A DNA stretch of 64,000 nucleotides from an uncultured Methanosarcinales archaeon (lineage in GTDB: Archaea; Nanobdellota; Nanobdellia; Woesearchaeales; GW2011-AR15), in NCBI GenBank assembly GCA_964392465.1, contig CAYMPC010000002.1:14993-78992 (forward strand), in the 5' to 3' direction. Of this stretch, positions 1-64,000 are shown piece after piece. The position numbers and the translations under genes are program-made. Below the pieces are notes generated by a model. That model worked only from the letters and a program-made list of their open reading frames with translations. It ran no database searches and was not told the DNA's origin. Position 1 is the first letter of the stretch. Each line of letters starts with the position of its first letter.

Positions 1-259
1 CCAAATCAGAAAAAATATACACTTTTTCTTGTTCCTCGCTCAATTCTTTTAATGTTTTCTCACTTAATTGTTTGATAATTGAAAGAGAATACTTAAATCC
101 CTCTTTTTCAAGTGCAAGTATCATCAAAGAAGCAGCGCATATTCCATCAGCATCATGATGAGAAATTAACCTAATTACGTTTTCTTTTTTAATTTTCTTT
201 AATCTATCAGAAACCTTTTTAATATATTTCTTGAATAATTCATATTTCACAATTATCAC
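1..259 (-). CDS. DHH-family phosphoesterase (RecJ/GAN-like), N-terminal fragment running off the window
   Basis: Reverse translation gives VKYELFKKYIKKVSDRLKKIKKENVIRLISHHDADGICAASLMILALEKEGF. The ISHHDADG motif matches DHH motif I of archaeal RecJ-like proteins. Start codon uncertain (GTG near 248-259). Confidence 0.45.
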   Translation of the reverse strand, partial: MIIVKYELFKKYIKKVSDRLKKIKKENVIRLISHHDADGICAASLMILALEKEGFKYSLSIIKQLSEKTLKELSEEQEKVYIFSDL

Positions 260-286
260 AAAAATAAAAAATAAAAATTAAAAAAA

Positions 287-742
287 CTATTCAACCAAGA
301 GTTTTACTCTTGTAGGATCATAGTTCCATGATAAAGGCAGTTTACCTGTTTTCTTGTAATATTTTACAAGTCTTCTTATCTTTGATTCAGTAAGCATTAA
401 GCCTCTTTTTGCAGTATAGTCTTTTTTATTTGCTTCAAGATGCTTCTGAAGATCAATTACTCTTTTTAATAAAGAACTTAAATTCTCAGGAATCTTTGGC
501 AATAATTCTTTTTTATCCAAAATGTCAGAGATATTTTTCTTAAGCACTACCTTAACATCAGGAATACCATATACATCTCTTAATATAATCCCTATTGTTG
601 AAGGAGCATTCCCTTCCTTTGCTAATTTTATAATTAGCATTTCAATTTCTTTTGGTTTATAGTTCATCCAGGTATAGCTACCTTTTTTAGATGGCTTTTT
701 TGAGCCAGATTTACCTTTCCTTCTTGAATGCATTCTTGCCAT
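287..742 (-). CDS. rps15: 30S ribosomal protein uS15 (archaeal S15P/S13e)
   Basis: N-terminus MARMHSRRKGKSGSKKP and 151 aa length are typical of archaeal/eukaryotic uS15. Confidence 0.9.
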   Translation of the reverse strand: MARMHSRRKGKSGSKKPSKKGSYTWMNYKPKEIEMLIIKLAKEGNAPSTIGIILRDVYGIPDVKVVLKKNISDILDKKELLPKIPENLSSLLKRVIDLQKHLEANKKDYTAKRGLMLTESKIRRLVKYYKKTGKLPLSWNYDPTRVKLLVE

Positions 743-939
743 TCTTATTACCTCATCTATCTTTTTTTATTATATGGAGAATTAGTAAACAAATCCTCCA
801 GTATAAGTCCGTCTTTCAACAGGTCTTATCTTTTGTTAGAGCATGAGAAAATATGGTTGTTTAAAAACGTTTTGGATATAGATATATTAAACTTACAAAT
901 AGCACTATCTTTTAATATAAATATTAACTCCGGCTTTTT

Positions 940-1569
940 ATGAGAATCCCTGCACTTTATAAGCCAGCAACAGTAGTAATGGCAAATATTTTATATAAAC
1001 CAGCATTAGAGGGATTAGAATTATATCCTATCGAGAAGTACTCTCTGTCAACCTTTCCAGTATATAAATGCTTAGATAAAACAGTATTTGTCATTGTTAA
1101 AATGGTACCTATGAGAAACCAAATACTTGTTCAGAATTTATCAAATGAAAGAGACTTATTGATTATTTTTGAAGGGCATCCAATGTTGCCTACTTTTTTG
1201 AGATATGAAACAGAAGTACAAGCATCTCCATTAACTTATTTAACGAATTTTATTAGATTTAAAAAAGTTAAAAGAGACTATCTAGATATCTTAGTAAGAA
1301 ACTATATAGAAGGAACACTTTTTGACAAAGATACCCTAATTACAAACACAAGAGAACAAAATATATTAATAGATTTGCTTAAGGAAGCGCATAAACAGGG
1401 ATATGCAGGTATATGTACAGGTAATTATAAAAATTATTTGAGAGATAATAACTCTAAACTTTTCTTATTAGATATAGGTGCAAGAGTAAATCGCCAATTA
1501 ACTGATTCTTCTCAATTCAATGAAGAAGTTATGAGGGACTTTTCCAATCTAGAAAAAAAATTCAATTGA
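940..1569 (+). CDS. hypothetical protein, possibly a degenerate small kinase-like fold
   Basis: 209-aa ORF between two minus-strand genes. YAGICTGNYKNYL...LFLLDIGARVN weakly resembles a kinase catalytic loop and DFG region. Not confidently assigned. Confidence 0.3.
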   Translation: MRIPALYKPATVVMANILYKPALEGLELYPIEKYSLSTFPVYKCLDKTVFVIVKMVPMRNQILVQNLSNERDLLIIFEGHPMLPTFLRYETEVQASPLTYLTNFIRFKKVKRDYLDILVRNYIEGTLFDKDTLITNTREQNILIDLLKEAHKQGYAGICTGNYKNYLRDNNSKLFLLDIGARVNRQLTDSSQFNEEVMRDFSNLEKKFN

Positions 1570-1810
1570 ATACAGCAACAGTAACACCATCTCCCCCTTC
1601 ATTAGTTTTTCCTCTCCTTAAGCTTTTTACATAAGAAAAAGATCTTAACATTGCTCTTATATTCTGTTTCAAAATACCTTTTCCATGACCATGTATAATA
1701 AAAACTTCAGGATATCCTCTTTGATAAAAGCCAATTAAATTTGCCCTGACAAGATTACAGGCACTTTCAGAAGTCATCCCATGAACATCTATTTTTGGTG
1801 TTTCGTACAT
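1562..1810 (-). CDS. Smr-domain protein (MutS2-related small nuclease domain)
   Basis: 82 aa; VHGMTSESA...IIHGHGKGILKQ matches the Smr 'DLHG...GkGtG.L' pattern. Confidence 0.6.
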   Translation of the reverse strand: MYETPKIDVHGMTSESACNLVRANLIGFYQRGYPEVFIIHGHGKGILKQNIRAMLRSFSYVKSLRRGKTNEGGDGVTVAVFN

Positions 1811-1852
1811 TCTAACTTTAAAAGATTGAAAAAATGAAAATTAATAAAAAAC

Positions 1853-2593
1853 TTATTGTATTGTCCATCCTCCATCTACGATAATTGTTTGCCCAGTAAC
1901 ATATTTTGACATATCAGAGGCAAGATATAAAACAGCGCCTGCTATATCTTCAGGAGTGCCAAATCTTTTTAAAGGAATAATGGCAGCTGTCTTTGCTTTT
2001 GTTTCATCATCCATTGCTCCTGTAGCTCCTGGTGTTTCTATTGCACCAGGTAGAACAGCATTTACATTTATTCCATTTGGAGCAAGATCTAATGCCATTC
2101 CTCTAGTTAGTCCATTTACTCCTCCTTTTGACGAGCAGTAATGAGATAATCCTGCAAAAGCTTGCACAGAGGCAATTGAAGAGATATTTACAATCCTGCT
2201 TCCTTGCTGCATTACTTTTGCTGATTGCTGAGATAAGAAAAATAACCCTTTTAGATTTATGTCCATCAATTTATCCCAGTCCTTCTCAGAGATTTCCAAT
2301 GTATTCTTATAAGGATAAATCCCTGCATTATTAACAAGAATATCTATTCTTCCAAACGCTTTCATTGTCTTTTTAACTAACTCATTAATTTCATTTAGTT
2401 TTGCCATGTCGCATTTTATTCCTATAGCATTTACACTATAACTAGTTTTTATCTCATTTGCAACTTGCTGACAACTCTTTTGATCAAGATCACTAATAAC
2501 AACATTTGCACCATTTTTTGCAAGCTCTTTTGCAATTCCCAAACCAATTCCTTTTACAGAACCAGTAACAATAGCCACTTTATCTTTTAGCAT
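1853..2593 (-). CDS. short-chain dehydrogenase/reductase (3-oxoacyl-ACP reductase-like)
   Basis: TGSVKGIGLGIA Rossmann motif (TGxxxGIG), NNAG motif, and catalytic S...YCSSK (YxxxK). Confidence 0.85.
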   Translation of the reverse strand: MLKDKVAIVTGSVKGIGLGIAKELAKNGANVVISDLDQKSCQQVANEIKTSYSVNAIGIKCDMAKLNEINELVKKTMKAFGRIDILVNNAGIYPYKNTLEISEKDWDKLMDINLKGLFFLSQQSAKVMQQGSRIVNISSIASVQAFAGLSHYCSSKGGVNGLTRGMALDLAPNGINVNAVLPGAIETPGATGAMDDETKAKTAAIIPLKRFGTPEDIAGAVLYLASDMSKYVTGQTIIVDGGWTIQ

Positions 2594-2870
2594 ATTCTCA
2601 CCTCTTTATTTGAATCTTTTTAATCTTTTAAAAAGTTTTAGATATATAAATATAGCTTATATAGTTATATAGAAAGATATGTTAAGCTAAGCTTGAATTT
2701 TTAAGCCATCCATATATTTTTTCAGCTGCTATTTCATGTCCATACTTATTAGGGTGAGTAAAATCGCTTTTTTTTACTTTTAGGTTATTCATCCCAAAGT
2801 TACTAAATTCTTCAATTAATAATATATTAGAGATGTTTTTTTCAATCATGAAGTCTATCATTAATTTATC

Positions 2871-3743
2871 TCAAAACTCTTGATTTTCATAAGAAGACAA
2901 TTCAGGAAAAACAATAACTAATAAAGAAATATTATTTTTTTTGCATATATTATGTAAATCTTCCATAGCTTTTTTAGCAACTTCCATAGAAGGATCATAA
3001 TATTTTATTTTTCCTTTAATATTTTCTTTTAATAATTGATAAATTCCTAAATTTAATAATTGATATGCTTTTGATTTTTCAGCTAAAAAAAAGGTTATTT
3101 TTTCTGGAAAAACTAAAATCAGTGGAATAGGTGGCATCTCTATATGATTAGTATAAATTTTTTGATCTATCTGGTAAATCAATCTTTCCGCATAATCAGA
3201 ACGATCATATGCAAGAAGAACAATATCAGGGTTATAAGACAATCCTTTTTTTTCAAACCATATCTTTTCCTGTAAAGTGTTATAACCACCAACAGCAGCG
3301 TTTAACACCTCATACTTTTTGTTATTAGTGTTTAATTTTTTTTCAAGAATCTTTGAAAAAATATCTGATTGATTTACATTAGCGCCATATGCAATAGAAT
3401 CTCCTAATATCAATATTCTTGTAATATTAAATGGCTTTATTTTGGAATAATTTTGATCTGATCTAAATCCTCTATCATTGTGATAATATTCTGCACCAGT
3501 TTCCTCTTGATACTCATAATAATTTGGTTTGTTGGTATAAATCAAAATAGGATTATCAGATTTTACAATAAAACTGTCTAAAACAAGGACGTCTTGTAAT
3601 TTAAGCTTCGGTTTTGCTATGAATCTCGCAAAAATTTCAACAAATAAACCACATAAAATTAAGATTAACAAAAAAAATAGAAATATGAGCAAACCTTTTG
3701 TAATTTGTCTTTTATAACTTTTTTTAATTATATCTGCTTTCAC
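2871..3743 (-). CDS. membrane-anchored SGNH/GDSL-family hydrolase
   Basis: N-terminal TM helix; ILILGDSIAYG GDSL block; hydrophilic C-terminal domain. Confidence 0.6.
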   Translation of the reverse strand: MKADIIKKSYKRQITKGLLIFLFFLLILILCGLFVEIFARFIAKPKLKLQDVLVLDSFIVKSDNPILIYTNKPNYYEYQEETGAEYYHNDRGFRSDQNYSKIKPFNITRILILGDSIAYGANVNQSDIFSKILEKKLNTNNKKYEVLNAAVGGYNTLQEKIWFEKKGLSYNPDIVLLAYDRSDYAERLIYQIDQKIYTNHIEMPPIPLILVFPEKITFFLAEKSKAYQLLNLGIYQLLKENIKGKIKYYDPSMEVAKKAMEDLHNICKKNNISLLVIVFPELSSYENQEF

Positions 3744-3786
3744 TTTTTTTAATCTTTACCTATCTTATTGTGGACAAAATAGAGAT

Positions 3787-3857
3787 AGCCCCGCCAGGAT
3801 TCGAACCTGGGTCCCCTCCTCCAAAGGGAGAGATGATTGGCCGCTACACTACGGGGC
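3787..3857 (-). tRNA. tRNA-Gln (anticodon UUG)
   Basis: Minus-strand reading is GCCCCGTAGTGTAGCGGCCAATCATCTCTCCCTTTGGAGGAGGGGACCCAGGTTCGAATCCTGGCGGGGCT. It has a 7-bp acceptor stem, the archaeal GTGTAG..GGCCAATCAT D-arm, anticodon loop CUUUGGA (UUG at 34-36) and a GGTTCGAATCC T-loop. No encoded CCA. Confidence 0.75.
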
Positions 3858-3903
3858 TATATATAAAAATAAAAAGAAAAAAGCTTATCTTAAAAAGTTT
3901 ACC

Positions 3904-4359
3904 CTAATAAAGCCTATTCATATAATAATCTTCAGCAAACATTTTCTTTGCTTCTTTATCAAATTTGAAAAAAGTGAAATATTTATAGACTGCAATATCT
4001 CTTACTATTCCAACAATCTCTCCTTTTTTATCTATTAATACCATTCTTGATACTTTATGCTTATTAAATTCATCTACAAGCTCGTCTATCTCTAAATCTT
4101 TGCTTACCATTCTGACAGGAGAGGACATAATCTCTTTGGCAGTTGTTTCTTCCATACTCTTATTTTTTGAAATTTGCCTAAGTATATCATTTACAGTGAT
4201 AATTCCTTTAATCGAGTTATTTTCCATAACTAGAATTGATCCAATATTATTGGAATGCAAAGATGTTGCTACTTCTTTTAGAGAATCCCTAGTGTTACAA
4301 AAAAATACCTTTTTTCTTGCGATATCATAAGCTGTTTTTACAAAAGACGTTTTAACCAC
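3904..4359 (-). CDS. CBS-domain pair protein
   Basis: 151 aa with two CBS-like repeats (SILVMENNSIKGIITVNDIL and VSRMVLIDKKGEIVGIVRDIAV). Confidence 0.75.
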   Translation of the reverse strand: MVKTSFVKTAYDIARKKVFFCNTRDSLKEVATSLHSNNIGSILVMENNSIKGIITVNDILRQISKNKSMEETTAKEIMSSPVRMVSKDLEIDELVDEFNKHKVSRMVLIDKKGEIVGIVRDIAVYKYFTFFKFDKEAKKMFAEDYYMNRLY

Positions 4360-4437
4360 CCCTTAAAAGCCATATATCAAAGTGATATATATACTTTGTG
4401 AAAGAGAGAAAAAGAAAAAATGAGAAAATGTGAAAAA

Positions 4438-5208
4438 TCATTCCTTTCTTACTGCCCAGAGATTAAGCATATTTTCTTCCATAAAATGCAACTTTCCTGG
4501 AATTATTATGCAATGCAAAGGATCTCCAAAATCATATTTCAATAAATCAGAAGCTTTTCCATATTTAATCAATTGGTTATCGCTGCCTATCCTAGCACAT
4601 CCTACGATCCTTATATCCTTACTAAAAATCTTTTCTTTTCTTTTCTCTTCTATCTCTAACAACTGTGTTATTGCCTCATTCACAGACATATATCTGTTTT
4701 TGTCTTTTTTGATATCTAATAATAAAAGCGTATGCAAATCAGCTTCTTTATTCTGTTTTATCACATCATAAGGAGTTTCTGGCTTAAAAGATGGTTCAAA
4801 ATAAGGCATTGAAGTTGTTTTTCCATATTTGTATAATTCCAATCCAACAACGCCCACTGCATTTAATATTGAAGTGTTATGTATAATTTTAATTTCAATA
4901 CCTTTTTCTTTAGCTCTCAAGAACAAATCAACATGGGTAGTAGCGGAAAAAACATCTCCTATAACAAGAAACCCAATATTCTTTTCAGCTGCCTTGTCTA
5001 AAATCTCCTCAGCTCTTTTTTCAACAAGCTCTCTGCTTGCCAAGAAAATCTTTTTCTCATATAGCTTCTCAAGTTTCTCTATGCTTACATTGAGCTTTGA
5101 AGTGTAATCTTCTAAAAACAAGTAGTCACATTTTTTAATAGCTTCTAGACCTTTTAAAGTAATATCTTTTTCATCATTTAGTCCTAGGCCTATCATATAC
5201 AACGTCAT
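4438..5208 (-). CDS. dph5: diphthine synthase (tetrapyrrole-methylase fold)
   Basis: MTLYMIGLGLNDEKDITLKGLEAIKKCDYLFLEDYTS is a typical archaeal DphB N-terminus; 256 aa. Confidence 0.85.
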   Translation of the reverse strand: MTLYMIGLGLNDEKDITLKGLEAIKKCDYLFLEDYTSKLNVSIEKLEKLYEKKIFLASRELVEKRAEEILDKAAEKNIGFLVIGDVFSATTHVDLFLRAKEKGIEIKIIHNTSILNAVGVVGLELYKYGKTTSMPYFEPSFKPETPYDVIKQNKEADLHTLLLLDIKKDKNRYMSVNEAITQLLEIEEKRKEKIFSKDIRIVGCARIGSDNQLIKYGKASDLLKYDFGDPLHCIIIPGKLHFMEENMLNLWAVRKE

Positions 5209-5267
5209 AATAAAACAAAAACAGGTTTTTTATTAAAAATGTTTTGAAAAAAAAGAAAAAATAAGAT

Positions 5268-5312
5268 GCCTCTATCCATAAAAGTTTTCGGGGGTGATTT
5301 ACAGATAGAGGC
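5268..5312 (-). terminator. perfect 9-bp inverted repeat hairpin downstream of ftsZ
   Basis: GCCTCTATC (5268-5276) and GATAGAGGC (5304-5312) flank a 27-nt G-rich loop, between convergently ordered minus-strand genes. Confidence 0.3.
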
Positions 5313-5367
5313 AAGAAGGCACCACAAAGACTAAGGGGTGATCTTGAGTTTATCTATAATCATATGC

Positions 5368-6432
5368 CTATTTGACAATCTCAATTCCGAGTTCGTCAGA
5401 CACTTGCATCATTTTTCTGTCTGCAGAAGCTGTTCTGTCAGATTTTCCCAATATCCAGGGACTTTTTACCCCTGTTACAATTGTCATGACAGTAACTTTT
5501 CCTTTCATTTCTTCAAGGACTCTTGCTCCCCAGATGACGTTTGCATCTTCATCTAGGCTTTCTGTAACCAATTCTCCTATTTTGTTAATCTCTTCTAATG
5601 TCAAATCAGGACCGCCGCATACATGTATCAAAGCTCCTGTTGCTCCTTCATAGTTGATGTCCAATAAAGGATTGCTCAATGCTCCTCTTACAGCTTCTTC
5701 TACTCTGTTATTTGTGTCAGATGCTCCTACTCCAATAGCAGCAACTCCTCCGTTGCTCATGATTGCTTTGACATCTGCATAGTCAAGGTTGACTAAAGAA
5801 GGTAGGGCTATTGTCTCAACAATTCCTTTAATCATTGTTGCTATAAGTTCATTTGCAACTGCAAATGCTTGTCTTATTGGCAGATTGCCTGCTATTTGAA
5901 CTAATCTATTATTATCTATAACAATTACAGTATCACACATTTGCCTTAATTGTTGCAAGCCGAATTCAGCTTTATCTACTCTTGCTCTTTCAATCTTAAA
6001 AGGCATTGTGACTGTTCCAATAACAATTGAACCAGTGCTTTTGGCAACTTCTGCTATAACTGGAGCGCTTCCTGTTCCTGTCCCTCCTCCCATTCCTGCG
6101 CACACAAACACCATATCTGCACCTTTTAGTGCATCTTTAATCTCATTTATTTGCTCATGAGCAGCCTCAGCTCCTCTTTCAGGAAAGCCACCACAGCCTA
6201 ATCCTCTTGTTGTGTCTTTTCCAATCAAGAATTTTCTATCAGCTTCTGTGATGCTTAAATGCTGCTGATCTGTGTTGCAGGCAATTATTTCTGCTCCTTT
6301 TATCCCTTTCTGGTAAAGCCAGTTTACCATGTTATTGCCAGCTCCGCCAGCCCCAATTACTTTGATTGTGGCTTGGTTTATATTTAGTGCTTCAAATTCT
6401 GCTCCCTTTCGGGAAGGTTCTTCAAAGTCCAT
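5368..6432 (-). CDS. ftsZ: cell division GTPase FtsZ
   Basis: IKVIGAGGAGNN; GGGTGTGSAPVIA tubulin signature; NLDYADV T7 loop. Confidence 0.95.
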   Translation of the reverse strand: MDFEEPSRKGAEFEALNINQATIKVIGAGGAGNNMVNWLYQKGIKGAEIIACNTDQQHLSITEADRKFLIGKDTTRGLGCGGFPERGAEAAHEQINEIKDALKGADMVFVCAGMGGGTGTGSAPVIAEVAKSTGSIVIGTVTMPFKIERARVDKAEFGLQQLRQMCDTVIVIDNNRLVQIAGNLPIRQAFAVANELIATMIKGIVETIALPSLVNLDYADVKAIMSNGGVAAIGVGASDTNNRVEEAVRGALSNPLLDINYEGATGALIHVCGGPDLTLEEINKIGELVTESLDEDANVIWGARVLEEMKGKVTVMTIVTGVKSPWILGKSDRTASADRKMMQVSDELGIEIVK

Positions 6433-6729
6433 TTTTTTTGACCCCCACCGTTGTCCTTGTGTGTTTTTTATTTATTATAGAATATATTTTTTAAAATATA
6501 TATTTTGATATATATTTTAATATAGCCAAACATTTAAATATCAGTTTGGAATATACTCTATTCTAGAAAAAGCCAATTATTTTGTTTAAAGCCAAAGTTT
6601 CTCGTCTAAAAAGCCAAACGAGTTAGGTGTAGGATTAAAAAGCCCTAATAACCCCACAGCTTTTTTATTATTTAAATTCCTATTTAAATCTTATTGTATT
6701 ATAAAATATATTTTAGAGAATATAGATAT

Positions 6730-7443
6730 CTATTTTTTTATGCTTTTTCTCTTGGAGAAAACATCTTTTCCTGTATCGACAACATCACTTATCAATCTCG
6801 ATATTTTGTCAAAGACAATTGGGTTTTGGAATACTCTTTCCATATTTGCAATCCTAGATCCATATACTTCAAAATAGCAAACATTTTCTAAGGTATAATG
6901 AGTAGGAGCAGGGACAATTTCATCTGGGTATCCTAGAGGAAGAATTGCCTGTGGTCTGACTTCTTCAGGGATATTGGCTACTCTTCTGAGCATATTCTCG
7001 TCAAAAGCACCAACCCAAGTGGAACTTAATCCAAGAGCATGTGCAGTAAGGAGCATGTTTTCTATTGCCGCAGCACAATTTTGTATTGCATACAATCTTT
7101 CTCCTCTTATCCCATAAAACTGCTTACTCTTTTCAATCTCAGCACATACAACAACAATTACAGGAGCTTCAGCAATCCACATTTGTTGCATTGCTGCCTC
7201 TGCAATCTTTTGTTTATTCTCTTTATTTCTTATAAGGATAAATTTCCAATTCTGAAGATTTCCTGCACTTGGAGCGTATCTTCCAGCATCCAAAATTACA
7301 CCTAATATCTCCATTGGTATATCTTGAGAAGAATATTTTCTGATAGATCTTCTGGTAGCTATAGCTTCAAAGACATTCATCTTTATTGTTTCTGTATTAA
7401 AAGCAGTTTCTTTTTTTTCTTGATCTTTCTTTTCTTCAGACAT
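6730..7443 (-). CDS. nitroreductase-family flavoprotein
   Basis: RRSIRKY...PSAGNLQNW nitroreductase signature. Confidence 0.8.
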   Translation of the reverse strand: MSEEKKDQEKKETAFNTETIKMNVFEAIATRRSIRKYSSQDIPMEILGVILDAGRYAPSAGNLQNWKFILIRNKENKQKIAEAAMQQMWIAEAPVIVVVCAEIEKSKQFYGIRGERLYAIQNCAAAIENMLLTAHALGLSSTWVGAFDENMLRRVANIPEEVRPQAILPLGYPDEIVPAPTHYTLENVCYFEVYGSRIANMERVFQNPIVFDKISRLISDVVDTGKDVFSKRKSIKK

Positions 7444-7540
7444 AAGTTTCTTTTAAGGATAGCTCCTTTAAATATTTTGTTATATCTCTTGTTGTTCCAA
7501 AAATGAAACACTGTTTCAAAAATGAAAAGATTTAAATATT

Positions 7541-8086
7541 GTGCATGAATCACAACTAGGTATGGAGATAACAGAGCTCCTTCAGAGCTTTTTTGATACA
7601 AAGATGCTAAGTATCATTAAACTGTTTCTAAAAGAAGATGGCAAGCAATATTATCTAAGGGAGATTTCAAAGTTAACTAAAGTAAGTCCTGCTTCAACAT
7701 ATAGGATTCTGAAAAAACTTGTTGATCTTCAGGTTATTACCTTAACTGAAATCAAGACTGCAAAGTTATATAGCCTTAATACTGGAAAGACAGTTGAGTT
7801 ATTGAGATCCTTCCTTGAAATAGATGTTATTCAATCTTTTGTTGAAAAAGCATCTGCAGTAGAAGGGGTTGATGAACTTTATTTATATGGTAAAAAAGAA
7901 AAAAGCAAGGCAACAATCTTTATTCTTGGACCAAATATTGAAAAAAACCAGATCAAACAAATAATAAATGATTTTAAGGAAAGGCATAATTTTAGCATTT
8001 TAGATAATTATTTCACAAAAGAGCAATATGATCAGATACAAGGGTTATTTGCAGAAACTAAAAAACTCTTATATAAAAAAGCCTGA
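7541..8086 (+). CDS. winged-helix DNA-binding protein (putative transcriptional regulator)
   Basis: YYLREISKLTKVSPASTYRILKKLVDLQVITL wHTH; paralogous to the 58363 protein. Confidence 0.5.
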   Translation: MHESQLGMEITELLQSFFDTKMLSIIKLFLKEDGKQYYLREISKLTKVSPASTYRILKKLVDLQVITLTEIKTAKLYSLNTGKTVELLRSFLEIDVIQSFVEKASAVEGVDELYLYGKKEKSKATIFILGPNIEKNQIKQIINDFKERHNFSILDNYFTKEQYDQIQGLFAETKKLLYKKA

Positions 8087-8292
8087 TTTTTAATTATTAA
8101 ATCTCTTGTTTTTTATAGTATATATTAAAAATATTCTAATCTAATTAAACTTCAGAATTTTTTTACTTTATTCTTATAAATAATTAGCAGAGGAACTTTC
8201 CTCTGCGATATACGGGACTAGCCATAATCCCGCAATGATAAAGTAAGCTATGATATTTCTAAATAATAATTATAATAAGATAAAAAGAGAAA

Positions 8293-8468
8293 GGCTCCCT
8301 TTTCTTTTTCTTTGTGGGGAGGGGTTTTCAAGAAATAAGGGTTTTAAGGGAGCCTTGAGTATGATTTTGTTATTTTTTCTTCCTTAAGAATCCTCAGTTC
8401 CTTAAGGGGGTTTTAGGCTCCCTTTCTTTTTTGTGGGGTGGGGTTTGTAGAATTCATGAAAGGGAGCC
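8293..8468. repeat. two tandem imperfect copies of a structured element (GGCTCCC ... GGGAGCC stems enclosing G-rich, T-rich loops)
   Basis: Unit A 8293-8354 and unit B 8416-8468 share GGCTCCCTTTCTTTT..GTGGGG(A/T)GGGGTTT..GGGAGCC. In the intergenic gap between convergent genes. Confidence 0.5.
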
Positions 8469-8507
8469 CAGTTATCATGAATTTTGTGAATTTATGATTT
8501 TGAATTT

Positions 8508-8915
8508 TTACTTTTTATAATCTAAAGGAGGCTGTCTCAGTTCTTGGAGCCACATCAATCCTATTTTCATCATATTTTTGTTGAACTTTTCTGATAATCT
8601 GTATGTTTTTTTATAAAGATCGTAATCAATGATGCCCATGGATTTCATGGGCGTCAAGATCCTATCATAAAATTGTCTCTTGTTATAAGAGATTTTTACC
8701 TTCTTGCCTCTGTATTCCGGCTCTTCTAGTTCGGTTATTAGCTCTCCATCATGCAACTTAGTAGCAAATAGAGACATTTCAGTTTTACCGATTTCGCCGT
8801 TGTTCTCCTTCATATGTCTTATCAGGAGCTTTGCAACAATCACCTGTTGCTTTGTTGCAAAGATAATCTCGTATATGTCTTCGGGTAAATTAAATTGGTC
8901 AAACAATAACACCAT
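8508..8915 (-). CDS. hypothetical protein
   Basis: 135-aa ORF with codon usage typical of the window; no recognisable motif. Confidence 0.4.
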   Translation of the reverse strand: MVLLFDQFNLPEDIYEIIFATKQQVIVAKLLIRHMKENNGEIGKTEMSLFATKLHDGELITELEEPEYRGKKVKISYNKRQFYDRILTPMKSMGIIDYDLYKKTYRLSEKFNKNMMKIGLMWLQELRQPPLDYKK

Positions 8916-8983
8916 TTATAATATAAAATACAAACTAGTATATAAATGTTACGTTTTTTTAAACTAGTATAGAAAAAGGTATA

Positions 8984-10870
8984 TTAATTCTTTGAAGTAA
9001 AAAACTCCTTAATCAACCTCTTATAATCTGTGCTTACAACCATTTCCCAGTCTTCAGGGAAGCATCTCTTGTAGTTATTCCATACGTATCTCTCGTCTAA
9101 AAATATAATAACGCCTCTGTCTGTCTCTGATCGTATGCATCTGCCTGCATTCTGGAGTGTTTTGTTAAAAGCAGGGAATAAATAGCCGTAATCCCATCCT
9201 TTTTTGTATTTTTTGTCAAAGTAGTCTATCAATGATTTTGTCTCTAAATCAGGTGAGTTTAAAGGTAATCCTACAACAATGACACCTTTAAGATAATCTC
9301 CAGGCAAATCTATCCCTTCTCCAAAACTACCTGAGGCAACAGCAAGTAAAACAGCACCAGTTTCTTTATAATTCTTGAAATTTTCAAGAAATTCCTGTTT
9401 TTCAGCTTTATTCATGCTATTTCTCTCTGAAAAGACAGTCTTGTTTGTTTTTGTTTCAAAAAATCTTGAAATTTGATCTCTTAAAAAGTAGCTTGGAAAA
9501 AAAGCAGCTGAATTTCCAGGAATCTCATTTACAATTTCAGCTAATACCTCTGCTATTTTTTTATATTGCTCTTGGTTTCTTGCTTCATATTTTGTTGTTG
9601 TTTTTGGAATAATAAGATTAAGCCTATTATTTTTTGGGAAAGGATCTTTGAAAACAACTTCCTGGCTTCTTTCAATCCCTAAAAGCTCTTTATACATTGC
9701 AGTAGGAAGCAATGTTCCAGACATCAATATTGTAGAATGTGTTTTATTAATAATATCTTTACAGACAACACTTGGGTCAAGGCATCTATATGACAAAATA
9801 GTATAAGGCTCTTTTAACCCTTCTTTCATAGATAATATTCTTACAAAACCTTCTTCTTTTCCCTGCCACATTTTTAGAAATCTGGCTATTGAGCCTACAT
9901 AAGATTGTTTCTGAAGCTCTCTTACAGATTCTCCTATATAATTAAGATCTTCTATCAGCTGTTCATAATCATGTTTTTCAGATAAAGGCATTTCAAAGTC
10001 TTCTCTTTTGATTATTTTTTCTCCATTAACTTTCAAGTCTTCTGTTAAATCATTTAATATGTGCATTACATCCATTAAAGACTCTATAGTTGATTCATAC
10101 CCTAGTCTTTTTGCTTCTTTGATTGCTCTCCTTATTACTGTGCTTGAAAGAAATTCTGATGCTAATTCTTTTAACCTAGATGGAAGATTATGAGCCTCAT
10201 CAACAATTACAACTAATTTTTCAGGCTCTTTGTTTATTTTTTGCAGGAAATTATCTCCAATATCAGGATGAAACAAATAATAATAATCACTAATTATCAC
10301 CTTTGAATTCTTTGCAATTCCCAATGACATTTCATAAGGGCACATTTTATCTCTCTGTGAAAGATTAATTACCTCTTCTGTTGTTAAAGGATATTTTTCC
10401 ATATCTTTTAATAAGGCAGAAGCAGCCATCGTAAATTTAGCTTGTGTCTTTCTAGTATTATTATAGAATTCGCATTTCTTTTCTTCTCTCATCTTTCTGC
10501 AATAAGTTATAAAATCAGAACTATACATAGTTTCTATTCCTGGGATAAGGCACATCCATTTTTTTCCTATTATTGAAGTGCAAGTGAAATCATTGCCATA
10601 AAGACCTTTTATCTCCTTTAATGTGTCAATAGCAATCTTATGTTGAGTATGTCTTGATGTTAGAAAAAGAACTGTCAAATCTTTTTCAATAGCCTTTGCC
10701 AAAGCAGGGCCTAAGGTTGCAACTGTTTTACCAAGTCCAGTTGGAGCATGGATAATCATATTTTTCTTATTTTCAATAGCAGCCTCAACCAAAAGAAGCA
10801 TTTTATTTTGCTCCTCTCTAACTTTAAGGAAAGGGAACAATAATTTTTTTTTGTGGTCTTCAGAAATCAT
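8984..10870 (-). CDS. XPD/Rad3-family 5'-3' DNA helicase with Fe-S domain
   Basis: APTGLGKT Walker A; DEAHN DEAH box; four cysteines (C..C..C..C) in the inserted Fe-S domain; 628 aa. Confidence 0.85.
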   Translation of the reverse strand: MISEDHKKKLLFPFLKVREEQNKMLLLVEAAIENKKNMIIHAPTGLGKTVATLGPALAKAIEKDLTVLFLTSRHTQHKIAIDTLKEIKGLYGNDFTCTSIIGKKWMCLIPGIETMYSSDFITYCRKMREEKKCEFYNNTRKTQAKFTMAASALLKDMEKYPLTTEEVINLSQRDKMCPYEMSLGIAKNSKVIISDYYYLFHPDIGDNFLQKINKEPEKLVVIVDEAHNLPSRLKELASEFLSSTVIRRAIKEAKRLGYESTIESLMDVMHILNDLTEDLKVNGEKIIKREDFEMPLSEKHDYEQLIEDLNYIGESVRELQKQSYVGSIARFLKMWQGKEEGFVRILSMKEGLKEPYTILSYRCLDPSVVCKDIINKTHSTILMSGTLLPTAMYKELLGIERSQEVVFKDPFPKNNRLNLIIPKTTTKYEARNQEQYKKIAEVLAEIVNEIPGNSAAFFPSYFLRDQISRFFETKTNKTVFSERNSMNKAEKQEFLENFKNYKETGAVLLAVASGSFGEGIDLPGDYLKGVIVVGLPLNSPDLETKSLIDYFDKKYKKGWDYGYLFPAFNKTLQNAGRCIRSETDRGVIIFLDERYVWNNYKRCFPEDWEMVVSTDYKRLIKEFFTSKN

Positions 10871-10929
10871 TATTCTTAAAATTAATCCCTGTTTTATAAA
10901 GTTAGTGGAAAAGAAAAAAAGAATAGGAC

Positions 10930-11223
10930 TTAAACTTGTTTTCCGAAAATATTCTGGTATAATGAAGCATAAATAGAAGGCTCATCATCTCCTCTATCAA
11001 TATGATAATTCAAAGAAGTGGCACAATTTATTCCTGCCAATCCTTCCAAAGTGCTATCACATCCTTTATGTGTTGGATGTATTTGTCCGCTTCTAATAAG
11101 ATTCAAAATTCTAACTGTATGATCTATTGTGACATAAGGAGGAGCATTTATTCTCTTTAGTTCTTCAATTAAAATTTTATTTTCAGGTATATCTGTTCTA
11201 TCATCAAGATTAATTTTATTCAT
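10930..11223 (-). CDS. hypothetical protein
   Basis: 97-aa ORF; no confident family. Confidence 0.35.
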   Translation of the reverse strand: MNKINLDDRTDIPENKILIEELKRINAPPYVTIDHTVRILNLIRSGQIHPTHKGCDSTLEGLAGINCATSLNYHIDRGDDEPSIYASLYQNIFGKQV

Positions 11224-11323
11224 TAAGATGAGTAATTATTTTATTATTATATAAATTTTACTATCATTTAGTAATTACATAATTATAACAAACAATATTA
11301 ATTAGTTCTATTACCTAAAAAGC

Positions 11324-11740
11324 ATGACAAATGAAACATCTGCAGGCATAGTTGTATATTTTCAAAAACCCTTAAAGTATTTGCTTCTGCACTATGGAGA
11401 GGGTCATTGGGATTTTCCAAAAGGCCATGTTGAGATAGGAGAAAGACATGAACAGGCAGCAATGAGAGAGACAAAAGAAGAGACAGGCTTAATTGTTAAT
11501 GTTAATCCAGAATTCAAAGAAATGGTCTCTTATTCGTTTAAGGGAAAATATAATGAATTAATTAACAAAAAAGTATATTTTTATGTGGGAGAAGCATTAT
11601 CTAAAGACGTTGTCATATCTAATGAGCATGTAGGATATGTTTGGATGTCGTATGAAAACGCATTGAAACGACTGACTTATGAGAATGCAAGAGAAATTTT
11701 GAAAAAAGCTAATGAGTTTTTGATGGATAGAACAAAATAA
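11324..11740 (+). CDS. NUDIX hydrolase (Ap4A-hydrolase-like)
   Basis: Nudix box GHVEIGERHEQAAMRETKEETGL (GX5EX7REUXEEXGU). Confidence 0.85.
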   Translation: MTNETSAGIVVYFQKPLKYLLLHYGEGHWDFPKGHVEIGERHEQAAMRETKEETGLIVNVNPEFKEMVSYSFKGKYNELINKKVYFYVGEALSKDVVISNEHVGYVWMSYENALKRLTYENAREILKKANEFLMDRTK

Positions 11741-11749
11741 ACTAAATTG

Positions 11750-12865
11750 TTATTTTCTCTTTAACTCAACAACAGCCTCTACATGAGGTGTCTGCGGGAA
11801 TAGATCAAAAACAGCCACACTTTTAATATCAAATTCTTTGAATTTCTGCAGGTCTTTTCCTAATTGTTTTGGATTGCAGGATATATATATTATTACTTCA
11901 GGCTTGAGCTCTTTTAATCTTATTATTGCTTTCTGCTCCATTCCAGATCTTGGTGGGTCTGTTATAACATAAAGAGGTTGTTTTAATTGCGCTTTGTATA
12001 CTTGTTTAGCATCTAAGACAAAGGCTTTTGTATTTTTTATCTGATTCAGCTCAATGTTTTTATTAGCAGCATCAATAGAGCCTTTGAAACTTTCAATTAT
12101 TGTTGCCTCTTTGAATAAATCAGAATTTACAATTCCAAAAGTGCCGACACCTCCATATACATCAAGAAGATAAGCGTCTTTTGTATTGTATTGCTTCAAT
12201 AGATTATTAGTATAGGCAATCATCTTCTCTGCCATCTCAGAATTGTTCTGGAAAAAACCCTGGATAGAATAATTGAATTTTTTGCCTAAAAAAGTCTCGC
12301 TCAGGAAATCATTGCCCTTTACAATAAAATAATTAATAGAAGTGCTAACTTCACTTCCAGGAAGGACATAAGTTACAGCAACATTATTTGCTGTTGTGAT
12401 TTTTGAAAATTCTTTTATCTTATCAATAGCTTCTGTAAGCCTTGTTGATTTCTCGCTCAAGACAAAAGATATAGAAGAATCATTCTGAGGAGCTCTTATG
12501 ACAACTTGCTTGAATGTTCCTGTCTGTTTTTTAAGATCATAAGCATCAATTTCTGCAACCTCAACAAAAAACTGCCTGATCTCTTTCATAATCAAATTAA
12601 TCCTTTCATTAGCAATAGCACATTGCTCAATATCTATTATGCTATACCACTTATCTTTTTCTCTTAACCCAATCCCTTTTGGATGAAAAATAAAATCCAT
12701 CCTGTTCCTGTAATAATATTCTTTTCCTGAAAAAACTTTGATATCCTCATATTCTGTATTGTGCTTCACGACATTTTTTTTATTATCCAGCTGCATAGAA
12801 TAATCAATATGCTGGGCAGAGCACCCTCCGCATTTCCTGAAATAAGGGCATAATGGAGTTGACAT
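11750..12865 (-). CDS. RNA (uracil-C5)-methyltransferase, TrmA/RumA family (archaeal tRNA m5U54-type)
   Basis: N-terminal CPYFRKCGGC Fe-S cysteines, SAM-methyltransferase core, DPPRSGM motif. Confidence 0.85.
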   Translation of the reverse strand: MSTPLCPYFRKCGGCSAQHIDYSMQLDNKKNVVKHNTEYEDIKVFSGKEYYYRNRMDFIFHPKGIGLREKDKWYSIIDIEQCAIANERINLIMKEIRQFFVEVAEIDAYDLKKQTGTFKQVVIRAPQNDSSISFVLSEKSTRLTEAIDKIKEFSKITTANNVAVTYVLPGSEVSTSINYFIVKGNDFLSETFLGKKFNYSIQGFFQNNSEMAEKMIAYTNNLLKQYNTKDAYLLDVYGGVGTFGIVNSDLFKEATIIESFKGSIDAANKNIELNQIKNTKAFVLDAKQVYKAQLKQPLYVITDPPRSGMEQKAIIRLKELKPEVIIYISCNPKQLGKDLQKFKEFDIKSVAVFDLFPQTPHVEAVVELKRK

Positions 12866-13102
12866 AGATGGTTGGATATGGGCTTTCTTTTTATTTATAT
12901 CGTGTGTTTTTTACTCTTTCGAGTATACAAACCTTTATAAAATCATACACATATCATACATCTAGTATACAATTAACCTACACCGAAACATTTATATACT
13001 ACATCTATCCAGTATTTATCATACAAATATCATATATGATACAAAAACAGCCTTAGTATACAAAAATATACTAATGATTAATGGACCGGACCATAAGAGC
13101 AG

Positions 13103-13258
13103 ATGAAGCAAAAAGTAGCAGTAGTGAATGTTAGATTGCCTGAGGAGATTATTTCTTGGATAGATTCTCTTGTAGATAATAAAATATATAATTCTAGATC
13201 AGAGGCAGTAAGAGAATTCTCAAGAGACTATGTGTTAAAACAAAGAGGAGGGAGATAG
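13103..13258 (+). CDS. ribbon-helix-helix (CopG/Arc-like) DNA-binding protein
   Basis: Below the ORF-track cutoff. Translation MKQKVAVVNVRLPEEIISWIDSLVDNKIYNSRSEAVREFSRDYVLKQRGGR shows a beta-strand followed by two helices. Confidence 0.55.
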   Translation: MKQKVAVVNVRLPEEIISWIDSLVDNKIYNSRSEAVREFSRDYVLKQRGGR

Positions 13259-13521
13259 TGCCAGATCAAATTGTTTCTGTAAGGATGCCCGTAACTTTGA
13301 TTAATGAGTTAAAAGAGCTGGCAGAAAAAAACCATTTCCTTGATGTCAGCGAGGAAGTCCGTTCTTTACTGAGAGAAAAATGGCAGGAGCATAAAGATCC
13401 TTATGCAATGAAACTTCTGGCTATAAAGGAAAGTGTTGCAAAAACAGCTGTTCCAGAGAAAATAAAGATGCTAAAAGATGATTTGAAAAGATTATTGGAG
13501 GAGTTAAATGGTCTTCAATAA
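13258..13521 (+). CDS. ribbon-helix-helix-like protein with C-terminal coiled coil
   Basis: GTG start overlapping the previous stop. VSVRMPVTLINELKELAEKNHFLDVSEEVRSLLRE; overlaps the next gene by 14 nt. Confidence 0.5.
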   Translation: MPDQIVSVRMPVTLINELKELAEKNHFLDVSEEVRSLLREKWQEHKDPYAMKLLAIKESVAKTAVPEKIKMLKDDLKRLLEELNGLQ

Positions 13522-16500
13522 TCATAAAAGAATAATATCTTGGACTATTTTGATACTTATAATTGTATTTGGATTAGTCTTTTCTAGAATACATATTATT
13601 GTAAATGCAGAGGAAAATCTTACCTCATTAAATCTATCTGAAAACACAACTCAAAATACAACAGATGAAATAAGTCAAAATATAACCGCAAACATTACAA
13701 CAAACACATCAGAAGAAATTTCAATAATAAATTCCTCTTTAATAATATTAGATAGCAGCAATTACAAAGAAATTTATGAAAACGAATCTGTAAATTTTTA
13801 TGCAAATTATACATATGAAAACGGAACAATAGAAGGAAGATGTATAATAGATATTCTCCAAACACAAGAAGAGATGATTTACAATTCAACAAGTAAATTA
13901 TATAATTATACAAAAATTTTCTTACAATCAGGCAATTATTCCTATGAAATAAATTGTTCAAAAGAGGGCTTCACAAATCAAAGTGAAACATCAACAATAC
14001 AGATTTTACCTATTTTAATTAATTCAACAAATAATACTATTATAGATAATGATAATGATGGTTATTCTAATATTACAGATTGCAATGACAATAATCCTAA
14101 TATTAATCCTGGAAAAAAAGAAATACTTTATAATGGGCTAGATGATGATTGCAACCCTTCAACATTAGATTACCTTATTTTCAACGTTAATACAGATAAA
14201 CAAGTATACTCAACAACAGAGACAGTAAGAATAAGTATAGAGGCGCAAAATAATTCAGATACATATATTACTATAAACACACCTACAAACGTATCCTATA
14301 TCTATATCTTCTCAAATGGAAGCTATCCTGTAACTCAGGAATTTTCATTAACAGGATTAGCTGGGACATATGGTGTTGAAGCAATAAATTACTATGAGAA
14401 TTATACTAATCAAAAAAATATACCCTTTACAGTACAAAGTTCAATGAATGTAGAAATTGAGACAAATGTTTCTGAAGTATATGAAAAAGAAAGAATCCAT
14501 TTCAAAGCAGTTGTAACAGGTGCAACAGGAAACGTGAACCTTATTTGGAAAATGGATGATAATAAAGAGATTTATCAAAGTGAATTTGACTATAATTATA
14601 GTAATGCCAGAGAATATAATGTTGTTCTATTAGCCACTGATCAGGGAGGCAACCAAGTAATTAAAACAAAAAAGATACTAGTAAATAAACAATATTTCCT
14701 AAAAGTAAAAGTAGTTGATAACTCTACAAATGAGATTCTACCGAATGCAACAGTAAAATTAGATTCAATATCACAAAAAGTAAATTCAACAGGAGAAGTA
14801 GAATACAAAATAACAAATAATACATATGAACTTAGAGTTTCATCAGATAATTATTATTCTTATCAGGAAGACATAAAAATAAATAACTCTCTAATATTTA
14901 CAGTTAAGTTAGTAAAAAGAGAAGAGGAAGTCTCACCTATTATTAGTATAATCTCTCCTCAAAATAATACAAAATCTTCAAAGCCAGAATTCAAATTCAC
15001 GTTTGAGGATGATGGATATGCAGATTGCAGTCTGTATATATCTAAAGAAGGAGATTGGTGGGAAGAGATTGATGCAAATGAAGAATTATCTCCTAATATA
15101 GAATACTATTTCAACCCAAGTTTAGAGAATATATCTTATTATTGGAAAATCAAATGTATAGATGAAGATGGCAATGTCGAATACAGCCCACAATATTTTG
15201 TTGATATCTCAGCTAACGAACAAAATGTAATTATGCAGGATAACCAGGAAGAAGTAGAAACAACATATAACGTTATTCAAAACGTCTATAATGTAATTCC
15301 TGACTTCGAAACATATTCTCCAGATGAAAAAAAGATAGTTGATTATCTAAAAATGGATGCATTGATTAAAGATGCAAAAAGAAAACTGGAGATGGCTAAC
15401 AGGGATTTATTTAATCTAAAAAATCAGCCAGATACAGATTCAGTCATAAAAACAAGAGATGAAATTTATGCCAGAATTGAAACTATAAAAGATGAAACTC
15501 CTCTATCTGTAAGCTCAAAAAAGAAGGTTGATTTTGTCAAATATATTGAAGATTCGGAAGTTGAATCCCTCTTTAATGAATATCTTACTCTAAATAACAT
15601 TCAATTAAGCAATAGTGAAAAAAAGAAGCTTGTTGAGCAAAATAAAATCCTGCAGAAAAAAGCAACAATAGCCACAACAGCATACAATGTTGAAATAACT
15701 TATATTTCAGGAAGAAAAGAAGAAATTACTTTAATTGTAAGAAAAACAGACATTGATTCTGCTCAGGGAATCATGTATGCTGAATTTATACCAAAAGATA
15801 TTGTTGATACTGTTAATAAAATTGTCTTTGTAACTCAGCCAGATAAAATCTTAAAAGAAGATCCAGTATTTGAAGTTGAATTAACCAAGTTTACAGAAAT
15901 AGTTTATTATATTAAAAATTCTGTTTCATTGGATATTATTCCTAAAATAAAGCCAATATTAATAAAAACACAACTTGAAACTTCTTCAAATAGCATAACA
16001 GGATTTGCGTTATTTGACACACTAGGATTTTCAGAATCTAATAAAAAAATATTCATTATAGAACTATTTGTTGTTTTCATTTTATTAGGGATTTATCTTT
16101 TCTATTACTTTAAATCTTCTAATTATGAAATAATTGCTCCAGTTATTACAAAAATAACTAAAGAAGAAAGCAAACAAGCTATACAAAGTAAAATAACTTT
16201 TTCAAAAATAGGAACAACTGCAGAAGAGAGTCATAAAATACAATATATAAATAACGTAATTCAAAAAGCAGAGAATAACTTAAAACACAACAAGATAGAA
16301 GCAGCAGCAGTCAAATATTATGAATTGAAATTTTTATATGACTTACTTAGTGAGAATGATAAACTCTTTTTGTTTGATAATCTAATGTCTCTATCTGATA
16401 AAATTAATTATGCAAATATCAACAAATTGCTTGATGAGGCAATAATCTTCCTCGCAATAGGAAATTATGACTCTTCAATAGACTTATACGAAGAAATACA

Positions 16501-16603
16501 AAAAGAATATGCGAAACTATCTGATTATTATCAAGAGAAAATATATGCAAGATGTTGCGAATTGGCATTGCATCTTCAGATGAAACAGGAAAAAAATGGC
16601 TAA
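13508..16603 (+). CDS. large type-I membrane surface glycoprotein (1031 aa) with MopE-like metal-binding motif
   Basis: N-terminal signal/TM; dense N-x-S/T sequons; DNDNDGYSNITDCNDNNPNINPGKKEILYNGLDDDCN motif; C-terminal TM (FIIELFVVFILLGIYLFYYF) plus cytoplasmic helical tail. Confidence 0.7.
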   Translation: MVFNNHKRIISWTILILIIVFGLVFSRIHIIVNAEENLTSLNLSENTTQNTTDEISQNITANITTNTSEEISIINSSLIILDSSNYKEIYENESVNFYANYTYENGTIEGRCIIDILQTQEEMIYNSTSKLYNYTKIFLQSGNYSYEINCSKEGFTNQSETSTIQILPILINSTNNTIIDNDNDGYSNITDCNDNNPNINPGKKEILYNGLDDDCNPSTLDYLIFNVNTDKQVYSTTETVRISIEAQNNSDTYITINTPTNVSYIYIFSNGSYPVTQEFSLTGLAGTYGVEAINYYENYTNQKNIPFTVQSSMNVEIETNVSEVYEKERIHFKAVVTGATGNVNLIWKMDDNKEIYQSEFDYNYSNAREYNVVLLATDQGGNQVIKTKKILVNKQYFLKVKVVDNSTNEILPNATVKLDSISQKVNSTGEVEYKITNNTYELRVSSDNYYSYQEDIKINNSLIFTVKLVKREEEVSPIISIISPQNNTKSSKPEFKFTFEDDGYADCSLYISKEGDWWEEIDANEELSPNIEYYFNPSLENISYYWKIKCIDEDGNVEYSPQYFVDISANEQNVIMQDNQEEVETTYNVIQNVYNVIPDFETYSPDEKKIVDYLKMDALIKDAKRKLEMANRDLFNLKNQPDTDSVIKTRDEIYARIETIKDETPLSVSSKKKVDFVKYIEDSEVESLFNEYLTLNNIQLSNSEKKKLVEQNKILQKKATIATTAYNVEITYISGRKEEITLIVRKTDIDSAQGIMYAEFIPKDIVDTVNKIVFVTQPDKILKEDPVFEVELTKFTEIVYYIKNSVSLDIIPKIKPILIKTQLETSSNSITGFALFDTLGFSESNKKIFIIELFVVFILLGIYLFYYFKSSNYEIIAPVITKITKEESKQAIQSKITFSKIGTTAEESHKIQYINNVIQKAENNLKHNKIEAAAVKYYELKFLYDLLSENDKLFLFDNLMSLSDKINYANINKLLDEAIIFLAIGNYDSSIDLYEEIQKEYAKLSDYYQEKIYARCCELALHLQMKQEKNG

Positions 16604-19600
16604 AGAAAAAAGCAATCGCGCTTTAAAAATAAGAAAATTTGGATTTAAATTAGATATAGATACAGTACTATTAAATCTATTTATAGTCTTGCTTTTGATT
16701 ATTTCTATCCTTTCTCTTGTTATTTTAAGGGATTATATAGGTTATGCTGTAGGATCTCATCAGGCAAAAGGAGGAACAATAACAGAATTGAATGTATATC
16801 AAGTATATCCTGCAAGCATATGGAATGCAGTTTATGGGATTGCTCTCCAGGCTCCAATATACAATTCATCATGGTATATATATGCAACACCAGCAGGGAT
16901 GTCAGAAATTAATCCTATTTTCAATTGTTTTGAACCAGGAAGAGAACACGAATTATACCTCACAACTTTAAATTCATCAGAGATAGTATGGGAAAACATC
17001 ACAGCCGGAACAACTCAGTTGCTGGATGATTATGTTTCTATTTCTAATAGTGAGGCAGTTTCTTCTACACAGACATTCACAAGTACAATCTCAGTAGAGA
17101 TAGGAAGCAGGGTAATCTCAAATGTTCCTGCAGCATATATGCGGCAATATGGAGTTTCAGGAAGCAATGAATTCCCAGTTGGAATATTGCAATATAATGA
17201 AACAATAATAATGGTGGCGATTATAAATGATGATTATCTTACGGGTTACAGACCAGACAAGATATTTAATTTTGAAATGTTCGTTCCTGTTCCTGCAAAC
17301 ACAAGTACCTTAAGATATAATATTTATACAGATCCATTTGATGTATGCCCACAAGGAGAAGAGGGAGAAAGAAAAAACCCAGGAAGCGTTTATGGATGGG
17401 TCAAAGAAAATCAGACAAGCGCCCTTTTAGAAAATGCACTTATTGCAGTAGGCACTAAAATTTATATAACTGGCGCAGATGGATTTTATAATATAACAGA
17501 TTTGCAGCCTGGAGATTATTATATTGTTGCAATAAAAACAGGATTCAATAATTATGTTGGAAATATTACTATTCCTGAAAATGCGTCTCTAGAATATAAT
17601 ATCACAATGGAATTATATCAGGAACCATTAACTGGAACAGGTCCAGGTATTGGAACAGGAATTGACGATCCTGGGACAGAGACAAAGACAGGAGAAGGAC
17701 CTGGAATAGGGCCTGGAATAGGACCTGGCATTGGACCATATATAGAAAAACCTCAAGAATTAGGTATAGATCATTGGGTTTCCTTAGATAAATTGCATAA
17801 AAAAATAAGGATTGGAAACTTTTTTACAGAACATCTCTTAATTTTCAGTTTTAGAAAAGATGTTGCAAGAGTTCAATTAAGGATTACAGGAAATGCATCA
17901 CAAGTATTAGAATTAGGAGAGAATTCAGTTACAATAGAGCAAAACAAATATGCAAATGTGACAATAAGAGGATTTGGAATAGAAAAAGGAACATATATAG
18001 GAATGCTTGAGCTTTCAGGAGACTTTAATGATACTTTGCCTATAGAGATTATAGTTTCAGATGAGGATAAGCTACCAATTGAGGCTCTTCTGATACAGTT
18101 GGATGTTCTTACATCAAGACCACTTCCTGGAAATAAATTCAAATTTAGGGTGAACTTACAGAACTTGCTTATAGAAGATAGTTATGAGGTAAGGCTCGAT
18201 TATTATATAAGGGGAGTAGAAGCAGATACAGCTAATTATACTATGTATTTGGGAAATGACACAGTAACATTGAGGACGAGTCAATCTATTATAAAAGAAA
18301 CACTTATACCACCTGAATGGGCAAAGGGAGAATATTATTTGATAGTAGAAGCTAATTATTTTGATACCTATTCAAGAACAGCTACTATCTTTGAAATTTT
18401 CGAGCCTATTCATAAATATAAAGTATTTGGAGCAGTTGAATTATGGAAAATTCTATTGGGACTTTCTATTTTAGCATTTTTAGTAGGTTTGCTAATTTAT
18501 ATAAGGCACAGAATCTCAGCTCAAAAAAGATTCCATGCAAAAATTGAATATAACTTACTTCCTAAAAAAGGCCCAAGGTCTTTATATGTTGGAAAAATTG
18601 CAGAAACAGAAAACGACACATATTTTGACATGGACAAATTGACTGTACACACAATCATTGCAGGATCAACAGGAGGAGGTAAATCTATTTCCGCGCAGGT
18701 CATAATCGAAGAATGCTTATTAAAAGGGGTTGGTGTTGTCGTATTTGATCCTACAGCGCAATGGTCCGGAATGCTTAGAAAATGCGCAGATGAAAAAATG
18801 TTTAACTTTTATCCAAGATTCCATCTGACAAAAAAAGATGCTAAAGCATTTAATGGAAACATCAGAGCAATAAAAAACCCAAGGGAAAGAATTGATTTGA
18901 TGAAATATTGGAAACCAGGAGAAATACAAGTATTTACAACAAGCACATTAGATCCTAAGGAAATGGATATCTTTGTTGCAAACACAGTCAGAGAAATTTT
19001 TCATTCAAATTTACAGGAATTTCGTGGATTAAGGATGATGATGGTCTACGATGAAGTTCACAGACTTCTTCCTAAATTCGGAGGAAGTGGAGAAGGATTT
19101 ATTCAAATAGAAAGAGCATGCAGAGAGTTCAGAAAATGGGGAATAGGTGTCATGCTAGTATCTCAGGTATTGGCAGACTTCGTTGGGCAGATTAAAGCTA
19201 ACATCAACACAGAAATCCAGATGAAGACAAGAGATGAAGGAGATCTGCAGAGAATTGAAACAAAATATGGAAAGAGCTATATTCAGGAATTGGTCAAAGC
19301 GCCAGTAGGATCTGGAATGATTCAAAATTCAGATTGGAACAGAGGTAAGCCATATTATATTACTTTCAGGCCAATTTTGCACAGTGTTGTGAGACTGACA
19401 GATCAAGAACTTGAGCAATATAACAAATATAATGAAATTGTTGACGATTTATCTTATCAATTAGAACAGTTAGAACAAGAAGGCAAGGATATATTTGATT
19501 TGAAATTAGAATTAAAACTATCACTCGATAAAATAAAATCTGGAAGTTTTAATATGGTTGAAATCTATTTAGAAGGATTAAAGCCGAGAATAGAAAAAAT

Positions 19601-20633
19601 ATGGAAAGACATGGGCAAGACACCAAAAAAGAGGCAAATAGAACTTGTTTCTGTGGAAGAACTGAAAGCGTCAATAGAATCAGCTAAAAAAGAAAGTGAA
19701 AAAGTAAAAACACCAGAAGTAGGAAGTGTAGGGCCATCAGAAAAGAAGGTATTAGGACTTAATGATGATGTTGCTCCTGACAAAATGCTAAAATTAGTAA
19801 ATGGCACTCTTGTCATAAAATTAAAAGCTTTATTAGATGAGATTAAAGTTTTAAAAGAAGGTGAATTCAAACAGCAGGTAAACGAAGATAAAAATGATTT
19901 TGCAGACTGGATTAGAACAGCAATAGGAAATGATAAATGGGCGGATATTGCTGATACAATTTTAACAAAAGAAGATTTTATTCTTTTCCTAGAGGCATTA
20001 GATCAAGGAAAGGAAAAAACATTTAAGGCAACAACCCCAAGGCAAAAACCCTATTCAAGTAAAAAAGAAGAGAATAAAGAAATAACAAAAACAGAAGATC
20101 AAACTACAGAGAAGAAAAAAGAAGAAAAAACAGACCAAAAAGTAGAATTAAAAGAAGAACAGAATAAAGAACAGAATAAAGAAGAACTCAAAAAGGAAGA
20201 AAAACAGGATATAAACAAAGAAGGAAGTAAAGAAGAAAGAACAGAAGAAAAAACAGAATCAAAAACAGAAGAAACAAAAGAAGAAACAACAAAGCCAAAA
20301 CCAGTTAATGAAAAGTTAAGAATTCTAATGGAAGAATTAACAAAAAAACCAGAAGACCAAAACATATTGTTTTCAATTGCAGCAGAACATCACAGACAAA
20401 ACAATCTTGCTGATGCTGAATTATATTATAAAAAAGCATTGGATAAAAATCCAGATAATCCTAAAGTTTTGTACTATTTGGCTAGTGTTTTTAATGCACA
20501 AAAAAAGTATAAGGAGGCACTAGAGCTATATAATAAAATTATACAGCTGCAACCAGATTATCCGAAAGTAAGAGAATATATTGCTTCAATAAACAAGATT
20601 TTAAGTACTAAAAAACAAGAAATACAAGTATAA
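16596..20633 (+). CDS. membrane-embedded HerA/FtsK/VirB4-superfamily ATPase with large extracellular N-domain and C-terminal TPR repeats
   Basis: TM1 near aa 25; extracellular region with PEGA/carboxypeptidase-regulatory-like segment and GPGIG repeats; TM2 near aa 610. Then IIAGSTGGGKSISAQV Walker A, MMMVYDEVHRLLP Walker B, GIGVMLVSQ. K/E-rich coiled coil, a KNDFADW domain, then TPR (AELYYKKALDKNPDNPKVLYYLASVF). Confidence 0.75.
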   Translation: MAKEKSNRALKIRKFGFKLDIDTVLLNLFIVLLLIISILSLVILRDYIGYAVGSHQAKGGTITELNVYQVYPASIWNAVYGIALQAPIYNSSWYIYATPAGMSEINPIFNCFEPGREHELYLTTLNSSEIVWENITAGTTQLLDDYVSISNSEAVSSTQTFTSTISVEIGSRVISNVPAAYMRQYGVSGSNEFPVGILQYNETIIMVAIINDDYLTGYRPDKIFNFEMFVPVPANTSTLRYNIYTDPFDVCPQGEEGERKNPGSVYGWVKENQTSALLENALIAVGTKIYITGADGFYNITDLQPGDYYIVAIKTGFNNYVGNITIPENASLEYNITMELYQEPLTGTGPGIGTGIDDPGTETKTGEGPGIGPGIGPGIGPYIEKPQELGIDHWVSLDKLHKKIRIGNFFTEHLLIFSFRKDVARVQLRITGNASQVLELGENSVTIEQNKYANVTIRGFGIEKGTYIGMLELSGDFNDTLPIEIIVSDEDKLPIEALLIQLDVLTSRPLPGNKFKFRVNLQNLLIEDSYEVRLDYYIRGVEADTANYTMYLGNDTVTLRTSQSIIKETLIPPEWAKGEYYLIVEANYFDTYSRTATIFEIFEPIHKYKVFGAVELWKILLGLSILAFLVGLLIYIRHRISAQKRFHAKIEYNLLPKKGPRSLYVGKIAETENDTYFDMDKLTVHTIIAGSTGGGKSISAQVIIEECLLKGVGVVVFDPTAQWSGMLRKCADEKMFNFYPRFHLTKKDAKAFNGNIRAIKNPRERIDLMKYWKPGEIQVFTTSTLDPKEMDIFVANTVREIFHSNLQEFRGLRMMMVYDEVHRLLPKFGGSGEGFIQIERACREFRKWGIGVMLVSQVLADFVGQIKANINTEIQMKTRDEGDLQRIETKYGKSYIQELVKAPVGSGMIQNSDWNRGKPYYITFRPILHSVVRLTDQELEQYNKYNEIVDDLSYQLEQLEQEGKDIFDLKLELKLSLDKIKSGSFNMVEIYLEGLKPRIEKIWKDMGKTPKKRQIELVSVEELKASIESAKKESEKVKTPEVGSVGPSEKKVLGLNDDVAPDKMLKLVNGTLVIKLKALLDEIKVLKEGEFKQQVNEDKNDFADWIRTAIGNDKWADIADTILTKEDFILFLEALDQGKEKTFKATTPRQKPYSSKKEENKEITKTEDQTTEKKKEEKTDQKVELKEEQNKEQNKEELKKEEKQDINKEGSKEERTEEKTESKTEETKEETTKPKPVNEKLRILMEELTKKPEDQNILFSIAAEHHRQNNLADAELYYKKALDKNPDNPKVLYYLASVFNAQKKYKEALELYNKIIQLQPDYPKVREYIASINKILSTKKQEIQV

Positions 20634-20634
20634 A

Positions 20635-21684
20635 ATGAATCAAATAACAAAACAACAAGAGAAAGAAAAGGATTTATCAAACTTATTTTCACCAATTAGT
20701 CAAAATAATTATTTTTATCTTTCAAACGGCCAGGTGATAAAAAGTATAACAGAATTACCTTCTCTTTTAGAAAACACAAATGAGACGATTTTTAATACCC
20801 ATGTTACAGCTTATAAAAATGATTTTGCAAAATGGGTTTATGATGTGTTTAAAATAGAAGACCTCTCAAAAAAACTTGGGAAAATTAAATCCAAAGATGA
20901 AACAATAAGAGTATTGAGAGCATATATTAAGCAGCAGGAAAATACAAAGCAAAGCAATATCTCATTATTAAATTCACAAAAAGAGGAAGCAGGATATATA
21001 AAAAATGCACAAGAGCAGATTTTAAAGACAGAAACAAAACCACTTATTCCTCAAAATAAAGAGACAGAAGAAAAAGAAATAACAAAAAGCCATAATGAAA
21101 CTCAAAAGAAAAACAGAATATATGTATGGAGAACATCTCAGAGTGAAGTATACGAATTAAAAAAAAATAAACCACTTCAACAGGAAATTAAACAAGAGAT
21201 AGAGAACCCTGAACAAAAAAAAGATGAAGAAAAACAATCTGAAAAAAAAGAAAAAAATCCAGAAAATAAAAAAGAAGAATATGCTATTGATAAAAAAGAG
21301 AAGTTATTGAAATTAAAAGAAGATCCAAATATCAAGATTAGCAGTGCAGATGAGTTTTTTAAAAAAAATCCTGTTTTGGTTTCCCAGATGATCGATGCAA
21401 AAAAGGACACAATGGTTTTTGAGTCTATAGATTCTATATCCATTGATGAAACTAATTCTCCTAAAGAACTTATTGAAGTATTTAAGGATACTTATGCTAA
21501 AGCCTATCAAAAAATGAGTCTTTTAAGAAAAACAGGATTTGATACGTCCTTAATTGAGATGATGCTGTTTAGAGTCTTACCTAAAATAAAATTATTTGAA
21601 GCCTCAAACGAAAGCAAAGATGCTTTAACTGTAACAAGATATTTAAATGAAGCAATCGAAGAACTTAATAATATGAACCACTAA
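20635..21684 (+). CDS. hypothetical protein with N-terminal 'KNDFAxW' domain
   Basis: YFYLSNGQVIKSITELPSLLENTNETIFNTHVTAYKNDFAKWVYDVF aligns with segments in the 16596 and 48615 proteins; K/E-rich middle. Confidence 0.6.
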   Translation: MNQITKQQEKEKDLSNLFSPISQNNYFYLSNGQVIKSITELPSLLENTNETIFNTHVTAYKNDFAKWVYDVFKIEDLSKKLGKIKSKDETIRVLRAYIKQQENTKQSNISLLNSQKEEAGYIKNAQEQILKTETKPLIPQNKETEEKEITKSHNETQKKNRIYVWRTSQSEVYELKKNKPLQQEIKQEIENPEQKKDEEKQSEKKEKNPENKKEEYAIDKKEKLLKLKEDPNIKISSADEFFKKNPVLVSQMIDAKKDTMVFESIDSISIDETNSPKELIEVFKDTYAKAYQKMSLLRKTGFDTSLIEMMLFRVLPKIKLFEASNESKDALTVTRYLNEAIEELNNMNH

Positions 21685-21706
21685 TCTAATAATTAAAGGT
21701 AAAAAA

Positions 21707-22801
21707 ATGTTCCTTTTCAAACCAAAATATGCAAGAATAGAAGATCAGCAAGAGAAGAAAGATGAATCTTCAGAGTCTTCTTCAGAAGAAAAAACAGACG
21801 CAGCACAAGTTTCTATAACTGGAGCTACTGCAGCATTATCTGCTGACATAATAAAATTAAAAGCCCAATTTGATCAGTTCTCAGAGCTCAGAAAAGTAAT
21901 CAATGAAAGATTTACACGATTAAATGAGCAGGTAGGGGAGCTTAGGGGTATGATAATGGATGGCAATAGGGCAATGCAGGATATGGAAGTTAAAACTGTT
22001 AAGGCAGTTGACCTTGTTGAAGCAGTACATCCAGATAAATTAATGGTCGAAGTAAGAAAACAAGATGCAAAAATAGAATCTCTAAAAGCAGGAATAGAAA
22101 GCAATGACTCAATTATGAAATCAATAATGGAACAATTAAAGGACATGAGACATCAGCTTTCAACATTTAGAGGCATAGATCAAGTTGTCCAGCTGAATGA
22201 AGAAGTAAAAAAAGAACTTATGAATATAAAAAAAGTAGAAGCAACAGTTGAAAGGCATTCAGATAAAATTGAAGGAATTTTTATTGAATCTCAAAAAAGA
22301 TTTCAGGAATTTGACAGTCTTAATGATAAACTTAAAGAGATACAAAGACAAATATCTAATTTAACAGAACAGACAGATCAAAACAAGGTAAAATTGGCTA
22401 CAACAGCTTCTAAAAAAGAAGTAGAAGACTTAATAAATAAATTCAATGATTTTGAAAAGCATGTTGGTAATATTATTGACTTGCTTACAAAGAGGGCAAA
22501 TGATCTTCCAAAAGAAATTGATGATAGATTTAAAAAGCTTGAGAAAAGCATGAATGATGCTTTTGACAAAAGACTAAAAAAAGCAGAATTAATGAATAAT
22601 CTGATTGATAAGATAGAAAAAGATGCCCCAAAAATTGCAAAAGAGCTTCAGTTATCAGAAAAATTAAAAGAAGTCGAGGTTAGAAAGATAGAATCCCAAT
22701 CTTCTCCTGAAATTAAGCAGTCAGTAGCAAAAGTTGAAGAAGAGAAGAGTGGCTTTTTTAAAAATCTCTTTTCTGGAAAGAAAAAAGAAGAAAAGAAATA
22801 A
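21707..22801 (+). CDS. long coiled-coil protein
   Basis: 364 aa, heptad-rich, no TM, acidic serine-rich N-terminus. Confidence 0.55.
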   Translation: MFLFKPKYARIEDQQEKKDESSESSSEEKTDAAQVSITGATAALSADIIKLKAQFDQFSELRKVINERFTRLNEQVGELRGMIMDGNRAMQDMEVKTVKAVDLVEAVHPDKLMVEVRKQDAKIESLKAGIESNDSIMKSIMEQLKDMRHQLSTFRGIDQVVQLNEEVKKELMNIKKVEATVERHSDKIEGIFIESQKRFQEFDSLNDKLKEIQRQISNLTEQTDQNKVKLATTASKKEVEDLINKFNDFEKHVGNIIDLLTKRANDLPKEIDDRFKKLEKSMNDAFDKRLKKAELMNNLIDKIEKDAPKIAKELQLSEKLKEVEVRKIESQSSPEIKQSVAKVEEEKSGFFKNLFSGKKKEEKK

Positions 22802-22855
22802 TTTATATATTCAAAATACTTTTTAATTGAAATAATAACTAATTAAAAAAGAGGT

Positions 22856-23410
22856 GTGGGTGTGAAAGCTGAAATTATCTTTATAATATTAATCTCCTTT
22901 TCAATTTCTCTTTTGAGTCTTATTCTTTTTTCTATGCTATTAAAAAAATATTTAAAAGATAAACATAAAAACTTTAGTACACATTCTTTAACAAAGCTTT
23001 TGGCCTCTCTTACTTTTTTTCTTTTTATTGATGGGTTCTACTATTCTATATTGTATATGTCTCAGTATGGGATTATTTCTTCAAAATTATTTTATGACTT
23101 ATCAAACATTTATGTTGAACTTCTTCCTAAATTAGGAATTTTTATTTCTTCTGTTATGATTGTTCATTTTTTAATGGAAAAGAGAATAGAAGAATTTAAA
23201 ACAAAAGAAGAATCTCTTGAAGAACTTCAAAAACTTAATCAAGAGCTTGAAAAAAAGGCAATTGATATGGAACAAAATCAGGACAAATTGCAAAAAAAAC
23301 TCCTTGAACTAGAGAGATTTAATGACATTGCAAAATCACGAGAAGAAAACATGTTAAATTTAATTAAGAAGATAGAATTGCTAGAAAATAAATTAAAAAC
23401 TAAAAAATAA
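22856..23410 (+). CDS. membrane protein with cytoplasmic coiled-coil tail
   Basis: GTG start preceded by GAGG; 3-4 predicted TM helices; C-terminal coiled coil. Confidence 0.5.
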   Translation: MGVKAEIIFIILISFSISLLSLILFSMLLKKYLKDKHKNFSTHSLTKLLASLTFFLFIDGFYYSILYMSQYGIISSKLFYDLSNIYVELLPKLGIFISSVMIVHFLMEKRIEEFKTKEESLEELQKLNQELEKKAIDMEQNQDKLQKKLLELERFNDIAKSREENMLNLIKKIELLENKLKTKK

Positions 23411-23411
23411 T

Positions 23412-23576
23412 TTATTCTTTTCCTTTCTCCCTGTATAATAATCTTACTGCATACTTTATTACATCTGTCCTGCTGGTAAAATCACCCTCTGATTCTTTTA
23501 CTAGCTGATCGATTTTTTTTGTTAGTCCTTCTGGTATCTTTATAGTATCATACTTTGTTCCTGTTTTTTTTCTCAT
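23412..23576 (-). CDS. ribbon-helix-helix protein (paralog of the 61952 gene)
   Basis: Below the ORF-track cutoff. Reverse translation MRKKTGTKYDTIKIPEGLTKKIDQLVKESEGDFTSRTDVIKYAVRLLYREKGKE closely matches MARKKTGNKYVTIKLPEGTVKKIDEMIKESKGDYTSRTDVIKTAVRDMYF. Confidence 0.5.
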   Translation of the reverse strand: MRKKTGTKYDTIKIPEGLTKKIDQLVKESEGDFTSRTDVIKYAVRLLYREKGKE

Positions 23577-23742
23577 ATTTTACACCCCATTAACTATAAT
23601 ATTATTATCTTATTCATAGTATATTATAAAATTCTTTATATTTTTTTCTATGGAATCAGTATAAACCTTAAATTAAGCAATATTTCTCTTAGTAAAATAT
23701 ATAAACTTATATTGTGTTTAAAAAATTAAAAAAGGGAGTGAA

Positions 23743-24792
23743 ATGTCAGATACAGAAGAAAAAAAAGAGGAATCTCAGGAAAATGAAGAGATTATTATGG
23801 ATGTTCCTCCTGACTTACCCAGCGAAAGCGATAACCTAATTAATTCTGAAATTCCAGAAGAAACACCAGAAACAACTCCAGAAGAAAACTCTAAAAAAGA
23901 AGAAGATAAAGAAGACAAGATTAATGTTTCTGTAGAAAGTAAAAATGAGGTGCAAACAGAAGTTTCAAAAGAACCGTCAATTCCTAAAAATAAAGAAACT
24001 AAAGATCAGGAAGAAACTCAAACAGAGCAAGTAGAAGAAAATAAAGATATTAAAGAAAAAAAATTACCAGCTCAAGCTAATATTTCAGAAGAAGTAGTTG
24101 AAGTTAGGGAATTGGAATTCTCAGAAATAGGGTTAAAGGAAATTGATACGCTTTTTAAAAAAGGCATACCTAATATATGCAATATTCTTTTTGTAGGGGA
24201 GATGAGCACAGGAAAAACAATATCAGCATTAAAACTTATTCTTGCGACAGCCAAAAAAGGGCAGAAAGCTATTTATCTCAGCTTGCAAGATTCAGAGGAA
24301 AAAATAATTAATATATTGAAAAGTTTGGATAAAGATATTATTAATTATCTTAACTCAGGCAATATTCAGGTTAAAAAACTAGATATTTTTAATATAATAA
24401 AAGAATGCAATATTAAAAGGGCAGAATTAGAAAAAAACGTAAATATCGATCTTAATTTAGAATCTTCTTTAAGTTTTGTTGAGGCATATAATCCTAATCT
24501 TATAGTGGTTGATTCTTTGTCTGCCTTGGAGCTGGGATTTTCTGATGATAAAATGTGTTATAGGCATTACATTGATTGTTTGTTTAAATATTTTGAGAAG
24601 ATAGGAGTGAGGGCAATATATATAAAAGAACTAGTAAAAGAAGAAGAGCTTCATAAGGAATTCTTCGAGAATATCTTGGTTGATTGTATTTTGTTTTTTA
24701 AATCAGATAAAAAAGGGAAAAAAGAAATAAAACTGATAAAAGAATATCCGGTTCCCTCTAATACTCCTAAAAAAAAGCATTTTCTCTTTTAA
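23743..24792 (+). CDS. KaiC/RadA-like RecA-superfamily ATPase with acidic disordered N-terminus
   Basis: LFVGEMSTGKT Walker A; LIVVDSLSAL Walker B-like; KaiC/ArlH-like single-domain architecture. Confidence 0.7.
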   Translation: MSDTEEKKEESQENEEIIMDVPPDLPSESDNLINSEIPEETPETTPEENSKKEEDKEDKINVSVESKNEVQTEVSKEPSIPKNKETKDQEETQTEQVEENKDIKEKKLPAQANISEEVVEVRELEFSEIGLKEIDTLFKKGIPNICNILFVGEMSTGKTISALKLILATAKKGQKAIYLSLQDSEEKIINILKSLDKDIINYLNSGNIQVKKLDIFNIIKECNIKRAELEKNVNIDLNLESSLSFVEAYNPNLIVVDSLSALELGFSDDKMCYRHYIDCLFKYFEKIGVRAIYIKELVKEEELHKEFFENILVDCILFFKSDKKGKKEIKLIKEYPVPSNTPKKKHFLF

Positions 24793-24804
24793 AGGCAAAT
24801 AACT

Positions 24805-24957
24805 CTTAAAGGAAAACTTTTCTGTTATAATTTATAATGCAGTGATTAATATAATCACTCTCATCTTCAAAAAGACCTTCATGTTCTTCAACAAGCTTCT
24901 TAATTTTTTCGACTGTCTGTTTTGGCAGCCTTACATTTACAAAACTCTCTATCATTT
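24805..24957 (-). CDS. putative ribbon-helix-helix protein
   Basis: Reverse translation MIESFVNVRLPKQTVEKIKKLVEEHEGLFEDESDYINHCIINYNRKVFL. Coordinates approximate (within 3 nt). Confidence 0.4.
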
Positions 24958-25206
24958 TTTCACCTCTTATATAACTTATTATTTTATTAATAAATTAATA
25001 TATTTTGCTTTTTATTTTTATATTTTTCTAATTTTCTCTTTTTTCATTTTCCTCTTTTCTTTTTTTATTTATAATATCTAATAAAATATATTATTATACT
25101 ATAAATAATATAATATGAAAAAAGATTTATATTCTAAATTTTTAGAAAAGTTTATATACTATTTTATATCCAAAAAGATATAATAATTAAATAAGGCAAA
25201 GACACA

Positions 25207-25797
25207 GTGACTGGAAATAAATTAGAAAAAGAGATTATAGGTATTTTTAATAGGGATATTTCTTCATTTTTAAGCATAAACCAAATATCAAAAAGATTAC
25301 ATAAGGCTTATCCCTATATAAATTCCAAGGTAAATAGCCTTATAAATGAAGGAGTTCTGACTAAATTCAATATAGGAAGAAGCTATCAATGCTCAATTAA
25401 TTTAAATAGCGAGAGAGCAGTAGCACTATTAACACTAAATGAAGTAGAAAAAAAAGAAAAATTATTTCTGAAAATAAAAAACATTAATAAGGCACTTGAA
25501 GATATAAAAAATATTAAAAATGAGTTTAAGATATATACTATTTTATTATACAATAACTCTCTTATTTTTGTTCTTGATTATCTTCATGACCAAGAAGCAA
25601 TAAAAAATTTGTTTCATTCAATTAAGCAATTTGATTTGATTTTTTTAGATAAATCTTCTTTCAAAAAATATCTTCTAGCTAATAAAAGTAAACTGCATGA
25701 ACATGCAATCCTTTACTCCTATGAAAAATATTTTGAGATAATGGGCGAAGTCAAAGATATGTCGCTTCTCAGCAATATAAATAATTACCTAAAATGA
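25207..25797 (+). CDS. winged-helix-like protein co-transcribed with the giant surface gene
   Basis: GTG start; LSINQISKRLHKAYPYINSKVNSLINEGVL wHTH-like; 4-nt overlap with 25794. Confidence 0.5.
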   Translation: MTGNKLEKEIIGIFNRDISSFLSINQISKRLHKAYPYINSKVNSLINEGVLTKFNIGRSYQCSINLNSERAVALLTLNEVEKKEKLFLKIKNINKALEDIKNIKNEFKIYTILLYNNSLIFVLDYLHDQEAIKNLFHSIKQFDLIFLDKSSFKKYLLANKSKLHEHAILYSYEKYFEIMGEVKDMSLLSNINNYLK

Positions 25798-28700
25798 ATC
25801 AAACAATCAAAAAAAGAATAACAGGAATCTTTTCGATACTTTTATTACTCATTATATTTGGAGTTTCTCTTTTCATTATTTATGCTTCAGATACAGAGTC
25901 TGCTTATATTTCTTTAAATAAAAAACAACTCTTTTTAGAAGAAATTTTAGAAGTTTCCTTAACTTTTCCAACCTTAGATAATATAACTGTCGATTTATTT
26001 ACGCCGACTTCAGTTTATAGGTATCCTTATCCTTCTTCTACTTTTAGATATAAAGTTAATGATATAGGGACATATAGAATAAACGTTTATAACAACAGAG
26101 TCCTTGTCGCTTCTGAAACTTTTTATGTTATAGAAGACCCAATTATAGATAATGATACAGGGGGATTTGATGAATTAGGGAAAGAAGATATAATCGACTT
26201 TTTTAGTTTATCTAAACCTAGTTATAACTTGGGAGAAGAAGTAATAATTATCTTTAATGAAAATCATTTTAGTAAATCTTTCAAACTTTCAATAAATTCA
26301 GAAAATCAAAACCTTAATTATATGAATGATTTAACTAACCCTACTAAATTTATTCCAAGGAAAAGAGGAGAATATGAAGTATTGGTTTATGATGAGGGAG
26401 CATTATTAGAAAATGAAACTTTTTATGTTTTGGATATAACAAAACCAAATAACCAAACTAGTCAAGAGGAACCTTTAGTATTAAATAATACAAATAATAT
26501 TTCAGCTAATAATGATAAAGAAATAAAAAATATATCAGCAGAAACCAATCAGTTAAATGAGTATACTGATTCAACTGTTTTTAATCTATTTTCTCCAGAA
26601 GGAATAAATTTTCAGATTAAAAACAGCAAAGGCTATTACTTATATACAAACCTTATATTAAACAGCGTAGAAACTGGAATTAAAAATCTTAAGCTGACAA
26701 CCCTCTCTTATCTTAATCTTTCAAAAGGAAAGTATAATGTTGAAGTATATCCTGAGCTTGCGGGAATTAAAACAATAACATTTAAAGAATTAAATTATCA
26801 AGGAGAATTTGAGCTTGGTCTTGAAGAATTGTCAGGCGTAAAAGTAGGAAAACAAGTTCCAAAAAAAGCTTATGCAATAGATCCCTCCAAACTTGAATTC
26901 AGCACAGGAAGTCTAGAAGTCGAGGCAAAAGGAGATATCTTATTCAAATGCAAAGAATGGAATTTTACAGAGCAAAAGTGCTATGGTGAATGGGAACTAA
27001 TAAGAACAATAACGCCAGGAGAGATATATGCATTAGAAATCAATAGTGCAGATCCAGCATATGCTGAAGTGGGGTTAGCATCTATAAATACAGAAAAATC
27101 ATTATATTATCCAGGAGAAACAGCAAAACTAACAATTGTTGCTCTTGATAATGAAGGGTATCTTGTTTCAAATGCATATGTTGCATTGGAAATAAAAGAT
27201 CCTTTGGGTAATTCAACATTCTTGACAACTTTAGAAGGAAATATTACTGAAATGGAAAGAGGAATCTATGAAGCATATTATAACATAAATGAGATAGAGG
27301 GAAACTATACTCTTTTTGTTTCTGTTATTGGAAATAATGTTAATAACACAATGTATTCTTATTTTTCTGTTCTTGATTATTATGAATTTGACATTTTAAG
27401 AAATACTCCAGTAACAACAGACCCATGGCAATCGCCTTTTATAACCCAAATAAATATTCTTGATTTGATAGATAACAAATCTTACTATAACTTTACAGAA
27501 ATATTGCCTTCTTCTTTTACCATAACAAATGGAAGTTATTCTGAAATTATTCAGCAAGAAAATTATACTTTGCTCAAATGGTATAACTTGAGCAATAGAT
27601 CTTATATTGAATATACTGCGCAGCCACCTCTAATTACACCTGAACTTTATACATTAAGGTCTTTTATTGAGTACAATGGAAGTGTATTTACTGAAGCGAG
27701 ACCGTGGTATCTAGCAGTTGATCCTATTATCTATTCACAAGTATGTGCAGGGCAGGATAATGCAAATGGCCAAGATACCTATTCAGCTACAGGATGTGAT
27801 GGATCCTATCCAGGCGCATGTGGAGCAGGAGGGGATTTATTATCATGTGATGATGATCAATCTGAAATACATACAGCTAGCAACAATGATAGATGGGCAG
27901 GCGTTAGAATCAATTCATATAATTCTTCTATGAATGACTGCCTAAGCATAACAAAGGTTGAGCTTTGTTATGAATGGTGGAGAACAGTTGGCTATGATGT
28001 TGCAAGAATTGCAGTTGATAGGGATGATTGGGCAAGCCCGACAACAATATCTTCTACAGTTCCAGGGACAACAGCAAATCCAGGAGTAACTTGTATTGAA
28101 ATCACTTCTTCTGAAGCTTGGACCTGCTCAAACTTTGACGGTACAGGAACAGCAGCACAGGCAGTTGCGCAACTCCAAAGGGATGGTACATCTACTTCTC
28201 CTCCGACAGCACGAACAGTATATATAGACTTATTATACTTTAATCTTACTTATCAGGGAGACAATAGCCCAAATGTAACCTTAAATACACCTGCAGCATA
28301 TTATTACAACAATACAAACAATCCTGCAAATATTACTTTTAATTGTTCTATCAAAGATGACATCAGATCACAAAATATCTCTCTTTATATTACAAATTCT
28401 GCTAATACAAGTTTTTCATATAATCAATCATGTGATATAACAACACAAAATGGAAGCTGCGTATGGTCCTTGCTTCTTTCAAATGGAGAATATAGATGGA
28501 ATTGTTTAGGTTATGATAACAGATCACAATCTGACTGGGGCGATGCAAACAGGAGTATAGTTGTGGCAGCAGCAGGTGTAGATGATTTTCCGACAGTCTC
28601 TCTTACTTCTCCTGTTGATTATTTTAATTCAACAAGCACAACAGTACAGCTAACTTGCCTTGCTGAGGACACAACAGATTTGTATAACATAAGTTTATAT

Positions 28701-31700
28701 ACAAATATAACCGGAAGTTTTGATTTAACTGATTATATAACTCTTGATGGAGGGCCAAATACATCTTACTTATCAGTATTTACTCTCTCTAGTATTCCCA
28801 ATGGAACAACTTTTATTTGGAATTGTTTGGTATATGATAATAGTACATTAGGACAATTTGCATGGGCTTCAGCTAATAGAACAGTAAGTATAAAAGAAAA
28901 TCCAATTCCTTTAGTATATCTTTTCTCTCCAGAAGATGAAACAACACAAACAGAGACAACAATTAATTTCAATTGCTCTGCAACAGATGATGAAGATATA
29001 AGTAGTCTAGCATTATATAGCAATAGAACAGGAAGCTTTGGGCTTGAGCAGGTAGTTACATTTACAGGAAATTCTGATACAAATGTTAATTATATTTTTA
29101 CGCAGAGTGGATTTTCAGATACTAAAGGATATGTGTGGAATTGTAAAGCAATAGATAATGAATCTAATGAAGTCTTTTATTATACTAATTATAGTTTTAA
29201 TGTTGTTCTTGGGGCGCCAAATGTAACCTTAAATACACCTGCAGACGAATCATACGATTTAGATGGAAATGTTGCATTAGATTGTTCAGCAGTTGATGAT
29301 CAGGATATTGTATCTATCAGCTTGTATCATGATTTATCAGGAACAATGGCATTAAATCAGACAGTTTATTTTCCAGGAACTTCAGATACAAGTGCAACAG
29401 TATTATTTAATTTGACAGGCCTTTCTTATGGAACTAGATTTAAATGGACATGCAGTGCAGAAGACAACAGCTCTTTAGTTTCTTATGCAGCAGAAAACAG
29501 ATCTCTTAAAATAGTGAACCTATATAATCTTTTTGCTGAAAAAGGAGAAGGAACATGGACTTCTCCTTCAAATGCAGCGGGAAAGCCTGATGAAGTTACT
29601 GCAAATGAGTTGCTTAATACAGAATATATTCTTAGAGTATACAATTTTTCAGGGGTTCCAACACAAGGGACTTTGCTTGAAACATATTTCAGCCTTTCAT
29701 GGTATACTGCTTCCACAGGTGGAAATGATCTTTTAAGATTATCCTATTCTACTACAAATTCAACTTATTATAACTTAACAGGAATAATATATGACAAAGA
29801 TACTGCCAAATATGCAAACAAGGTTTCTTCTTTAACAAACCAATCTTATCAAATAACAGGTACATTGACAACAGCAGATTTATCTTCTTTATATTTAAGA
29901 GTAGAAGGTGATCAAGTAACAAGTCCAGATTATAATACAGCCTATATTGATTCCATCTTTTTGTCTATCATGTTTGATTATTTGCCTTCACCTTATGCAA
30001 TAACAAAAACACCTTCAGCAGTTTATCAAAATACTTATGTTGATTTTTATTCAAACTGGACAGATGACTTTTATTTAGGATGTTATATTTTTAGTATTAA
30101 TCAGACAGGCGTATGGCAGAATTCTTCATGCATTCCATTCTTACCAGGAGCATGGGATGAAAGAGCAAATTATTCAATGCAGATTACAGCATTGCCAGGA
30201 ACAAATGTGCAATGGAGATTCTATGCAAATGATTCAAGAAGCCAGTGGAACAGCACAACAATACAGTCTTTTGTTGTGGTGGATCCAAATGATATTATAA
30301 AACCAACAATATCAAATGAGCAAGTGCAGCCCTTAACAAATTCATCAGGAAGCATATTTAATATTAGCGCTATTATCACAGATAATTATCAAGTTGATAG
30401 GGCATATGTAGAGTTAACAAACCCAAACGGACAAACAACAAATTATTCAATGTCTAGTAATGGAGATTTATATTATTACTATTATCAAGGATGGATTGGC
30501 GGAAATTATTCTTTCAGGATAATTGCTTTTGATAGTGTTAATAATAGCAATTATTCAAGTACTTATCCTATATTTAATGTTACCCCGGTTATTACGACAA
30601 ACTATATTTATTATGAAAGAGGAGATATTGTTCCAATAATAGGGAAAGGTTATTCTTCATTAAATAATGTAACTTTGAATATATTTAGAGCAAATGGAAC
30701 ATTAATGTCAGGATATCCTATAAATATTTCAAGCAATTTAACAGGTGGTTTTTTAACTTCTTGGCTAATTCCAAGTTCTTTAGCTGAAAAACTTGATAAT
30801 TATACAATTGAAGGTAATGATACTTACAGAAACTATTTAAAAAATTCAACAGAGATTGTTGTTGTAGTAAAATCAGATGATAGCAATAAATATGATAATA
30901 ACTATCCAACTGGAACAAGTGTATTAACACAATTAAATCAATCCGATGATATAACAACAACAATAGTCTCAAGAGGAACTGTAGCATATATAGATTTAAT
31001 TTATCAGGATTTGATTTTATATGGATATACATTAGATGATTTAATATTATATGTTGAACATGAGGACTATGATACAACAAGCGATCCTCTTGTTGTTCAG
31101 TATTATGATGGAACAACATACCAAACAGCGACTTGTGGAAATATTCCCTTTAGTTCAACTAATCTCCTAGGAGCATGTAACCTTACTCCTGATTTGGCAG
31201 CCATACCTGATAAAAATGATATTAGGATAAGATTGACAGATAATAATGCAGGAGTTTCTGGGAGTGATTTTTCTAAAATAGATATAGCTTACTTAGATAT
31301 TGAATTCAGTATTTCAAATACACTTTCTGTTGATATACTTGAACCTACAAATGAATTAACCTTAGTTGATTATACAGATTCAGTTTACAATAAAGCGTAT
31401 GGAGGGAGTACAGCAGATATAGTAACTAACACTCAGATGATGGGAACAGAATCATCTGATTATACTAAGTTGGAATCAAGTGATAATACAAGATGGCAGT
31501 CAACTGCAACAACAAGCGGCCATCATGTTTACCAAAGCTTTTACATGTATACAAACATCCCTGAATCAGACATTACAAGCATAGATGTGACATGGGAAGG
31601 ATATATGACAAAAAACGGAGTAAATGCAGAAGACATAAGGATTTTTGCTTGGGATTATACAGCAGGCGAATATGTTGATTTAAATGGAGAGGTAGCAATA

Positions 31701-34700
31701 ACAGGATCTACAGTTGATCAGACACTTGCTTTTACTTTGCCTGGAATAGTGGATGATTATATAAACAGCACAGGATATTTAAATATTTTAGTACAGAGCG
31801 CAACAGACCTTCAGGGAGCGCCTCAAGTTAGACTTGACTCATTTACAGACTATATTAAACTAGATATATATTCAATTAAAACTATTTCTGGCTATCAGGA
31901 TATAAACATTAGCGCAGTAGATGGCGATGGTGTTCAAAGCTGTACTATTAATTTCATAAATTCAAGCAACTTTAAGTATAATGATATTTATACAAATAAA
32001 CTTTCTGATTTCTTTTTTTACAATTTAACAGATACTTCTGATTATTCAGATGGCATATACAACCTTACTGCAAATTGTACAGATGGCACAGAAATAAAAT
32101 ATGACTCTGTTTTAGTTAGAATCTACAATGTTGCTCCCTTAGTTGAATTGATGTATCCTTATGAGGGATTGAATTTTACAATAAACAATATTAATTTTAC
32201 ATGGAATGCAAGCCAGGAAACAGGAAATCCAACATGTAACCTTTACATAGATAATAAATTAAATGTTTCAGGGATAGTATCAACAAATAAACAAAACACA
32301 ACCCAAATAGTATATAACCTACCAGATGGCAATCATAACTGGTCAGTTTCTTGTACAAATCTTGCAGGAGTCGTAGGATATTCTGAAATGAGGAATTTTA
32401 CAGTAGATACTTTAGCGCCAGTTATAACTTTAAATTATCCTATAGAGAGCCAGAATATAAGCACACCTAATATAACTTTTAACTATACTCCTATTGATAC
32501 AAACATTTTGAACTGTTCTATTTATATTAACGGAATCTACAATAATTCAAACACTTCTGTAATACCAAACAGACAAACCTCATTTTACGTTACTAATCTG
32601 TTAGCAGGCAAATACAACTGGACAGTATATTGTACAGATAGATATAGTCAGACAGGGCAAAGTACTGTAAATAATTTTACAATTGATTTAGATAATCCAA
32701 GAATTATATTGACACTTCCAATACCAGGCCAATTATTTTTAGGAGGCTTAGTGCAATTTAATTATACTGCCTATGATGATATAGACCTTTATTTATCATG
32801 TAATATTATGGTAAACAATTTTAATGAGTTTACAGGATTATCATCTCCAAATGCTACACCTGTTGTTCAAAGTAAAGAAATAAATTCAGGATTAAAATAT
32901 TGGAATGTTACATGTACAGATGATTCAGGAAGACAGAACACAAGTGAAACATGGAACTTTACTGTTAGCGGACCTCCTACAGTTACGCCTATCTATCCAG
33001 CTAATATGACTTCTTTGAATGAAGAAAACATAACTTTTATCTATTTTGCAGATGACACAGATGGAATAAAAAATTGTTCTTTATACTTAAATAATCAATG
33101 GAATCAGACAAATGTTACTATCTACACAGGAGAATACAATAATTTTACCATAAATACTATGGCTGAGACTTATTATAACTGGTCTATGCAATGTTATGAT
33201 AATTTGTCTGTAAGTACAACCTCTGGATTATATAAATTCACTTTAGATAGAACCCCCCCAATAGTCTATATGTATGCTCCTTATGAAGGAAGCTTTTATG
33301 AAGATGGAGATTTAACTTTTAATTTTAGTGTAATAGATAACTTAGACTCTTCTTTGACATGTACAATATTTATAGATGATATAGCAAGAACAGCATCAAA
33401 CACAGACTTTGCAGCACAAAATGGAACGATACAAACAAGAATAGAAATAGATATTCCTGGAGGAGATCATTATTGGTATGCAGCCTGTACAGATGATTCA
33501 GGCCTTAGCTATTATGCAGATGCTGTTAATTTTCAAATAGGAGGATTACCAACAGTAACACCTATCTCACCAGGAGACAACACATATCACATTGGAAATG
33601 TTAGTTTTGTTTATTTTGCTTATGATAGTGATAATATACAAGAATGTTCTCTTTACATAAATGGTGAATATAATAGGACAAATACAACAATCTTCAACAA
33701 TGACTATAACAATTTCAGTTTATATAATCTAGAAGAACAATATTTAAACTGGTCTGTAAATTGCACAGACACCTTAGGATTATCAACAATGTCTTTAGTA
33801 TATTGGCTTACTATAGATAATACGCCTCCTATAGTAACTCTTGTCTCTCCAAATGGAACAAGTTCAACAAGCACAACACAGATTTTCAATTTTTCAATAA
33901 TTGAAAACACAATGAGCAGCTTGACATGTGATATTTTTGTTAATGGTACAAATGTAGATCCAGGATTTACTGCAACAAATGGATCAAACACAAGAACAGT
34001 TCCAGGATTAAACTATGGCACAAGTTTCTGGAATGTTACATGTACAGATGGAGCATTGCTTTTAGGAGTAAGTCAAACATATAATTTTACAATTACAGAA
34101 ACACCAATTATAACTCTTTTAAATCCACCAGATGATTCGGTTGATATAGACGGAAATGTTATTTTCAGATTTCAAGTAGATAATAATAATATCTTAAATT
34201 GTAGTCTTTATCTCAATGGTCAACTAAATAATTCTATTTATCCTCCTGATATTATTCCTTATGGTGAATCTATTATACAAGTAAATGGTTTGCAAGAGCA
34301 ACTTCTTAACTGGACAGTTGGATGCATAAACGATGATTATATAGAAGCAAATGCGACAAACGGTCCCTGGAGATTGCATGTCGACTGGAATTCACCTAAT
34401 GTCAGTTTAAATAATCCTGTTAATTCTGCAAATATTAGTCTTAGCACAATAACATTTAATTTTACTGCTTTTGATAATGTAGATGATGTTTTATTATGTA
34501 ATTTAACAATAAATGGAACTATAAACCAGACAAACATATCCTCTCAGAATGGGCAACCAACAACAACAACAGTAACAGGATTTGGTCCTGGAATATATTT
34601 CTGGAATGTAACGTGTACAGATGGTTATTTTGCAAATACGTCAGAAACATATTACTTTAATGTTAGTGCTATTCCTACAATTGAACTTGTTTCTCCTGAA

Positions 34701-37700
34701 CCAGATTACAAAGATAGAGACGGGGATATAATTTTTACCTATATCCCAAGTACAATTGACGAACTTGGCTTCCTTCAATGTAGATTGTATATAGATGATC
34801 TCTTATATAATTTAAACTCCTCTCTAACAGCAGAAGATAATGGGATAGAGCTTTCTTTTACAAACACATCTATTCCAGAAGGAGATCATACATGGAAAAT
34901 AAATTGTACTGATTTTGGAGGATATACAGGAAATTCAGAATATAGGAATTTCACAGTAGATTTGGTAGATCCAACAGTATATCTCACTTATCCAAATAAT
35001 ATAATCTTAAACAGTTCATTTAATTTTAACTTTACTGCAATAGATAATGTTGCATTGAATTTAGTATGTCTTCTGACAAACAATAATACAGAATATACAG
35101 GTATAACTGCAATAAATAACACACCGTATCTTTATCCGATCTCAGGATTGACAGACGGTTTATTTTATTGGAATGTAACATGTAATGATACTGCAGGGAG
35201 AACAAACACAAGTTTAACATATAATTACACAGTAGCTGAAAAACCAACAGTTTCTTTAATATCTCCTATAAATCATAATAGAACAACACAAACAGACTTT
35301 AATTTTACATATATCCCAAATGATAATTCAGGAGTTTTACAAAATTGTAGTTTAATAATTAATGGAAATCAAAACACAACAAATTATACTATTTATCCAA
35401 ATAATCAAAACAATTTTAGTGCTAGTAATTTCATTGATGGAGAATACAATTGGACAATAGAGTGTTATGATCCCTCAGGAAATAAAGGCAATTATACTCC
35501 CGCATATCAGTTAATAGTTGACTTAATGGGTCCAAATATTTCAATGATTTTCCCAACAGAAGGCGGAACTTATAATTTTGAGGATATAAATTTTACTTGG
35601 GTTGCCACAGATACATGGGCAACAAATCTAATGTGCAATATAACCTTAGATGGAAAACTAAATACAACAAACATAACTACACTATCCGGACAAATTACTA
35701 ATTATACAATTTATAATTTGCCCCAGGGAGAGCATAACTGGACCTTGGACTGTTGGGATGATTTAAATAATCCTTCAACAAGCGATACAATAAATTTCAC
35801 AGTAAATGCACCAGACTTGACTTTAAATGCTTCACATATAATATTTAATAACACTAACCCAGATGAAAACGAAACAATTACCATTAATGCAACTATTTAT
35901 AATATTGGAGGAGCAACAGCTTATAATGTTCCTGTAGAATTTTGGGATGGGATTCCAGAGGAAGGAGGATCAAGGATTAATGGGATACAGACAATTTCTA
36001 GTTTAATTGCTTCAGCATCCACAACAGTCAATGTTAGCTGGAATATTAGTTTAGGCATGCATAATATTTATGTTATAATTAATTATACAGGAGTTGAATT
36101 AAACAAATCAAATAATAATGCAACAGTGAATGTTTCTGTTTTACATGCTTTAATAAATTCTCCTTTAAATGAAACCTGGACAAATGAGACACAAATAGAA
36201 TTTAATTTTACAATGTGGGATTATACAGATAATCTGATAAATTATAGCATTATAGTAGATGGCATACCAAACGGACAAACAGGGAATAGTACAAGCAGCA
36301 TTTCAAAGCTTCTTAATGTAACATTGATAGAAGGCATGCATTATGTTTCAGTAAGGGCGACAGATTATTTATCTAGGATAAAAGATAGTCCTGCTATCTT
36401 ACTTTATATTGATCAAACACCACCAAAAGGAAGATTTGAAACTCCAGATGAATGGTGGTTCAATGATGCTAGCCCAGAAATATTTTTTAATATTACAGAC
36501 AATTTAGCACAAATCTTAAACTATAGTTTATACGTAAATGAATCTTTAGAAAATAGCAGCACAATAATAAATGGAACTTCAAAAAGCATAAACCTTACAG
36601 ACAAAATTAACAGCACTTATATTTTGACACTAAACTCAACAGATCTTGCACTTAACAAAAATTCAACTTCAATTAGAATATATATTGATACAGTAGAACC
36701 AACTATTGAATTATTATACCCTGTTGATTTTGATTTCTTTACAACAAACACAACACAACTTAATTTTAGTGTAAATGATAATTTAGATCCTTATATTGGA
36801 TGTAATATTACTTTAGATAATCAGGTAAATCTTTCTTACATAAATGCATCAAGACAACAAACAATAAATACAACAATTTATAATTTAAATGAAGGAACAC
36901 ATTATTGGAATGTAACTTGTTGGGATGGCGGCCTAAGTAGCAATATCAATAATATTAACACGAGTGAGACAAGAAGCTTTAATGTATATATCCCTCCTAT
37001 TATTACTCTTATTAGTCCTGAAAATAATAATTGGACAAATATTGAAAATGTCACTTTCTTTTATACAGTAAGCGATACAACAGGAATAGAAAATTGCTCA
37101 TTGATTTTGAATAATGAAATAATAACAACAAACACAACAATTTTCAATAATGCATTAAATAATTTTACTGTTTTTGATATGTATGGGATATATAATTGGT
37201 CTATCCAATGTTATGATAATACCTCAATGAGAATGTATGCTAGAACAGAGAACAGGACATTATATGTAGATACAATAGCTCCAGAACCATACATAGAGAC
37301 ATTAGATAACACATGGTTCAATGTTCCAAATCCAACAATATATTATAACATAACAGATAATTTAGACTTGCAAATAAATTATACCTTTTATGCTAATGGA
37401 ACAGCCAATGTTAATGGCACAGTACAAAATTCAACATCATCAAGCAGACAGCTTTTTGGATTGGGAAACGGAACTTATATACTTGTCTTAGAAGCACTTG
37501 ACGATGCATATAATAGAAGAAATTCAACATCAATTAGCATTAATATTGACACAGTTGCACCAACTATAACTTTAATAAGTCCAGAACAAGCAAACAGCAC
37601 AATTGATACAAATATCTTTTTCAATTTTACAGCCAATGATAATTTGGCAAGTAGTCTTATTTGTAATTTAACTATAGATAATATTAATAGAGAAACTTTT

Positions 37701-38738
37701 AATGTTACTCCAAATAACTATAATACCACTACATTGAGTATGACAGCAGGAACACATTATTGGAATGTAACTTGTGTAGATTTTGCAGGTAATGTTAATA
37801 CAAGCGAGACAAGATATTTCATTATTCCTCTGCCAGATTTGAAGATTACTGCTTTAGATATTAATTTCAATAATAGCATTCCAGAGGAAAGGACAAATAT
37901 TACAATTAATGCAACAATATATAATATAGGCGAGACAAATGCATATAATGTAACAATACAGTTTTTTGATGGGCATTACAGTAATGGAACACAGATAAAC
38001 GGAAATCTTACTTATAATATAAGTTCAGGTTCAAACATTACTGTGAACTTATCTTGGTATGTGAACTCAACAGGCAATCATTATATTTATGTAGTAGTTG
38101 ATCCTCCAATAGAAACAAATGGTTCTATATTGGAATCAAATGAATCCAATAATTATGCTTATAAATTTATAATGATTGGAAGCTATAATGTTGTTTATGG
38201 TAATCTGTCTGGATTCTTGAATCTAAAGGATATCACTAATAGAACATTGTATCAATGGGACATTTCAGAATATAATGGTTCAAGGATATATGCAATTGAT
38301 TATGACAGTAATGTAGAGTGGCAGGAGCTTCAAGCAATTTCAATGGATATAAATGATGCTTATATCTCAAATGATTTCAGTGAAATAGATATAGCATTAA
38401 AAATGGAAAATAACACAGATTCCATAAATTCAACATGGACATTAAACAATAACCCAGTAGTTACAAAGGATTATATTATTTTTAAAGAAAAAATACAAAA
38501 TGTGCCTTTAACCAATTCGACAAATACTTCTAATTTTATGACAGGGATATTATGGGATAAATCAGATGGAAATAATCAGTATAATGGTAGTCAAGACTTA
38601 GTATTTTTTACAACAGTAAATGTAAACCAGACAGGTATCTATGGAAATTATGATTATGAACTTAAGATCCCTTCAAATCTACGATTTTACAAAGGATCAA
38701 ATACAATTACAGTTGCTCTATATACAGAGTTGAATTAA
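25794..38738 (+). CDS. giant surface glycoprotein (4314 aa) with more than 20 tandem Ig-like 'W-N-C' modules and two CARDB domains
   Basis: N-terminal signal/TM. Modules of about 95 aa carry a recurring x-W-N-C-x-x-D motif (for example YRWNCLGYD, FYWNVTCND, HYWNVTCWD). CARDB-like segments near nt 35806 (NAPDLTLNASH...NATIYNIGGATAYNVPVEFWDG) and 37831 (LPDLKITALD...NATIYNIGETNAYNVTIQFFDG). Very high N-x-S/T sequon density. Confidence 0.85.
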   Translation: MNQTIKKRITGIFSILLLLIIFGVSLFIIYASDTESAYISLNKKQLFLEEILEVSLTFPTLDNITVDLFTPTSVYRYPYPSSTFRYKVNDIGTYRINVYNNRVLVASETFYVIEDPIIDNDTGGFDELGKEDIIDFFSLSKPSYNLGEEVIIIFNENHFSKSFKLSINSENQNLNYMNDLTNPTKFIPRKRGEYEVLVYDEGALLENETFYVLDITKPNNQTSQEEPLVLNNTNNISANNDKEIKNISAETNQLNEYTDSTVFNLFSPEGINFQIKNSKGYYLYTNLILNSVETGIKNLKLTTLSYLNLSKGKYNVEVYPELAGIKTITFKELNYQGEFELGLEELSGVKVGKQVPKKAYAIDPSKLEFSTGSLEVEAKGDILFKCKEWNFTEQKCYGEWELIRTITPGEIYALEINSADPAYAEVGLASINTEKSLYYPGETAKLTIVALDNEGYLVSNAYVALEIKDPLGNSTFLTTLEGNITEMERGIYEAYYNINEIEGNYTLFVSVIGNNVNNTMYSYFSVLDYYEFDILRNTPVTTDPWQSPFITQINILDLIDNKSYYNFTEILPSSFTITNGSYSEIIQQENYTLLKWYNLSNRSYIEYTAQPPLITPELYTLRSFIEYNGSVFTEARPWYLAVDPIIYSQVCAGQDNANGQDTYSATGCDGSYPGACGAGGDLLSCDDDQSEIHTASNNDRWAGVRINSYNSSMNDCLSITKVELCYEWWRTVGYDVARIAVDRDDWASPTTISSTVPGTTANPGVTCIEITSSEAWTCSNFDGTGTAAQAVAQLQRDGTSTSPPTARTVYIDLLYFNLTYQGDNSPNVTLNTPAAYYYNNTNNPANITFNCSIKDDIRSQNISLYITNSANTSFSYNQSCDITTQNGSCVWSLLLSNGEYRWNCLGYDNRSQSDWGDANRSIVVAAAGVDDFPTVSLTSPVDYFNSTSTTVQLTCLAEDTTDLYNISLYTNITGSFDLTDYITLDGGPNTSYLSVFTLSSIPNGTTFIWNCLVYDNSTLGQFAWASANRTVSIKENPIPLVYLFSPEDETTQTETTINFNCSATDDEDISSLALYSNRTGSFGLEQVVTFTGNSDTNVNYIFTQSGFSDTKGYVWNCKAIDNESNEVFYYTNYSFNVVLGAPNVTLNTPADESYDLDGNVALDCSAVDDQDIVSISLYHDLSGTMALNQTVYFPGTSDTSATVLFNLTGLSYGTRFKWTCSAEDNSSLVSYAAENRSLKIVNLYNLFAEKGEGTWTSPSNAAGKPDEVTANELLNTEYILRVYNFSGVPTQGTLLETYFSLSWYTASTGGNDLLRLSYSTTNSTYYNLTGIIYDKDTAKYANKVSSLTNQSYQITGTLTTADLSSLYLRVEGDQVTSPDYNTAYIDSIFLSIMFDYLPSPYAITKTPSAVYQNTYVDFYSNWTDDFYLGCYIFSINQTGVWQNSSCIPFLPGAWDERANYSMQITALPGTNVQWRFYANDSRSQWNSTTIQSFVVVDPNDIIKPTISNEQVQPLTNSSGSIFNISAIITDNYQVDRAYVELTNPNGQTTNYSMSSNGDLYYYYYQGWIGGNYSFRIIAFDSVNNSNYSSTYPIFNVTPVITTNYIYYERGDIVPIIGKGYSSLNNVTLNIFRANGTLMSGYPINISSNLTGGFLTSWLIPSSLAEKLDNYTIEGNDTYRNYLKNSTEIVVVVKSDDSNKYDNNYPTGTSVLTQLNQSDDITTTIVSRGTVAYIDLIYQDLILYGYTLDDLILYVEHEDYDTTSDPLVVQYYDGTTYQTATCGNIPFSSTNLLGACNLTPDLAAIPDKNDIRIRLTDNNAGVSGSDFSKIDIAYLDIEFSISNTLSVDILEPTNELTLVDYTDSVYNKAYGGSTADIVTNTQMMGTESSDYTKLESSDNTRWQSTATTSGHHVYQSFYMYTNIPESDITSIDVTWEGYMTKNGVNAEDIRIFAWDYTAGEYVDLNGEVAITGSTVDQTLAFTLPGIVDDYINSTGYLNILVQSATDLQGAPQVRLDSFTDYIKLDIYSIKTISGYQDINISAVDGDGVQSCTINFINSSNFKYNDIYTNKLSDFFFYNLTDTSDYSDGIYNLTANCTDGTEIKYDSVLVRIYNVAPLVELMYPYEGLNFTINNINFTWNASQETGNPTCNLYIDNKLNVSGIVSTNKQNTTQIVYNLPDGNHNWSVSCTNLAGVVGYSEMRNFTVDTLAPVITLNYPIESQNISTPNITFNYTPIDTNILNCSIYINGIYNNSNTSVIPNRQTSFYVTNLLAGKYNWTVYCTDRYSQTGQSTVNNFTIDLDNPRIILTLPIPGQLFLGGLVQFNYTAYDDIDLYLSCNIMVNNFNEFTGLSSPNATPVVQSKEINSGLKYWNVTCTDDSGRQNTSETWNFTVSGPPTVTPIYPANMTSLNEENITFIYFADDTDGIKNCSLYLNNQWNQTNVTIYTGEYNNFTINTMAETYYNWSMQCYDNLSVSTTSGLYKFTLDRTPPIVYMYAPYEGSFYEDGDLTFNFSVIDNLDSSLTCTIFIDDIARTASNTDFAAQNGTIQTRIEIDIPGGDHYWYAACTDDSGLSYYADAVNFQIGGLPTVTPISPGDNTYHIGNVSFVYFAYDSDNIQECSLYINGEYNRTNTTIFNNDYNNFSLYNLEEQYLNWSVNCTDTLGLSTMSLVYWLTIDNTPPIVTLVSPNGTSSTSTTQIFNFSIIENTMSSLTCDIFVNGTNVDPGFTATNGSNTRTVPGLNYGTSFWNVTCTDGALLLGVSQTYNFTITETPIITLLNPPDDSVDIDGNVIFRFQVDNNNILNCSLYLNGQLNNSIYPPDIIPYGESIIQVNGLQEQLLNWTVGCINDDYIEANATNGPWRLHVDWNSPNVSLNNPVNSANISLSTITFNFTAFDNVDDVLLCNLTINGTINQTNISSQNGQPTTTTVTGFGPGIYFWNVTCTDGYFANTSETYYFNVSAIPTIELVSPEPDYKDRDGDIIFTYIPSTIDELGFLQCRLYIDDLLYNLNSSLTAEDNGIELSFTNTSIPEGDHTWKINCTDFGGYTGNSEYRNFTVDLVDPTVYLTYPNNIILNSSFNFNFTAIDNVALNLVCLLTNNNTEYTGITAINNTPYLYPISGLTDGLFYWNVTCNDTAGRTNTSLTYNYTVAEKPTVSLISPINHNRTTQTDFNFTYIPNDNSGVLQNCSLIINGNQNTTNYTIYPNNQNNFSASNFIDGEYNWTIECYDPSGNKGNYTPAYQLIVDLMGPNISMIFPTEGGTYNFEDINFTWVATDTWATNLMCNITLDGKLNTTNITTLSGQITNYTIYNLPQGEHNWTLDCWDDLNNPSTSDTINFTVNAPDLTLNASHIIFNNTNPDENETITINATIYNIGGATAYNVPVEFWDGIPEEGGSRINGIQTISSLIASASTTVNVSWNISLGMHNIYVIINYTGVELNKSNNNATVNVSVLHALINSPLNETWTNETQIEFNFTMWDYTDNLINYSIIVDGIPNGQTGNSTSSISKLLNVTLIEGMHYVSVRATDYLSRIKDSPAILLYIDQTPPKGRFETPDEWWFNDASPEIFFNITDNLAQILNYSLYVNESLENSSTIINGTSKSINLTDKINSTYILTLNSTDLALNKNSTSIRIYIDTVEPTIELLYPVDFDFFTTNTTQLNFSVNDNLDPYIGCNITLDNQVNLSYINASRQQTINTTIYNLNEGTHYWNVTCWDGGLSSNINNINTSETRSFNVYIPPIITLISPENNNWTNIENVTFFYTVSDTTGIENCSLILNNEIITTNTTIFNNALNNFTVFDMYGIYNWSIQCYDNTSMRMYARTENRTLYVDTIAPEPYIETLDNTWFNVPNPTIYYNITDNLDLQINYTFYANGTANVNGTVQNSTSSSRQLFGLGNGTYILVLEALDDAYNRRNSTSISINIDTVAPTITLISPEQANSTIDTNIFFNFTANDNLASSLICNLTIDNINRETFNVTPNNYNTTTLSMTAGTHYWNVTCVDFAGNVNTSETRYFIIPLPDLKITALDINFNNSIPEERTNITINATIYNIGETNAYNVTIQFFDGHYSNGTQINGNLTYNISSGSNITVNLSWYVNSTGNHYIYVVVDPPIETNGSILESNESNNYAYKFIMIGSYNVVYGNLSGFLNLKDITNRTLYQWDISEYNGSRIYAIDYDSNVEWQELQAISMDINDAYISNDFSEIDIALKMENNTDSINSTWTLNNNPVVTKDYIIFKEKIQNVPLTNSTNTSNFMTGILWDKSDGNNQYNGSQDLVFFTTVNVNQTGIYGNYDYELKIPSNLRFYKGSNTITVALYTELN

Positions 38739-38739
38739 A

Positions 38740-40959
38740 ATGAAAAAAGAGGAAAAAAAAAGAGTTATGGAAAATAGACAAATAAAAAAGAAAGTAGTAT
38801 TGTCTTTTTTATTGTATATTCTGCTCTTATTGTTTATAGATAAGTGTTATGCCCAAGAATGCAATAATAATAACACACCAGTTATAAAATATTTTTCAAA
38901 ATTTGAACTAAATGAAGGTGAGCCTTTTGAATATAAGTTTGATATACTAAATCAGTTGACAAATGAATTGGGAGAAATAAGCTTTTCATTAATACCTATA
39001 AATGCAACACCAGCGGCTATAAAAAATATAAGTATAGACAAAATATCAGGACTATTAAAATTCAAACCAGCAAATGAAGAAAAAGGAATCCAGACTTTTT
39101 TTGTTATTGCTACAACTTCTCAAGGATGTTATGATATTAAAAAAATAGAATTAATAATTTATGATAAGCCCAAAATATTAAATATCTCTCCTTCAAAAAG
39201 TTATATTGAAGTTGATGAGACAGACTATTTGAGATTTAGTATAAATGCTACTACTTCCTTACCTAATAACAACTTATTAATTGAATGGTATCATAACAAT
39301 AAGAAAGTAAAAACATCATCTAACTTTTTTACTTTATTCACAAATTTTTCAGATAGCGGAAAGCATTATATTGAAGTTGTCGTATCTGATTTAAGAGGTC
39401 TTAATTCGTCTTTTGAATGGGAGATAAATATAAAAAACATAAACAGGCCACCTTATCTAAAATATAACTTCCCAGATTTTGTTCTCACAAACGAAACAAA
39501 AGGAGAGCTATTTAATATTAACAATTATATATATGACCCTGATTTAGATAAATTAAAGTTTGAAGCTTTTTTTGTTGAAGAATTTAATCCAGAAATAATA
39601 AAAAACCAATCTAAAGTATTTGATATCTTCATAGATAAATTTGGTTCTTTTTACATCTCTCCCCAAATTAATATTTATCTTAAAGAGTATGTTAGGATAA
39701 ATGCATCAGATTCTGAGAATTATAGTATTTTAAGCAATCCGTTTATGTTGAAGCTTGCTAGCAGCGAAAATATAACTGTTTTGTTTATAAATTATTCAAA
39801 AAAAGAGGAATGTAAAGTTGAAATTCAATGTAGAGAATGGTCTTTATGTTTGCCTACAAATATAAGAACAAGGGAATGTTTTGATATAAATGATTGTAAT
39901 GGAGAAAACAAATCACTTTTGGAATCAGAAAAATGTGAATATAATGCTACGTGTTTTGATAAGATAAAAAACCAAAACGAAGAAGGAGTTGATTGTGGAG
40001 GGGTATGTGATCCTTGTCCTACATGTGAGGATGAGATTTTAAATCAGGGTGAAGAAGGAGTTGATTGTGGAGGTCCATGTTCTCCTTGTCCAAGTTGTAA
40101 TGATGGCATTTTAAACCAAGATGAGACAGATATTGATTGTGGAGGAAAATGTTCTTTGTGTGATTCTGGGAAAAGTTGTCTTCTTCATAAAGATTGTATA
40201 AGCTTTAATTGCATTAACAGTATTTGTGCTCTTGCAACCTGCGATGATTCTAAAAAAAATCAGGGAGAAGAAAAAGTTGATTGCGGAGGTCCATGTTCTC
40301 TTTGTCCAACATGTAATGACAAAATTCAAAATCAAGGAGAAGAAGGAGTTGATTGCGGAGGTCCATGTAAACCCTGCCCAAGCTGTTTTGATAAAATAAA
40401 AAACCAGGGAGAAACGTTTGTTGATTGCGGAGGTCCATGTAAACAGTGTGGAATCATAAAATTTTTTGGAGATAATAAATTGTATTTGTTTTTGTCAGGA
40501 TTATTTATTATTTTTATTGTCGCAATTGTCTTTGTAAAGTTAGTGTATTTTAGGAATGAGCTAATTTCAATCTCAAATTTATCAAAATTCTTCAAGTTTT
40601 TGCCTGCAACACTCCCTGATAATTATCAAGAGATAATTATAAAGACTATTAATCAATTAAATGAAACAAAACAAAAGGCATATAACTCAGAAGACAAACA
40701 AAAGATAGTTACAGATCTAAATAATATAATCAATTCTTTTTTTAGTCAGTTATTTGAGATTGAAGGCACATTTTCAAAAGGCAGTTTAAAAGCAACAATT
40801 AGGCAGAAAATAAAAAACCCTTTTTTATTGGAGCTTTTTATGAAAGTTTATACTTTCTCACTAAATGTTAATCCAGAAACACCACTTTTCAAAATTGATT
40901 TTATCCAAAAAGTAGATGAGCTGATAAAAATAATAAATCTAATAAGAGAAACTATATGA
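38740..40959 (+). CDS. type-I membrane protein with seven tandem 'NQGEEGVDCGGPCxPCPxC' cysteine-rich repeats
   Basis: Signal peptide, Ig-like region, tandem repeats from nt 39950-40450, C-terminal TM (FLSGLFIIFIVAIVFVKLVYF), cytoplasmic tail. Confidence 0.75.
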   Translation: MKKEEKKRVMENRQIKKKVVLSFLLYILLLLFIDKCYAQECNNNNTPVIKYFSKFELNEGEPFEYKFDILNQLTNELGEISFSLIPINATPAAIKNISIDKISGLLKFKPANEEKGIQTFFVIATTSQGCYDIKKIELIIYDKPKILNISPSKSYIEVDETDYLRFSINATTSLPNNNLLIEWYHNNKKVKTSSNFFTLFTNFSDSGKHYIEVVVSDLRGLNSSFEWEINIKNINRPPYLKYNFPDFVLTNETKGELFNINNYIYDPDLDKLKFEAFFVEEFNPEIIKNQSKVFDIFIDKFGSFYISPQINIYLKEYVRINASDSENYSILSNPFMLKLASSENITVLFINYSKKEECKVEIQCREWSLCLPTNIRTRECFDINDCNGENKSLLESEKCEYNATCFDKIKNQNEEGVDCGGVCDPCPTCEDEILNQGEEGVDCGGPCSPCPSCNDGILNQDETDIDCGGKCSLCDSGKSCLLHKDCISFNCINSICALATCDDSKKNQGEEKVDCGGPCSLCPTCNDKIQNQGEEGVDCGGPCKPCPSCFDKIKNQGETFVDCGGPCKQCGIIKFFGDNKLYLFLSGLFIIFIVAIVFVKLVYFRNELISISNLSKFFKFLPATLPDNYQEIIIKTINQLNETKQKAYNSEDKQKIVTDLNNIINSFFSQLFEIEGTFSKGSLKATIRQKIKNPFLLELFMKVYTFSLNVNPETPLFKIDFIQKVDELIKIINLIRETI
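39950..40450 (+). repeat. intragenic tandem DNA repeat (units of about 75-100 bp) encoding the DCGGPC modules
   Basis: Repeated aatcagggtgaagaaggagttgattgtggaggtccatg-like units. These produce the spurious minus-strand 'MDLRNQ' ORFs in the track. Confidence 0.7.
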
Positions 40960-43900
40960 GCAATAACTTTATTCACAAAAATAGGAAAATATATACAAAA
41001 GTTCTTCTAATTAATTTTATTTTGCTTTTATCTTTTATTATTGTAAAAGGAGAGTTTCTCTACTTGGAAAAAACAGAATTTACAATTGGAGAAACAGTTT
41101 CTATAATTACACAAGGGCCGCTTGAGACAGCATCTCTTGAGATATTGTCTCCTTCTAATATCTATAGATATCTAGGTGTGCCTCAGACAGAATTGAAGTT
41201 TGTTCCAAAGGAAATTGGCAATTATGAAATAAGACTTAGTGATCAAAATGGAATTGTTCTTCAGTCACTTTTTTTTACTGTTTCCGATATAACTTCTGCA
41301 ACTGACTTAAATTTTACCTTAACTGAAAAAGAACAGCCAACTATTTTAATAAAAAACAGCTTTAATCAAGAATTGATTACAGATTATTTGATATATAATC
41401 AATCAGAGGAGATTATTTTTTCATCAGAAACATTGGGAGCATTTGAAACAACAGAAACACTTTCTTCTTTGATATTTTCTCAGCAAAAATATGATCTTGA
41501 ATTGATTATGAATAGAACAAGTGTTAAAAATATGATTTTTTACAATATTACTTTTGATCAAACCTTTGAATTAGGGTTTGAAGAAATGCCTAATGAATCT
41601 GTTTCTAATTATTTTTTGAGCAATGAAAGAATAAGGCGCATTGATAAAGTATATGCAATTGATCCTACTAAGATAAAATTTGATTCTGCTGTAATTACTT
41701 TTATTGCAAGTGGTAATGAGCTCTATAAATGCAAAGACTATAATTTTACCAATAGGACTTGCTACGGAGAGCATGTAAAAATAATGGACATGATTCCCGG
41801 TATGGAATATAATTTTACCTTAACTCCAGAAGACCCTCAATATACAGAGACAACAAGCAATACAGCAGGATGTAGTTGTACAAATACATGCACAACAGGA
41901 ACAGGAGGAGCCTCAAGTTGCACAGCATCATGCAATGATTATTGTGACATCAATTTTACAATACCTTCAGGAGCTATTTCAGGATGGCTTGAGAAAGTTA
42001 GTTATAGTGTTACAGTTACTTTGTCAGGAACAGGAACTTCTGTTAGTGCCCTTCACGAAGGTAGGCTTGATAAAGATGAAATAATTAATAGTGGAAATGA
42101 TGTACAAATAGGAACATCGACAATTTCTACTAAAGCAACCAATAATATTGTTTTTGAAAATATTAATATGCCAGACCCTTATGTCTCAACTTCTTTTGAT
42201 GAGACAAACTGCACTTGGTCAAATGGATATTGTACCTGGAAGCCATTTTTATCTTCTTCTTATACATGTACAGGAAACAGAAGAACTTGCATAACTACAA
42301 TTTCTTTAACTTTGATTAATTACACTTGGAACTATACAGTAGATACTATTAATCCAACAATATCCTTTGGCAATCCTGCCAATAATAGCTTTATCAATAC
42401 AAATTCAAATCTTTTTTTCTACACTCCAAACGATAATCTCGATTTAAAAAATTGTTCTATTTATCTAAATGGAGTTTTAAACCAAACAAACACTACCTTG
42501 ACAAAAGGGGCTGAGACAACATTGTATGTAACAAATATGAACGATGGATATTATTCATGGTATATCTTATGTTATGACACCAATCTTAATTCAAACACAA
42601 GCGGAACAAGATATCTTACAATAGATACAATTGCGCCTTCTGTCTCTTATATATGGCCAACTCCATATAATCAATCTTATTTGCAGGTTAATTATTTAGT
42701 TGTTAATGTAAGTCATATAGAATCAAATCCTGATAAACTAATCTTTAACTGGAATAAAAGCATTACAACTCAACCTTACACAGGTAGCTTTACTAATATA
42801 AGTAAAATAGGTTTATCTGAGGGTTTATACTATTATAATTTAAGTATTAATGATAGCGCCTCTAATACAAATGCAACAGGCACTTATTGGGTTGTTATAG
42901 ATACAATAAATCCGCAAGTCTCTTTAAATGAGCCATTAAATAATAATTGGATAAATTATAACACAAGTATTAGATTTAATTTTACGCCGACAGACACTAA
43001 TATCCAAAATTGCACATTATATGGGAATTTTACAGGGACAGGATTATTTGAAAAAAATGAAACAAATCTCAATCCAGTCTCTGGAATTAAAAACAATTTC
43101 AACACTATAAATATCAAGGACGGAATTTATGTATGGAATGTGTTGTGCTATGATAAATCCGGAAGGAGCGCATGGGCAATTTCAAATTATACATTAAAAG
43201 TTGATGCAAGCATTCCACTAGTAACTTTATTAGAGCCATATAACAATACTTTATGGAATGAATCAAGTACTGTGATGTTCAACTATACTGTAACAGATAG
43301 TTCAAATATAATTAATAATTGTACCTTGGAAGTTAAATCTAATATTACAACTTTGTATTTTGAAGATACAAGTATAGAAACAGTAATAAAACAAAATTTT
43401 ACAGTTGAATTGTCTAACAACAAATTCAATTGGACAATATTATGCACAGATGTAGCTGGAAACACAAACAGTATCTATCCAGGGTATTATAATCTTACTG
43501 TTGCAGTTGGAGAAGACACAGTTGGACCAAATATAGTTTTAGAGAGCCCACAAAATTCTAATTGGACAAATATAAATAACATTACACTTATTTATACACC
43601 TACAGACAATTCTCTTATAAATAATTGCTCTCTCTATGTAAATGATGTCTATAACCAAACAGACATAGAAGTAGAAAATGAAGTTTCTAATTTCTTTGTA
43701 TTGAATAAGACAAAAGAAGGTATATATTCTTGGTATATCAATTGCACTGATAATTCAACAAATAAGAACAACAGAAAATCACAAGACACATGGACTTTTA
43801 TAGTTGATCAAAGCAATCCATCACTATATCTTGTATCCCCTATTAATTTTTTTAATACAACAAATTTGAATATTAATTTTACCTGGCTTTTAATTGACTT

Positions 43901-46900
43901 ATTTTCTCAAAATATGTACTGCGATTTAATTGTTAACAATTCATTAGAGGCATCTTTAAAATTAACACAAAATAACACTTATACAAATCAGACAGCTTAC
44001 TTGACAAACGATGGAGTATATTATTGGAATGTTACATGCAGAGATGAAGCATACAATTATAATGTTTCACAGACAAGAGCTTTTACAATAGATAGTACAA
44101 TCCCTTATATTGATCTTATTCTACCTGAAAACGGAAATACAAGTACAACAGGAGATATTACTTTTTATCATATCCCTAGTGATAATACAAGCGGCTTAAA
44201 TAATTGTATTTTATATCTTAATGGACTTGAAGAAAATTCTTCTTTTGTATTACTTAATAATCAGCAAAACAATTTTACAAAAATAAATTTGGTTTCAGGA
44301 AATTATAATTGGCAGGTTAACTGCACAGATAAACTTGGTAATAAGGGTTATTCAGAAACAAGGACTTTTTCTGTTGATAATATAGCACCAAAAACAAACA
44401 GTTATCAAGCAATACCTACAACAGCAGATCTCTCCCAAAGCGTAAATATCTTTGTAAATGTTACAGATAATTCTGGATTAAACATAGTTATAGCACAGAT
44501 AATGAAACCTAGTGGTGCAACTACTAATTACACAATGACATTATATTCAACAGATATATATAATTTAACTTATATAGATACAACAGAAAGAGGTACTTAT
44601 ACAGTTAATATTTTCTCTAACGATACTTATGGAAATTTGAATATCTCAAAAAATTATTATTTTTATGTAAGCGCAGGAATCTTTGTCAACAAAATATACT
44701 TTGATAGGGGAGAAACAGTATATATAACAGGAGGGGGTTTTGATCCAGGAGATAATATAACACTAAATATAACAGATAAATATGGGATAACTGCACTTAA
44801 TTCTCCAATAAAAGATATTATTGTGAACTCAACAGGCGGATTTGCTACAACATGGAATATAAGTACAGCAAATGGCCAAGCAACAGGAAACTATACAATT
44901 TTAGGTTATGATGTTAATTCTCCAGGACAAGCAGGAACAAATTATGCTTATCTAGTTAGAAGGTTGACAGCAGCAAATCTTGATGATAAAAATACAGCAG
45001 GATTAGTTGTTAATTCTTTAGTAAATGAATCAGATACACAATATTCAACAATAGTTCCTGGAGCAGGAATTGATCTTTTAAATTTCACTTGGGTTAATAT
45101 TGTTCCAGATAATCAAGTTATTTCTGATGTAAGATTTTACATGCAGCATTATGAGACAGCACAATATAATGTATATCTTGAGTGGTATAATTCTTCAAAT
45201 GGAGTATGGACAAGGGTCTGTACTATTCTGACGACGGCAACCGAAAAAATTGATACATGCGATTTAAATGATGAAGTTAAGACTTCTTCTGAAGCAAACT
45301 ATCTTCAATTAAGATTAACTGATAATAATGGTCTTGGAGCATCAACAGGAAACTGGGTTAATTTGAATTTTGCTTATTTAGAAGTAACCTTTACAACCCT
45401 TACTCTTGATAAAGAGAGTTATGTTCAGGGAGAAAAAGTTAATATTTCAGGAAGCAGGTGGCCGGTAAACACAGAACTTACATTAAATATTAGTAAAACA
45501 GATAGCACAACAGATCAACAAACAACAACAACAGATGCAAACGGAAATTTTAATTCAATCTATAATATCAGTTATGGTGCTCCTCTTGGCAGATTCAACA
45601 TAACTGTTTTTGTAACAACAAACCCAGATGATACAGAGGAGACCTATTTCTATGTAGTAAAAAGAAATTCTTCAATTGCAACAGATAAGTTATATTACGG
45701 CAGAGCTGAAACAGTAAATATTACAGGAAGGGGATTTTCTCCTGATGCCAACATTACTATTTTGATTTATGACGCGCAAAATTTTTTGAGATTGAATACA
45801 AGCGTTATTTCTGATAATATACCTAATGGAACCATGGAATACTTATGGTCAATTCCTTATGCTTATAGCGGCTATTATGGAAAACACACTATAATAGTAA
45901 ACGATAAATTATACCCTAACTTAAACGGAACTGCAAATATTACGGTTGGTATACTAACAACAAATTCTACAAAATTAGAAAACTCGATTTTATCTGATGA
46001 AACCTCAAAAGTAAATCAATCAGACAATATAACTGCCAGTCTTGCTGTATATAATGGTGTTGAAGATTATATGAGTTTTAATTTTTTGGACGCAAGCACT
46101 TCAAATTATGTACTCTCGAATTTCACATTCTATATTCAACATAATGAAGTACAAAACTATGATCTTGTTTTAGAATGGTGGAATGATACATCTTGGGTGG
46201 ATGTATGTAGGATAACCTACTCTATAGATAAAAAGATTGATTCTTGCGATTTATTGCCTCTTATTGAAAGAACCCCAAGAACAGCAAATCTCACTTTAAA
46301 GATTACAGACAACCAGAGTAATTTAGGTGTTTCAGGGAATATATGGACATATATAGATTATGTTTATTTAGTGTCCTGGGCAGATCCAGATTTTATAAAC
46401 CCTAAAGTAAATATATACTCTCCTTCAATTGATTCGATATATAATTATAGCCAAAGTGTTCCAATAGTAGTAAATATTTCTGAAAATGTAGAAATAGATA
46501 CAGTTTATGCCTTATTAGAGTGGTCTTCTGGCTCTGAAATTATTCTTTTGACTCCTTTAAATATCAATTACTTCGGAGAGGGAATATATGAAGGATTTTT
46601 TACTAATACAAAACAGCTGGACTATTTTAATGTGACAATATTTGCTAATGATACAACAGGGAATTATAATGACACAGAAAAAACAAATTTCTCAATACAA
46701 TCCCCAGATTTGACATCAAATTCAAGTTACATTTTCTTCTCCAATGAGAACCCTGTTGAAAATGAAAACATTACATTAAATATTACACTCTTTAATAGAG
46801 GTAATTATGTAGCAGGGCAATTTACAGTTAGGTTTTTTGAGGGAGATTATACTTTTGAAAAACAAATAGGAGAAGATATAATAATTTCAAGCCTGAATTC

Positions 46901-47600
46901 TGGTGAAAATATAACTATAGAAACAACATGGCTTTCAAAAGTTGGCACACATATTATACAAATAGTTATTGATCCACCTTTGGAAACAAATGGTAGTGTT
47001 TGGGAGATAAATGAATCAAATAATGTAGTAGAAGGATACATAAATATACCTAGCTGGAATATTTTTTACGGTAACACTTCTGGTTATGTCAAGTTAGAAA
47101 AAGATACAAGTGAAAAGAAATTTTCATGGAATATAACAACAGGAGGCAATATGTATGTTGTAGAGACAGGTACTGAGGTAGATTGGAGTAATCTTCAGGC
47201 ATTGGGGAGAGATATTTTTAATCAGGTTTCTTATAATGATTTCTTTGAGGCCGATGTTGCGCTTCAAATGGAAAATAATACAGATTCTTTAAACAGGACA
47301 TATGTGATTAATAACTTGCCTTTATATATTAATGATATCATAATATATACTAATCAAATAAATAATGTCCCTTTCATCAATTCCACAAATACATCCAACT
47401 TTATGACCGGAATCTTATGGGATAAATCAGAGGGTAACACAGAATATAATGGGACACAAGACTTGATATTTATTACGCAAGTTAATAAGGAGCAGCAAGG
47501 TAAATATGGAATACAAGATTATGAAATCAGAGTGCCTTATACCTTAGACACTTATAAAATGGGCAGCGGCACAGTGACTTTTTACACAGAGATTATTTAA
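40956..47600 (+). CDS. giant surface glycoprotein (2214 aa), paralog of the 25794 protein
   Basis: Homologous N-terminus (IYRY.. / YAIDP.K..F....KCK..NFT...CYGE) and C-terminus (MTGILWDKS.GN..YNG.QDL). W-N-C modules, and one CARDB-like segment (SPDLTSNSSYIFFSNENPVENENITLNITLFNRGNYVAGQFTVRFFEG). Confidence 0.85.
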   Translation: MSNNFIHKNRKIYTKVLLINFILLLSFIIVKGEFLYLEKTEFTIGETVSIITQGPLETASLEILSPSNIYRYLGVPQTELKFVPKEIGNYEIRLSDQNGIVLQSLFFTVSDITSATDLNFTLTEKEQPTILIKNSFNQELITDYLIYNQSEEIIFSSETLGAFETTETLSSLIFSQQKYDLELIMNRTSVKNMIFYNITFDQTFELGFEEMPNESVSNYFLSNERIRRIDKVYAIDPTKIKFDSAVITFIASGNELYKCKDYNFTNRTCYGEHVKIMDMIPGMEYNFTLTPEDPQYTETTSNTAGCSCTNTCTTGTGGASSCTASCNDYCDINFTIPSGAISGWLEKVSYSVTVTLSGTGTSVSALHEGRLDKDEIINSGNDVQIGTSTISTKATNNIVFENINMPDPYVSTSFDETNCTWSNGYCTWKPFLSSSYTCTGNRRTCITTISLTLINYTWNYTVDTINPTISFGNPANNSFINTNSNLFFYTPNDNLDLKNCSIYLNGVLNQTNTTLTKGAETTLYVTNMNDGYYSWYILCYDTNLNSNTSGTRYLTIDTIAPSVSYIWPTPYNQSYLQVNYLVVNVSHIESNPDKLIFNWNKSITTQPYTGSFTNISKIGLSEGLYYYNLSINDSASNTNATGTYWVVIDTINPQVSLNEPLNNNWINYNTSIRFNFTPTDTNIQNCTLYGNFTGTGLFEKNETNLNPVSGIKNNFNTINIKDGIYVWNVLCYDKSGRSAWAISNYTLKVDASIPLVTLLEPYNNTLWNESSTVMFNYTVTDSSNIINNCTLEVKSNITTLYFEDTSIETVIKQNFTVELSNNKFNWTILCTDVAGNTNSIYPGYYNLTVAVGEDTVGPNIVLESPQNSNWTNINNITLIYTPTDNSLINNCSLYVNDVYNQTDIEVENEVSNFFVLNKTKEGIYSWYINCTDNSTNKNNRKSQDTWTFIVDQSNPSLYLVSPINFFNTTNLNINFTWLLIDLFSQNMYCDLIVNNSLEASLKLTQNNTYTNQTAYLTNDGVYYWNVTCRDEAYNYNVSQTRAFTIDSTIPYIDLILPENGNTSTTGDITFYHIPSDNTSGLNNCILYLNGLEENSSFVLLNNQQNNFTKINLVSGNYNWQVNCTDKLGNKGYSETRTFSVDNIAPKTNSYQAIPTTADLSQSVNIFVNVTDNSGLNIVIAQIMKPSGATTNYTMTLYSTDIYNLTYIDTTERGTYTVNIFSNDTYGNLNISKNYYFYVSAGIFVNKIYFDRGETVYITGGGFDPGDNITLNITDKYGITALNSPIKDIIVNSTGGFATTWNISTANGQATGNYTILGYDVNSPGQAGTNYAYLVRRLTAANLDDKNTAGLVVNSLVNESDTQYSTIVPGAGIDLLNFTWVNIVPDNQVISDVRFYMQHYETAQYNVYLEWYNSSNGVWTRVCTILTTATEKIDTCDLNDEVKTSSEANYLQLRLTDNNGLGASTGNWVNLNFAYLEVTFTTLTLDKESYVQGEKVNISGSRWPVNTELTLNISKTDSTTDQQTTTTDANGNFNSIYNISYGAPLGRFNITVFVTTNPDDTEETYFYVVKRNSSIATDKLYYGRAETVNITGRGFSPDANITILIYDAQNFLRLNTSVISDNIPNGTMEYLWSIPYAYSGYYGKHTIIVNDKLYPNLNGTANITVGILTTNSTKLENSILSDETSKVNQSDNITASLAVYNGVEDYMSFNFLDASTSNYVLSNFTFYIQHNEVQNYDLVLEWWNDTSWVDVCRITYSIDKKIDSCDLLPLIERTPRTANLTLKITDNQSNLGVSGNIWTYIDYVYLVSWADPDFINPKVNIYSPSIDSIYNYSQSVPIVVNISENVEIDTVYALLEWSSGSEIILLTPLNINYFGEGIYEGFFTNTKQLDYFNVTIFANDTTGNYNDTEKTNFSIQSPDLTSNSSYIFFSNENPVENENITLNITLFNRGNYVAGQFTVRFFEGDYTFEKQIGEDIIISSLNSGENITIETTWLSKVGTHIIQIVIDPPLETNGSVWEINESNNVVEGYINIPSWNIFYGNTSGYVKLEKDTSEKKFSWNITTGGNMYVVETGTEVDWSNLQALGRDIFNQVSYNDFFEADVALQMENNTDSLNRTYVINNLPLYINDIIIYTNQINNVPFINSTNTSNFMTGILWDKSEGNTEYNGTQDLIFITQVNKEQQGKYGIQDYEIRVPYTLDTYKMGSGTVTFYTEII

Positions 47601-47628
47601 TTTTTAATTATGTTCTCTTTATCTTTCT

Positions 47629-48477
47629 TTATTTTTCTTTATTATTCTTTATTATTCTTTCTTCCCTGATTTTTAATATTAGTAAAATTATTAACAATAA
47701 TAAAAATAAAATACTCACCCACTCAAAAAAGTCTTTTACACCTATAATTTCCTTTATTTTTCTATATTCTTTTACAAATATTATTTTTTCTTTTTTTTGA
47801 TACTCTATAAATGTTTTATTTTCAGTGATATTTATATATTCTATCTTATTATAACAATTAATCACACTTGGCTCAACTATTGTGGCAATTGCCCAGTAAG
47901 TTCTGTCTCTGTTCGGCTTTTGGGTCATATTAGTAATTAAGATTGTTTCTCCAGGTCCAAGCAAAAATTCATAGTTGGTACTGTAAAAATCAGCATCTAA
48001 AACACTTATTTTTTTACTTTCAAGAGCTTCTTTTAATTCTTTTCCTCCATATATCTCATAGGGAAACTTAAGATTATCAATATATGAAAAATTTATTTTA
48101 TATGTGCCCCATTGCTCCTCAATATTAGTTAATTGGAGATTAGGAACAACATTATTTCCCAAGGAAGCAACATTTCCTCCTAATGTGCTGAATTTGTATC
48201 CTCTTGTATCACAAATCTTTTTTTCTACAGGTGTTTTTGTTGTTACTTCCCTTATCAGACTAAAAGGAATCTCTACAAACTCACTTTTCTTAATATTGCA
48301 AGGAATTTCAATAATATCTATCAAAGGATATGTTAAAAGCAGCAAAATGAATACGATGAACAAACCCCTTAACTTATTTCTCTTTTTTTTTAATTTCGTT
48401 TTGCATTTTTCACAAGAAACCTTTTCTATTTCATTCTCAAAATTACAGTTAGGGCAAATTATCTTTTTTTCAACCAC
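47629..48477 (-). CDS. membrane protein with N-terminal cytoplasmic zinc ribbon
   Basis: CPNCNFEN...CEKCKT zinc ribbon, a TM helix, then an extracellular domain of about 220 aa. Confidence 0.55.
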   Translation of the reverse strand: MVEKKIICPNCNFENEIEKVSCEKCKTKLKKKRNKLRGLFIVFILLLLTYPLIDIIEIPCNIKKSEFVEIPFSLIREVTTKTPVEKKICDTRGYKFSTLGGNVASLGNNVVPNLQLTNIEEQWGTYKINFSYIDNLKFPYEIYGGKELKEALESKKISVLDADFYSTNYEFLLGPGETILITNMTQKPNRDRTYWAIATIVEPSVINCYNKIEYINITENKTFIEYQKKEKIIFVKEYRKIKEIIGVKDFFEWVSILFLLLLIILLILKIREERIIKNNKEK

Positions 48478-48614
48478 TAAAAAAAAGTAGCAGTCTTACT
48501 ATAAAAAATTTCTTTTTTCTTGTTCTTTACTTTTAATTTTATAATATTTTTTAGTATAATTAATTCATTAGAAAAATATATATACTTAGAAGATTATTTT
48601 TCTTCATTAAGTAA

Positions 48615-49646
48615 GTGGGGAGAATGGCATTATTGAAAAATCTATATCTGGACTTGAGTTTTCTAAATCCTTTTAAAAAAAAGAAGATTGAAGAAGAAAT
48701 TAAAACTAATAAGGAAGACATAATTAATGAAGAAATAATTATGAGATCTCCTCCTCCTGCAGAAACATTACTATCAAATAATCCTTCTTTTAACAGAAAA
48801 ACAAAGGAACTTCCTCCGGTTTCCAGAAGATTGCTGGATAATGCAAAAATAAGTCATAAAACAGAAAATTATGAAAGGCAAGAATTACCAAAAATAGAAA
48901 AGCTGATAATGCCTCCCCCTATAATTAACAATAACAATCCCCCTTTAGCAAATCTCCCTAAAAGTTTTTCTAATGAAAAAAGAGAAGCGCTCATTAAGAC
49001 GCATGATACTATTAAAGAAAAAGAAGATTTTGAAGAATCAAACTTAGAAGAAAAAGAAAACACTTTTTTCAACACATTGTATTCTCATTTATCAAAAGAA
49101 GAGCAATATATGCATAAATCACTCTCGAACAAGGTATTTAATAAAAATCTATTAGATGAAATGCAGACATTTTGGCAGCTAAAAAAAGATGAATTGAATA
49201 AAATAAAATTTAATCAGAATATAAAAGCAGATTTAATGAAAAAGATGAATGATCTTCAGCAGCAGGAGATAGAATGGCAAAAATTGCAGCTGCAGCATGA
49301 TAGGATTAAAGATGAGTTGGCTTCTAAGGAAATAATAATTGAAAATAATATTAAACAGATGAGAAGATCTTTTAAAAAACTACATCTCTCGTCTGATATA
49401 AGACCAGAACATTATTTTGTTTTGTCAAATGGAGAAAAATTGAGAAACTTAACTGAGCTGATAGAATCATTAAAAACAATGTCTCCAGAAATATATTTTT
49501 ATCACGTGAATGAGCAAAAAAACGATTTTGCAAATTGGATTCATGATGTTATGGGATTATCAGATTTGGCTCAAAACGTCAAATTATCAAAAAATAAGGA
49601 ACAAATGAGCTATTTAATAGAAAATTGGTGTAATTCTGTTTTATAA
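48615..49646 (+). CDS. hypothetical protein with C-terminal 'KNDFAxW' domain and proline-rich disordered N-terminus
   Basis: YFVLSNGEKLRNLTELIESLKTMSPEIYFYHVNEQKNDFANWIHDVMGL aligns with the 20635 and 16596 proteins. Confidence 0.6.
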   Translation: MGRMALLKNLYLDLSFLNPFKKKKIEEEIKTNKEDIINEEIIMRSPPPAETLLSNNPSFNRKTKELPPVSRRLLDNAKISHKTENYERQELPKIEKLIMPPPIINNNNPPLANLPKSFSNEKREALIKTHDTIKEKEDFEESNLEEKENTFFNTLYSHLSKEEQYMHKSLSNKVFNKNLLDEMQTFWQLKKDELNKIKFNQNIKADLMKKMNDLQQQEIEWQKLQLQHDRIKDELASKEIIIENNIKQMRRSFKKLHLSSDIRPEHYFVLSNGEKLRNLTELIESLKTMSPEIYFYHVNEQKNDFANWIHDVMGLSDLAQNVKLSKNKEQMSYLIENWCNSVL

Positions 49647-49989
49647 TCTATTTTTAAATTTAATTTTTTATTAAAGATATTTAATAAACTATTTTTTGAT
49701 TTTTTTTATATTTTTATTAGTTATTTTACTTTTATATCTCTAAATATATAATTAATATTCTTATTTTTGTTAATAATGCTTTTTTTGTGTTGCTATCTTT
49801 TAAGTTTGAAAAGGAAACATTTAAATATATGTTAGTATACACATTAGTATACCAATACACAAAATTAATAATTTTGTATTTTAATATACAAAATCATATT
49901 ACAAAATACTAAAACAAATATTAAGATAGTTAAAGCTATTTTAAACAAGCAAGTTGTATTGTCAAGTTTGTCAAGTAAGCAGGTGAAAA

Positions 49990-50199
49990 ATGAATGAGTC
50001 AGCAGAGTGGGTTAAATTAGTCTATAATGAGACCCCAGAAAAAGCGAATGTAAAACAAGGTTATTTGTTTGATGAAGGCGATTTCTTTAGAGTTGTTGGC
50101 GATTCTTCTGAAACACTTGTAAGAAAACTCAAAGTCATTTCTATAACTAAAAAAGCTCAACCAAGGGTGAGAAACTATGAAAGAAAAATTAGGCTATAA
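49990..50199 (+). CDS. small hypothetical protein
   Basis: 69 aa; GGTGA Shine-Dalgarno-like sequence upstream; overlaps the next gene by 23 nt. Confidence 0.4.
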   Translation: MNESAEWVKLVYNETPEKANVKQGYLFDEGDFFRVVGDSSETLVRKLKVISITKKAQPRVRNYERKIRL

Positions 50200-50980
50200 A
50201 TTATTAACATATACAACAATAGTATTTGTATTTGCAGTAGCATTCTATTACGCATTTGCAGCAGAAGTGCCAATTGGCGCGCAAACAATGGTAGAAGGAA
50301 TTGAATCTACCATTAATGAGAGCCAGTATGCTCCTGCAACAACAGAAGCATATGCAGGTAACATTTCTCAATTGACAATATTTGGTAGATCCCAGACAAA
50401 GCACTGGCAAGGTTACTATGGTGAGATTACAGGTGTCATTGTTTTGGATGATGCACAAAACTGGACCATGTATGACTGGCCAAACACAGAACCAAAAGGA
50501 GAGATATATGCTACAGTAAATAGTACAACACCCATATGGAATACAATCTCATGTTTTAATTATTCAGGATTAGAAGCAGACCTAACAATAAATAATACCT
50601 ATTATTGGGAGACTTTTTACAATATGACTTTCAATGATGTAGATGGAATTGATGAGACCTTTAACATGACAACACACGCAGCTTTTGATGTAGGAGAATA
50701 TTCAATTTTAACAAATACATGTCCAAGCACTTTTACTCATGTTAGTGATGTATGGCAGGAAACAAATTTTGTAGAAGTATTGCTCCAAGACAGCACAGGA
50801 CAGTTGATTTTCACAACAATAATAGAGAATGATGAAGAAGGAAATAATGCAGATCCAACAGGTTATGATGGAGCGACACATGACTTCCAGATGCTAGTAG
50901 CAGAAGATGGTACAAGCAGGTCAGGAGGAGTCAGAAACACAGCAACTACAACCTATTACTTTTACTTAGACCTTGAATAA
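50177..50980 (+). CDS. secreted beta-rich protein, family member A (C-terminal YYFYLDLE)
   Basis: Sec-type signal peptide. Shares WKAY.GN..G...L.D, NNTF, H..F.VG, FQEVLL.D, DFQM.VAE and YYFY(L/V)(D/E) blocks with the 51063 and 53472 proteins. Confidence 0.7.
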   Translation: MKEKLGYKLLTYTTIVFVFAVAFYYAFAAEVPIGAQTMVEGIESTINESQYAPATTEAYAGNISQLTIFGRSQTKHWQGYYGEITGVIVLDDAQNWTMYDWPNTEPKGEIYATVNSTTPIWNTISCFNYSGLEADLTINNTYYWETFYNMTFNDVDGIDETFNMTTHAAFDVGEYSILTNTCPSTFTHVSDVWQETNFVEVLLQDSTGQLIFTTIIENDEEGNNADPTGYDGATHDFQMLVAEDGTSRSGGVRNTATTTYYFYLDLE

Positions 50981-51062
50981 GGAGGCATAAAAAAACAATT
51001 TTTTGTTTTTTATTTTTAAATTCAAGTAACTAACCAAAAAAATCAAAAAGAGGCAAAACACA

Positions 51063-51803
51063 ATGAAACAACAAACAAAAATTATTGGAATGTTGCTAAT
51101 TGTAGCTTTAGCTTCTTTATTATCTTATCAATTAATTATAGCAGATCCAGATGGAGCAGATATAACCTATATTAATTATACAATGAAAGGGAACAGAACA
51201 CCAGACAGTAGGACAGATGGAAAAGGAACAATAACAACACTTATTATCAATACAGTTCAGCAGAATATGAAATGGAAAGCTTATGTTGGAAATGTTTCAG
51301 GAAAATTAGTTTTAAGAGACGCAGAAGAATATAGTATTTATGAATGGCCTGCGCAAGCAAACCCAGATGGAGTTGTCTACATTACCATGAATGATAGTAT
51401 AGACTGGGCTTCAATTCAATGCGCAAATACCTCAGATATACAAACACAGCAGACACATTTAGGCCATAATGCGTTAGCATTAGATAACATTAATAATACT
51501 TTTTCAGAAATAACACATCAACGTTTTGATGTGGGAGCAATTCCCATTGAAACAACAGAACAATGTTGGACAGCTTACCCTTGGGTTAATCACTCAGCGC
51601 AGACCCCAAGCACAACAGCATTATACCAAGAAGTGCTTTTAATGGATATAGACAGGAAACTTGTTTATGCTACAATGATAGATCAAGATGCAGACAGTTA
51701 TAAAAACGATACTATAACATCCTTTGACTTTCAGGCAATAGTCCCAGATTATACAACAGCAGCAAATGCATTATATTACTTTTATGTTGAGATTTCAGGT
51801 TAA
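51063..51803 (+). CDS. secreted beta-rich protein, family member B (C-terminal YYFYVEISG)
   Basis: Paralog of 50177 and 53472; signal peptide. Confidence 0.7.
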   Translation: MKQQTKIIGMLLIVALASLLSYQLIIADPDGADITYINYTMKGNRTPDSRTDGKGTITTLIINTVQQNMKWKAYVGNVSGKLVLRDAEEYSIYEWPAQANPDGVVYITMNDSIDWASIQCANTSDIQTQQTHLGHNALALDNINNTFSEITHQRFDVGAIPIETTEQCWTAYPWVNHSAQTPSTTALYQEVLLMDIDRKLVYATMIDQDADSYKNDTITSFDFQAIVPDYTTAANALYYFYVEISG

Positions 51804-51840
51804 ACTAGATAAAGGCAATAAGGCAATAAAGGCAAGTGAA

Positions 51841-52785
51841 ATGATAAAAAAAGAAACAATAAACAAACTAAAACCTAACAATAAGGAGCTTAATATATTA
51901 TTATTTGGCTTACTTATCTTGTTTGGAACATGGATATTATTGTTAACAGAACCTTTAATATCTAGTCAGCCATATAATGCCAGTGCATTAGTGAATACAA
52001 CAGTTAATATTACTAACTCAGCACCACTTGTCAGCAATGTTTTATTAGATACACCAGTAGATTTAATAGCTTATGATAATAAAACAGTTTATTGTAATGC
52101 TACTATATTTGATTTTGACAATCAAACACAAGAAGTAAATGCTACATTGTATCTTAATGGAATAACAACACCTATATCTCCAGATGATGGAAATAATCAT
52201 TATTCAAATACAAGTTGTACAAGAGTAGGACCTCAGGATAGAACCATGAATTATATATGTACTTTTGATATAAGGTATTATGCTAATAATAATACTAACT
52301 GGATATGCAATGTTACTGCAAAAGACACAGGAAACGCATATAACTCAAATATATCCAATTTAGCAACAATAAATCCTTTAGTTGCAATAAAATTACCTCC
52401 TTTAATAGACTATGGAGATTTGGCAGTGACAGATATTTCAGATGATATTGATGCAAATGTCACAAATGCAGGTAACAGAGATGCTAATATCTCAGTAGAA
52501 GGTTGGGGCGCAACCCCAGGAGATGGGCTAGCTTTTGTATGTGATTTTGGGACAATTGATATTAGTTATGAGAGATATAATATTACTACAGGAATTAACA
52601 ATTATCCTTTTATGACAGAACTAACAACAACCACAACAATGATACCGAGGTTTTATGTACAACAAAGAACAGATGAATCACTTGATTCATTTAACTCTAC
52701 TTGGTGGAAAGTGCAGATTCCAATTGGAGCAGGCGGTGTATGTAACGGAACTATCCTGTTTTCAGCAACAGACAGAGGAAACTAA
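51841..52785 (+). CDS. secreted or membrane-anchored glycoprotein
   Basis: The track ORF begins at 51766, overlapping the previous gene. The internal Met at about 51841 (MIKKETINK) is the more plausible start. Signal-anchor followed by a sequon-rich domain. Confidence 0.5.
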   Translation: MIKKETINKLKPNNKELNILLFGLLILFGTWILLLTEPLISSQPYNASALVNTTVNITNSAPLVSNVLLDTPVDLIAYDNKTVYCNATIFDFDNQTQEVNATLYLNGITTPISPDDGNNHYSNTSCTRVGPQDRTMNYICTFDIRYYANNNTNWICNVTAKDTGNAYNSNISNLATINPLVAIKLPPLIDYGDLAVTDISDDIDANVTNAGNRDANISVEGWGATPGDGLAFVCDFGTIDISYERYNITTGINNYPFMTELTTTTTMIPRFYVQQRTDESLDSFNSTWWKVQIPIGAGGVCNGTILFSATDRGN

Positions 52786-52962
52786 TTTTTCTATTTACTT
52801 TTCTTAACTAAATACTCTTTTATAATACTCTTTTTAATAAAAATATATACTATCTTTATTTCTTTTTTTATTACATAATAAGTAAATAATTATATTATTT
52901 AAGTAATAAATACTTAACAAATAATAAAATATATAAATAACATATTAAATAATAAGTAATAA

Positions 52963-53475
52963 ATGGCCATTAGTACTGAACAAATAGAGCTTTTAACAAA
53001 AGATAAGAGTGTTGAGGCTCTAAAACTCCTTCTTGAGCATTTTAGAGAGCAATATAAAATACAGCCAGAGCAGCTTCTAGAGTTGATATCTGGAAAAACA
53101 AAAAAAGAAGATATTCCCTTAACAGCATTCAACAATGATAGGCTTAGTTCTCTTGAGATTATTGTTAAATATCTAAAAGAAAATATTTCAAAAAATTATC
53201 ATGAGATTGCACTTCTTCTAAATAGAGATGACAGGACAATTTGGTCCACATATAATAACAGTATAAAGAAAAACAAATCTCCCTTAAAAATAGGAGAAAC
53301 TGCTGTTTTTATTCCTTTACAAATATTTTCATACAGAAAAAAAAGTGTTTTAGAAACTCTTGTTGTCTATTTAAAAGACAACCTTGATTATTCCTTCACT
53401 AAAATCTCAGAACTTCTTTTGAAAGATTATCAGACAATATACACAACTTATAGGAGAGGAAAACTAAAAAAATGA
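52963..53475 (+). CDS. putative regulator with two helix-turn-helix-like repeats
   Basis: Internal duplication LSSLEIIVKYLKENISKNYHEIALLLNRDDRTIWSTY and SVLETLVVYLKDNLDYSFTKISELLLKDYQTIYTTY; 4-nt overlap with 53472. Confidence 0.45.
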   Translation: MAISTEQIELLTKDKSVEALKLLLEHFREQYKIQPEQLLELISGKTKKEDIPLTAFNNDRLSSLEIIVKYLKENISKNYHEIALLLNRDDRTIWSTYNNSIKKNKSPLKIGETAVFIPLQIFSYRKKSVLETLVVYLKDNLDYSFTKISELLLKDYQTIYTTYRRGKLKK

Positions 53476-54200
53476 ATAATAAAACTCTCATAAAAATAGT
53501 TGGCCTCTTTTTGTTAGCTATGTTTTCATTAAGTTATGTATATTCACAGACTTATCAAGTTCCTGGAGCAGACATACTTTATAATACAACTGAAACTAAA
53601 ACACCTTCTCCTGCAGAATATCTAAATACGTCAGGAGGATCTTTTACCACGATGATATTAAGTTCTGAAACACAAAATCTGAAATGGAAAGCTTATATAG
53701 GTAATGTTACAGGAGTTCTTACTCTAGATGATTCTGGGAATTATTCTATCTATCAATGGCAGCTTACTTCTTTTACAGGAGAGGTATATGCCAGCAGAGT
53801 TAATAATATAACTTGGTCTAACATAAAATGCGCAAATTTAACACACATAGAAAATGAAGAAATAGCGATGAACCATACAACAAGCAATGTAGACAGCATA
53901 AATAATACCTTTAATTCAATGGTACATAGAGAATTTTTTGTTGGAACCATAAAAATAAATGAGAGCAGCTGTAAATCAACTTTTACCTGGGTAAATGATA
54001 CACAACAGAGTGCATCTGTAACTGCACCTTTCCAAGAAGTTTTACTGACTGATAATAATGCATTGGTCTATACAACTTTTGTAAACGATAATACTCAAGG
54101 GTTTAACTATAATAGATACGATTTTCAGATGATTGTTGCAGAAAGAGGGATAGGAGGATATGAAAATACAAGATATTATTTTTATTTAGAGCTTGATTAA
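53472..54200 (+). CDS. secreted beta-rich protein, family member C (C-terminal YYFYLELD)
   Basis: Paralog of 50177 and 51063. Confidence 0.7.
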   Translation: MNNKTLIKIVGLFLLAMFSLSYVYSQTYQVPGADILYNTTETKTPSPAEYLNTSGGSFTTMILSSETQNLKWKAYIGNVTGVLTLDDSGNYSIYQWQLTSFTGEVYASRVNNITWSNIKCANLTHIENEEIAMNHTTSNVDSINNTFNSMVHREFFVGTIKINESSCKSTFTWVNDTQQSASVTAPFQEVLLTDNNALVYTTFVNDNTQGFNYNRYDFQMIVAERGIGGYENTRYYFYLELD

Positions 54201-54272
54201 TTATTTATTTACCCTGAAAGTTTTAATATCAAAAGAAAAATCTTAAATACTTGATTAATAATTTTTAATGAT

Positions 54273-54776
54273 ATGGTAATCTATGACAAAAATCAATTGA
54301 CTTTTAATTTATTATTCTTATTTATTCTTATGGCTTCTATAATCCTTAATATCATTTTTGCGCAGAACTTTATTTTGCTGGATAAAAAATACACAGATAT
54401 TAACAATACGTTGGCAAAAATAGAAGATAATCAGAATTTTAATTTTGTAGAAGGAGCGCATTATACACTTGAATACATGTTAACACCCCAGGGATTTTAT
54501 GTATTGGCCAATGACTATGGAGTTTTCAATGGACCCTCTATGCAGCCATCTATTTTTGATGGCAACACAATGATAGAAAAAAAATATGATGGAAAAGAAA
54601 GACTTGAGGCAGGCCAGATTGTCAGATTTTTAAGAAAAGACGGACAGGCAGTAATTCATAGAGTAAGAGCAGATTATGGATCTACTGTTTATGTCCAGGG
54701 AGATTCTTTAAAAGAAGGAGAGATAATTGAAAAAGAAAGGATAACGCATCTTGTTGTAGGAATTCTATTTACATAA
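54273..54776 (+). CDS. signal peptidase I, Sec11/SipW (archaeal/ER) type, putative
   Basis: N-terminal TM. GPSMQPSI serine motif (compare SGSMEP), AVIHRV histidine box (compare ivHRv of Sec11), and downstream GD box (VQGDSL). Confidence 0.5.
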   Translation: MVIYDKNQLTFNLLFLFILMASIILNIIFAQNFILLDKKYTDINNTLAKIEDNQNFNFVEGAHYTLEYMLTPQGFYVLANDYGVFNGPSMQPSIFDGNTMIEKKYDGKERLEAGQIVRFLRKDGQAVIHRVRADYGSTVYVQGDSLKEGEIIEKERITHLVVGILFT

Positions 54777-54808
54777 AATTTATATCTTTATAATAAATTA
54801 CCTATTCT

Positions 54809-55657
54809 GTGAAAAAGAGCGAAAAAACAACATTAATTGGTGTTTTTCTAAATATTGTTTTATTTATAGCAAAATTAATAGTTGGTCTTTTATCAAATAG
54901 TCTGGCGGTATTATCAGATGCTTTTAACTCATTAGGAGATATTATTTCTTATACTGCTATTTTTTTTGCTGTTAGGGTAGGTAGTAAAAAAGCAGATGAA
55001 GATCATCCTTTTGGTCATTCAAGAGCAGAACCATTAGCAGGATTTGTAGTAGCATTATTTACCTTTTTGTTAGCAGTTGAAATTTTCAGAAGCGCTATTT
55101 TAGCTTTCTTCACTCAAAGGACATATTCTTATGAGATATATGCAGTTTCCGTTCTTGTCTTTACGATGATTATTAAATCGTTTATGTCTTTCTATTATAA
55201 TAAAGTAGGAAAGGAAGAAAACAGCCCAGCATTAAGGGCAGGAGCAGTAGATTCAAGGAACGATGTTTTAGTCAGTGGAGTCGCTTTAGCAGGAGTAATT
55301 GGTCCTTATGTTGGTTTTTCTTTGCTTGATACAATAGCAGCATTATTGATTAGCCTTTTTATATTCTATTCAGCTTACAAAATAGGTAAAGAAAATGTAG
55401 ATTACTTAATGGGAAAAAGCGCTCCTATAGAAAACATAGAGGAAATAAAAAGGCTGGCGAAAAAAATCAAAGGAGTAAAAAATATTCATGATTTAAGGGC
55501 ACATTATGTAGGAAACTATCTTCATCTTGAAATTCATATTGTTGTTGATGAGAATCTTTCAACTAAGGAATCTCATAGGATAGGAAAGGAAGTACAATAT
55601 GTTCTTGAAAGGCTTTCTTATGTTGATAAAGCATTTATTCATATAGATCCTATATAA
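54809..55657 (+). CDS. cation diffusion facilitator (CDF) family metal transporter
   Basis: LSNSLAVLSDAFNSLGD..HPFGHSR CDF signature; six TM helices plus a cytoplasmic C-terminal domain. Confidence 0.85.
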   Translation: MKKSEKTTLIGVFLNIVLFIAKLIVGLLSNSLAVLSDAFNSLGDIISYTAIFFAVRVGSKKADEDHPFGHSRAEPLAGFVVALFTFLLAVEIFRSAILAFFTQRTYSYEIYAVSVLVFTMIIKSFMSFYYNKVGKEENSPALRAGAVDSRNDVLVSGVALAGVIGPYVGFSLLDTIAALLISLFIFYSAYKIGKENVDYLMGKSAPIENIEEIKRLAKKIKGVKNIHDLRAHYVGNYLHLEIHIVVDENLSTKESHRIGKEVQYVLERLSYVDKAFIHIDPI

Positions 55658-55728
55658 CTTTTTCTTTAACATTTAACTTCTTCGTTTCTTCAACAAGATT
55701 TATATACTTTCATAATAAAATAAGTCAT

Positions 55729-56019
55729 ATGGATGAAGAAGAGATTGATTTATGGTATGAAGAGCAAAAAGATAGACTTACTGAAAATTATAGAAAAAAA
55801 ATAGATAAATCAAAAAATAGAGAAAAAATAAAACAAAATTATAACAAAGCACTAGCAACACTTCATAAAAAATATGAAAGGATTTCGGATAAAACAATAA
55901 AGCACAACCTTGCAAGGTTCTTTTTTAATTATAGATTTGAAAAATTGAAAAAAAACATTTTTTCTCCATTTATTAGGATGAAGGAAGATTATGAAATTAA
56001 AAAAAAGAAGCAAAGTTAA
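55729..56019 (+). CDS. hypothetical basic coiled-coil protein
   Basis: 96-aa ORF; lysine-rich. Confidence 0.35.
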   Translation: MDEEEIDLWYEEQKDRLTENYRKKIDKSKNREKIKQNYNKALATLHKKYERISDKTIKHNLARFFFNYRFEKLKKNIFSPFIRMKEDYEIKKKKQS

Positions 56020-56064
56020 AATTTAAATCATAATCTTTTTATAGTCTGTAATTTTATACATTAA

Positions 56065-56376
56065 ATGATGTCAAAGAAATACAAAGAGCAGATAAATAAG
56101 CTCAAGCATATTCAGTTTGGACTTTTTCTGGTTTGTATTATTATATTAATAGGATATATCTACTTTATAACAAGGCCAAAGTTAACAAAGTATACACTTA
56201 CTGACGAATGCGGTCCCATAGGGGGAGCAGTATTGCATTCCATAAGTGATATAGATTATTGTGACAATATCTGCTATTCTCATTGCTTGTCTATGGAAAA
56301 AGGATATTATAAAACAGACTTTGAAAAAAGAGACTCTCCTGAGTGTAATTTATGTAATTGCTATTGCAAAGATTAG
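56065..56376 (+). CDS. small membrane protein with cysteine-rich ectodomain
   Basis: One TM helix, eight cysteines including CNLCNCYC. Confidence 0.4.
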   Translation: MMSKKYKEQINKLKHIQFGLFLVCIIILIGYIYFITRPKLTKYTLTDECGPIGGAVLHSISDIDYCDNICYSHCLSMEKGYYKTDFEKRDSPECNLCNCYCKD

Positions 56377-56449
56377 ATAAGAATAGGGCAAAACATTTAT
56401 ATAAAATTAGATTTTGAAAAAAGATAGTGTTTAGGGTGGGTGTAATAAA

Positions 56450-58249
56450 TTGAATAAAAAAAAAGTAATTTTAGTTTTATTTTTTATATTTATTCTTCCT
56501 TTTTTATATGCTCAAGAACTACCTAGTACTTATGTTTCAAATTCTGCAGACTGGCAGGATGTTTATTCTACACTACAATATTCAGGTATTATGGGTTCTT
56601 CGGGTTATTTTTTAGTATCAACAAGGCATTCAACTCTTTTAGTAAATCAGCTTAATAAAAATAACAACATTGTGATAGTCTCTTCTTCTCAGAAACCATA
56701 TGTAATAGGTTATAAATCAGTGCTTGAATCAAGGGGATTCTCAAATGCAGAGGAGATTAGAGCAAATAATGTTAATCTTGAATTAGGAAGAAGACTTCCA
56801 GGCGAGGTTAGAGATTTTATAATTATAGATGATTCATATGGTTATAATTCAATATCAGTTGCTCCATATGCAGCTATTTCAAAATCATATGTTTTATTTG
56901 CTAATAGGAGAACTATAAATCAGATTTATGATTTTCTTAAATCAAGAACACTTAATTCAGTTCTTATTTATGGTCAAGTTGACAGGGAAGTAAAAGACAG
57001 GCTTTCTGAATTTAACCCTGAAACTATCAATGAGGGAGATAGGTTTTTGAATAATCAAAAGATTGTTGATAAATATCAGGCAATTCATAAGAAACAGACA
57101 GGAGAACCGAAAAAGCAGGCAATTCTTACAAATGGTGAGTTTATAGAGCAAGAAATAATGTCAGGGGTAGAGCCAGTTGTTTTCATAGGAAGGGCGAATG
57201 TTCCTGATCAAGTTAAAGATTACATAAAAGGAAGCGATATTGAAATTGGTATTTTAATAGGAAATGAATTGATTGGTTCTGCCACTTTTATGAGAAGAGA
57301 ACTTGGAATAAGTGTCTTCGTTAAATTTGCGCAATCATCAAGGCAGCCGACAACAGCGATTTCTCCAGTAGAAGACTTAGATCGGTTTTATCTTCCAAGA
57401 TATAGTCTTGATTTGGACATCTTTGAGCTAACCTATAACAGGATCTCAAATAGGATAGAAGTTACTTACCAAAATAAAGTAGATCTTTCTGCATATCTTA
57501 AGGGTACTATTACAGTAAGATATGATGGCGGAACTCAGATTTTAGGAGATGAGGAACCCTTATTTATTGACAAATCACAATTTAAAACATTGAGTTATGA
57601 TAAAAAATCAGATGGAACACCATTAGATAAGATGCAAGGCAATATAACAGCAGAAATCTTTACTATATATGGAGAATCAAAAAAAGCCCTTGAATACACC
57701 TTGAGAAAAACAGTTGAAGTAAAAACAGTAGATATCACAGACAATTCAAAAATTGAATTTGGAAAAGTATTATATGATAAGAGAAGTGGAAAATTCCTTA
57801 TTGAAATAAAAAACACAGGAAGCACAGATGTTTTTGTGGATGTTGAAATAATAGATTTGCTTATTAATGATGAGCTGATTACTGTAGGAGGAGGCCAGGT
57901 CATTTTCATTAAGAAAGGAGAATCAGTTTTTATTGAAGTAATAATAGCTATGACTGAGCAAGATTTAACTAATAATCCTAAGATTAAAATCAGAGCATAC
58001 TATGGAGAAAGAGAAAGGACTCTAGTAAATGTTATTGAGGGTGAATTCTCTTATGGATATACGGGGTTGGGCTATATAACTGGCCAAATCTTTAAAGACC
58101 TAGGAAAAGGCGTAGTGTTATACTTACCTTTAGTCATAATAATTCTCTTATTGATATTGATAATAGGTATGAAAAAGAAATGTCCGCACTGCGGAGAAAT
58201 AAATAATCTGAGAGCAAAAAGATGTAAAAAGTGTGATACAGAAATCTAG
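56450..58249 (+). CDS. cell-surface protein with putative CWB2-like repeats, C-terminal TM and cytoplasmic zinc ribbon
   Basis: Signal peptide. Three repeats of about 90 aa resemble cell-wall-binding repeat 2 (for example FIIIDDSYGYNSISVAPYAAISKSYVLFAN...VLIYGQ). TM near aa 560, then CPHCGEIN...CKKCDTEI. Confidence 0.55.
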   Translation: MNKKKVILVLFFIFILPFLYAQELPSTYVSNSADWQDVYSTLQYSGIMGSSGYFLVSTRHSTLLVNQLNKNNNIVIVSSSQKPYVIGYKSVLESRGFSNAEEIRANNVNLELGRRLPGEVRDFIIIDDSYGYNSISVAPYAAISKSYVLFANRRTINQIYDFLKSRTLNSVLIYGQVDREVKDRLSEFNPETINEGDRFLNNQKIVDKYQAIHKKQTGEPKKQAILTNGEFIEQEIMSGVEPVVFIGRANVPDQVKDYIKGSDIEIGILIGNELIGSATFMRRELGISVFVKFAQSSRQPTTAISPVEDLDRFYLPRYSLDLDIFELTYNRISNRIEVTYQNKVDLSAYLKGTITVRYDGGTQILGDEEPLFIDKSQFKTLSYDKKSDGTPLDKMQGNITAEIFTIYGESKKALEYTLRKTVEVKTVDITDNSKIEFGKVLYDKRSGKFLIEIKNTGSTDVFVDVEIIDLLINDELITVGGGQVIFIKKGESVFIEVIIAMTEQDLTNNPKIKIRAYYGERERTLVNVIEGEFSYGYTGLGYITGQIFKDLGKGVVLYLPLVIIILLLILIIGMKKKCPHCGEINNLRAKRCKKCDTEI

Positions 58250-58362
58250 TTTCTTTTTTTATTTTTTAAAATTAGTCATCTAATTTATAGTTTCTATTTA
58301 TTTTTCAAAAATGAAAATATTATTTCAAAAATGAAAAATTATTTAAATGCTAAAACAAAATT

Positions 58363-58620
58363 ATGTTTCATATGGAGTTATTTACAGGATTAATTGATTC
58401 AAAGACTCTGAAAATAATAGGTTTGTTTATTAATAATCCTGATGAGTTCTATCATATAAATAAAGTTTCTGATGAGACAGATGTTCCTTTGGCAACAACG
58501 TTTAGAATAATTAATATTTTAACAAAAAATGAAATTTTGGAATATAAATTAATCTCTAAATTTAAGATTTACAGATTGGCAAAAAACACCAAGACAAATA
58601 AACTGAGGAAAATAATATGA
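58363..58620 (+). CDS. winged-helix DNA-binding protein (paralog of the 7541 N-domain)
   Basis: LKIIGLFINNPDEFYHINKVSDETDVPLATTFRIINILTKNEILEY. Confidence 0.5.
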   Translation: MFHMELFTGLIDSKTLKIIGLFINNPDEFYHINKVSDETDVPLATTFRIINILTKNEILEYKLISKFKIYRLAKNTKTNKLRKII

Positions 58621-59309
58621 GCAAAAAACTAGGATTAATTTTATCTGTATTAACAGTTCTTATTGTCTTTTCATATATTTATCTGGCTTTTGGCGATTTT
58701 TTCTTTCAAGAGGGTATTACTGGATTTCAAATAATGGGTTCAAGGTTGGTAATTATATCTAGAAATGAAAGCATATGTGACATGACACTAGAATCAGGAT
58801 GGAATCTGGTTTCTTTTCCATGTATATTTCATGATACAGATGTTGATTTGTTCTTGACAGGGCTAAATAACTCTTATCAATCTATAAGGTATTATACGCC
58901 TGTAGATGTTTCAGACCCTTGGAAAAGCTATAATCCTCATCTTCCTAATTGGACTATCCAAGAAATAAAGGAGGTATCTAGAAAAGAGGGTTATTGGATT
59001 TATGTAGATGAAATAACAGAGGTTTATATTAATAACAGTCTTGCATCTCCAACTTTGACATATTTATCTCCTGGTTGGAACTTAATAGGATATCCAAGCA
59101 AGGTAGAGAAAGGGATTAATGAAACATTTGATACATTGATTCCTAATTTTGATTATGTTTACTTATATAATGCATCTGATCCTTTAGATAAATGGAGAGA
59201 ATATACCTGGAATTCAAGCCTTCCAAGTGAGCAAGATCTTAATTATACAGTTTATTACTATGGATACTGGATATATATGATAAACCCAGACACTTTTGTT
59301 ATAAGTTAA
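58617..59309 (+). CDS. secreted protein with internal GWNL(V/I) repeats
   Basis: Signal-anchor; two repeats (ESGWNLVSFPC and SPGWNLIGYPS). Confidence 0.5.
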   Translation: MSKKLGLILSVLTVLIVFSYIYLAFGDFFFQEGITGFQIMGSRLVIISRNESICDMTLESGWNLVSFPCIFHDTDVDLFLTGLNNSYQSIRYYTPVDVSDPWKSYNPHLPNWTIQEIKEVSRKEGYWIYVDEITEVYINNSLASPTLTYLSPGWNLIGYPSKVEKGINETFDTLIPNFDYVYLYNASDPLDKWREYTWNSSLPSEQDLNYTVYYYGYWIYMINPDTFVIS

Positions 59310-59310
59310 A

Positions 59311-61206
59311 ATGAATAAAAAAAGCAGAAAAAATAAAAGAAATGTTTTATTTATGTTAATCTATATTTTTTTAATAATTTTACTTCCTTTTGTTACTTCT
59401 ATACCTCCAATACCTACAGAGTTTTATGGAACAGCAACAAGATATGATGTTAATAGTACTCCATTGCAAGCAGGAACAGTAATTAATATCTTTGCAGGTA
59501 ATGTTTCTTGTGGTTCTTTTATAATACAAAATGCAGGCTATTATGGGGTATTGACTTGTTTAGGAGATGATAACTACACTTCAATAGTAGAAGGCGCAGA
59601 ACAAGGTCAAAACATTGTTTTTTATCTTGAAAATGAAACAGCACAGACATTTGGAGATACTGTGTGGTATTATGGAGAATATCATATGGTTAATATTACT
59701 CCTATGCCAAGATGCGGAAACGGAATTTGTGAATTAACAGAATCATGCATTACTTGTGTTGAAGATTGTGGAAGATGTGCTACCAATGGAACAGGAACAG
59801 GAACAGGAACAGGAAGCGGAGGAGGAAATACAACAGGAGGAGGTTCATCCTCTGGAGGAGGAGATAGTAGCGGAGGAGGAGGGACAACAATTGGCTTAGG
59901 AGGAGGTAGCGGAGATCAAGATATTACAGCCTCGTTTTGCCAGGAAGATTGGATTTGTTCAGAATGGTATCCAGAGATATGTCCTGTTGAAGAAACACAG
60001 TGGAGAGATTGTAATGACAAAAATGATTGTGGAACAGACTATCTTAAACCAACCTTAAATCAGACATGTGTCTATCAGGGAACGTGCATTGATACTATAA
60101 AAAATCAGGATGAGACAGACAGGGATTGTGGAGGTTTAAAATGTAATCCTTGTGATTTGGGGAAAAAATGTCTTTTTGATTATGATTGTAAATCTGGATT
60201 TTGCGACCCATTGGAATATATTTGTAAAGAGCCAACATGTAATGACAATTTCAAAAACCAAGGCGAAGAAGGGATTGATTGCGGTGGTCCATGCCCTCCT
60301 TGTGAAAGACCTTCTATTGAAAAACCAGGTACAATAGCAAGATTTCTTGTTACAGGATGCGGTCCTTTTCCATGGTTATTTTTATTGGTTGCTACTCTTA
60401 TTGCTTTTTTGATTTATATTATTGGAAAGGCATATATCCAAAAAATAAAAAACAGCAAAGACTATAAGGAACTTAAAAAAATTGAACAATTAAGAAAAAT
60501 ATATGATCTAAATAGAGACTTACATGTTTTTCTTTTTATTACACTTTTACTTGAGATAGCAGTCTCACTTTTTTTATATTATTTATGTGAAATAGCAATC
60601 TGGATTTTTTTTATGGTTTTGATTATACTCCCTATAATCGGAGCAATTATAATAAAAGCCTATGTTTATGATGAAAAAAGAAAAAAAGAGACATTAAGGA
60701 AAACAATACTCAAACATGAAGATTTTCTCATGAAATTAATAAAAATAGAGAGAGAAGAAGTAAAAAAAGAGGAGAGAAAAGTGTTTGAAAAACTTACAAA
60801 TGAAATTGATTACTTTAAATTAGACAAAAAATTGGCTTTGCTTTTAAAAGATATAAGGTTCTCAATTGAAGAGATGATTAATTCAAAAGAAGAAGAACCT
60901 ATAGAAACTGAGAACAATCTGATAAATACTATAACAGAGATTGACACTTATAAAGGAATTTTAAATAATAATGAATTTTTGACTAATGTTTATTCAGATT
61001 TGAAATTCATTGAAAAGATTCATAGAGATATCTTGCTGCAATATAAAAAATTAAGAGAAGACAAAGAACTTGAAAAAGAGCTGAATGAGGAAGAAAAAGA
61101 AAAAATTAAAATAGAAACCAAAGCAGAGAATGAAAAAGAAGTAGATTATAAAAATAATAATTATAAAGAAAAGACAGAAAAGCCACCAGAACTTATGAAT
61201 AAATAA
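59311..61206 (+). CDS. type-I membrane protein with Gly/Ser/Thr linker, DCGG-type cysteine-rich repeats and cytoplasmic coiled coil (paralog of the 38740 protein)
   Basis: Signal peptide; TNGTGTGTGTGSGGGNTTGGGSSSGGG linker; NQDETDRDCGGLKCNPC and NQGEEGIDCGGPCPPCE repeats; TM; K/E-rich tail. Confidence 0.7.
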   Translation: MNKKSRKNKRNVLFMLIYIFLIILLPFVTSIPPIPTEFYGTATRYDVNSTPLQAGTVINIFAGNVSCGSFIIQNAGYYGVLTCLGDDNYTSIVEGAEQGQNIVFYLENETAQTFGDTVWYYGEYHMVNITPMPRCGNGICELTESCITCVEDCGRCATNGTGTGTGTGSGGGNTTGGGSSSGGGDSSGGGGTTIGLGGGSGDQDITASFCQEDWICSEWYPEICPVEETQWRDCNDKNDCGTDYLKPTLNQTCVYQGTCIDTIKNQDETDRDCGGLKCNPCDLGKKCLFDYDCKSGFCDPLEYICKEPTCNDNFKNQGEEGIDCGGPCPPCERPSIEKPGTIARFLVTGCGPFPWLFLLVATLIAFLIYIIGKAYIQKIKNSKDYKELKKIEQLRKIYDLNRDLHVFLFITLLLEIAVSLFLYYLCEIAIWIFFMVLIILPIIGAIIIKAYVYDEKRKKETLRKTILKHEDFLMKLIKIEREEVKKEERKVFEKLTNEIDYFKLDKKLALLLKDIRFSIEEMINSKEEEPIETENNLINTITEIDTYKGILNNNEFLTNVYSDLKFIEKIHRDILLQYKKLREDKELEKELNEEEKEKIKIETKAENEKEVDYKNNNYKEKTEKPPELMNK

Positions 61207-61506
61207 TTAAAGCAATACCAGAGAGGCGGTTGCGCCACAATAAAAATACATATTATTTATAGTGATATTGTTTAAATGCTTCTTTATTATATTTGCCTGC
61301 TTTCTTGCTTTTGTTATCCTGTAAGAACATTTTACTTCATAAAGATCATAACAGTTTCCTTTTTTTGCTAATATATCTATCTCTCCAAGAGATCTTTTTT
61401 TCTTAGTTATCTTAACATTGGTAGAAATCGATTCGTAATCATACTTAATTTTGTCACAAAGTTCGTGCAAGTATCTGTCGTGTTTATTTAACCTAACTCT
61501 CAACAC
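61207..61506 (-). CDS. small hypothetical protein, possible PD-(D/E)xK nuclease fold
   Basis: GEIDILAKKGNCYDLYEVKC fits a D...E.K pattern; 99 aa. Confidence 0.3.
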   Translation of the reverse strand: MLRVRLNKHDRYLHELCDKIKYDYESISTNVKITKKKRSLGEIDILAKKGNCYDLYEVKCSYRITKARKQANIIKKHLNNITINNMYFYCGATASLVLL

Positions 61507-61605
61507 CTCATCATGAATAATACCGCTTATATCTATTAGGTTACAATATATTTTTGTGTATACTATTATATAAATATTTTGAATTGTTTAGAAGTAGTAA
61601 AAAAT

Positions 61606-61860
61606 TTAATTTTTGTTTTCCCTTTCGATAAACTCTGTCCCGTTTTTAGTAAGAATGACAAGATAAGAAGGCTTTCCGTTTGCAGGATGCTCATCTATTT
61701 TTTTGATTTTCACATGCCCCCATTTTTCAAGCTCCTCACAAGAATTCTTGATTGTAATATAACATGTGTTCACTTTTCTTTCTAATTCAGCGTAACTTAA
61801 CGAGCCCTCTTTTATAAATAATAAAATGCTTTTCTTAATTTCATATGACTTTCTTTTCAC
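61606..61860 (-). CDS. small winged-helix regulator
   Basis: 84 aa; paralog of the 62140 protein (ILL..KE.SL.Y..L..K....Y.....C.EL). Confidence 0.55.
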   Translation of the reverse strand: MKRKSYEIKKSILLFIKEGSLSYAELERKVNTCYITIKNSCEELEKWGHVKIKKIDEHPANGKPSYLVILTKNGTEFIERENKN

Positions 61861-61951
61861 TTTGAGGGCATTAAAAAAGAATGCTTTTTAGAAGTAACTC
61901 ATAATATTATAGTAAGTTATAAATACTACTTATTATTAACCTATTAGTAAA

Positions 61952-62113
61952 ATGGCAAGAAAAAAAACAGGAAATAAATATGTCACAATTAAGTTGCCTG
62001 AAGGCACTGTAAAAAAGATTGATGAGATGATAAAAGAAAGCAAAGGGGATTATACTTCAAGGACAGATGTTATAAAAACTGCAGTAAGGGATATGTATTT
62101 TAAGAAAGAATAG
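61952..62113 (+). CDS. ribbon-helix-helix protein
   Basis: MARKKTGNKYVTIKLPEGTVKKIDEMIKESKGDYTSRTDVIKTAVRDMYFKKE; below the ORF-track cutoff. Confidence 0.5.
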   Translation: MARKKTGNKYVTIKLPEGTVKKIDEMIKESKGDYTSRTDVIKTAVRDMYFKKE

Positions 62114-62139
62114 TTACACTATCTAACCTCTTAACTTCT

Positions 62140-62394
62140 TTATTTTTTTCTATCTAAAGATTCAAAACCTTTTTTAGTCAATTTTACACTATAATAAGGC
62201 CGGCCATTTTTTGCATGCTTTTCTTGTTTTTTTATCTCAACTTGATCATATTCTGCTAATTCCTGGCAGTTTTTTCTTACAGAATCATAATTTGTGCTTA
62301 ATTTAGTCTGAATTTGGGTATATGTGAGAGAAGAATTTTCTTTTAGTAGCAATAAAATACCTTTTCTTACTTCATAAGGCGTTCTTTTAGACAT
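62140..62394 (-). CDS. small winged-helix regulator
   Basis: 84 aa; paralog of the 61606 protein. Confidence 0.55.
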   Translation of the reverse strand: MSKRTPYEVRKGILLLLKENSSLTYTQIQTKLSTNYDSVRKNCQELAEYDQVEIKKQEKHAKNGRPYYSVKLTKKGFESLDRKK

Positions 62395-62638
62395 ACTACA
62401 ACATGATAGGAAGCACTAAATAAAAGAATAATTCACAAAGTTGTAGGCACTTTTCCTGATTTATAGAGGAGATTGTTTATTTTAATAAATAATGCCGACA
62501 GATATGATAAAACTAATAAACATCTATTATTTAACAAAACTATAGAAAAATATATAAATAAGATGTATCATAAATATCATATAGTAGCCGTTTTAGTATA
62601 CTAGAATAAATTAAATGTAAAACAAAAATAGAGCACAG

Positions 62639-62797
62639 ATGACAAAAAAACGAGTAAACATTGCTTTGGATGAAGAATTACATACAAAAGCAAAGGTAAT
62701 TGCAGTTCTCAAAAATATCACTCTTAATGATTATATCGAAAAAGCTTTAGAGGAAGCAGTGAAAAAAGATAAGCCAACTTTGGATAAAATAAAATGA
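62639..62797 (+). CDS. ribbon-helix-helix protein
   Basis: MTKKRVNIALDEELHTKAKVIAVLKNITLNDYIEKALEEAVKK; its stop overlaps the start of the next gene (ATGA). Confidence 0.5.
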   Translation: MTKKRVNIALDEELHTKAKVIAVLKNITLNDYIEKALEEAVKKDKPTLDKIK

Positions 62798-64000
62798 GCA
62801 AAAACATATTTTTAACAATAGTACTACTTATTTTAATATTTCCCTTTGTTTATAGCTCAGGATCTATACAAACAGGCAGTTTAAATCCTCAATCAATTAA
62901 TCTCTGTGGTGAGAATGTACAATATGTTACCATTACAGCTAATAATATCTATAATAAAGAAAATATTGAATTAACTTCTGTATCTGCAAGATTATATCTT
63001 TCTGGAAATGCAGGGCTTAGTTATATAACCTCACAGCAAGTTAATTTAGGAGATATAGCACCTTTATCTTTATCTTCAATTTTACCTAGTTGGACCTTGC
63101 AGTGTAATTCTCCAATAAGTGGAACGTACTTAATTTATGTCAATTATTCTTCATCAAATGGATACACAGCATCTTCATATGGGGAGGCAGTTTCTACAAT
63201 AATTGTGCAAGATGCAATTGTATTTTCTGGAAATATTTCCTTACTTGAAACAAATAATTCACAGACAACACTTCAGAATGTCCAGCTTATCTCAGATAAC
63301 ACCCCTACAATCCAGGTAACAACTACAAGAAACTCAATATGCAAAGGCACTTTAGATTTAGATGAGTCTTATTCAGATATGGACTTTATATTCTATGGAT
63401 TAGAAAAAAATCACAATTACACTTTTGTAAACCAACTTACAGAAGGGCAGCATTCAGTATATGTCAGATGTAAAGATGAATTAGATAATATAATGCAAAC
63501 CCCCTTAGTAATAACTTTTCAGATAGATTCTGTTTCTCCTCAAATAGCTATAATTTCTCCTGGATCAAAAGTAAGTGGGGATTTTACTGATTTGATTATT
63601 AATGTTAATGAAGATTCTGAATGCAGATATTCTTATAAAGACATAGCCTTTGATTCCATGAACAACTTTGAAATAATTAATGGTACTTTGTTTAAAGAGC
63701 ATTTAGATGAGTTAGATGAAGAAACTTATGATTATTATATTAAATGTAAAGATAAAGTTGGGAATATTGCTTCTAAAAAAATAACATTTGATGTTGGAAT
63801 ACCTCCCACAGCAGAAATTATTTTGGAAAAATCTTCACCTTTGACAAAAGGAACATATGAGCTTACACTTATACCTTCAAAGAAATTAAAAAGTATACCT
63901 TCATTATCATATACCTTTACAGATGATAATTCTTTTTCAAGAGAAATTGGGCTTGTAAAAGAAAATAACAATTATAAAGGCTATTTAATAGTTGAAGAAA
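62794..64000 (+). CDS. secreted surface protein, N-terminal part (continues beyond the window)
   Basis: MSKNIFLTIVLLILIFPFVYS signal peptide, then a sequon-rich ectodomain. Open reading frame continues to the window end, so it is not in the ORF track. Confidence 0.55.
   Translation, partial: MSKNIFLTIVLLILIFPFVYSSGSIQTGSLNPQSINLCGENVQYVTITANNIYNKENIELTSVSARLYLSGNAGLSYITSQQVNLGDIAPLSLSSILPSWTLQCNSPISGTYLIYVNYSSSNGYTASSYGEAVSTIIVQDAIVFSGNISLLETNNSQTTLQNVQLISDNTPTIQVTTTRNSICKGTLDLDESYSDMDFIFYGLEKNHNYTFVNQLTEGQHSVYVRCKDELDNIMQTPLVITFQIDSVSPQIAIISPGSKVSGDFTDLIINVNEDSECRYSYKDIAFDSMNNFEIINGTLFKEHLDELDEETYDYYIKCKDKVGNIASKKITFDVGIPPTAEIILEKSSPLTKGTYELTLIPSKKLKSIPSLSYTFTDDNSFSREIGLVKENNNYKGYLIVEE

What the first reader, a model, noticed from the sequence alone, without database searches (positions are those of the whole stretch)
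38740..40959. Tandem 'NQGEEGVDCGGPCxPCPxC' cysteine-rich repeats in two paralogous type-I membrane proteins (38740 and 59311)
Seven near-identical units of about 30 aa lie between nt 39950 and 40450, each with an acidic putative Ca-binding stretch (NQGEEGVDCGG) followed by C-x-x-C-x-x-C. The repeat is visible at DNA level, and the spurious minus-strand ORFs there read MDLRNQ repeatedly. The same module occurs twice in the 59311-61206 protein (CIDTIKNQDETDRDCGGLKCNPC, CNDNFKNQGEEGIDCGGPCPPCE). That protein also has a Gly/Ser/Thr-rich linker, a TM helix and a cytoplasmic coiled coil. I do not recognise the module as a named family. It could be a small disulfide-rich metal-binding or ligand-binding knot displayed on a stalk.
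Basis: seen in the sequence. Interest (0 to 1): 0.55.

Follow-up and report, generated by a model that had tools for sequence, protein, structure and literature searches.

The report
Unnamed cysteine-rich stalk repeat, archaeal surface proteins
Two membrane proteins of a small symbiotic-type (DPANN) archaeon carry tandem copies of a 24-residue, four-cysteine module that is common in microbial surface proteins but has no name in the domain libraries searched; it most likely forms a stiff, membrane-proximal stalk rather than a displayed binding knot.

Summary
ORF 38740-40959 has six units, not seven. Each is 24 aa (72 nt), not about 30. They are 50-83% identical, not near-identical. The pattern is C-x13-C-x3-C-x2-C, with consensus CxDGIxNQGExGVDCGGPCxxC. 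ORF 59311-61206 has two units.

The units sit in a larger cassette next to the membrane: a 6-Cys Trp module (W), then A units, with a different 4-Cys module (B) inserted.

The 739-aa protein belongs to a DPANN family with at least 19 representatives. All share signal peptide, three Ig/cadherin-like domains, W-A3-B-A3, one TM helix and a cytoplasmic helical domain. The unit count stays at six while the head diverges to 27% identity. The gene is translationally coupled to two giant surface-protein genes in a syntenic cluster.

Best reading: a disulfide-stabilised, possibly Ca2+-binding, fixed-length stalk. Disulfide pairing, metal binding and rigidity are untested. The two window proteins share only the cassette, and the second is multi-pass rather than type I.

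The parts
38740..40959 (+). P1: 739-aa type-I membrane protein. Order: signal peptide, 3 Ig-like domains, W-A3-B-A3 cassette, TM helix, cytoplasmic helical domain.
   Evidence: ORF; hydrophobic segments at aa 15-38 and 579-609; AlphaFold model with family MSA; at least 19 family representatives with the same layout.
38872..39759 (+). Three tandem beta-sandwich (Ig/cadherin-like) domains, aa ~45-142, 145-232 and 245-340. This is the distal head.
   Evidence: pLDDT 85-94. Foldseek against PDB matches titin Ig triplets, cadherin ectodomains and IgCAMs at E 2e-13 to 3e-10. Mean identity across the family is only 27%.
39811..39951 (+). W module (aa 358-404): 6 Cys, invariant Trp, consensus CxPxWxCxEWxxCLPxGIxTRxCxDxNxC...C.
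   Evidence: Alignment A5 of 23 sequences. Short beta strands in both models. No Pfam or PDB-sequence match.
39952..40161 (+). A units 1-3, starting at nt 39952, 40024 and 40096. Each is C-x13-C-x3-C-x2-C.
   Evidence: Regex and translation; TRF period 72; pLDDT 81-88 in the cassette model.
40162..40239 (+). B module (aa 475-500): a different 4-Cys insert, sequence DSGKSCLLHKDCISFNCINSICALAT.
   Evidence: Present at the same place in 18 of the 20 aligned sequences by a regex count, and apparently present in P0165 by eye. Also in P2 and alternating with A in rotifer protein P0055. Its only structural hint is a non-significant Foldseek match to a spider toxin, E=0.56.
40240..40449 (+). A units 4-6, starting at nt 40240, 40312 and 40384.
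   Evidence: The 208-nt block A1-A3 is 71% identical to A4-A6.
40477..40554 (+). Transmembrane helix (aa ~580-605), about 10 residues after the last Cys of A6.
   Evidence: Kyte-Doolittle scan; helix 580-605 in the model.
40558..40956 (+). Cytoplasmic all-helical domain (aa ~607-738).
   Evidence: pLDDT about 90, helices only. Conserved at 25-47% identity only among the closer family members. No family match.
59311..61206 (+). P2: 631-aa membrane protein. Order: signal peptide, N-terminal domain, CGNGICE Cys motif, Gly/Ser/Thr linker, W-A-B-A cassette, 3 hydrophobic segments, Lys/Glu-rich tail.
   Evidence: ORF; Cys map; hydrophobic segments; shares only the cassette with P1.
59938..60303 (+). 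P2 cassette: W (59938-60084), A (60085-60153), B (60154-60237), A (60238-60303).
25794..38738 (+). G1: 4314-aa giant surface protein. Its stop codon lies 1 nt before the P1 start.
   Evidence: Big_13, CARDB and MG2 domains; 241 N-x-S/T sequons; TAA-A-ATG junction.
40956..47600 (+). G2: 2214-aa paralogue of G1. Its start overlaps the P1 stop (ATGA).
   Evidence: G2-like genes follow the P1 homologue in L005 and in the P0165 locus.

Best explanation
The repeat is an autonomous extracellular mini-domain, here called the A unit. It has a 22-residue core with four Cys plus a 2-residue linker. It has no name in Pfam, NCBIfam or the PDB, yet it is widespread in surface proteins of DPANN archaea, CPR bacteria, Bacteroidota, Myxococcota and some eukaryotes.

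In the window it forms part of a membrane-proximal cassette. In P1 the cassette is W-A-A-A-B-A-A-A, and in P2 it is W-A-B-A.

The most likely mechanism is as follows.
- Each unit has almost no regular secondary structure. It is held by two intra-unit disulfides and possibly one Ca2+ ion bound by the invariant D3, N7, E10 and D14.
- Units stacked head to tail would make a stiff rod.
- In P1 this rod would hold three fast-evolving Ig/cadherin-like domains at a set distance from the membrane. It would connect them through a single TM helix to a cytoplasmic helical domain.
- P1 probably acts together with the two giant surface proteins to which its gene is translationally coupled, in cell-surface adhesion.

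Shown here: the anatomy, topology, distribution, fixed copy number, conservation pattern and gene linkage.

Inferred, not shown: disulfide formation and pairing, Ca2+ binding, rigidity, and partnership with the giant proteins.
For: Module identity:
- A consensus built from 362 units has invariant C1, E10, D14, C15, G16, G17, C19 and C22. D3 is at 94% and N7 at 92%.
- All four Cys are present in 1881 of 1940 units.
- Single-unit proteins in CPR bacteria carry exactly four Cys directly after an N-terminal TM anchor. The unit is therefore self-contained.

Location:
- In P1 the array lies between a signal peptide and the TM helix.
- Partner domains elsewhere are extracellular types: T9SS sorting domain, F5/8 type C, fibrinogen C, Kazal, CARDB, IPT/TIG and DUF6252.

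Structure:
- AlphaFold on the cassette gives pLDDT 79, and 81-92 over the A and B modules. Each A unit shows only a tiny beta bridge.

Spacer-like behaviour:
- Arrays of 2 to 38 units were counted among the 261 retrieved proteins.
- A two-unit profile finds 7,339 cluster representatives at E<=1e-3.

Fixed length:
- All 20 aligned sequences (P1 and 19 family representatives) show W-A3-B-A3 immediately before the TM helix.
- Mean identity to P1 is 27% in the Ig head and 65% in the A arrays.
- A1, A2, A4 and A5 are more alike within a protein than between orthologues. Sequence is being homogenised, yet the count stays at six.

Head: three Ig/cadherin-like domains.

Gene linkage:
- The junctions are TAA-A-ATG and an ATGA overlap.
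- The order G1-like / P1 / G2-like / eight further genes is syntenic in an independent genome.
- The P1-then-G2-like pair recurs in the P0165 locus.
- In a Pacearchaeota genome a giant gene is followed by a distant P1-like gene.
Against: - No coordinates were available from the models. Disulfide pairing and rod geometry were not measured.
- Natural Cys-loss variants are too few to fix the connectivity.
- In a crude scan of 261 proteins, the array lay within 40 aa of a hydrophobic anchor in only 85. It is not always membrane-proximal, although many of those proteins are fragments.
- The non-Cys identity of the A units across the family (58%) is higher than a passive spacer strictly needs. That would also fit a conserved binding surface or ion site.
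- A distant Pacearchaeota relative has only two units. A six-unit length is therefore not universal outside the core family.
- The full-length model gave low pLDDT over most of the array with its shallower MSA.
Confidence: 0.55

Rival explanations
1. The A units are themselves the binding elements. They would form a multivalent ligand-binding array, for example Ca2+-dependent recognition of a glycan or a host or partner surface protein, as LDL-A or cbEGF modules do. The Ig domains would play an accessory role.
For: - D3, N7, E10 and D14 are invariant or nearly so.
- The A arrays are the best-conserved part of the P1 family: 65% identity overall and 58% excluding Cys.
- A3 and A6 have position-specific signatures conserved across orthologues.
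- The module recurs with many unrelated extracellular domains.
Against: - Almost all conserved positions are Cys, Gly or acidic/amide residues, which are typical of fold or ion-site maintenance. The other positions vary freely.
- Copy number ranges from 1 to 38 among the proteins examined.
- In P1 and P2 the array is the part closest to the membrane, which is a poor place for reaching an external ligand.
Confidence: 0.2
2. The four Cys of each unit bind a metal (Zn2+, Cu+ or an Fe-S cluster) rather than forming disulfides. The array would then be an extracellular metal-binding or redox element.
For: - C-x3-C-x2-C-x2-C clusters resemble metal-binding motifs.
- 68 of 74 two-unit fragments give sub-threshold Pfam matches to FeoB_associated, best 19.4 bits against a cut-off of 27. 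A few match Methanobactin or zinc-ribbon models at E>0.1.
- Many DPANN archaea live in anoxic water, where disulfides are less favoured (general knowledge).
Against: - All these matches are below the curated thresholds and cover only the Cys/Gly-rich 'DCGGxCxxC' stretch.
- The module occurs only in predicted extracytoplasmic segments, alongside typical secreted domains. Some carriers are aerobic-type Bacteroidota T9SS proteins and eukaryotic proteins.
- The Cys count per unit is strictly even.
- In one variant, C15 is shifted by three positions (P0199). A disulfide tolerates that more easily than a metal site does.
Confidence: 0.1
3. The cassette is a juxtamembrane oligomerisation or signalling element. 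It would resemble EGFR domain IV or the TNFR cysteine-rich domains in role. It would couple events at the Ig head, or at the giant proteins, to the cytoplasmic helical domain.
For: - P1 has a receptor-like layout: Ig head, Cys-rich juxtamembrane region, single TM helix, and a well-predicted cytoplasmic helical bundle (pLDDT about 90).
- Unit number is fixed across the family.
- HerA-like and KaiC-like ATPase genes lie upstream in the same strand block.
Against: - Beyond the closer relatives, tail identity to P1 falls to 10-20%. P2 has a different, multi-pass C-terminus.
- Most carriers of the A unit have no TM helix or cytoplasmic domain next to it.
- No evidence for oligomerisation was obtained.
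Confidence: 0.1
4. The repeat number is an assembly artefact, or the array is a hypervariable contingency locus.
For: Tandem repeats can be mis-assembled in metagenomes (general knowledge).
Against: - Copies are only 56-78% identical in DNA. The longest related blocks are 71% identical.
- Nineteen independent homologues from different samples have the same six-unit layout.
Confidence: 0.01

Closest known systems
Rod-forming extracellular cysteine-rich modules: EGFR / insulin-receptor furin-like regions (e.g. EGFR domain IV) and TNF-receptor cysteine-rich domains (comparison from general knowledge)
   Same: Small modules with one or two disulfides and little secondary structure, repeated head to tail. 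They are extracellular, often juxtamembrane in single-pass receptors, and act as rigid spacers or scaffolds.
   Different: No sequence or fold match. The Cys spacing differs (C-x13-C-x3-C-x2-C). D/N/E/D positions and a CGG turn are invariant. The carriers here are prokaryotic.
Ca2+-stabilised mini-domains: LDL-receptor class A, Notch LNR, cbEGF and thrombospondin type-3 repeats (comparison from general knowledge)
   Same: Length of 24-40 residues, disulfide-knotted, with a cluster of conserved acidic/amide residues. They are used in long tandem arrays in surface proteins.
   Different: The A unit has four Cys, whereas the LDL-A, LNR and cbEGF modules each have six. No Pfam model of these families matches even at E<=10. 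Ca2+ binding is unproven here.
Other prokaryotic Cys-rich surface motifs: MopE-type putative metal-binding motif (PF11617), DUF4215 Myxococcus-type Cys-rich repeat (PF13948), Dicty_CTDC (PF00526)
   Same: They occur in the same kinds of giant or secreted proteins, and sometimes in the same polypeptide or locus. Examples are P0084 with MopE plus A units, P0062 with DUF4215 plus A units, and window ORF 13508-16603 with MopE.
   Different: These are separate motifs that lie next to the A units, not over them. None of their models scores on the A unit.
Eukaryotic IgCAM and cadherin type-I adhesion receptors (architecture-level analogue of the whole P1 protein)
   Same: Signal peptide, tandem Ig/cadherin-like domains, single TM helix and cytoplasmic domain. 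Foldseek matches to titin Ig triplets, cadherins, NCAM and contactin range from E 2e-13 to about 3e-10.
   Different: Sequence identity is 9-17%. Pfam detects no cadherin or Ig family in P1. The Cys-rich stalk and cytoplasmic domain are unrelated. The host is archaeal.

Membership tests
Unnamed 'A unit' repeat (CxDGIxNQxExGVDCGGxCxxC), defined here | Four Cys with spacing C-x13-C-x3-C-x2-C in a 22-residue core | tested here: met
   All 6 units of P1 and 1 of the 2 in P2 fit exactly. The other P2 unit has C-x13-C-x4-C-x2-C. In the family-wide sample, 1881 of 1940 units have all four Cys.
Unnamed 'A unit' repeat (CxDGIxNQxExGVDCGGxCxxC), defined here | Conserved D3, N7, E10, D14 and the C15-G-G turn | tested here: met
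   Present in all 8 window units. Frequencies come from 362 homologous units. The two-unit profile recovers 7,339 proteins at E<=1e-3.
P1 family (DPANN Ig-head / W-A3-B-A3 / TM proteins), defined here | Signal peptide, ~320-aa Ig-like ectodomain, W-A3-B-A3 cassette and single TM helix, about 690-765 aa in total | tested here: met
   BLAST of the ectodomain, W module and tail against retrieved proteins. Cassette line-up of 20 sequences. Alignment A3.
P1 family (DPANN Ig-head / W-A3-B-A3 / TM proteins), defined here | Does P2 (59311-61206) belong to it? | tested here: not met
   P2 shares only the cassette. It has W-A-B-A, a different N-terminal domain with only 2 partial homologues, and three hydrophobic segments.
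LDL-receptor class A (PF00057), Notch LNR (PF00066), EGF/cbEGF, TSP type 3 | Match to the family HMM and the family's Cys pattern | tested here: not met
   None of these families is listed at E<=1 for whole P1 or P2, or at E<=10 for 74 two-unit fragments. Each A unit has only four Cys.
Thrombospondin type-1 repeat (for the W module) | Match to the TSP_1 HMM or to solved TSR sequences. The resemblance in Trp/Arg/Cys layout was recalled from memory. | tested here: not met
   The W-module profile A5 found no TSR in PDB sequences. TSP_1 was not among the Pfam matches at E<=10.
Zinc ribbon / zinc knuckle / FeoB-associated Cys-rich (PF12669) | HMM score above the curated cut-off | tested here: not met
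   Best FeoB_associated score is 19.4 bits against a cut-off of 27. Zinc-ribbon models score at E>1.
Zinc ribbon / zinc knuckle / FeoB-associated Cys-rich (PF12669) | Metal coordination by the four Cys | not testable with these tools
   This needs metal analysis or a structure. The extracytoplasmic topology argues against it but does not exclude it.
Ig-like / cadherin-like beta-sandwich (P1 ectodomain) | Tandem beta-sandwich fold | tested here: met
   AlphaFold pLDDT 85-94. Foldseek PDB hits to titin, cadherins and IgCAMs with best E 2e-13 and probability 1.00.
Classical cadherin domain (PF00028) | Cadherin HMM match and inter-domain Ca2+ motifs | tested here: not met
   No Pfam cadherin hit. 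A 'DPDLD' stretch with nearly invariant D266 hints at a prokaryotic cadherin-like domain. This was not examined further.

The most novel reading that the evidence does not exclude
The A unit could be a previously undescribed family of Ca2+-stabilised, two-disulfide mini-domains present in archaea, bacteria and eukaryotes. In the DPANN P1 family, a strictly six-unit array would act as a molecular ruler. It would sit in an IgCAM-like transmembrane adhesion receptor that anchors or organises giant adhesin and fibre proteins encoded around it. The conserved cluster also encodes small secreted paralogues of the giants' C-terminal domain and a divergent signal-peptidase-like protein. Under this reading the locus specifies a new kind of archaeal host-attachment apparatus.
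Probability: 0.25. Interest if true: 0.6.

Novelty: new member of a known kind. Interest (0 to 1): 0.4.

Why it matters
DPANN archaea and CPR bacteria are thought to depend on attaching to other cells. Pili-like appendages have been seen at contact sites in groundwater samples (PMC7906910). Their surface proteins remain mostly unannotated.

A 24-residue module with thousands of carriers and no library model is a concrete gap. A curated model would annotate parts of many giant 'hypothetical' surface proteins.

The P1 family also gives a tractable test case. It offers a fixed six-unit stalk, a fast-evolving Ig head, and tight linkage to giant surface proteins. These could be used to ask how such small cells position adhesins relative to their envelope.

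The finding does not overturn any concept. Cysteine-rich spacer modules are a familiar design.

Tried and rejected
- Named family for the repeat. Searched Pfam and NCBIfam on both proteins. Searched Pfam on ten diverse carriers and on 74 two-unit fragments at E<=10. Searched PDB sequences with the single sequence and with the profile. Only a sub-threshold FeoB_associated match appeared.
- Literature. Motif strings and 'DPANN cysteine-rich' returned no paper describing the module.
- W module as a thrombospondin type-1 repeat, an idea recalled from memory. Neither the PDB profile search nor Pfam supports it.
- Strain-level copy-number variation. The P1 cluster has a single member. Genome and metagenome scans found no close relatives. 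Only orthologue-level comparison was possible, and there the count is constant.
- Source contig look-up by exact protein. Not on record.
- Disulfide connectivity from correlated Cys loss. There are too few informative variants. One unit lacking both C15 and C22, and one family lacking C15 with a compensating new Cys, are compatible with C1-C19 / C15-C22 but not decisive.
- 'Always membrane-proximal'. Only 85 of 261 retrieved proteins meet a crude 40-aa criterion, so this was dropped as a general rule.
- Small secreted paralogues and the giants' C-terminal domain as TasA- or bundling-pilin-like. No PDB-sequence, Pfam or NCBIfam support.
- P1 ectodomain as a fragment of the giant proteins. No BLAST similarity.
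Full report
**1. Observation**

ORF 38740-40959 (+) encodes 739 aa, and ORF 59311-61206 (+) encodes 631 aa. Tandem Repeats Finder reports period-72 arrays at 39969-40145 and 40254-40444, with scores 198 and 226.

Translation and pattern matching give six units in the first protein, here called P1. They lie at aa 405-426, 429-450, 453-474, 501-522, 525-546 and 549-570, which is nt 39952-40449. The second protein, P2, has two units at aa 259-281 and 310-331. A six-frame scan of all 64 kb finds these eight units and no others.

Each unit has a 22-residue core, C-x13-C-x3-C-x2-C, plus a two-residue linker. That gives 24 aa, or 72 nt.

The units are 50-83% identical in protein and 56-78% in DNA. 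They are clearly related but not near-identical. The minus-strand MDLRNQ reading is a trivial consequence of the repeat and is confirmed.

**2. The units sit in a larger cassette**

In P1, a 6-Cys, Trp-containing module (W, aa 358-404) comes before the units. A different 4-Cys module (B, aa 475-500) separates units 3 and 4. About ten residues after the last Cys, the transmembrane helix begins. P2 has the shorter form W-A-B-A.

BLASTP shows that P1 and P2 share only this cassette.

- P1 has a signal peptide and one TM segment, so it is type I.
- P2 has three hydrophobic segments after the cassette and then a Lys/Glu-rich tail. It is not a simple type-I protein.

**3. Is the module known?**

No library searched here names it.

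- Pfam-A and NCBIfam give nothing over the repeats in P1 or P2.
- Ten diverse carriers give hits only for their other domains: DUF6252, F5/8 type C, Kazal, fibrinogen C, DUF1554 and MopE.
- Seventy-four two-unit fragments scanned at E<=10 give only a sub-threshold FeoB_associated match, 19.4 bits against a cut-off of 27, over the Cys/Gly stretch.
- PDB sequences give nothing for the single sequence or for a profile.
- An AlphaFold model of aa 352-575 with a 61-sequence alignment has mean pLDDT 79, and 81-92 over the A and B modules. It shows almost no regular secondary structure in the A units.
- Full-text searches for the motif find no description.
- NCBI names large carriers after other domains: T9SS sorting, fibrinogen-like and IPT/TIG.

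InterPro member databases other than Pfam and NCBIfam could not be searched.

**4. Distribution**

The word-indexed search found 1,551 proteins at E<=1e-3. Named sources include Altiarchaeota, Nanobdellota, Woesearchaeota, Nanoarchaeota, Bacteroidota, a rotifer (Rotaria sordida) and a EukProt entry.

An exhaustive hmmsearch with a clean two-unit profile (alignment A2) was run over 1.84 billion cluster representatives. It found 7,339 proteins at E<=1e-3, 2,899 at E<=1e-10 and 601 at E<=1e-30. Arrays of 2 to 38 units were counted among the 261 retrieved proteins.

Two CPR bacterial contigs carry a single unit directly after an N-terminal TM anchor. The gene lies next to a gene resembling rodA/ftsW by inspection, and one contig also carries an rpoB-like ORF. 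The unit is therefore autonomous and truly present in bacteria.

The consensus from 362 units is C-[ST]-D-G-I-Q-N-Q-G-E-T-G-V-D-C-G-G-P-C-x-[AP]-C. C1, E10, D14, C15, G16, G17, C19 and C22 are invariant, and D3 and N7 exceed 90%. All four Cys are present in 1881 of 1940 aligned units.

**5. The P1 family**

Among the retrieved proteins, 19 representatives of about 690-765 aa match P1. Two are partial and one is 1139 aa. Most also match P1 outside the cassette, and nearly all match in the W module.

All 20 sequences, including P1, line up as W-A1-A2-A3-B-A4-A5-A6-TM. Mean identity to P1 by region is as follows.

| Region | Mean identity to P1 |
|---|---|
| Ig head | 27% |
| W module | 42% |
| A arrays | 65% (58% without Cys columns) |
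| B module | 44% |
| TM helix | 17% |
| Cytoplasmic tail | 21% |

A3 and A6 are clear positional orthologues. A1, A2, A4 and A5 are more alike within a protein than between orthologues. The A1-A3 block is 71% identical in DNA to A4-A6. Sequence is thus being exchanged within the gene while the number of units stays at six.

A distant Pacearchaeota relative has W-A-A-TM. No strain-level relatives were found. The copy-number test is therefore at orthologue level only.

The layout recurs in independent assemblies and the copies are diverged. Together these rule out an assembly artefact.

**6. The rest of P1**

A full-length AlphaFold model with the family alignment shows the following.

- Three beta-sandwich domains at aa ~45-142, 145-232 and 245-340, with pLDDT 85-94.
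- A TM helix at aa 580-605.
- A cytoplasmic helical domain at aa 607-738, with pLDDT about 90.

Foldseek matches the head to titin Ig triplets, cadherin ectodomains and IgCAMs at E 2e-13 to about 3e-10. P1 is thus built like an adhesion receptor: Ig head, Cys-rich stalk, single TM helix, cytoplasmic domain.

**7. Context**

The window is archaeal. It encodes an XPD-type helicase, a protein with the Pfam TP_methylase domain that I read as a diphthine synthase, and FtsZ. It has about 30% G+C. The nearest named P1 orthologue is from a Woesearchaeota archaeon.

P1 is translationally coupled to two paralogous giant surface proteins, G1 (4314 aa) and G2 (2214 aa). They carry Big_13, CARDB and MG2 domains and are dense in N-x-S/T sequons. 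The junctions are TAA-A-ATG and an ATGA overlap.

The order G1-like / P1 / G2-like / eight further genes is conserved in an independent genome, at 42-70% identity per protein. In another locus a P1 homologue is again followed directly by an 817-aa protein. In Pacearchaeota, a 2169-aa protein directly precedes the distant P1 relative.

**8. Interpretation**

The evidence fits a structural, membrane-proximal stalk best.

- The conserved positions are those expected to maintain a tiny fold: Cys, Gly, and an acidic/amide set that could hold an ion.
- The remaining positions vary freely.
- Copy number varies widely between unrelated carriers. It is fixed where the module connects a head to a TM helix.
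- The partner domains are varied extracellular types.

The span D3...D14 is twelve residues long, with D, N, E and D at positions 1, 5, 8 and 12. Ca2+ binding is a reasonable guess but remains untested. Disulfide pairing is also undetermined. Rare variants are compatible with C1-C19 and C15-C22.

Rival readings cannot be excluded with these tools and are scored in the rival-explanations section. They are a multivalent binding array, metal coordination by the Cys, and a juxtamembrane signalling or oligomerisation element.

**9. Verdict**

The module is not covered by Pfam-A, NCBIfam or PDB sequences, and the literature search found no description of it. It belongs to a familiar design class, small cysteine-rich extracellular repeats. 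I rate it a new member of a known kind, of moderate interest.

The more unusual lead is the conserved gene cluster around P1.

Noticed in passing
window 25794-54776; L005 1-11702: This is a conserved surface-structure gene cluster. The order is G1 / P1 / G2 / (-)282 aa / 343 / 267 / 246 / 339 / 170 / 242 / 167 aa. It is syntenic with an independent archaeal contig, GCA_964537195.1 CAZHYZ010000003.1, at 42-70% identity per protein.
   Followed up: partly
window 50177-50980, 51063-51803, 53472-54200; G1 38064-38735; G2 46926-47597: Three small secreted paralogues end in YYFY(L/V)E. They are homologous to the C-terminal ~190 aa of both giant proteins (alignment A4; BLAST). This suggests that small subunits and giant proteins share an assembly domain, perhaps in a fibre. 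No Pfam, NCBIfam or PDB-sequence family matches.
   Followed up: partly
window 54273-54776: This 167-aa membrane protein gives sub-threshold matches to signal peptidase I models in one region (aa 85-146). The models are the bacterial, SipW and archaeal types. It is conserved at the end of the cluster (63% identity in L005) and may be a dedicated processing peptidase.
   Followed up: partly
window 13508-25797: The upstream same-strand block encodes four notable proteins. One is a 1031-aa surface protein with a MopE-type Cys motif and sub-threshold PKD and CarboxypepD_reg matches. One is a 1345-aa protein with CarboxypepD_reg, a HerA/DUF87 ATPase domain and C-terminal TPR. One is a KaiC-like ATPase (23743-24792). 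One is a small 196-aa protein. This may be an export or assembly machinery for the surface cluster.
   Followed up: no
window 59713-59778 (P2 aa 135-156); consensus of alignment A3 just upstream of W: A second Cys motif, CGNGICExxExCxxCxxDCGxC, occurs in P2 before the Gly/Ser/Thr linker. It also occurs in many P1-family members directly before the W module, and in P0001, but not in P1 itself.
   Followed up: no
L002 1817-2626; L003 2040-2801: In two CPR bacterial bins annotated as Saccharibacteria, a single A unit sits right after the N-terminal TM anchor of a ~250-270-aa protein. The gene lies immediately upstream of a gene resembling rodA/ftsW by inspection.
   Followed up: no
P0055 (Rotaria sordida, partial); P0111 (EukProt 'Awhi'): Some eukaryotic predicted proteins carry A units. 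The rotifer protein alternates A and B modules many times. Whether this reflects contamination, horizontal transfer or ancient presence was not examined.
   Followed up: no
window 58617-59309 and 59311-61206: P2 is preceded by a 230-aa secreted protein whose stop lies 1 nt before the P2 start (TAA-A-ATG). This is the same junction type as G1/P1. No family was found for the 230-aa protein.
   Followed up: no
window 47629-48477 (-) and 56450-58249 (+): Two membrane proteins contain short CxxC...CxxC zinc-ribbon-like motifs. The 282-aa protein has it at its N-terminus and the 599-aa protein at its C-terminus (sequences). Their function is unknown.
   Followed up: no
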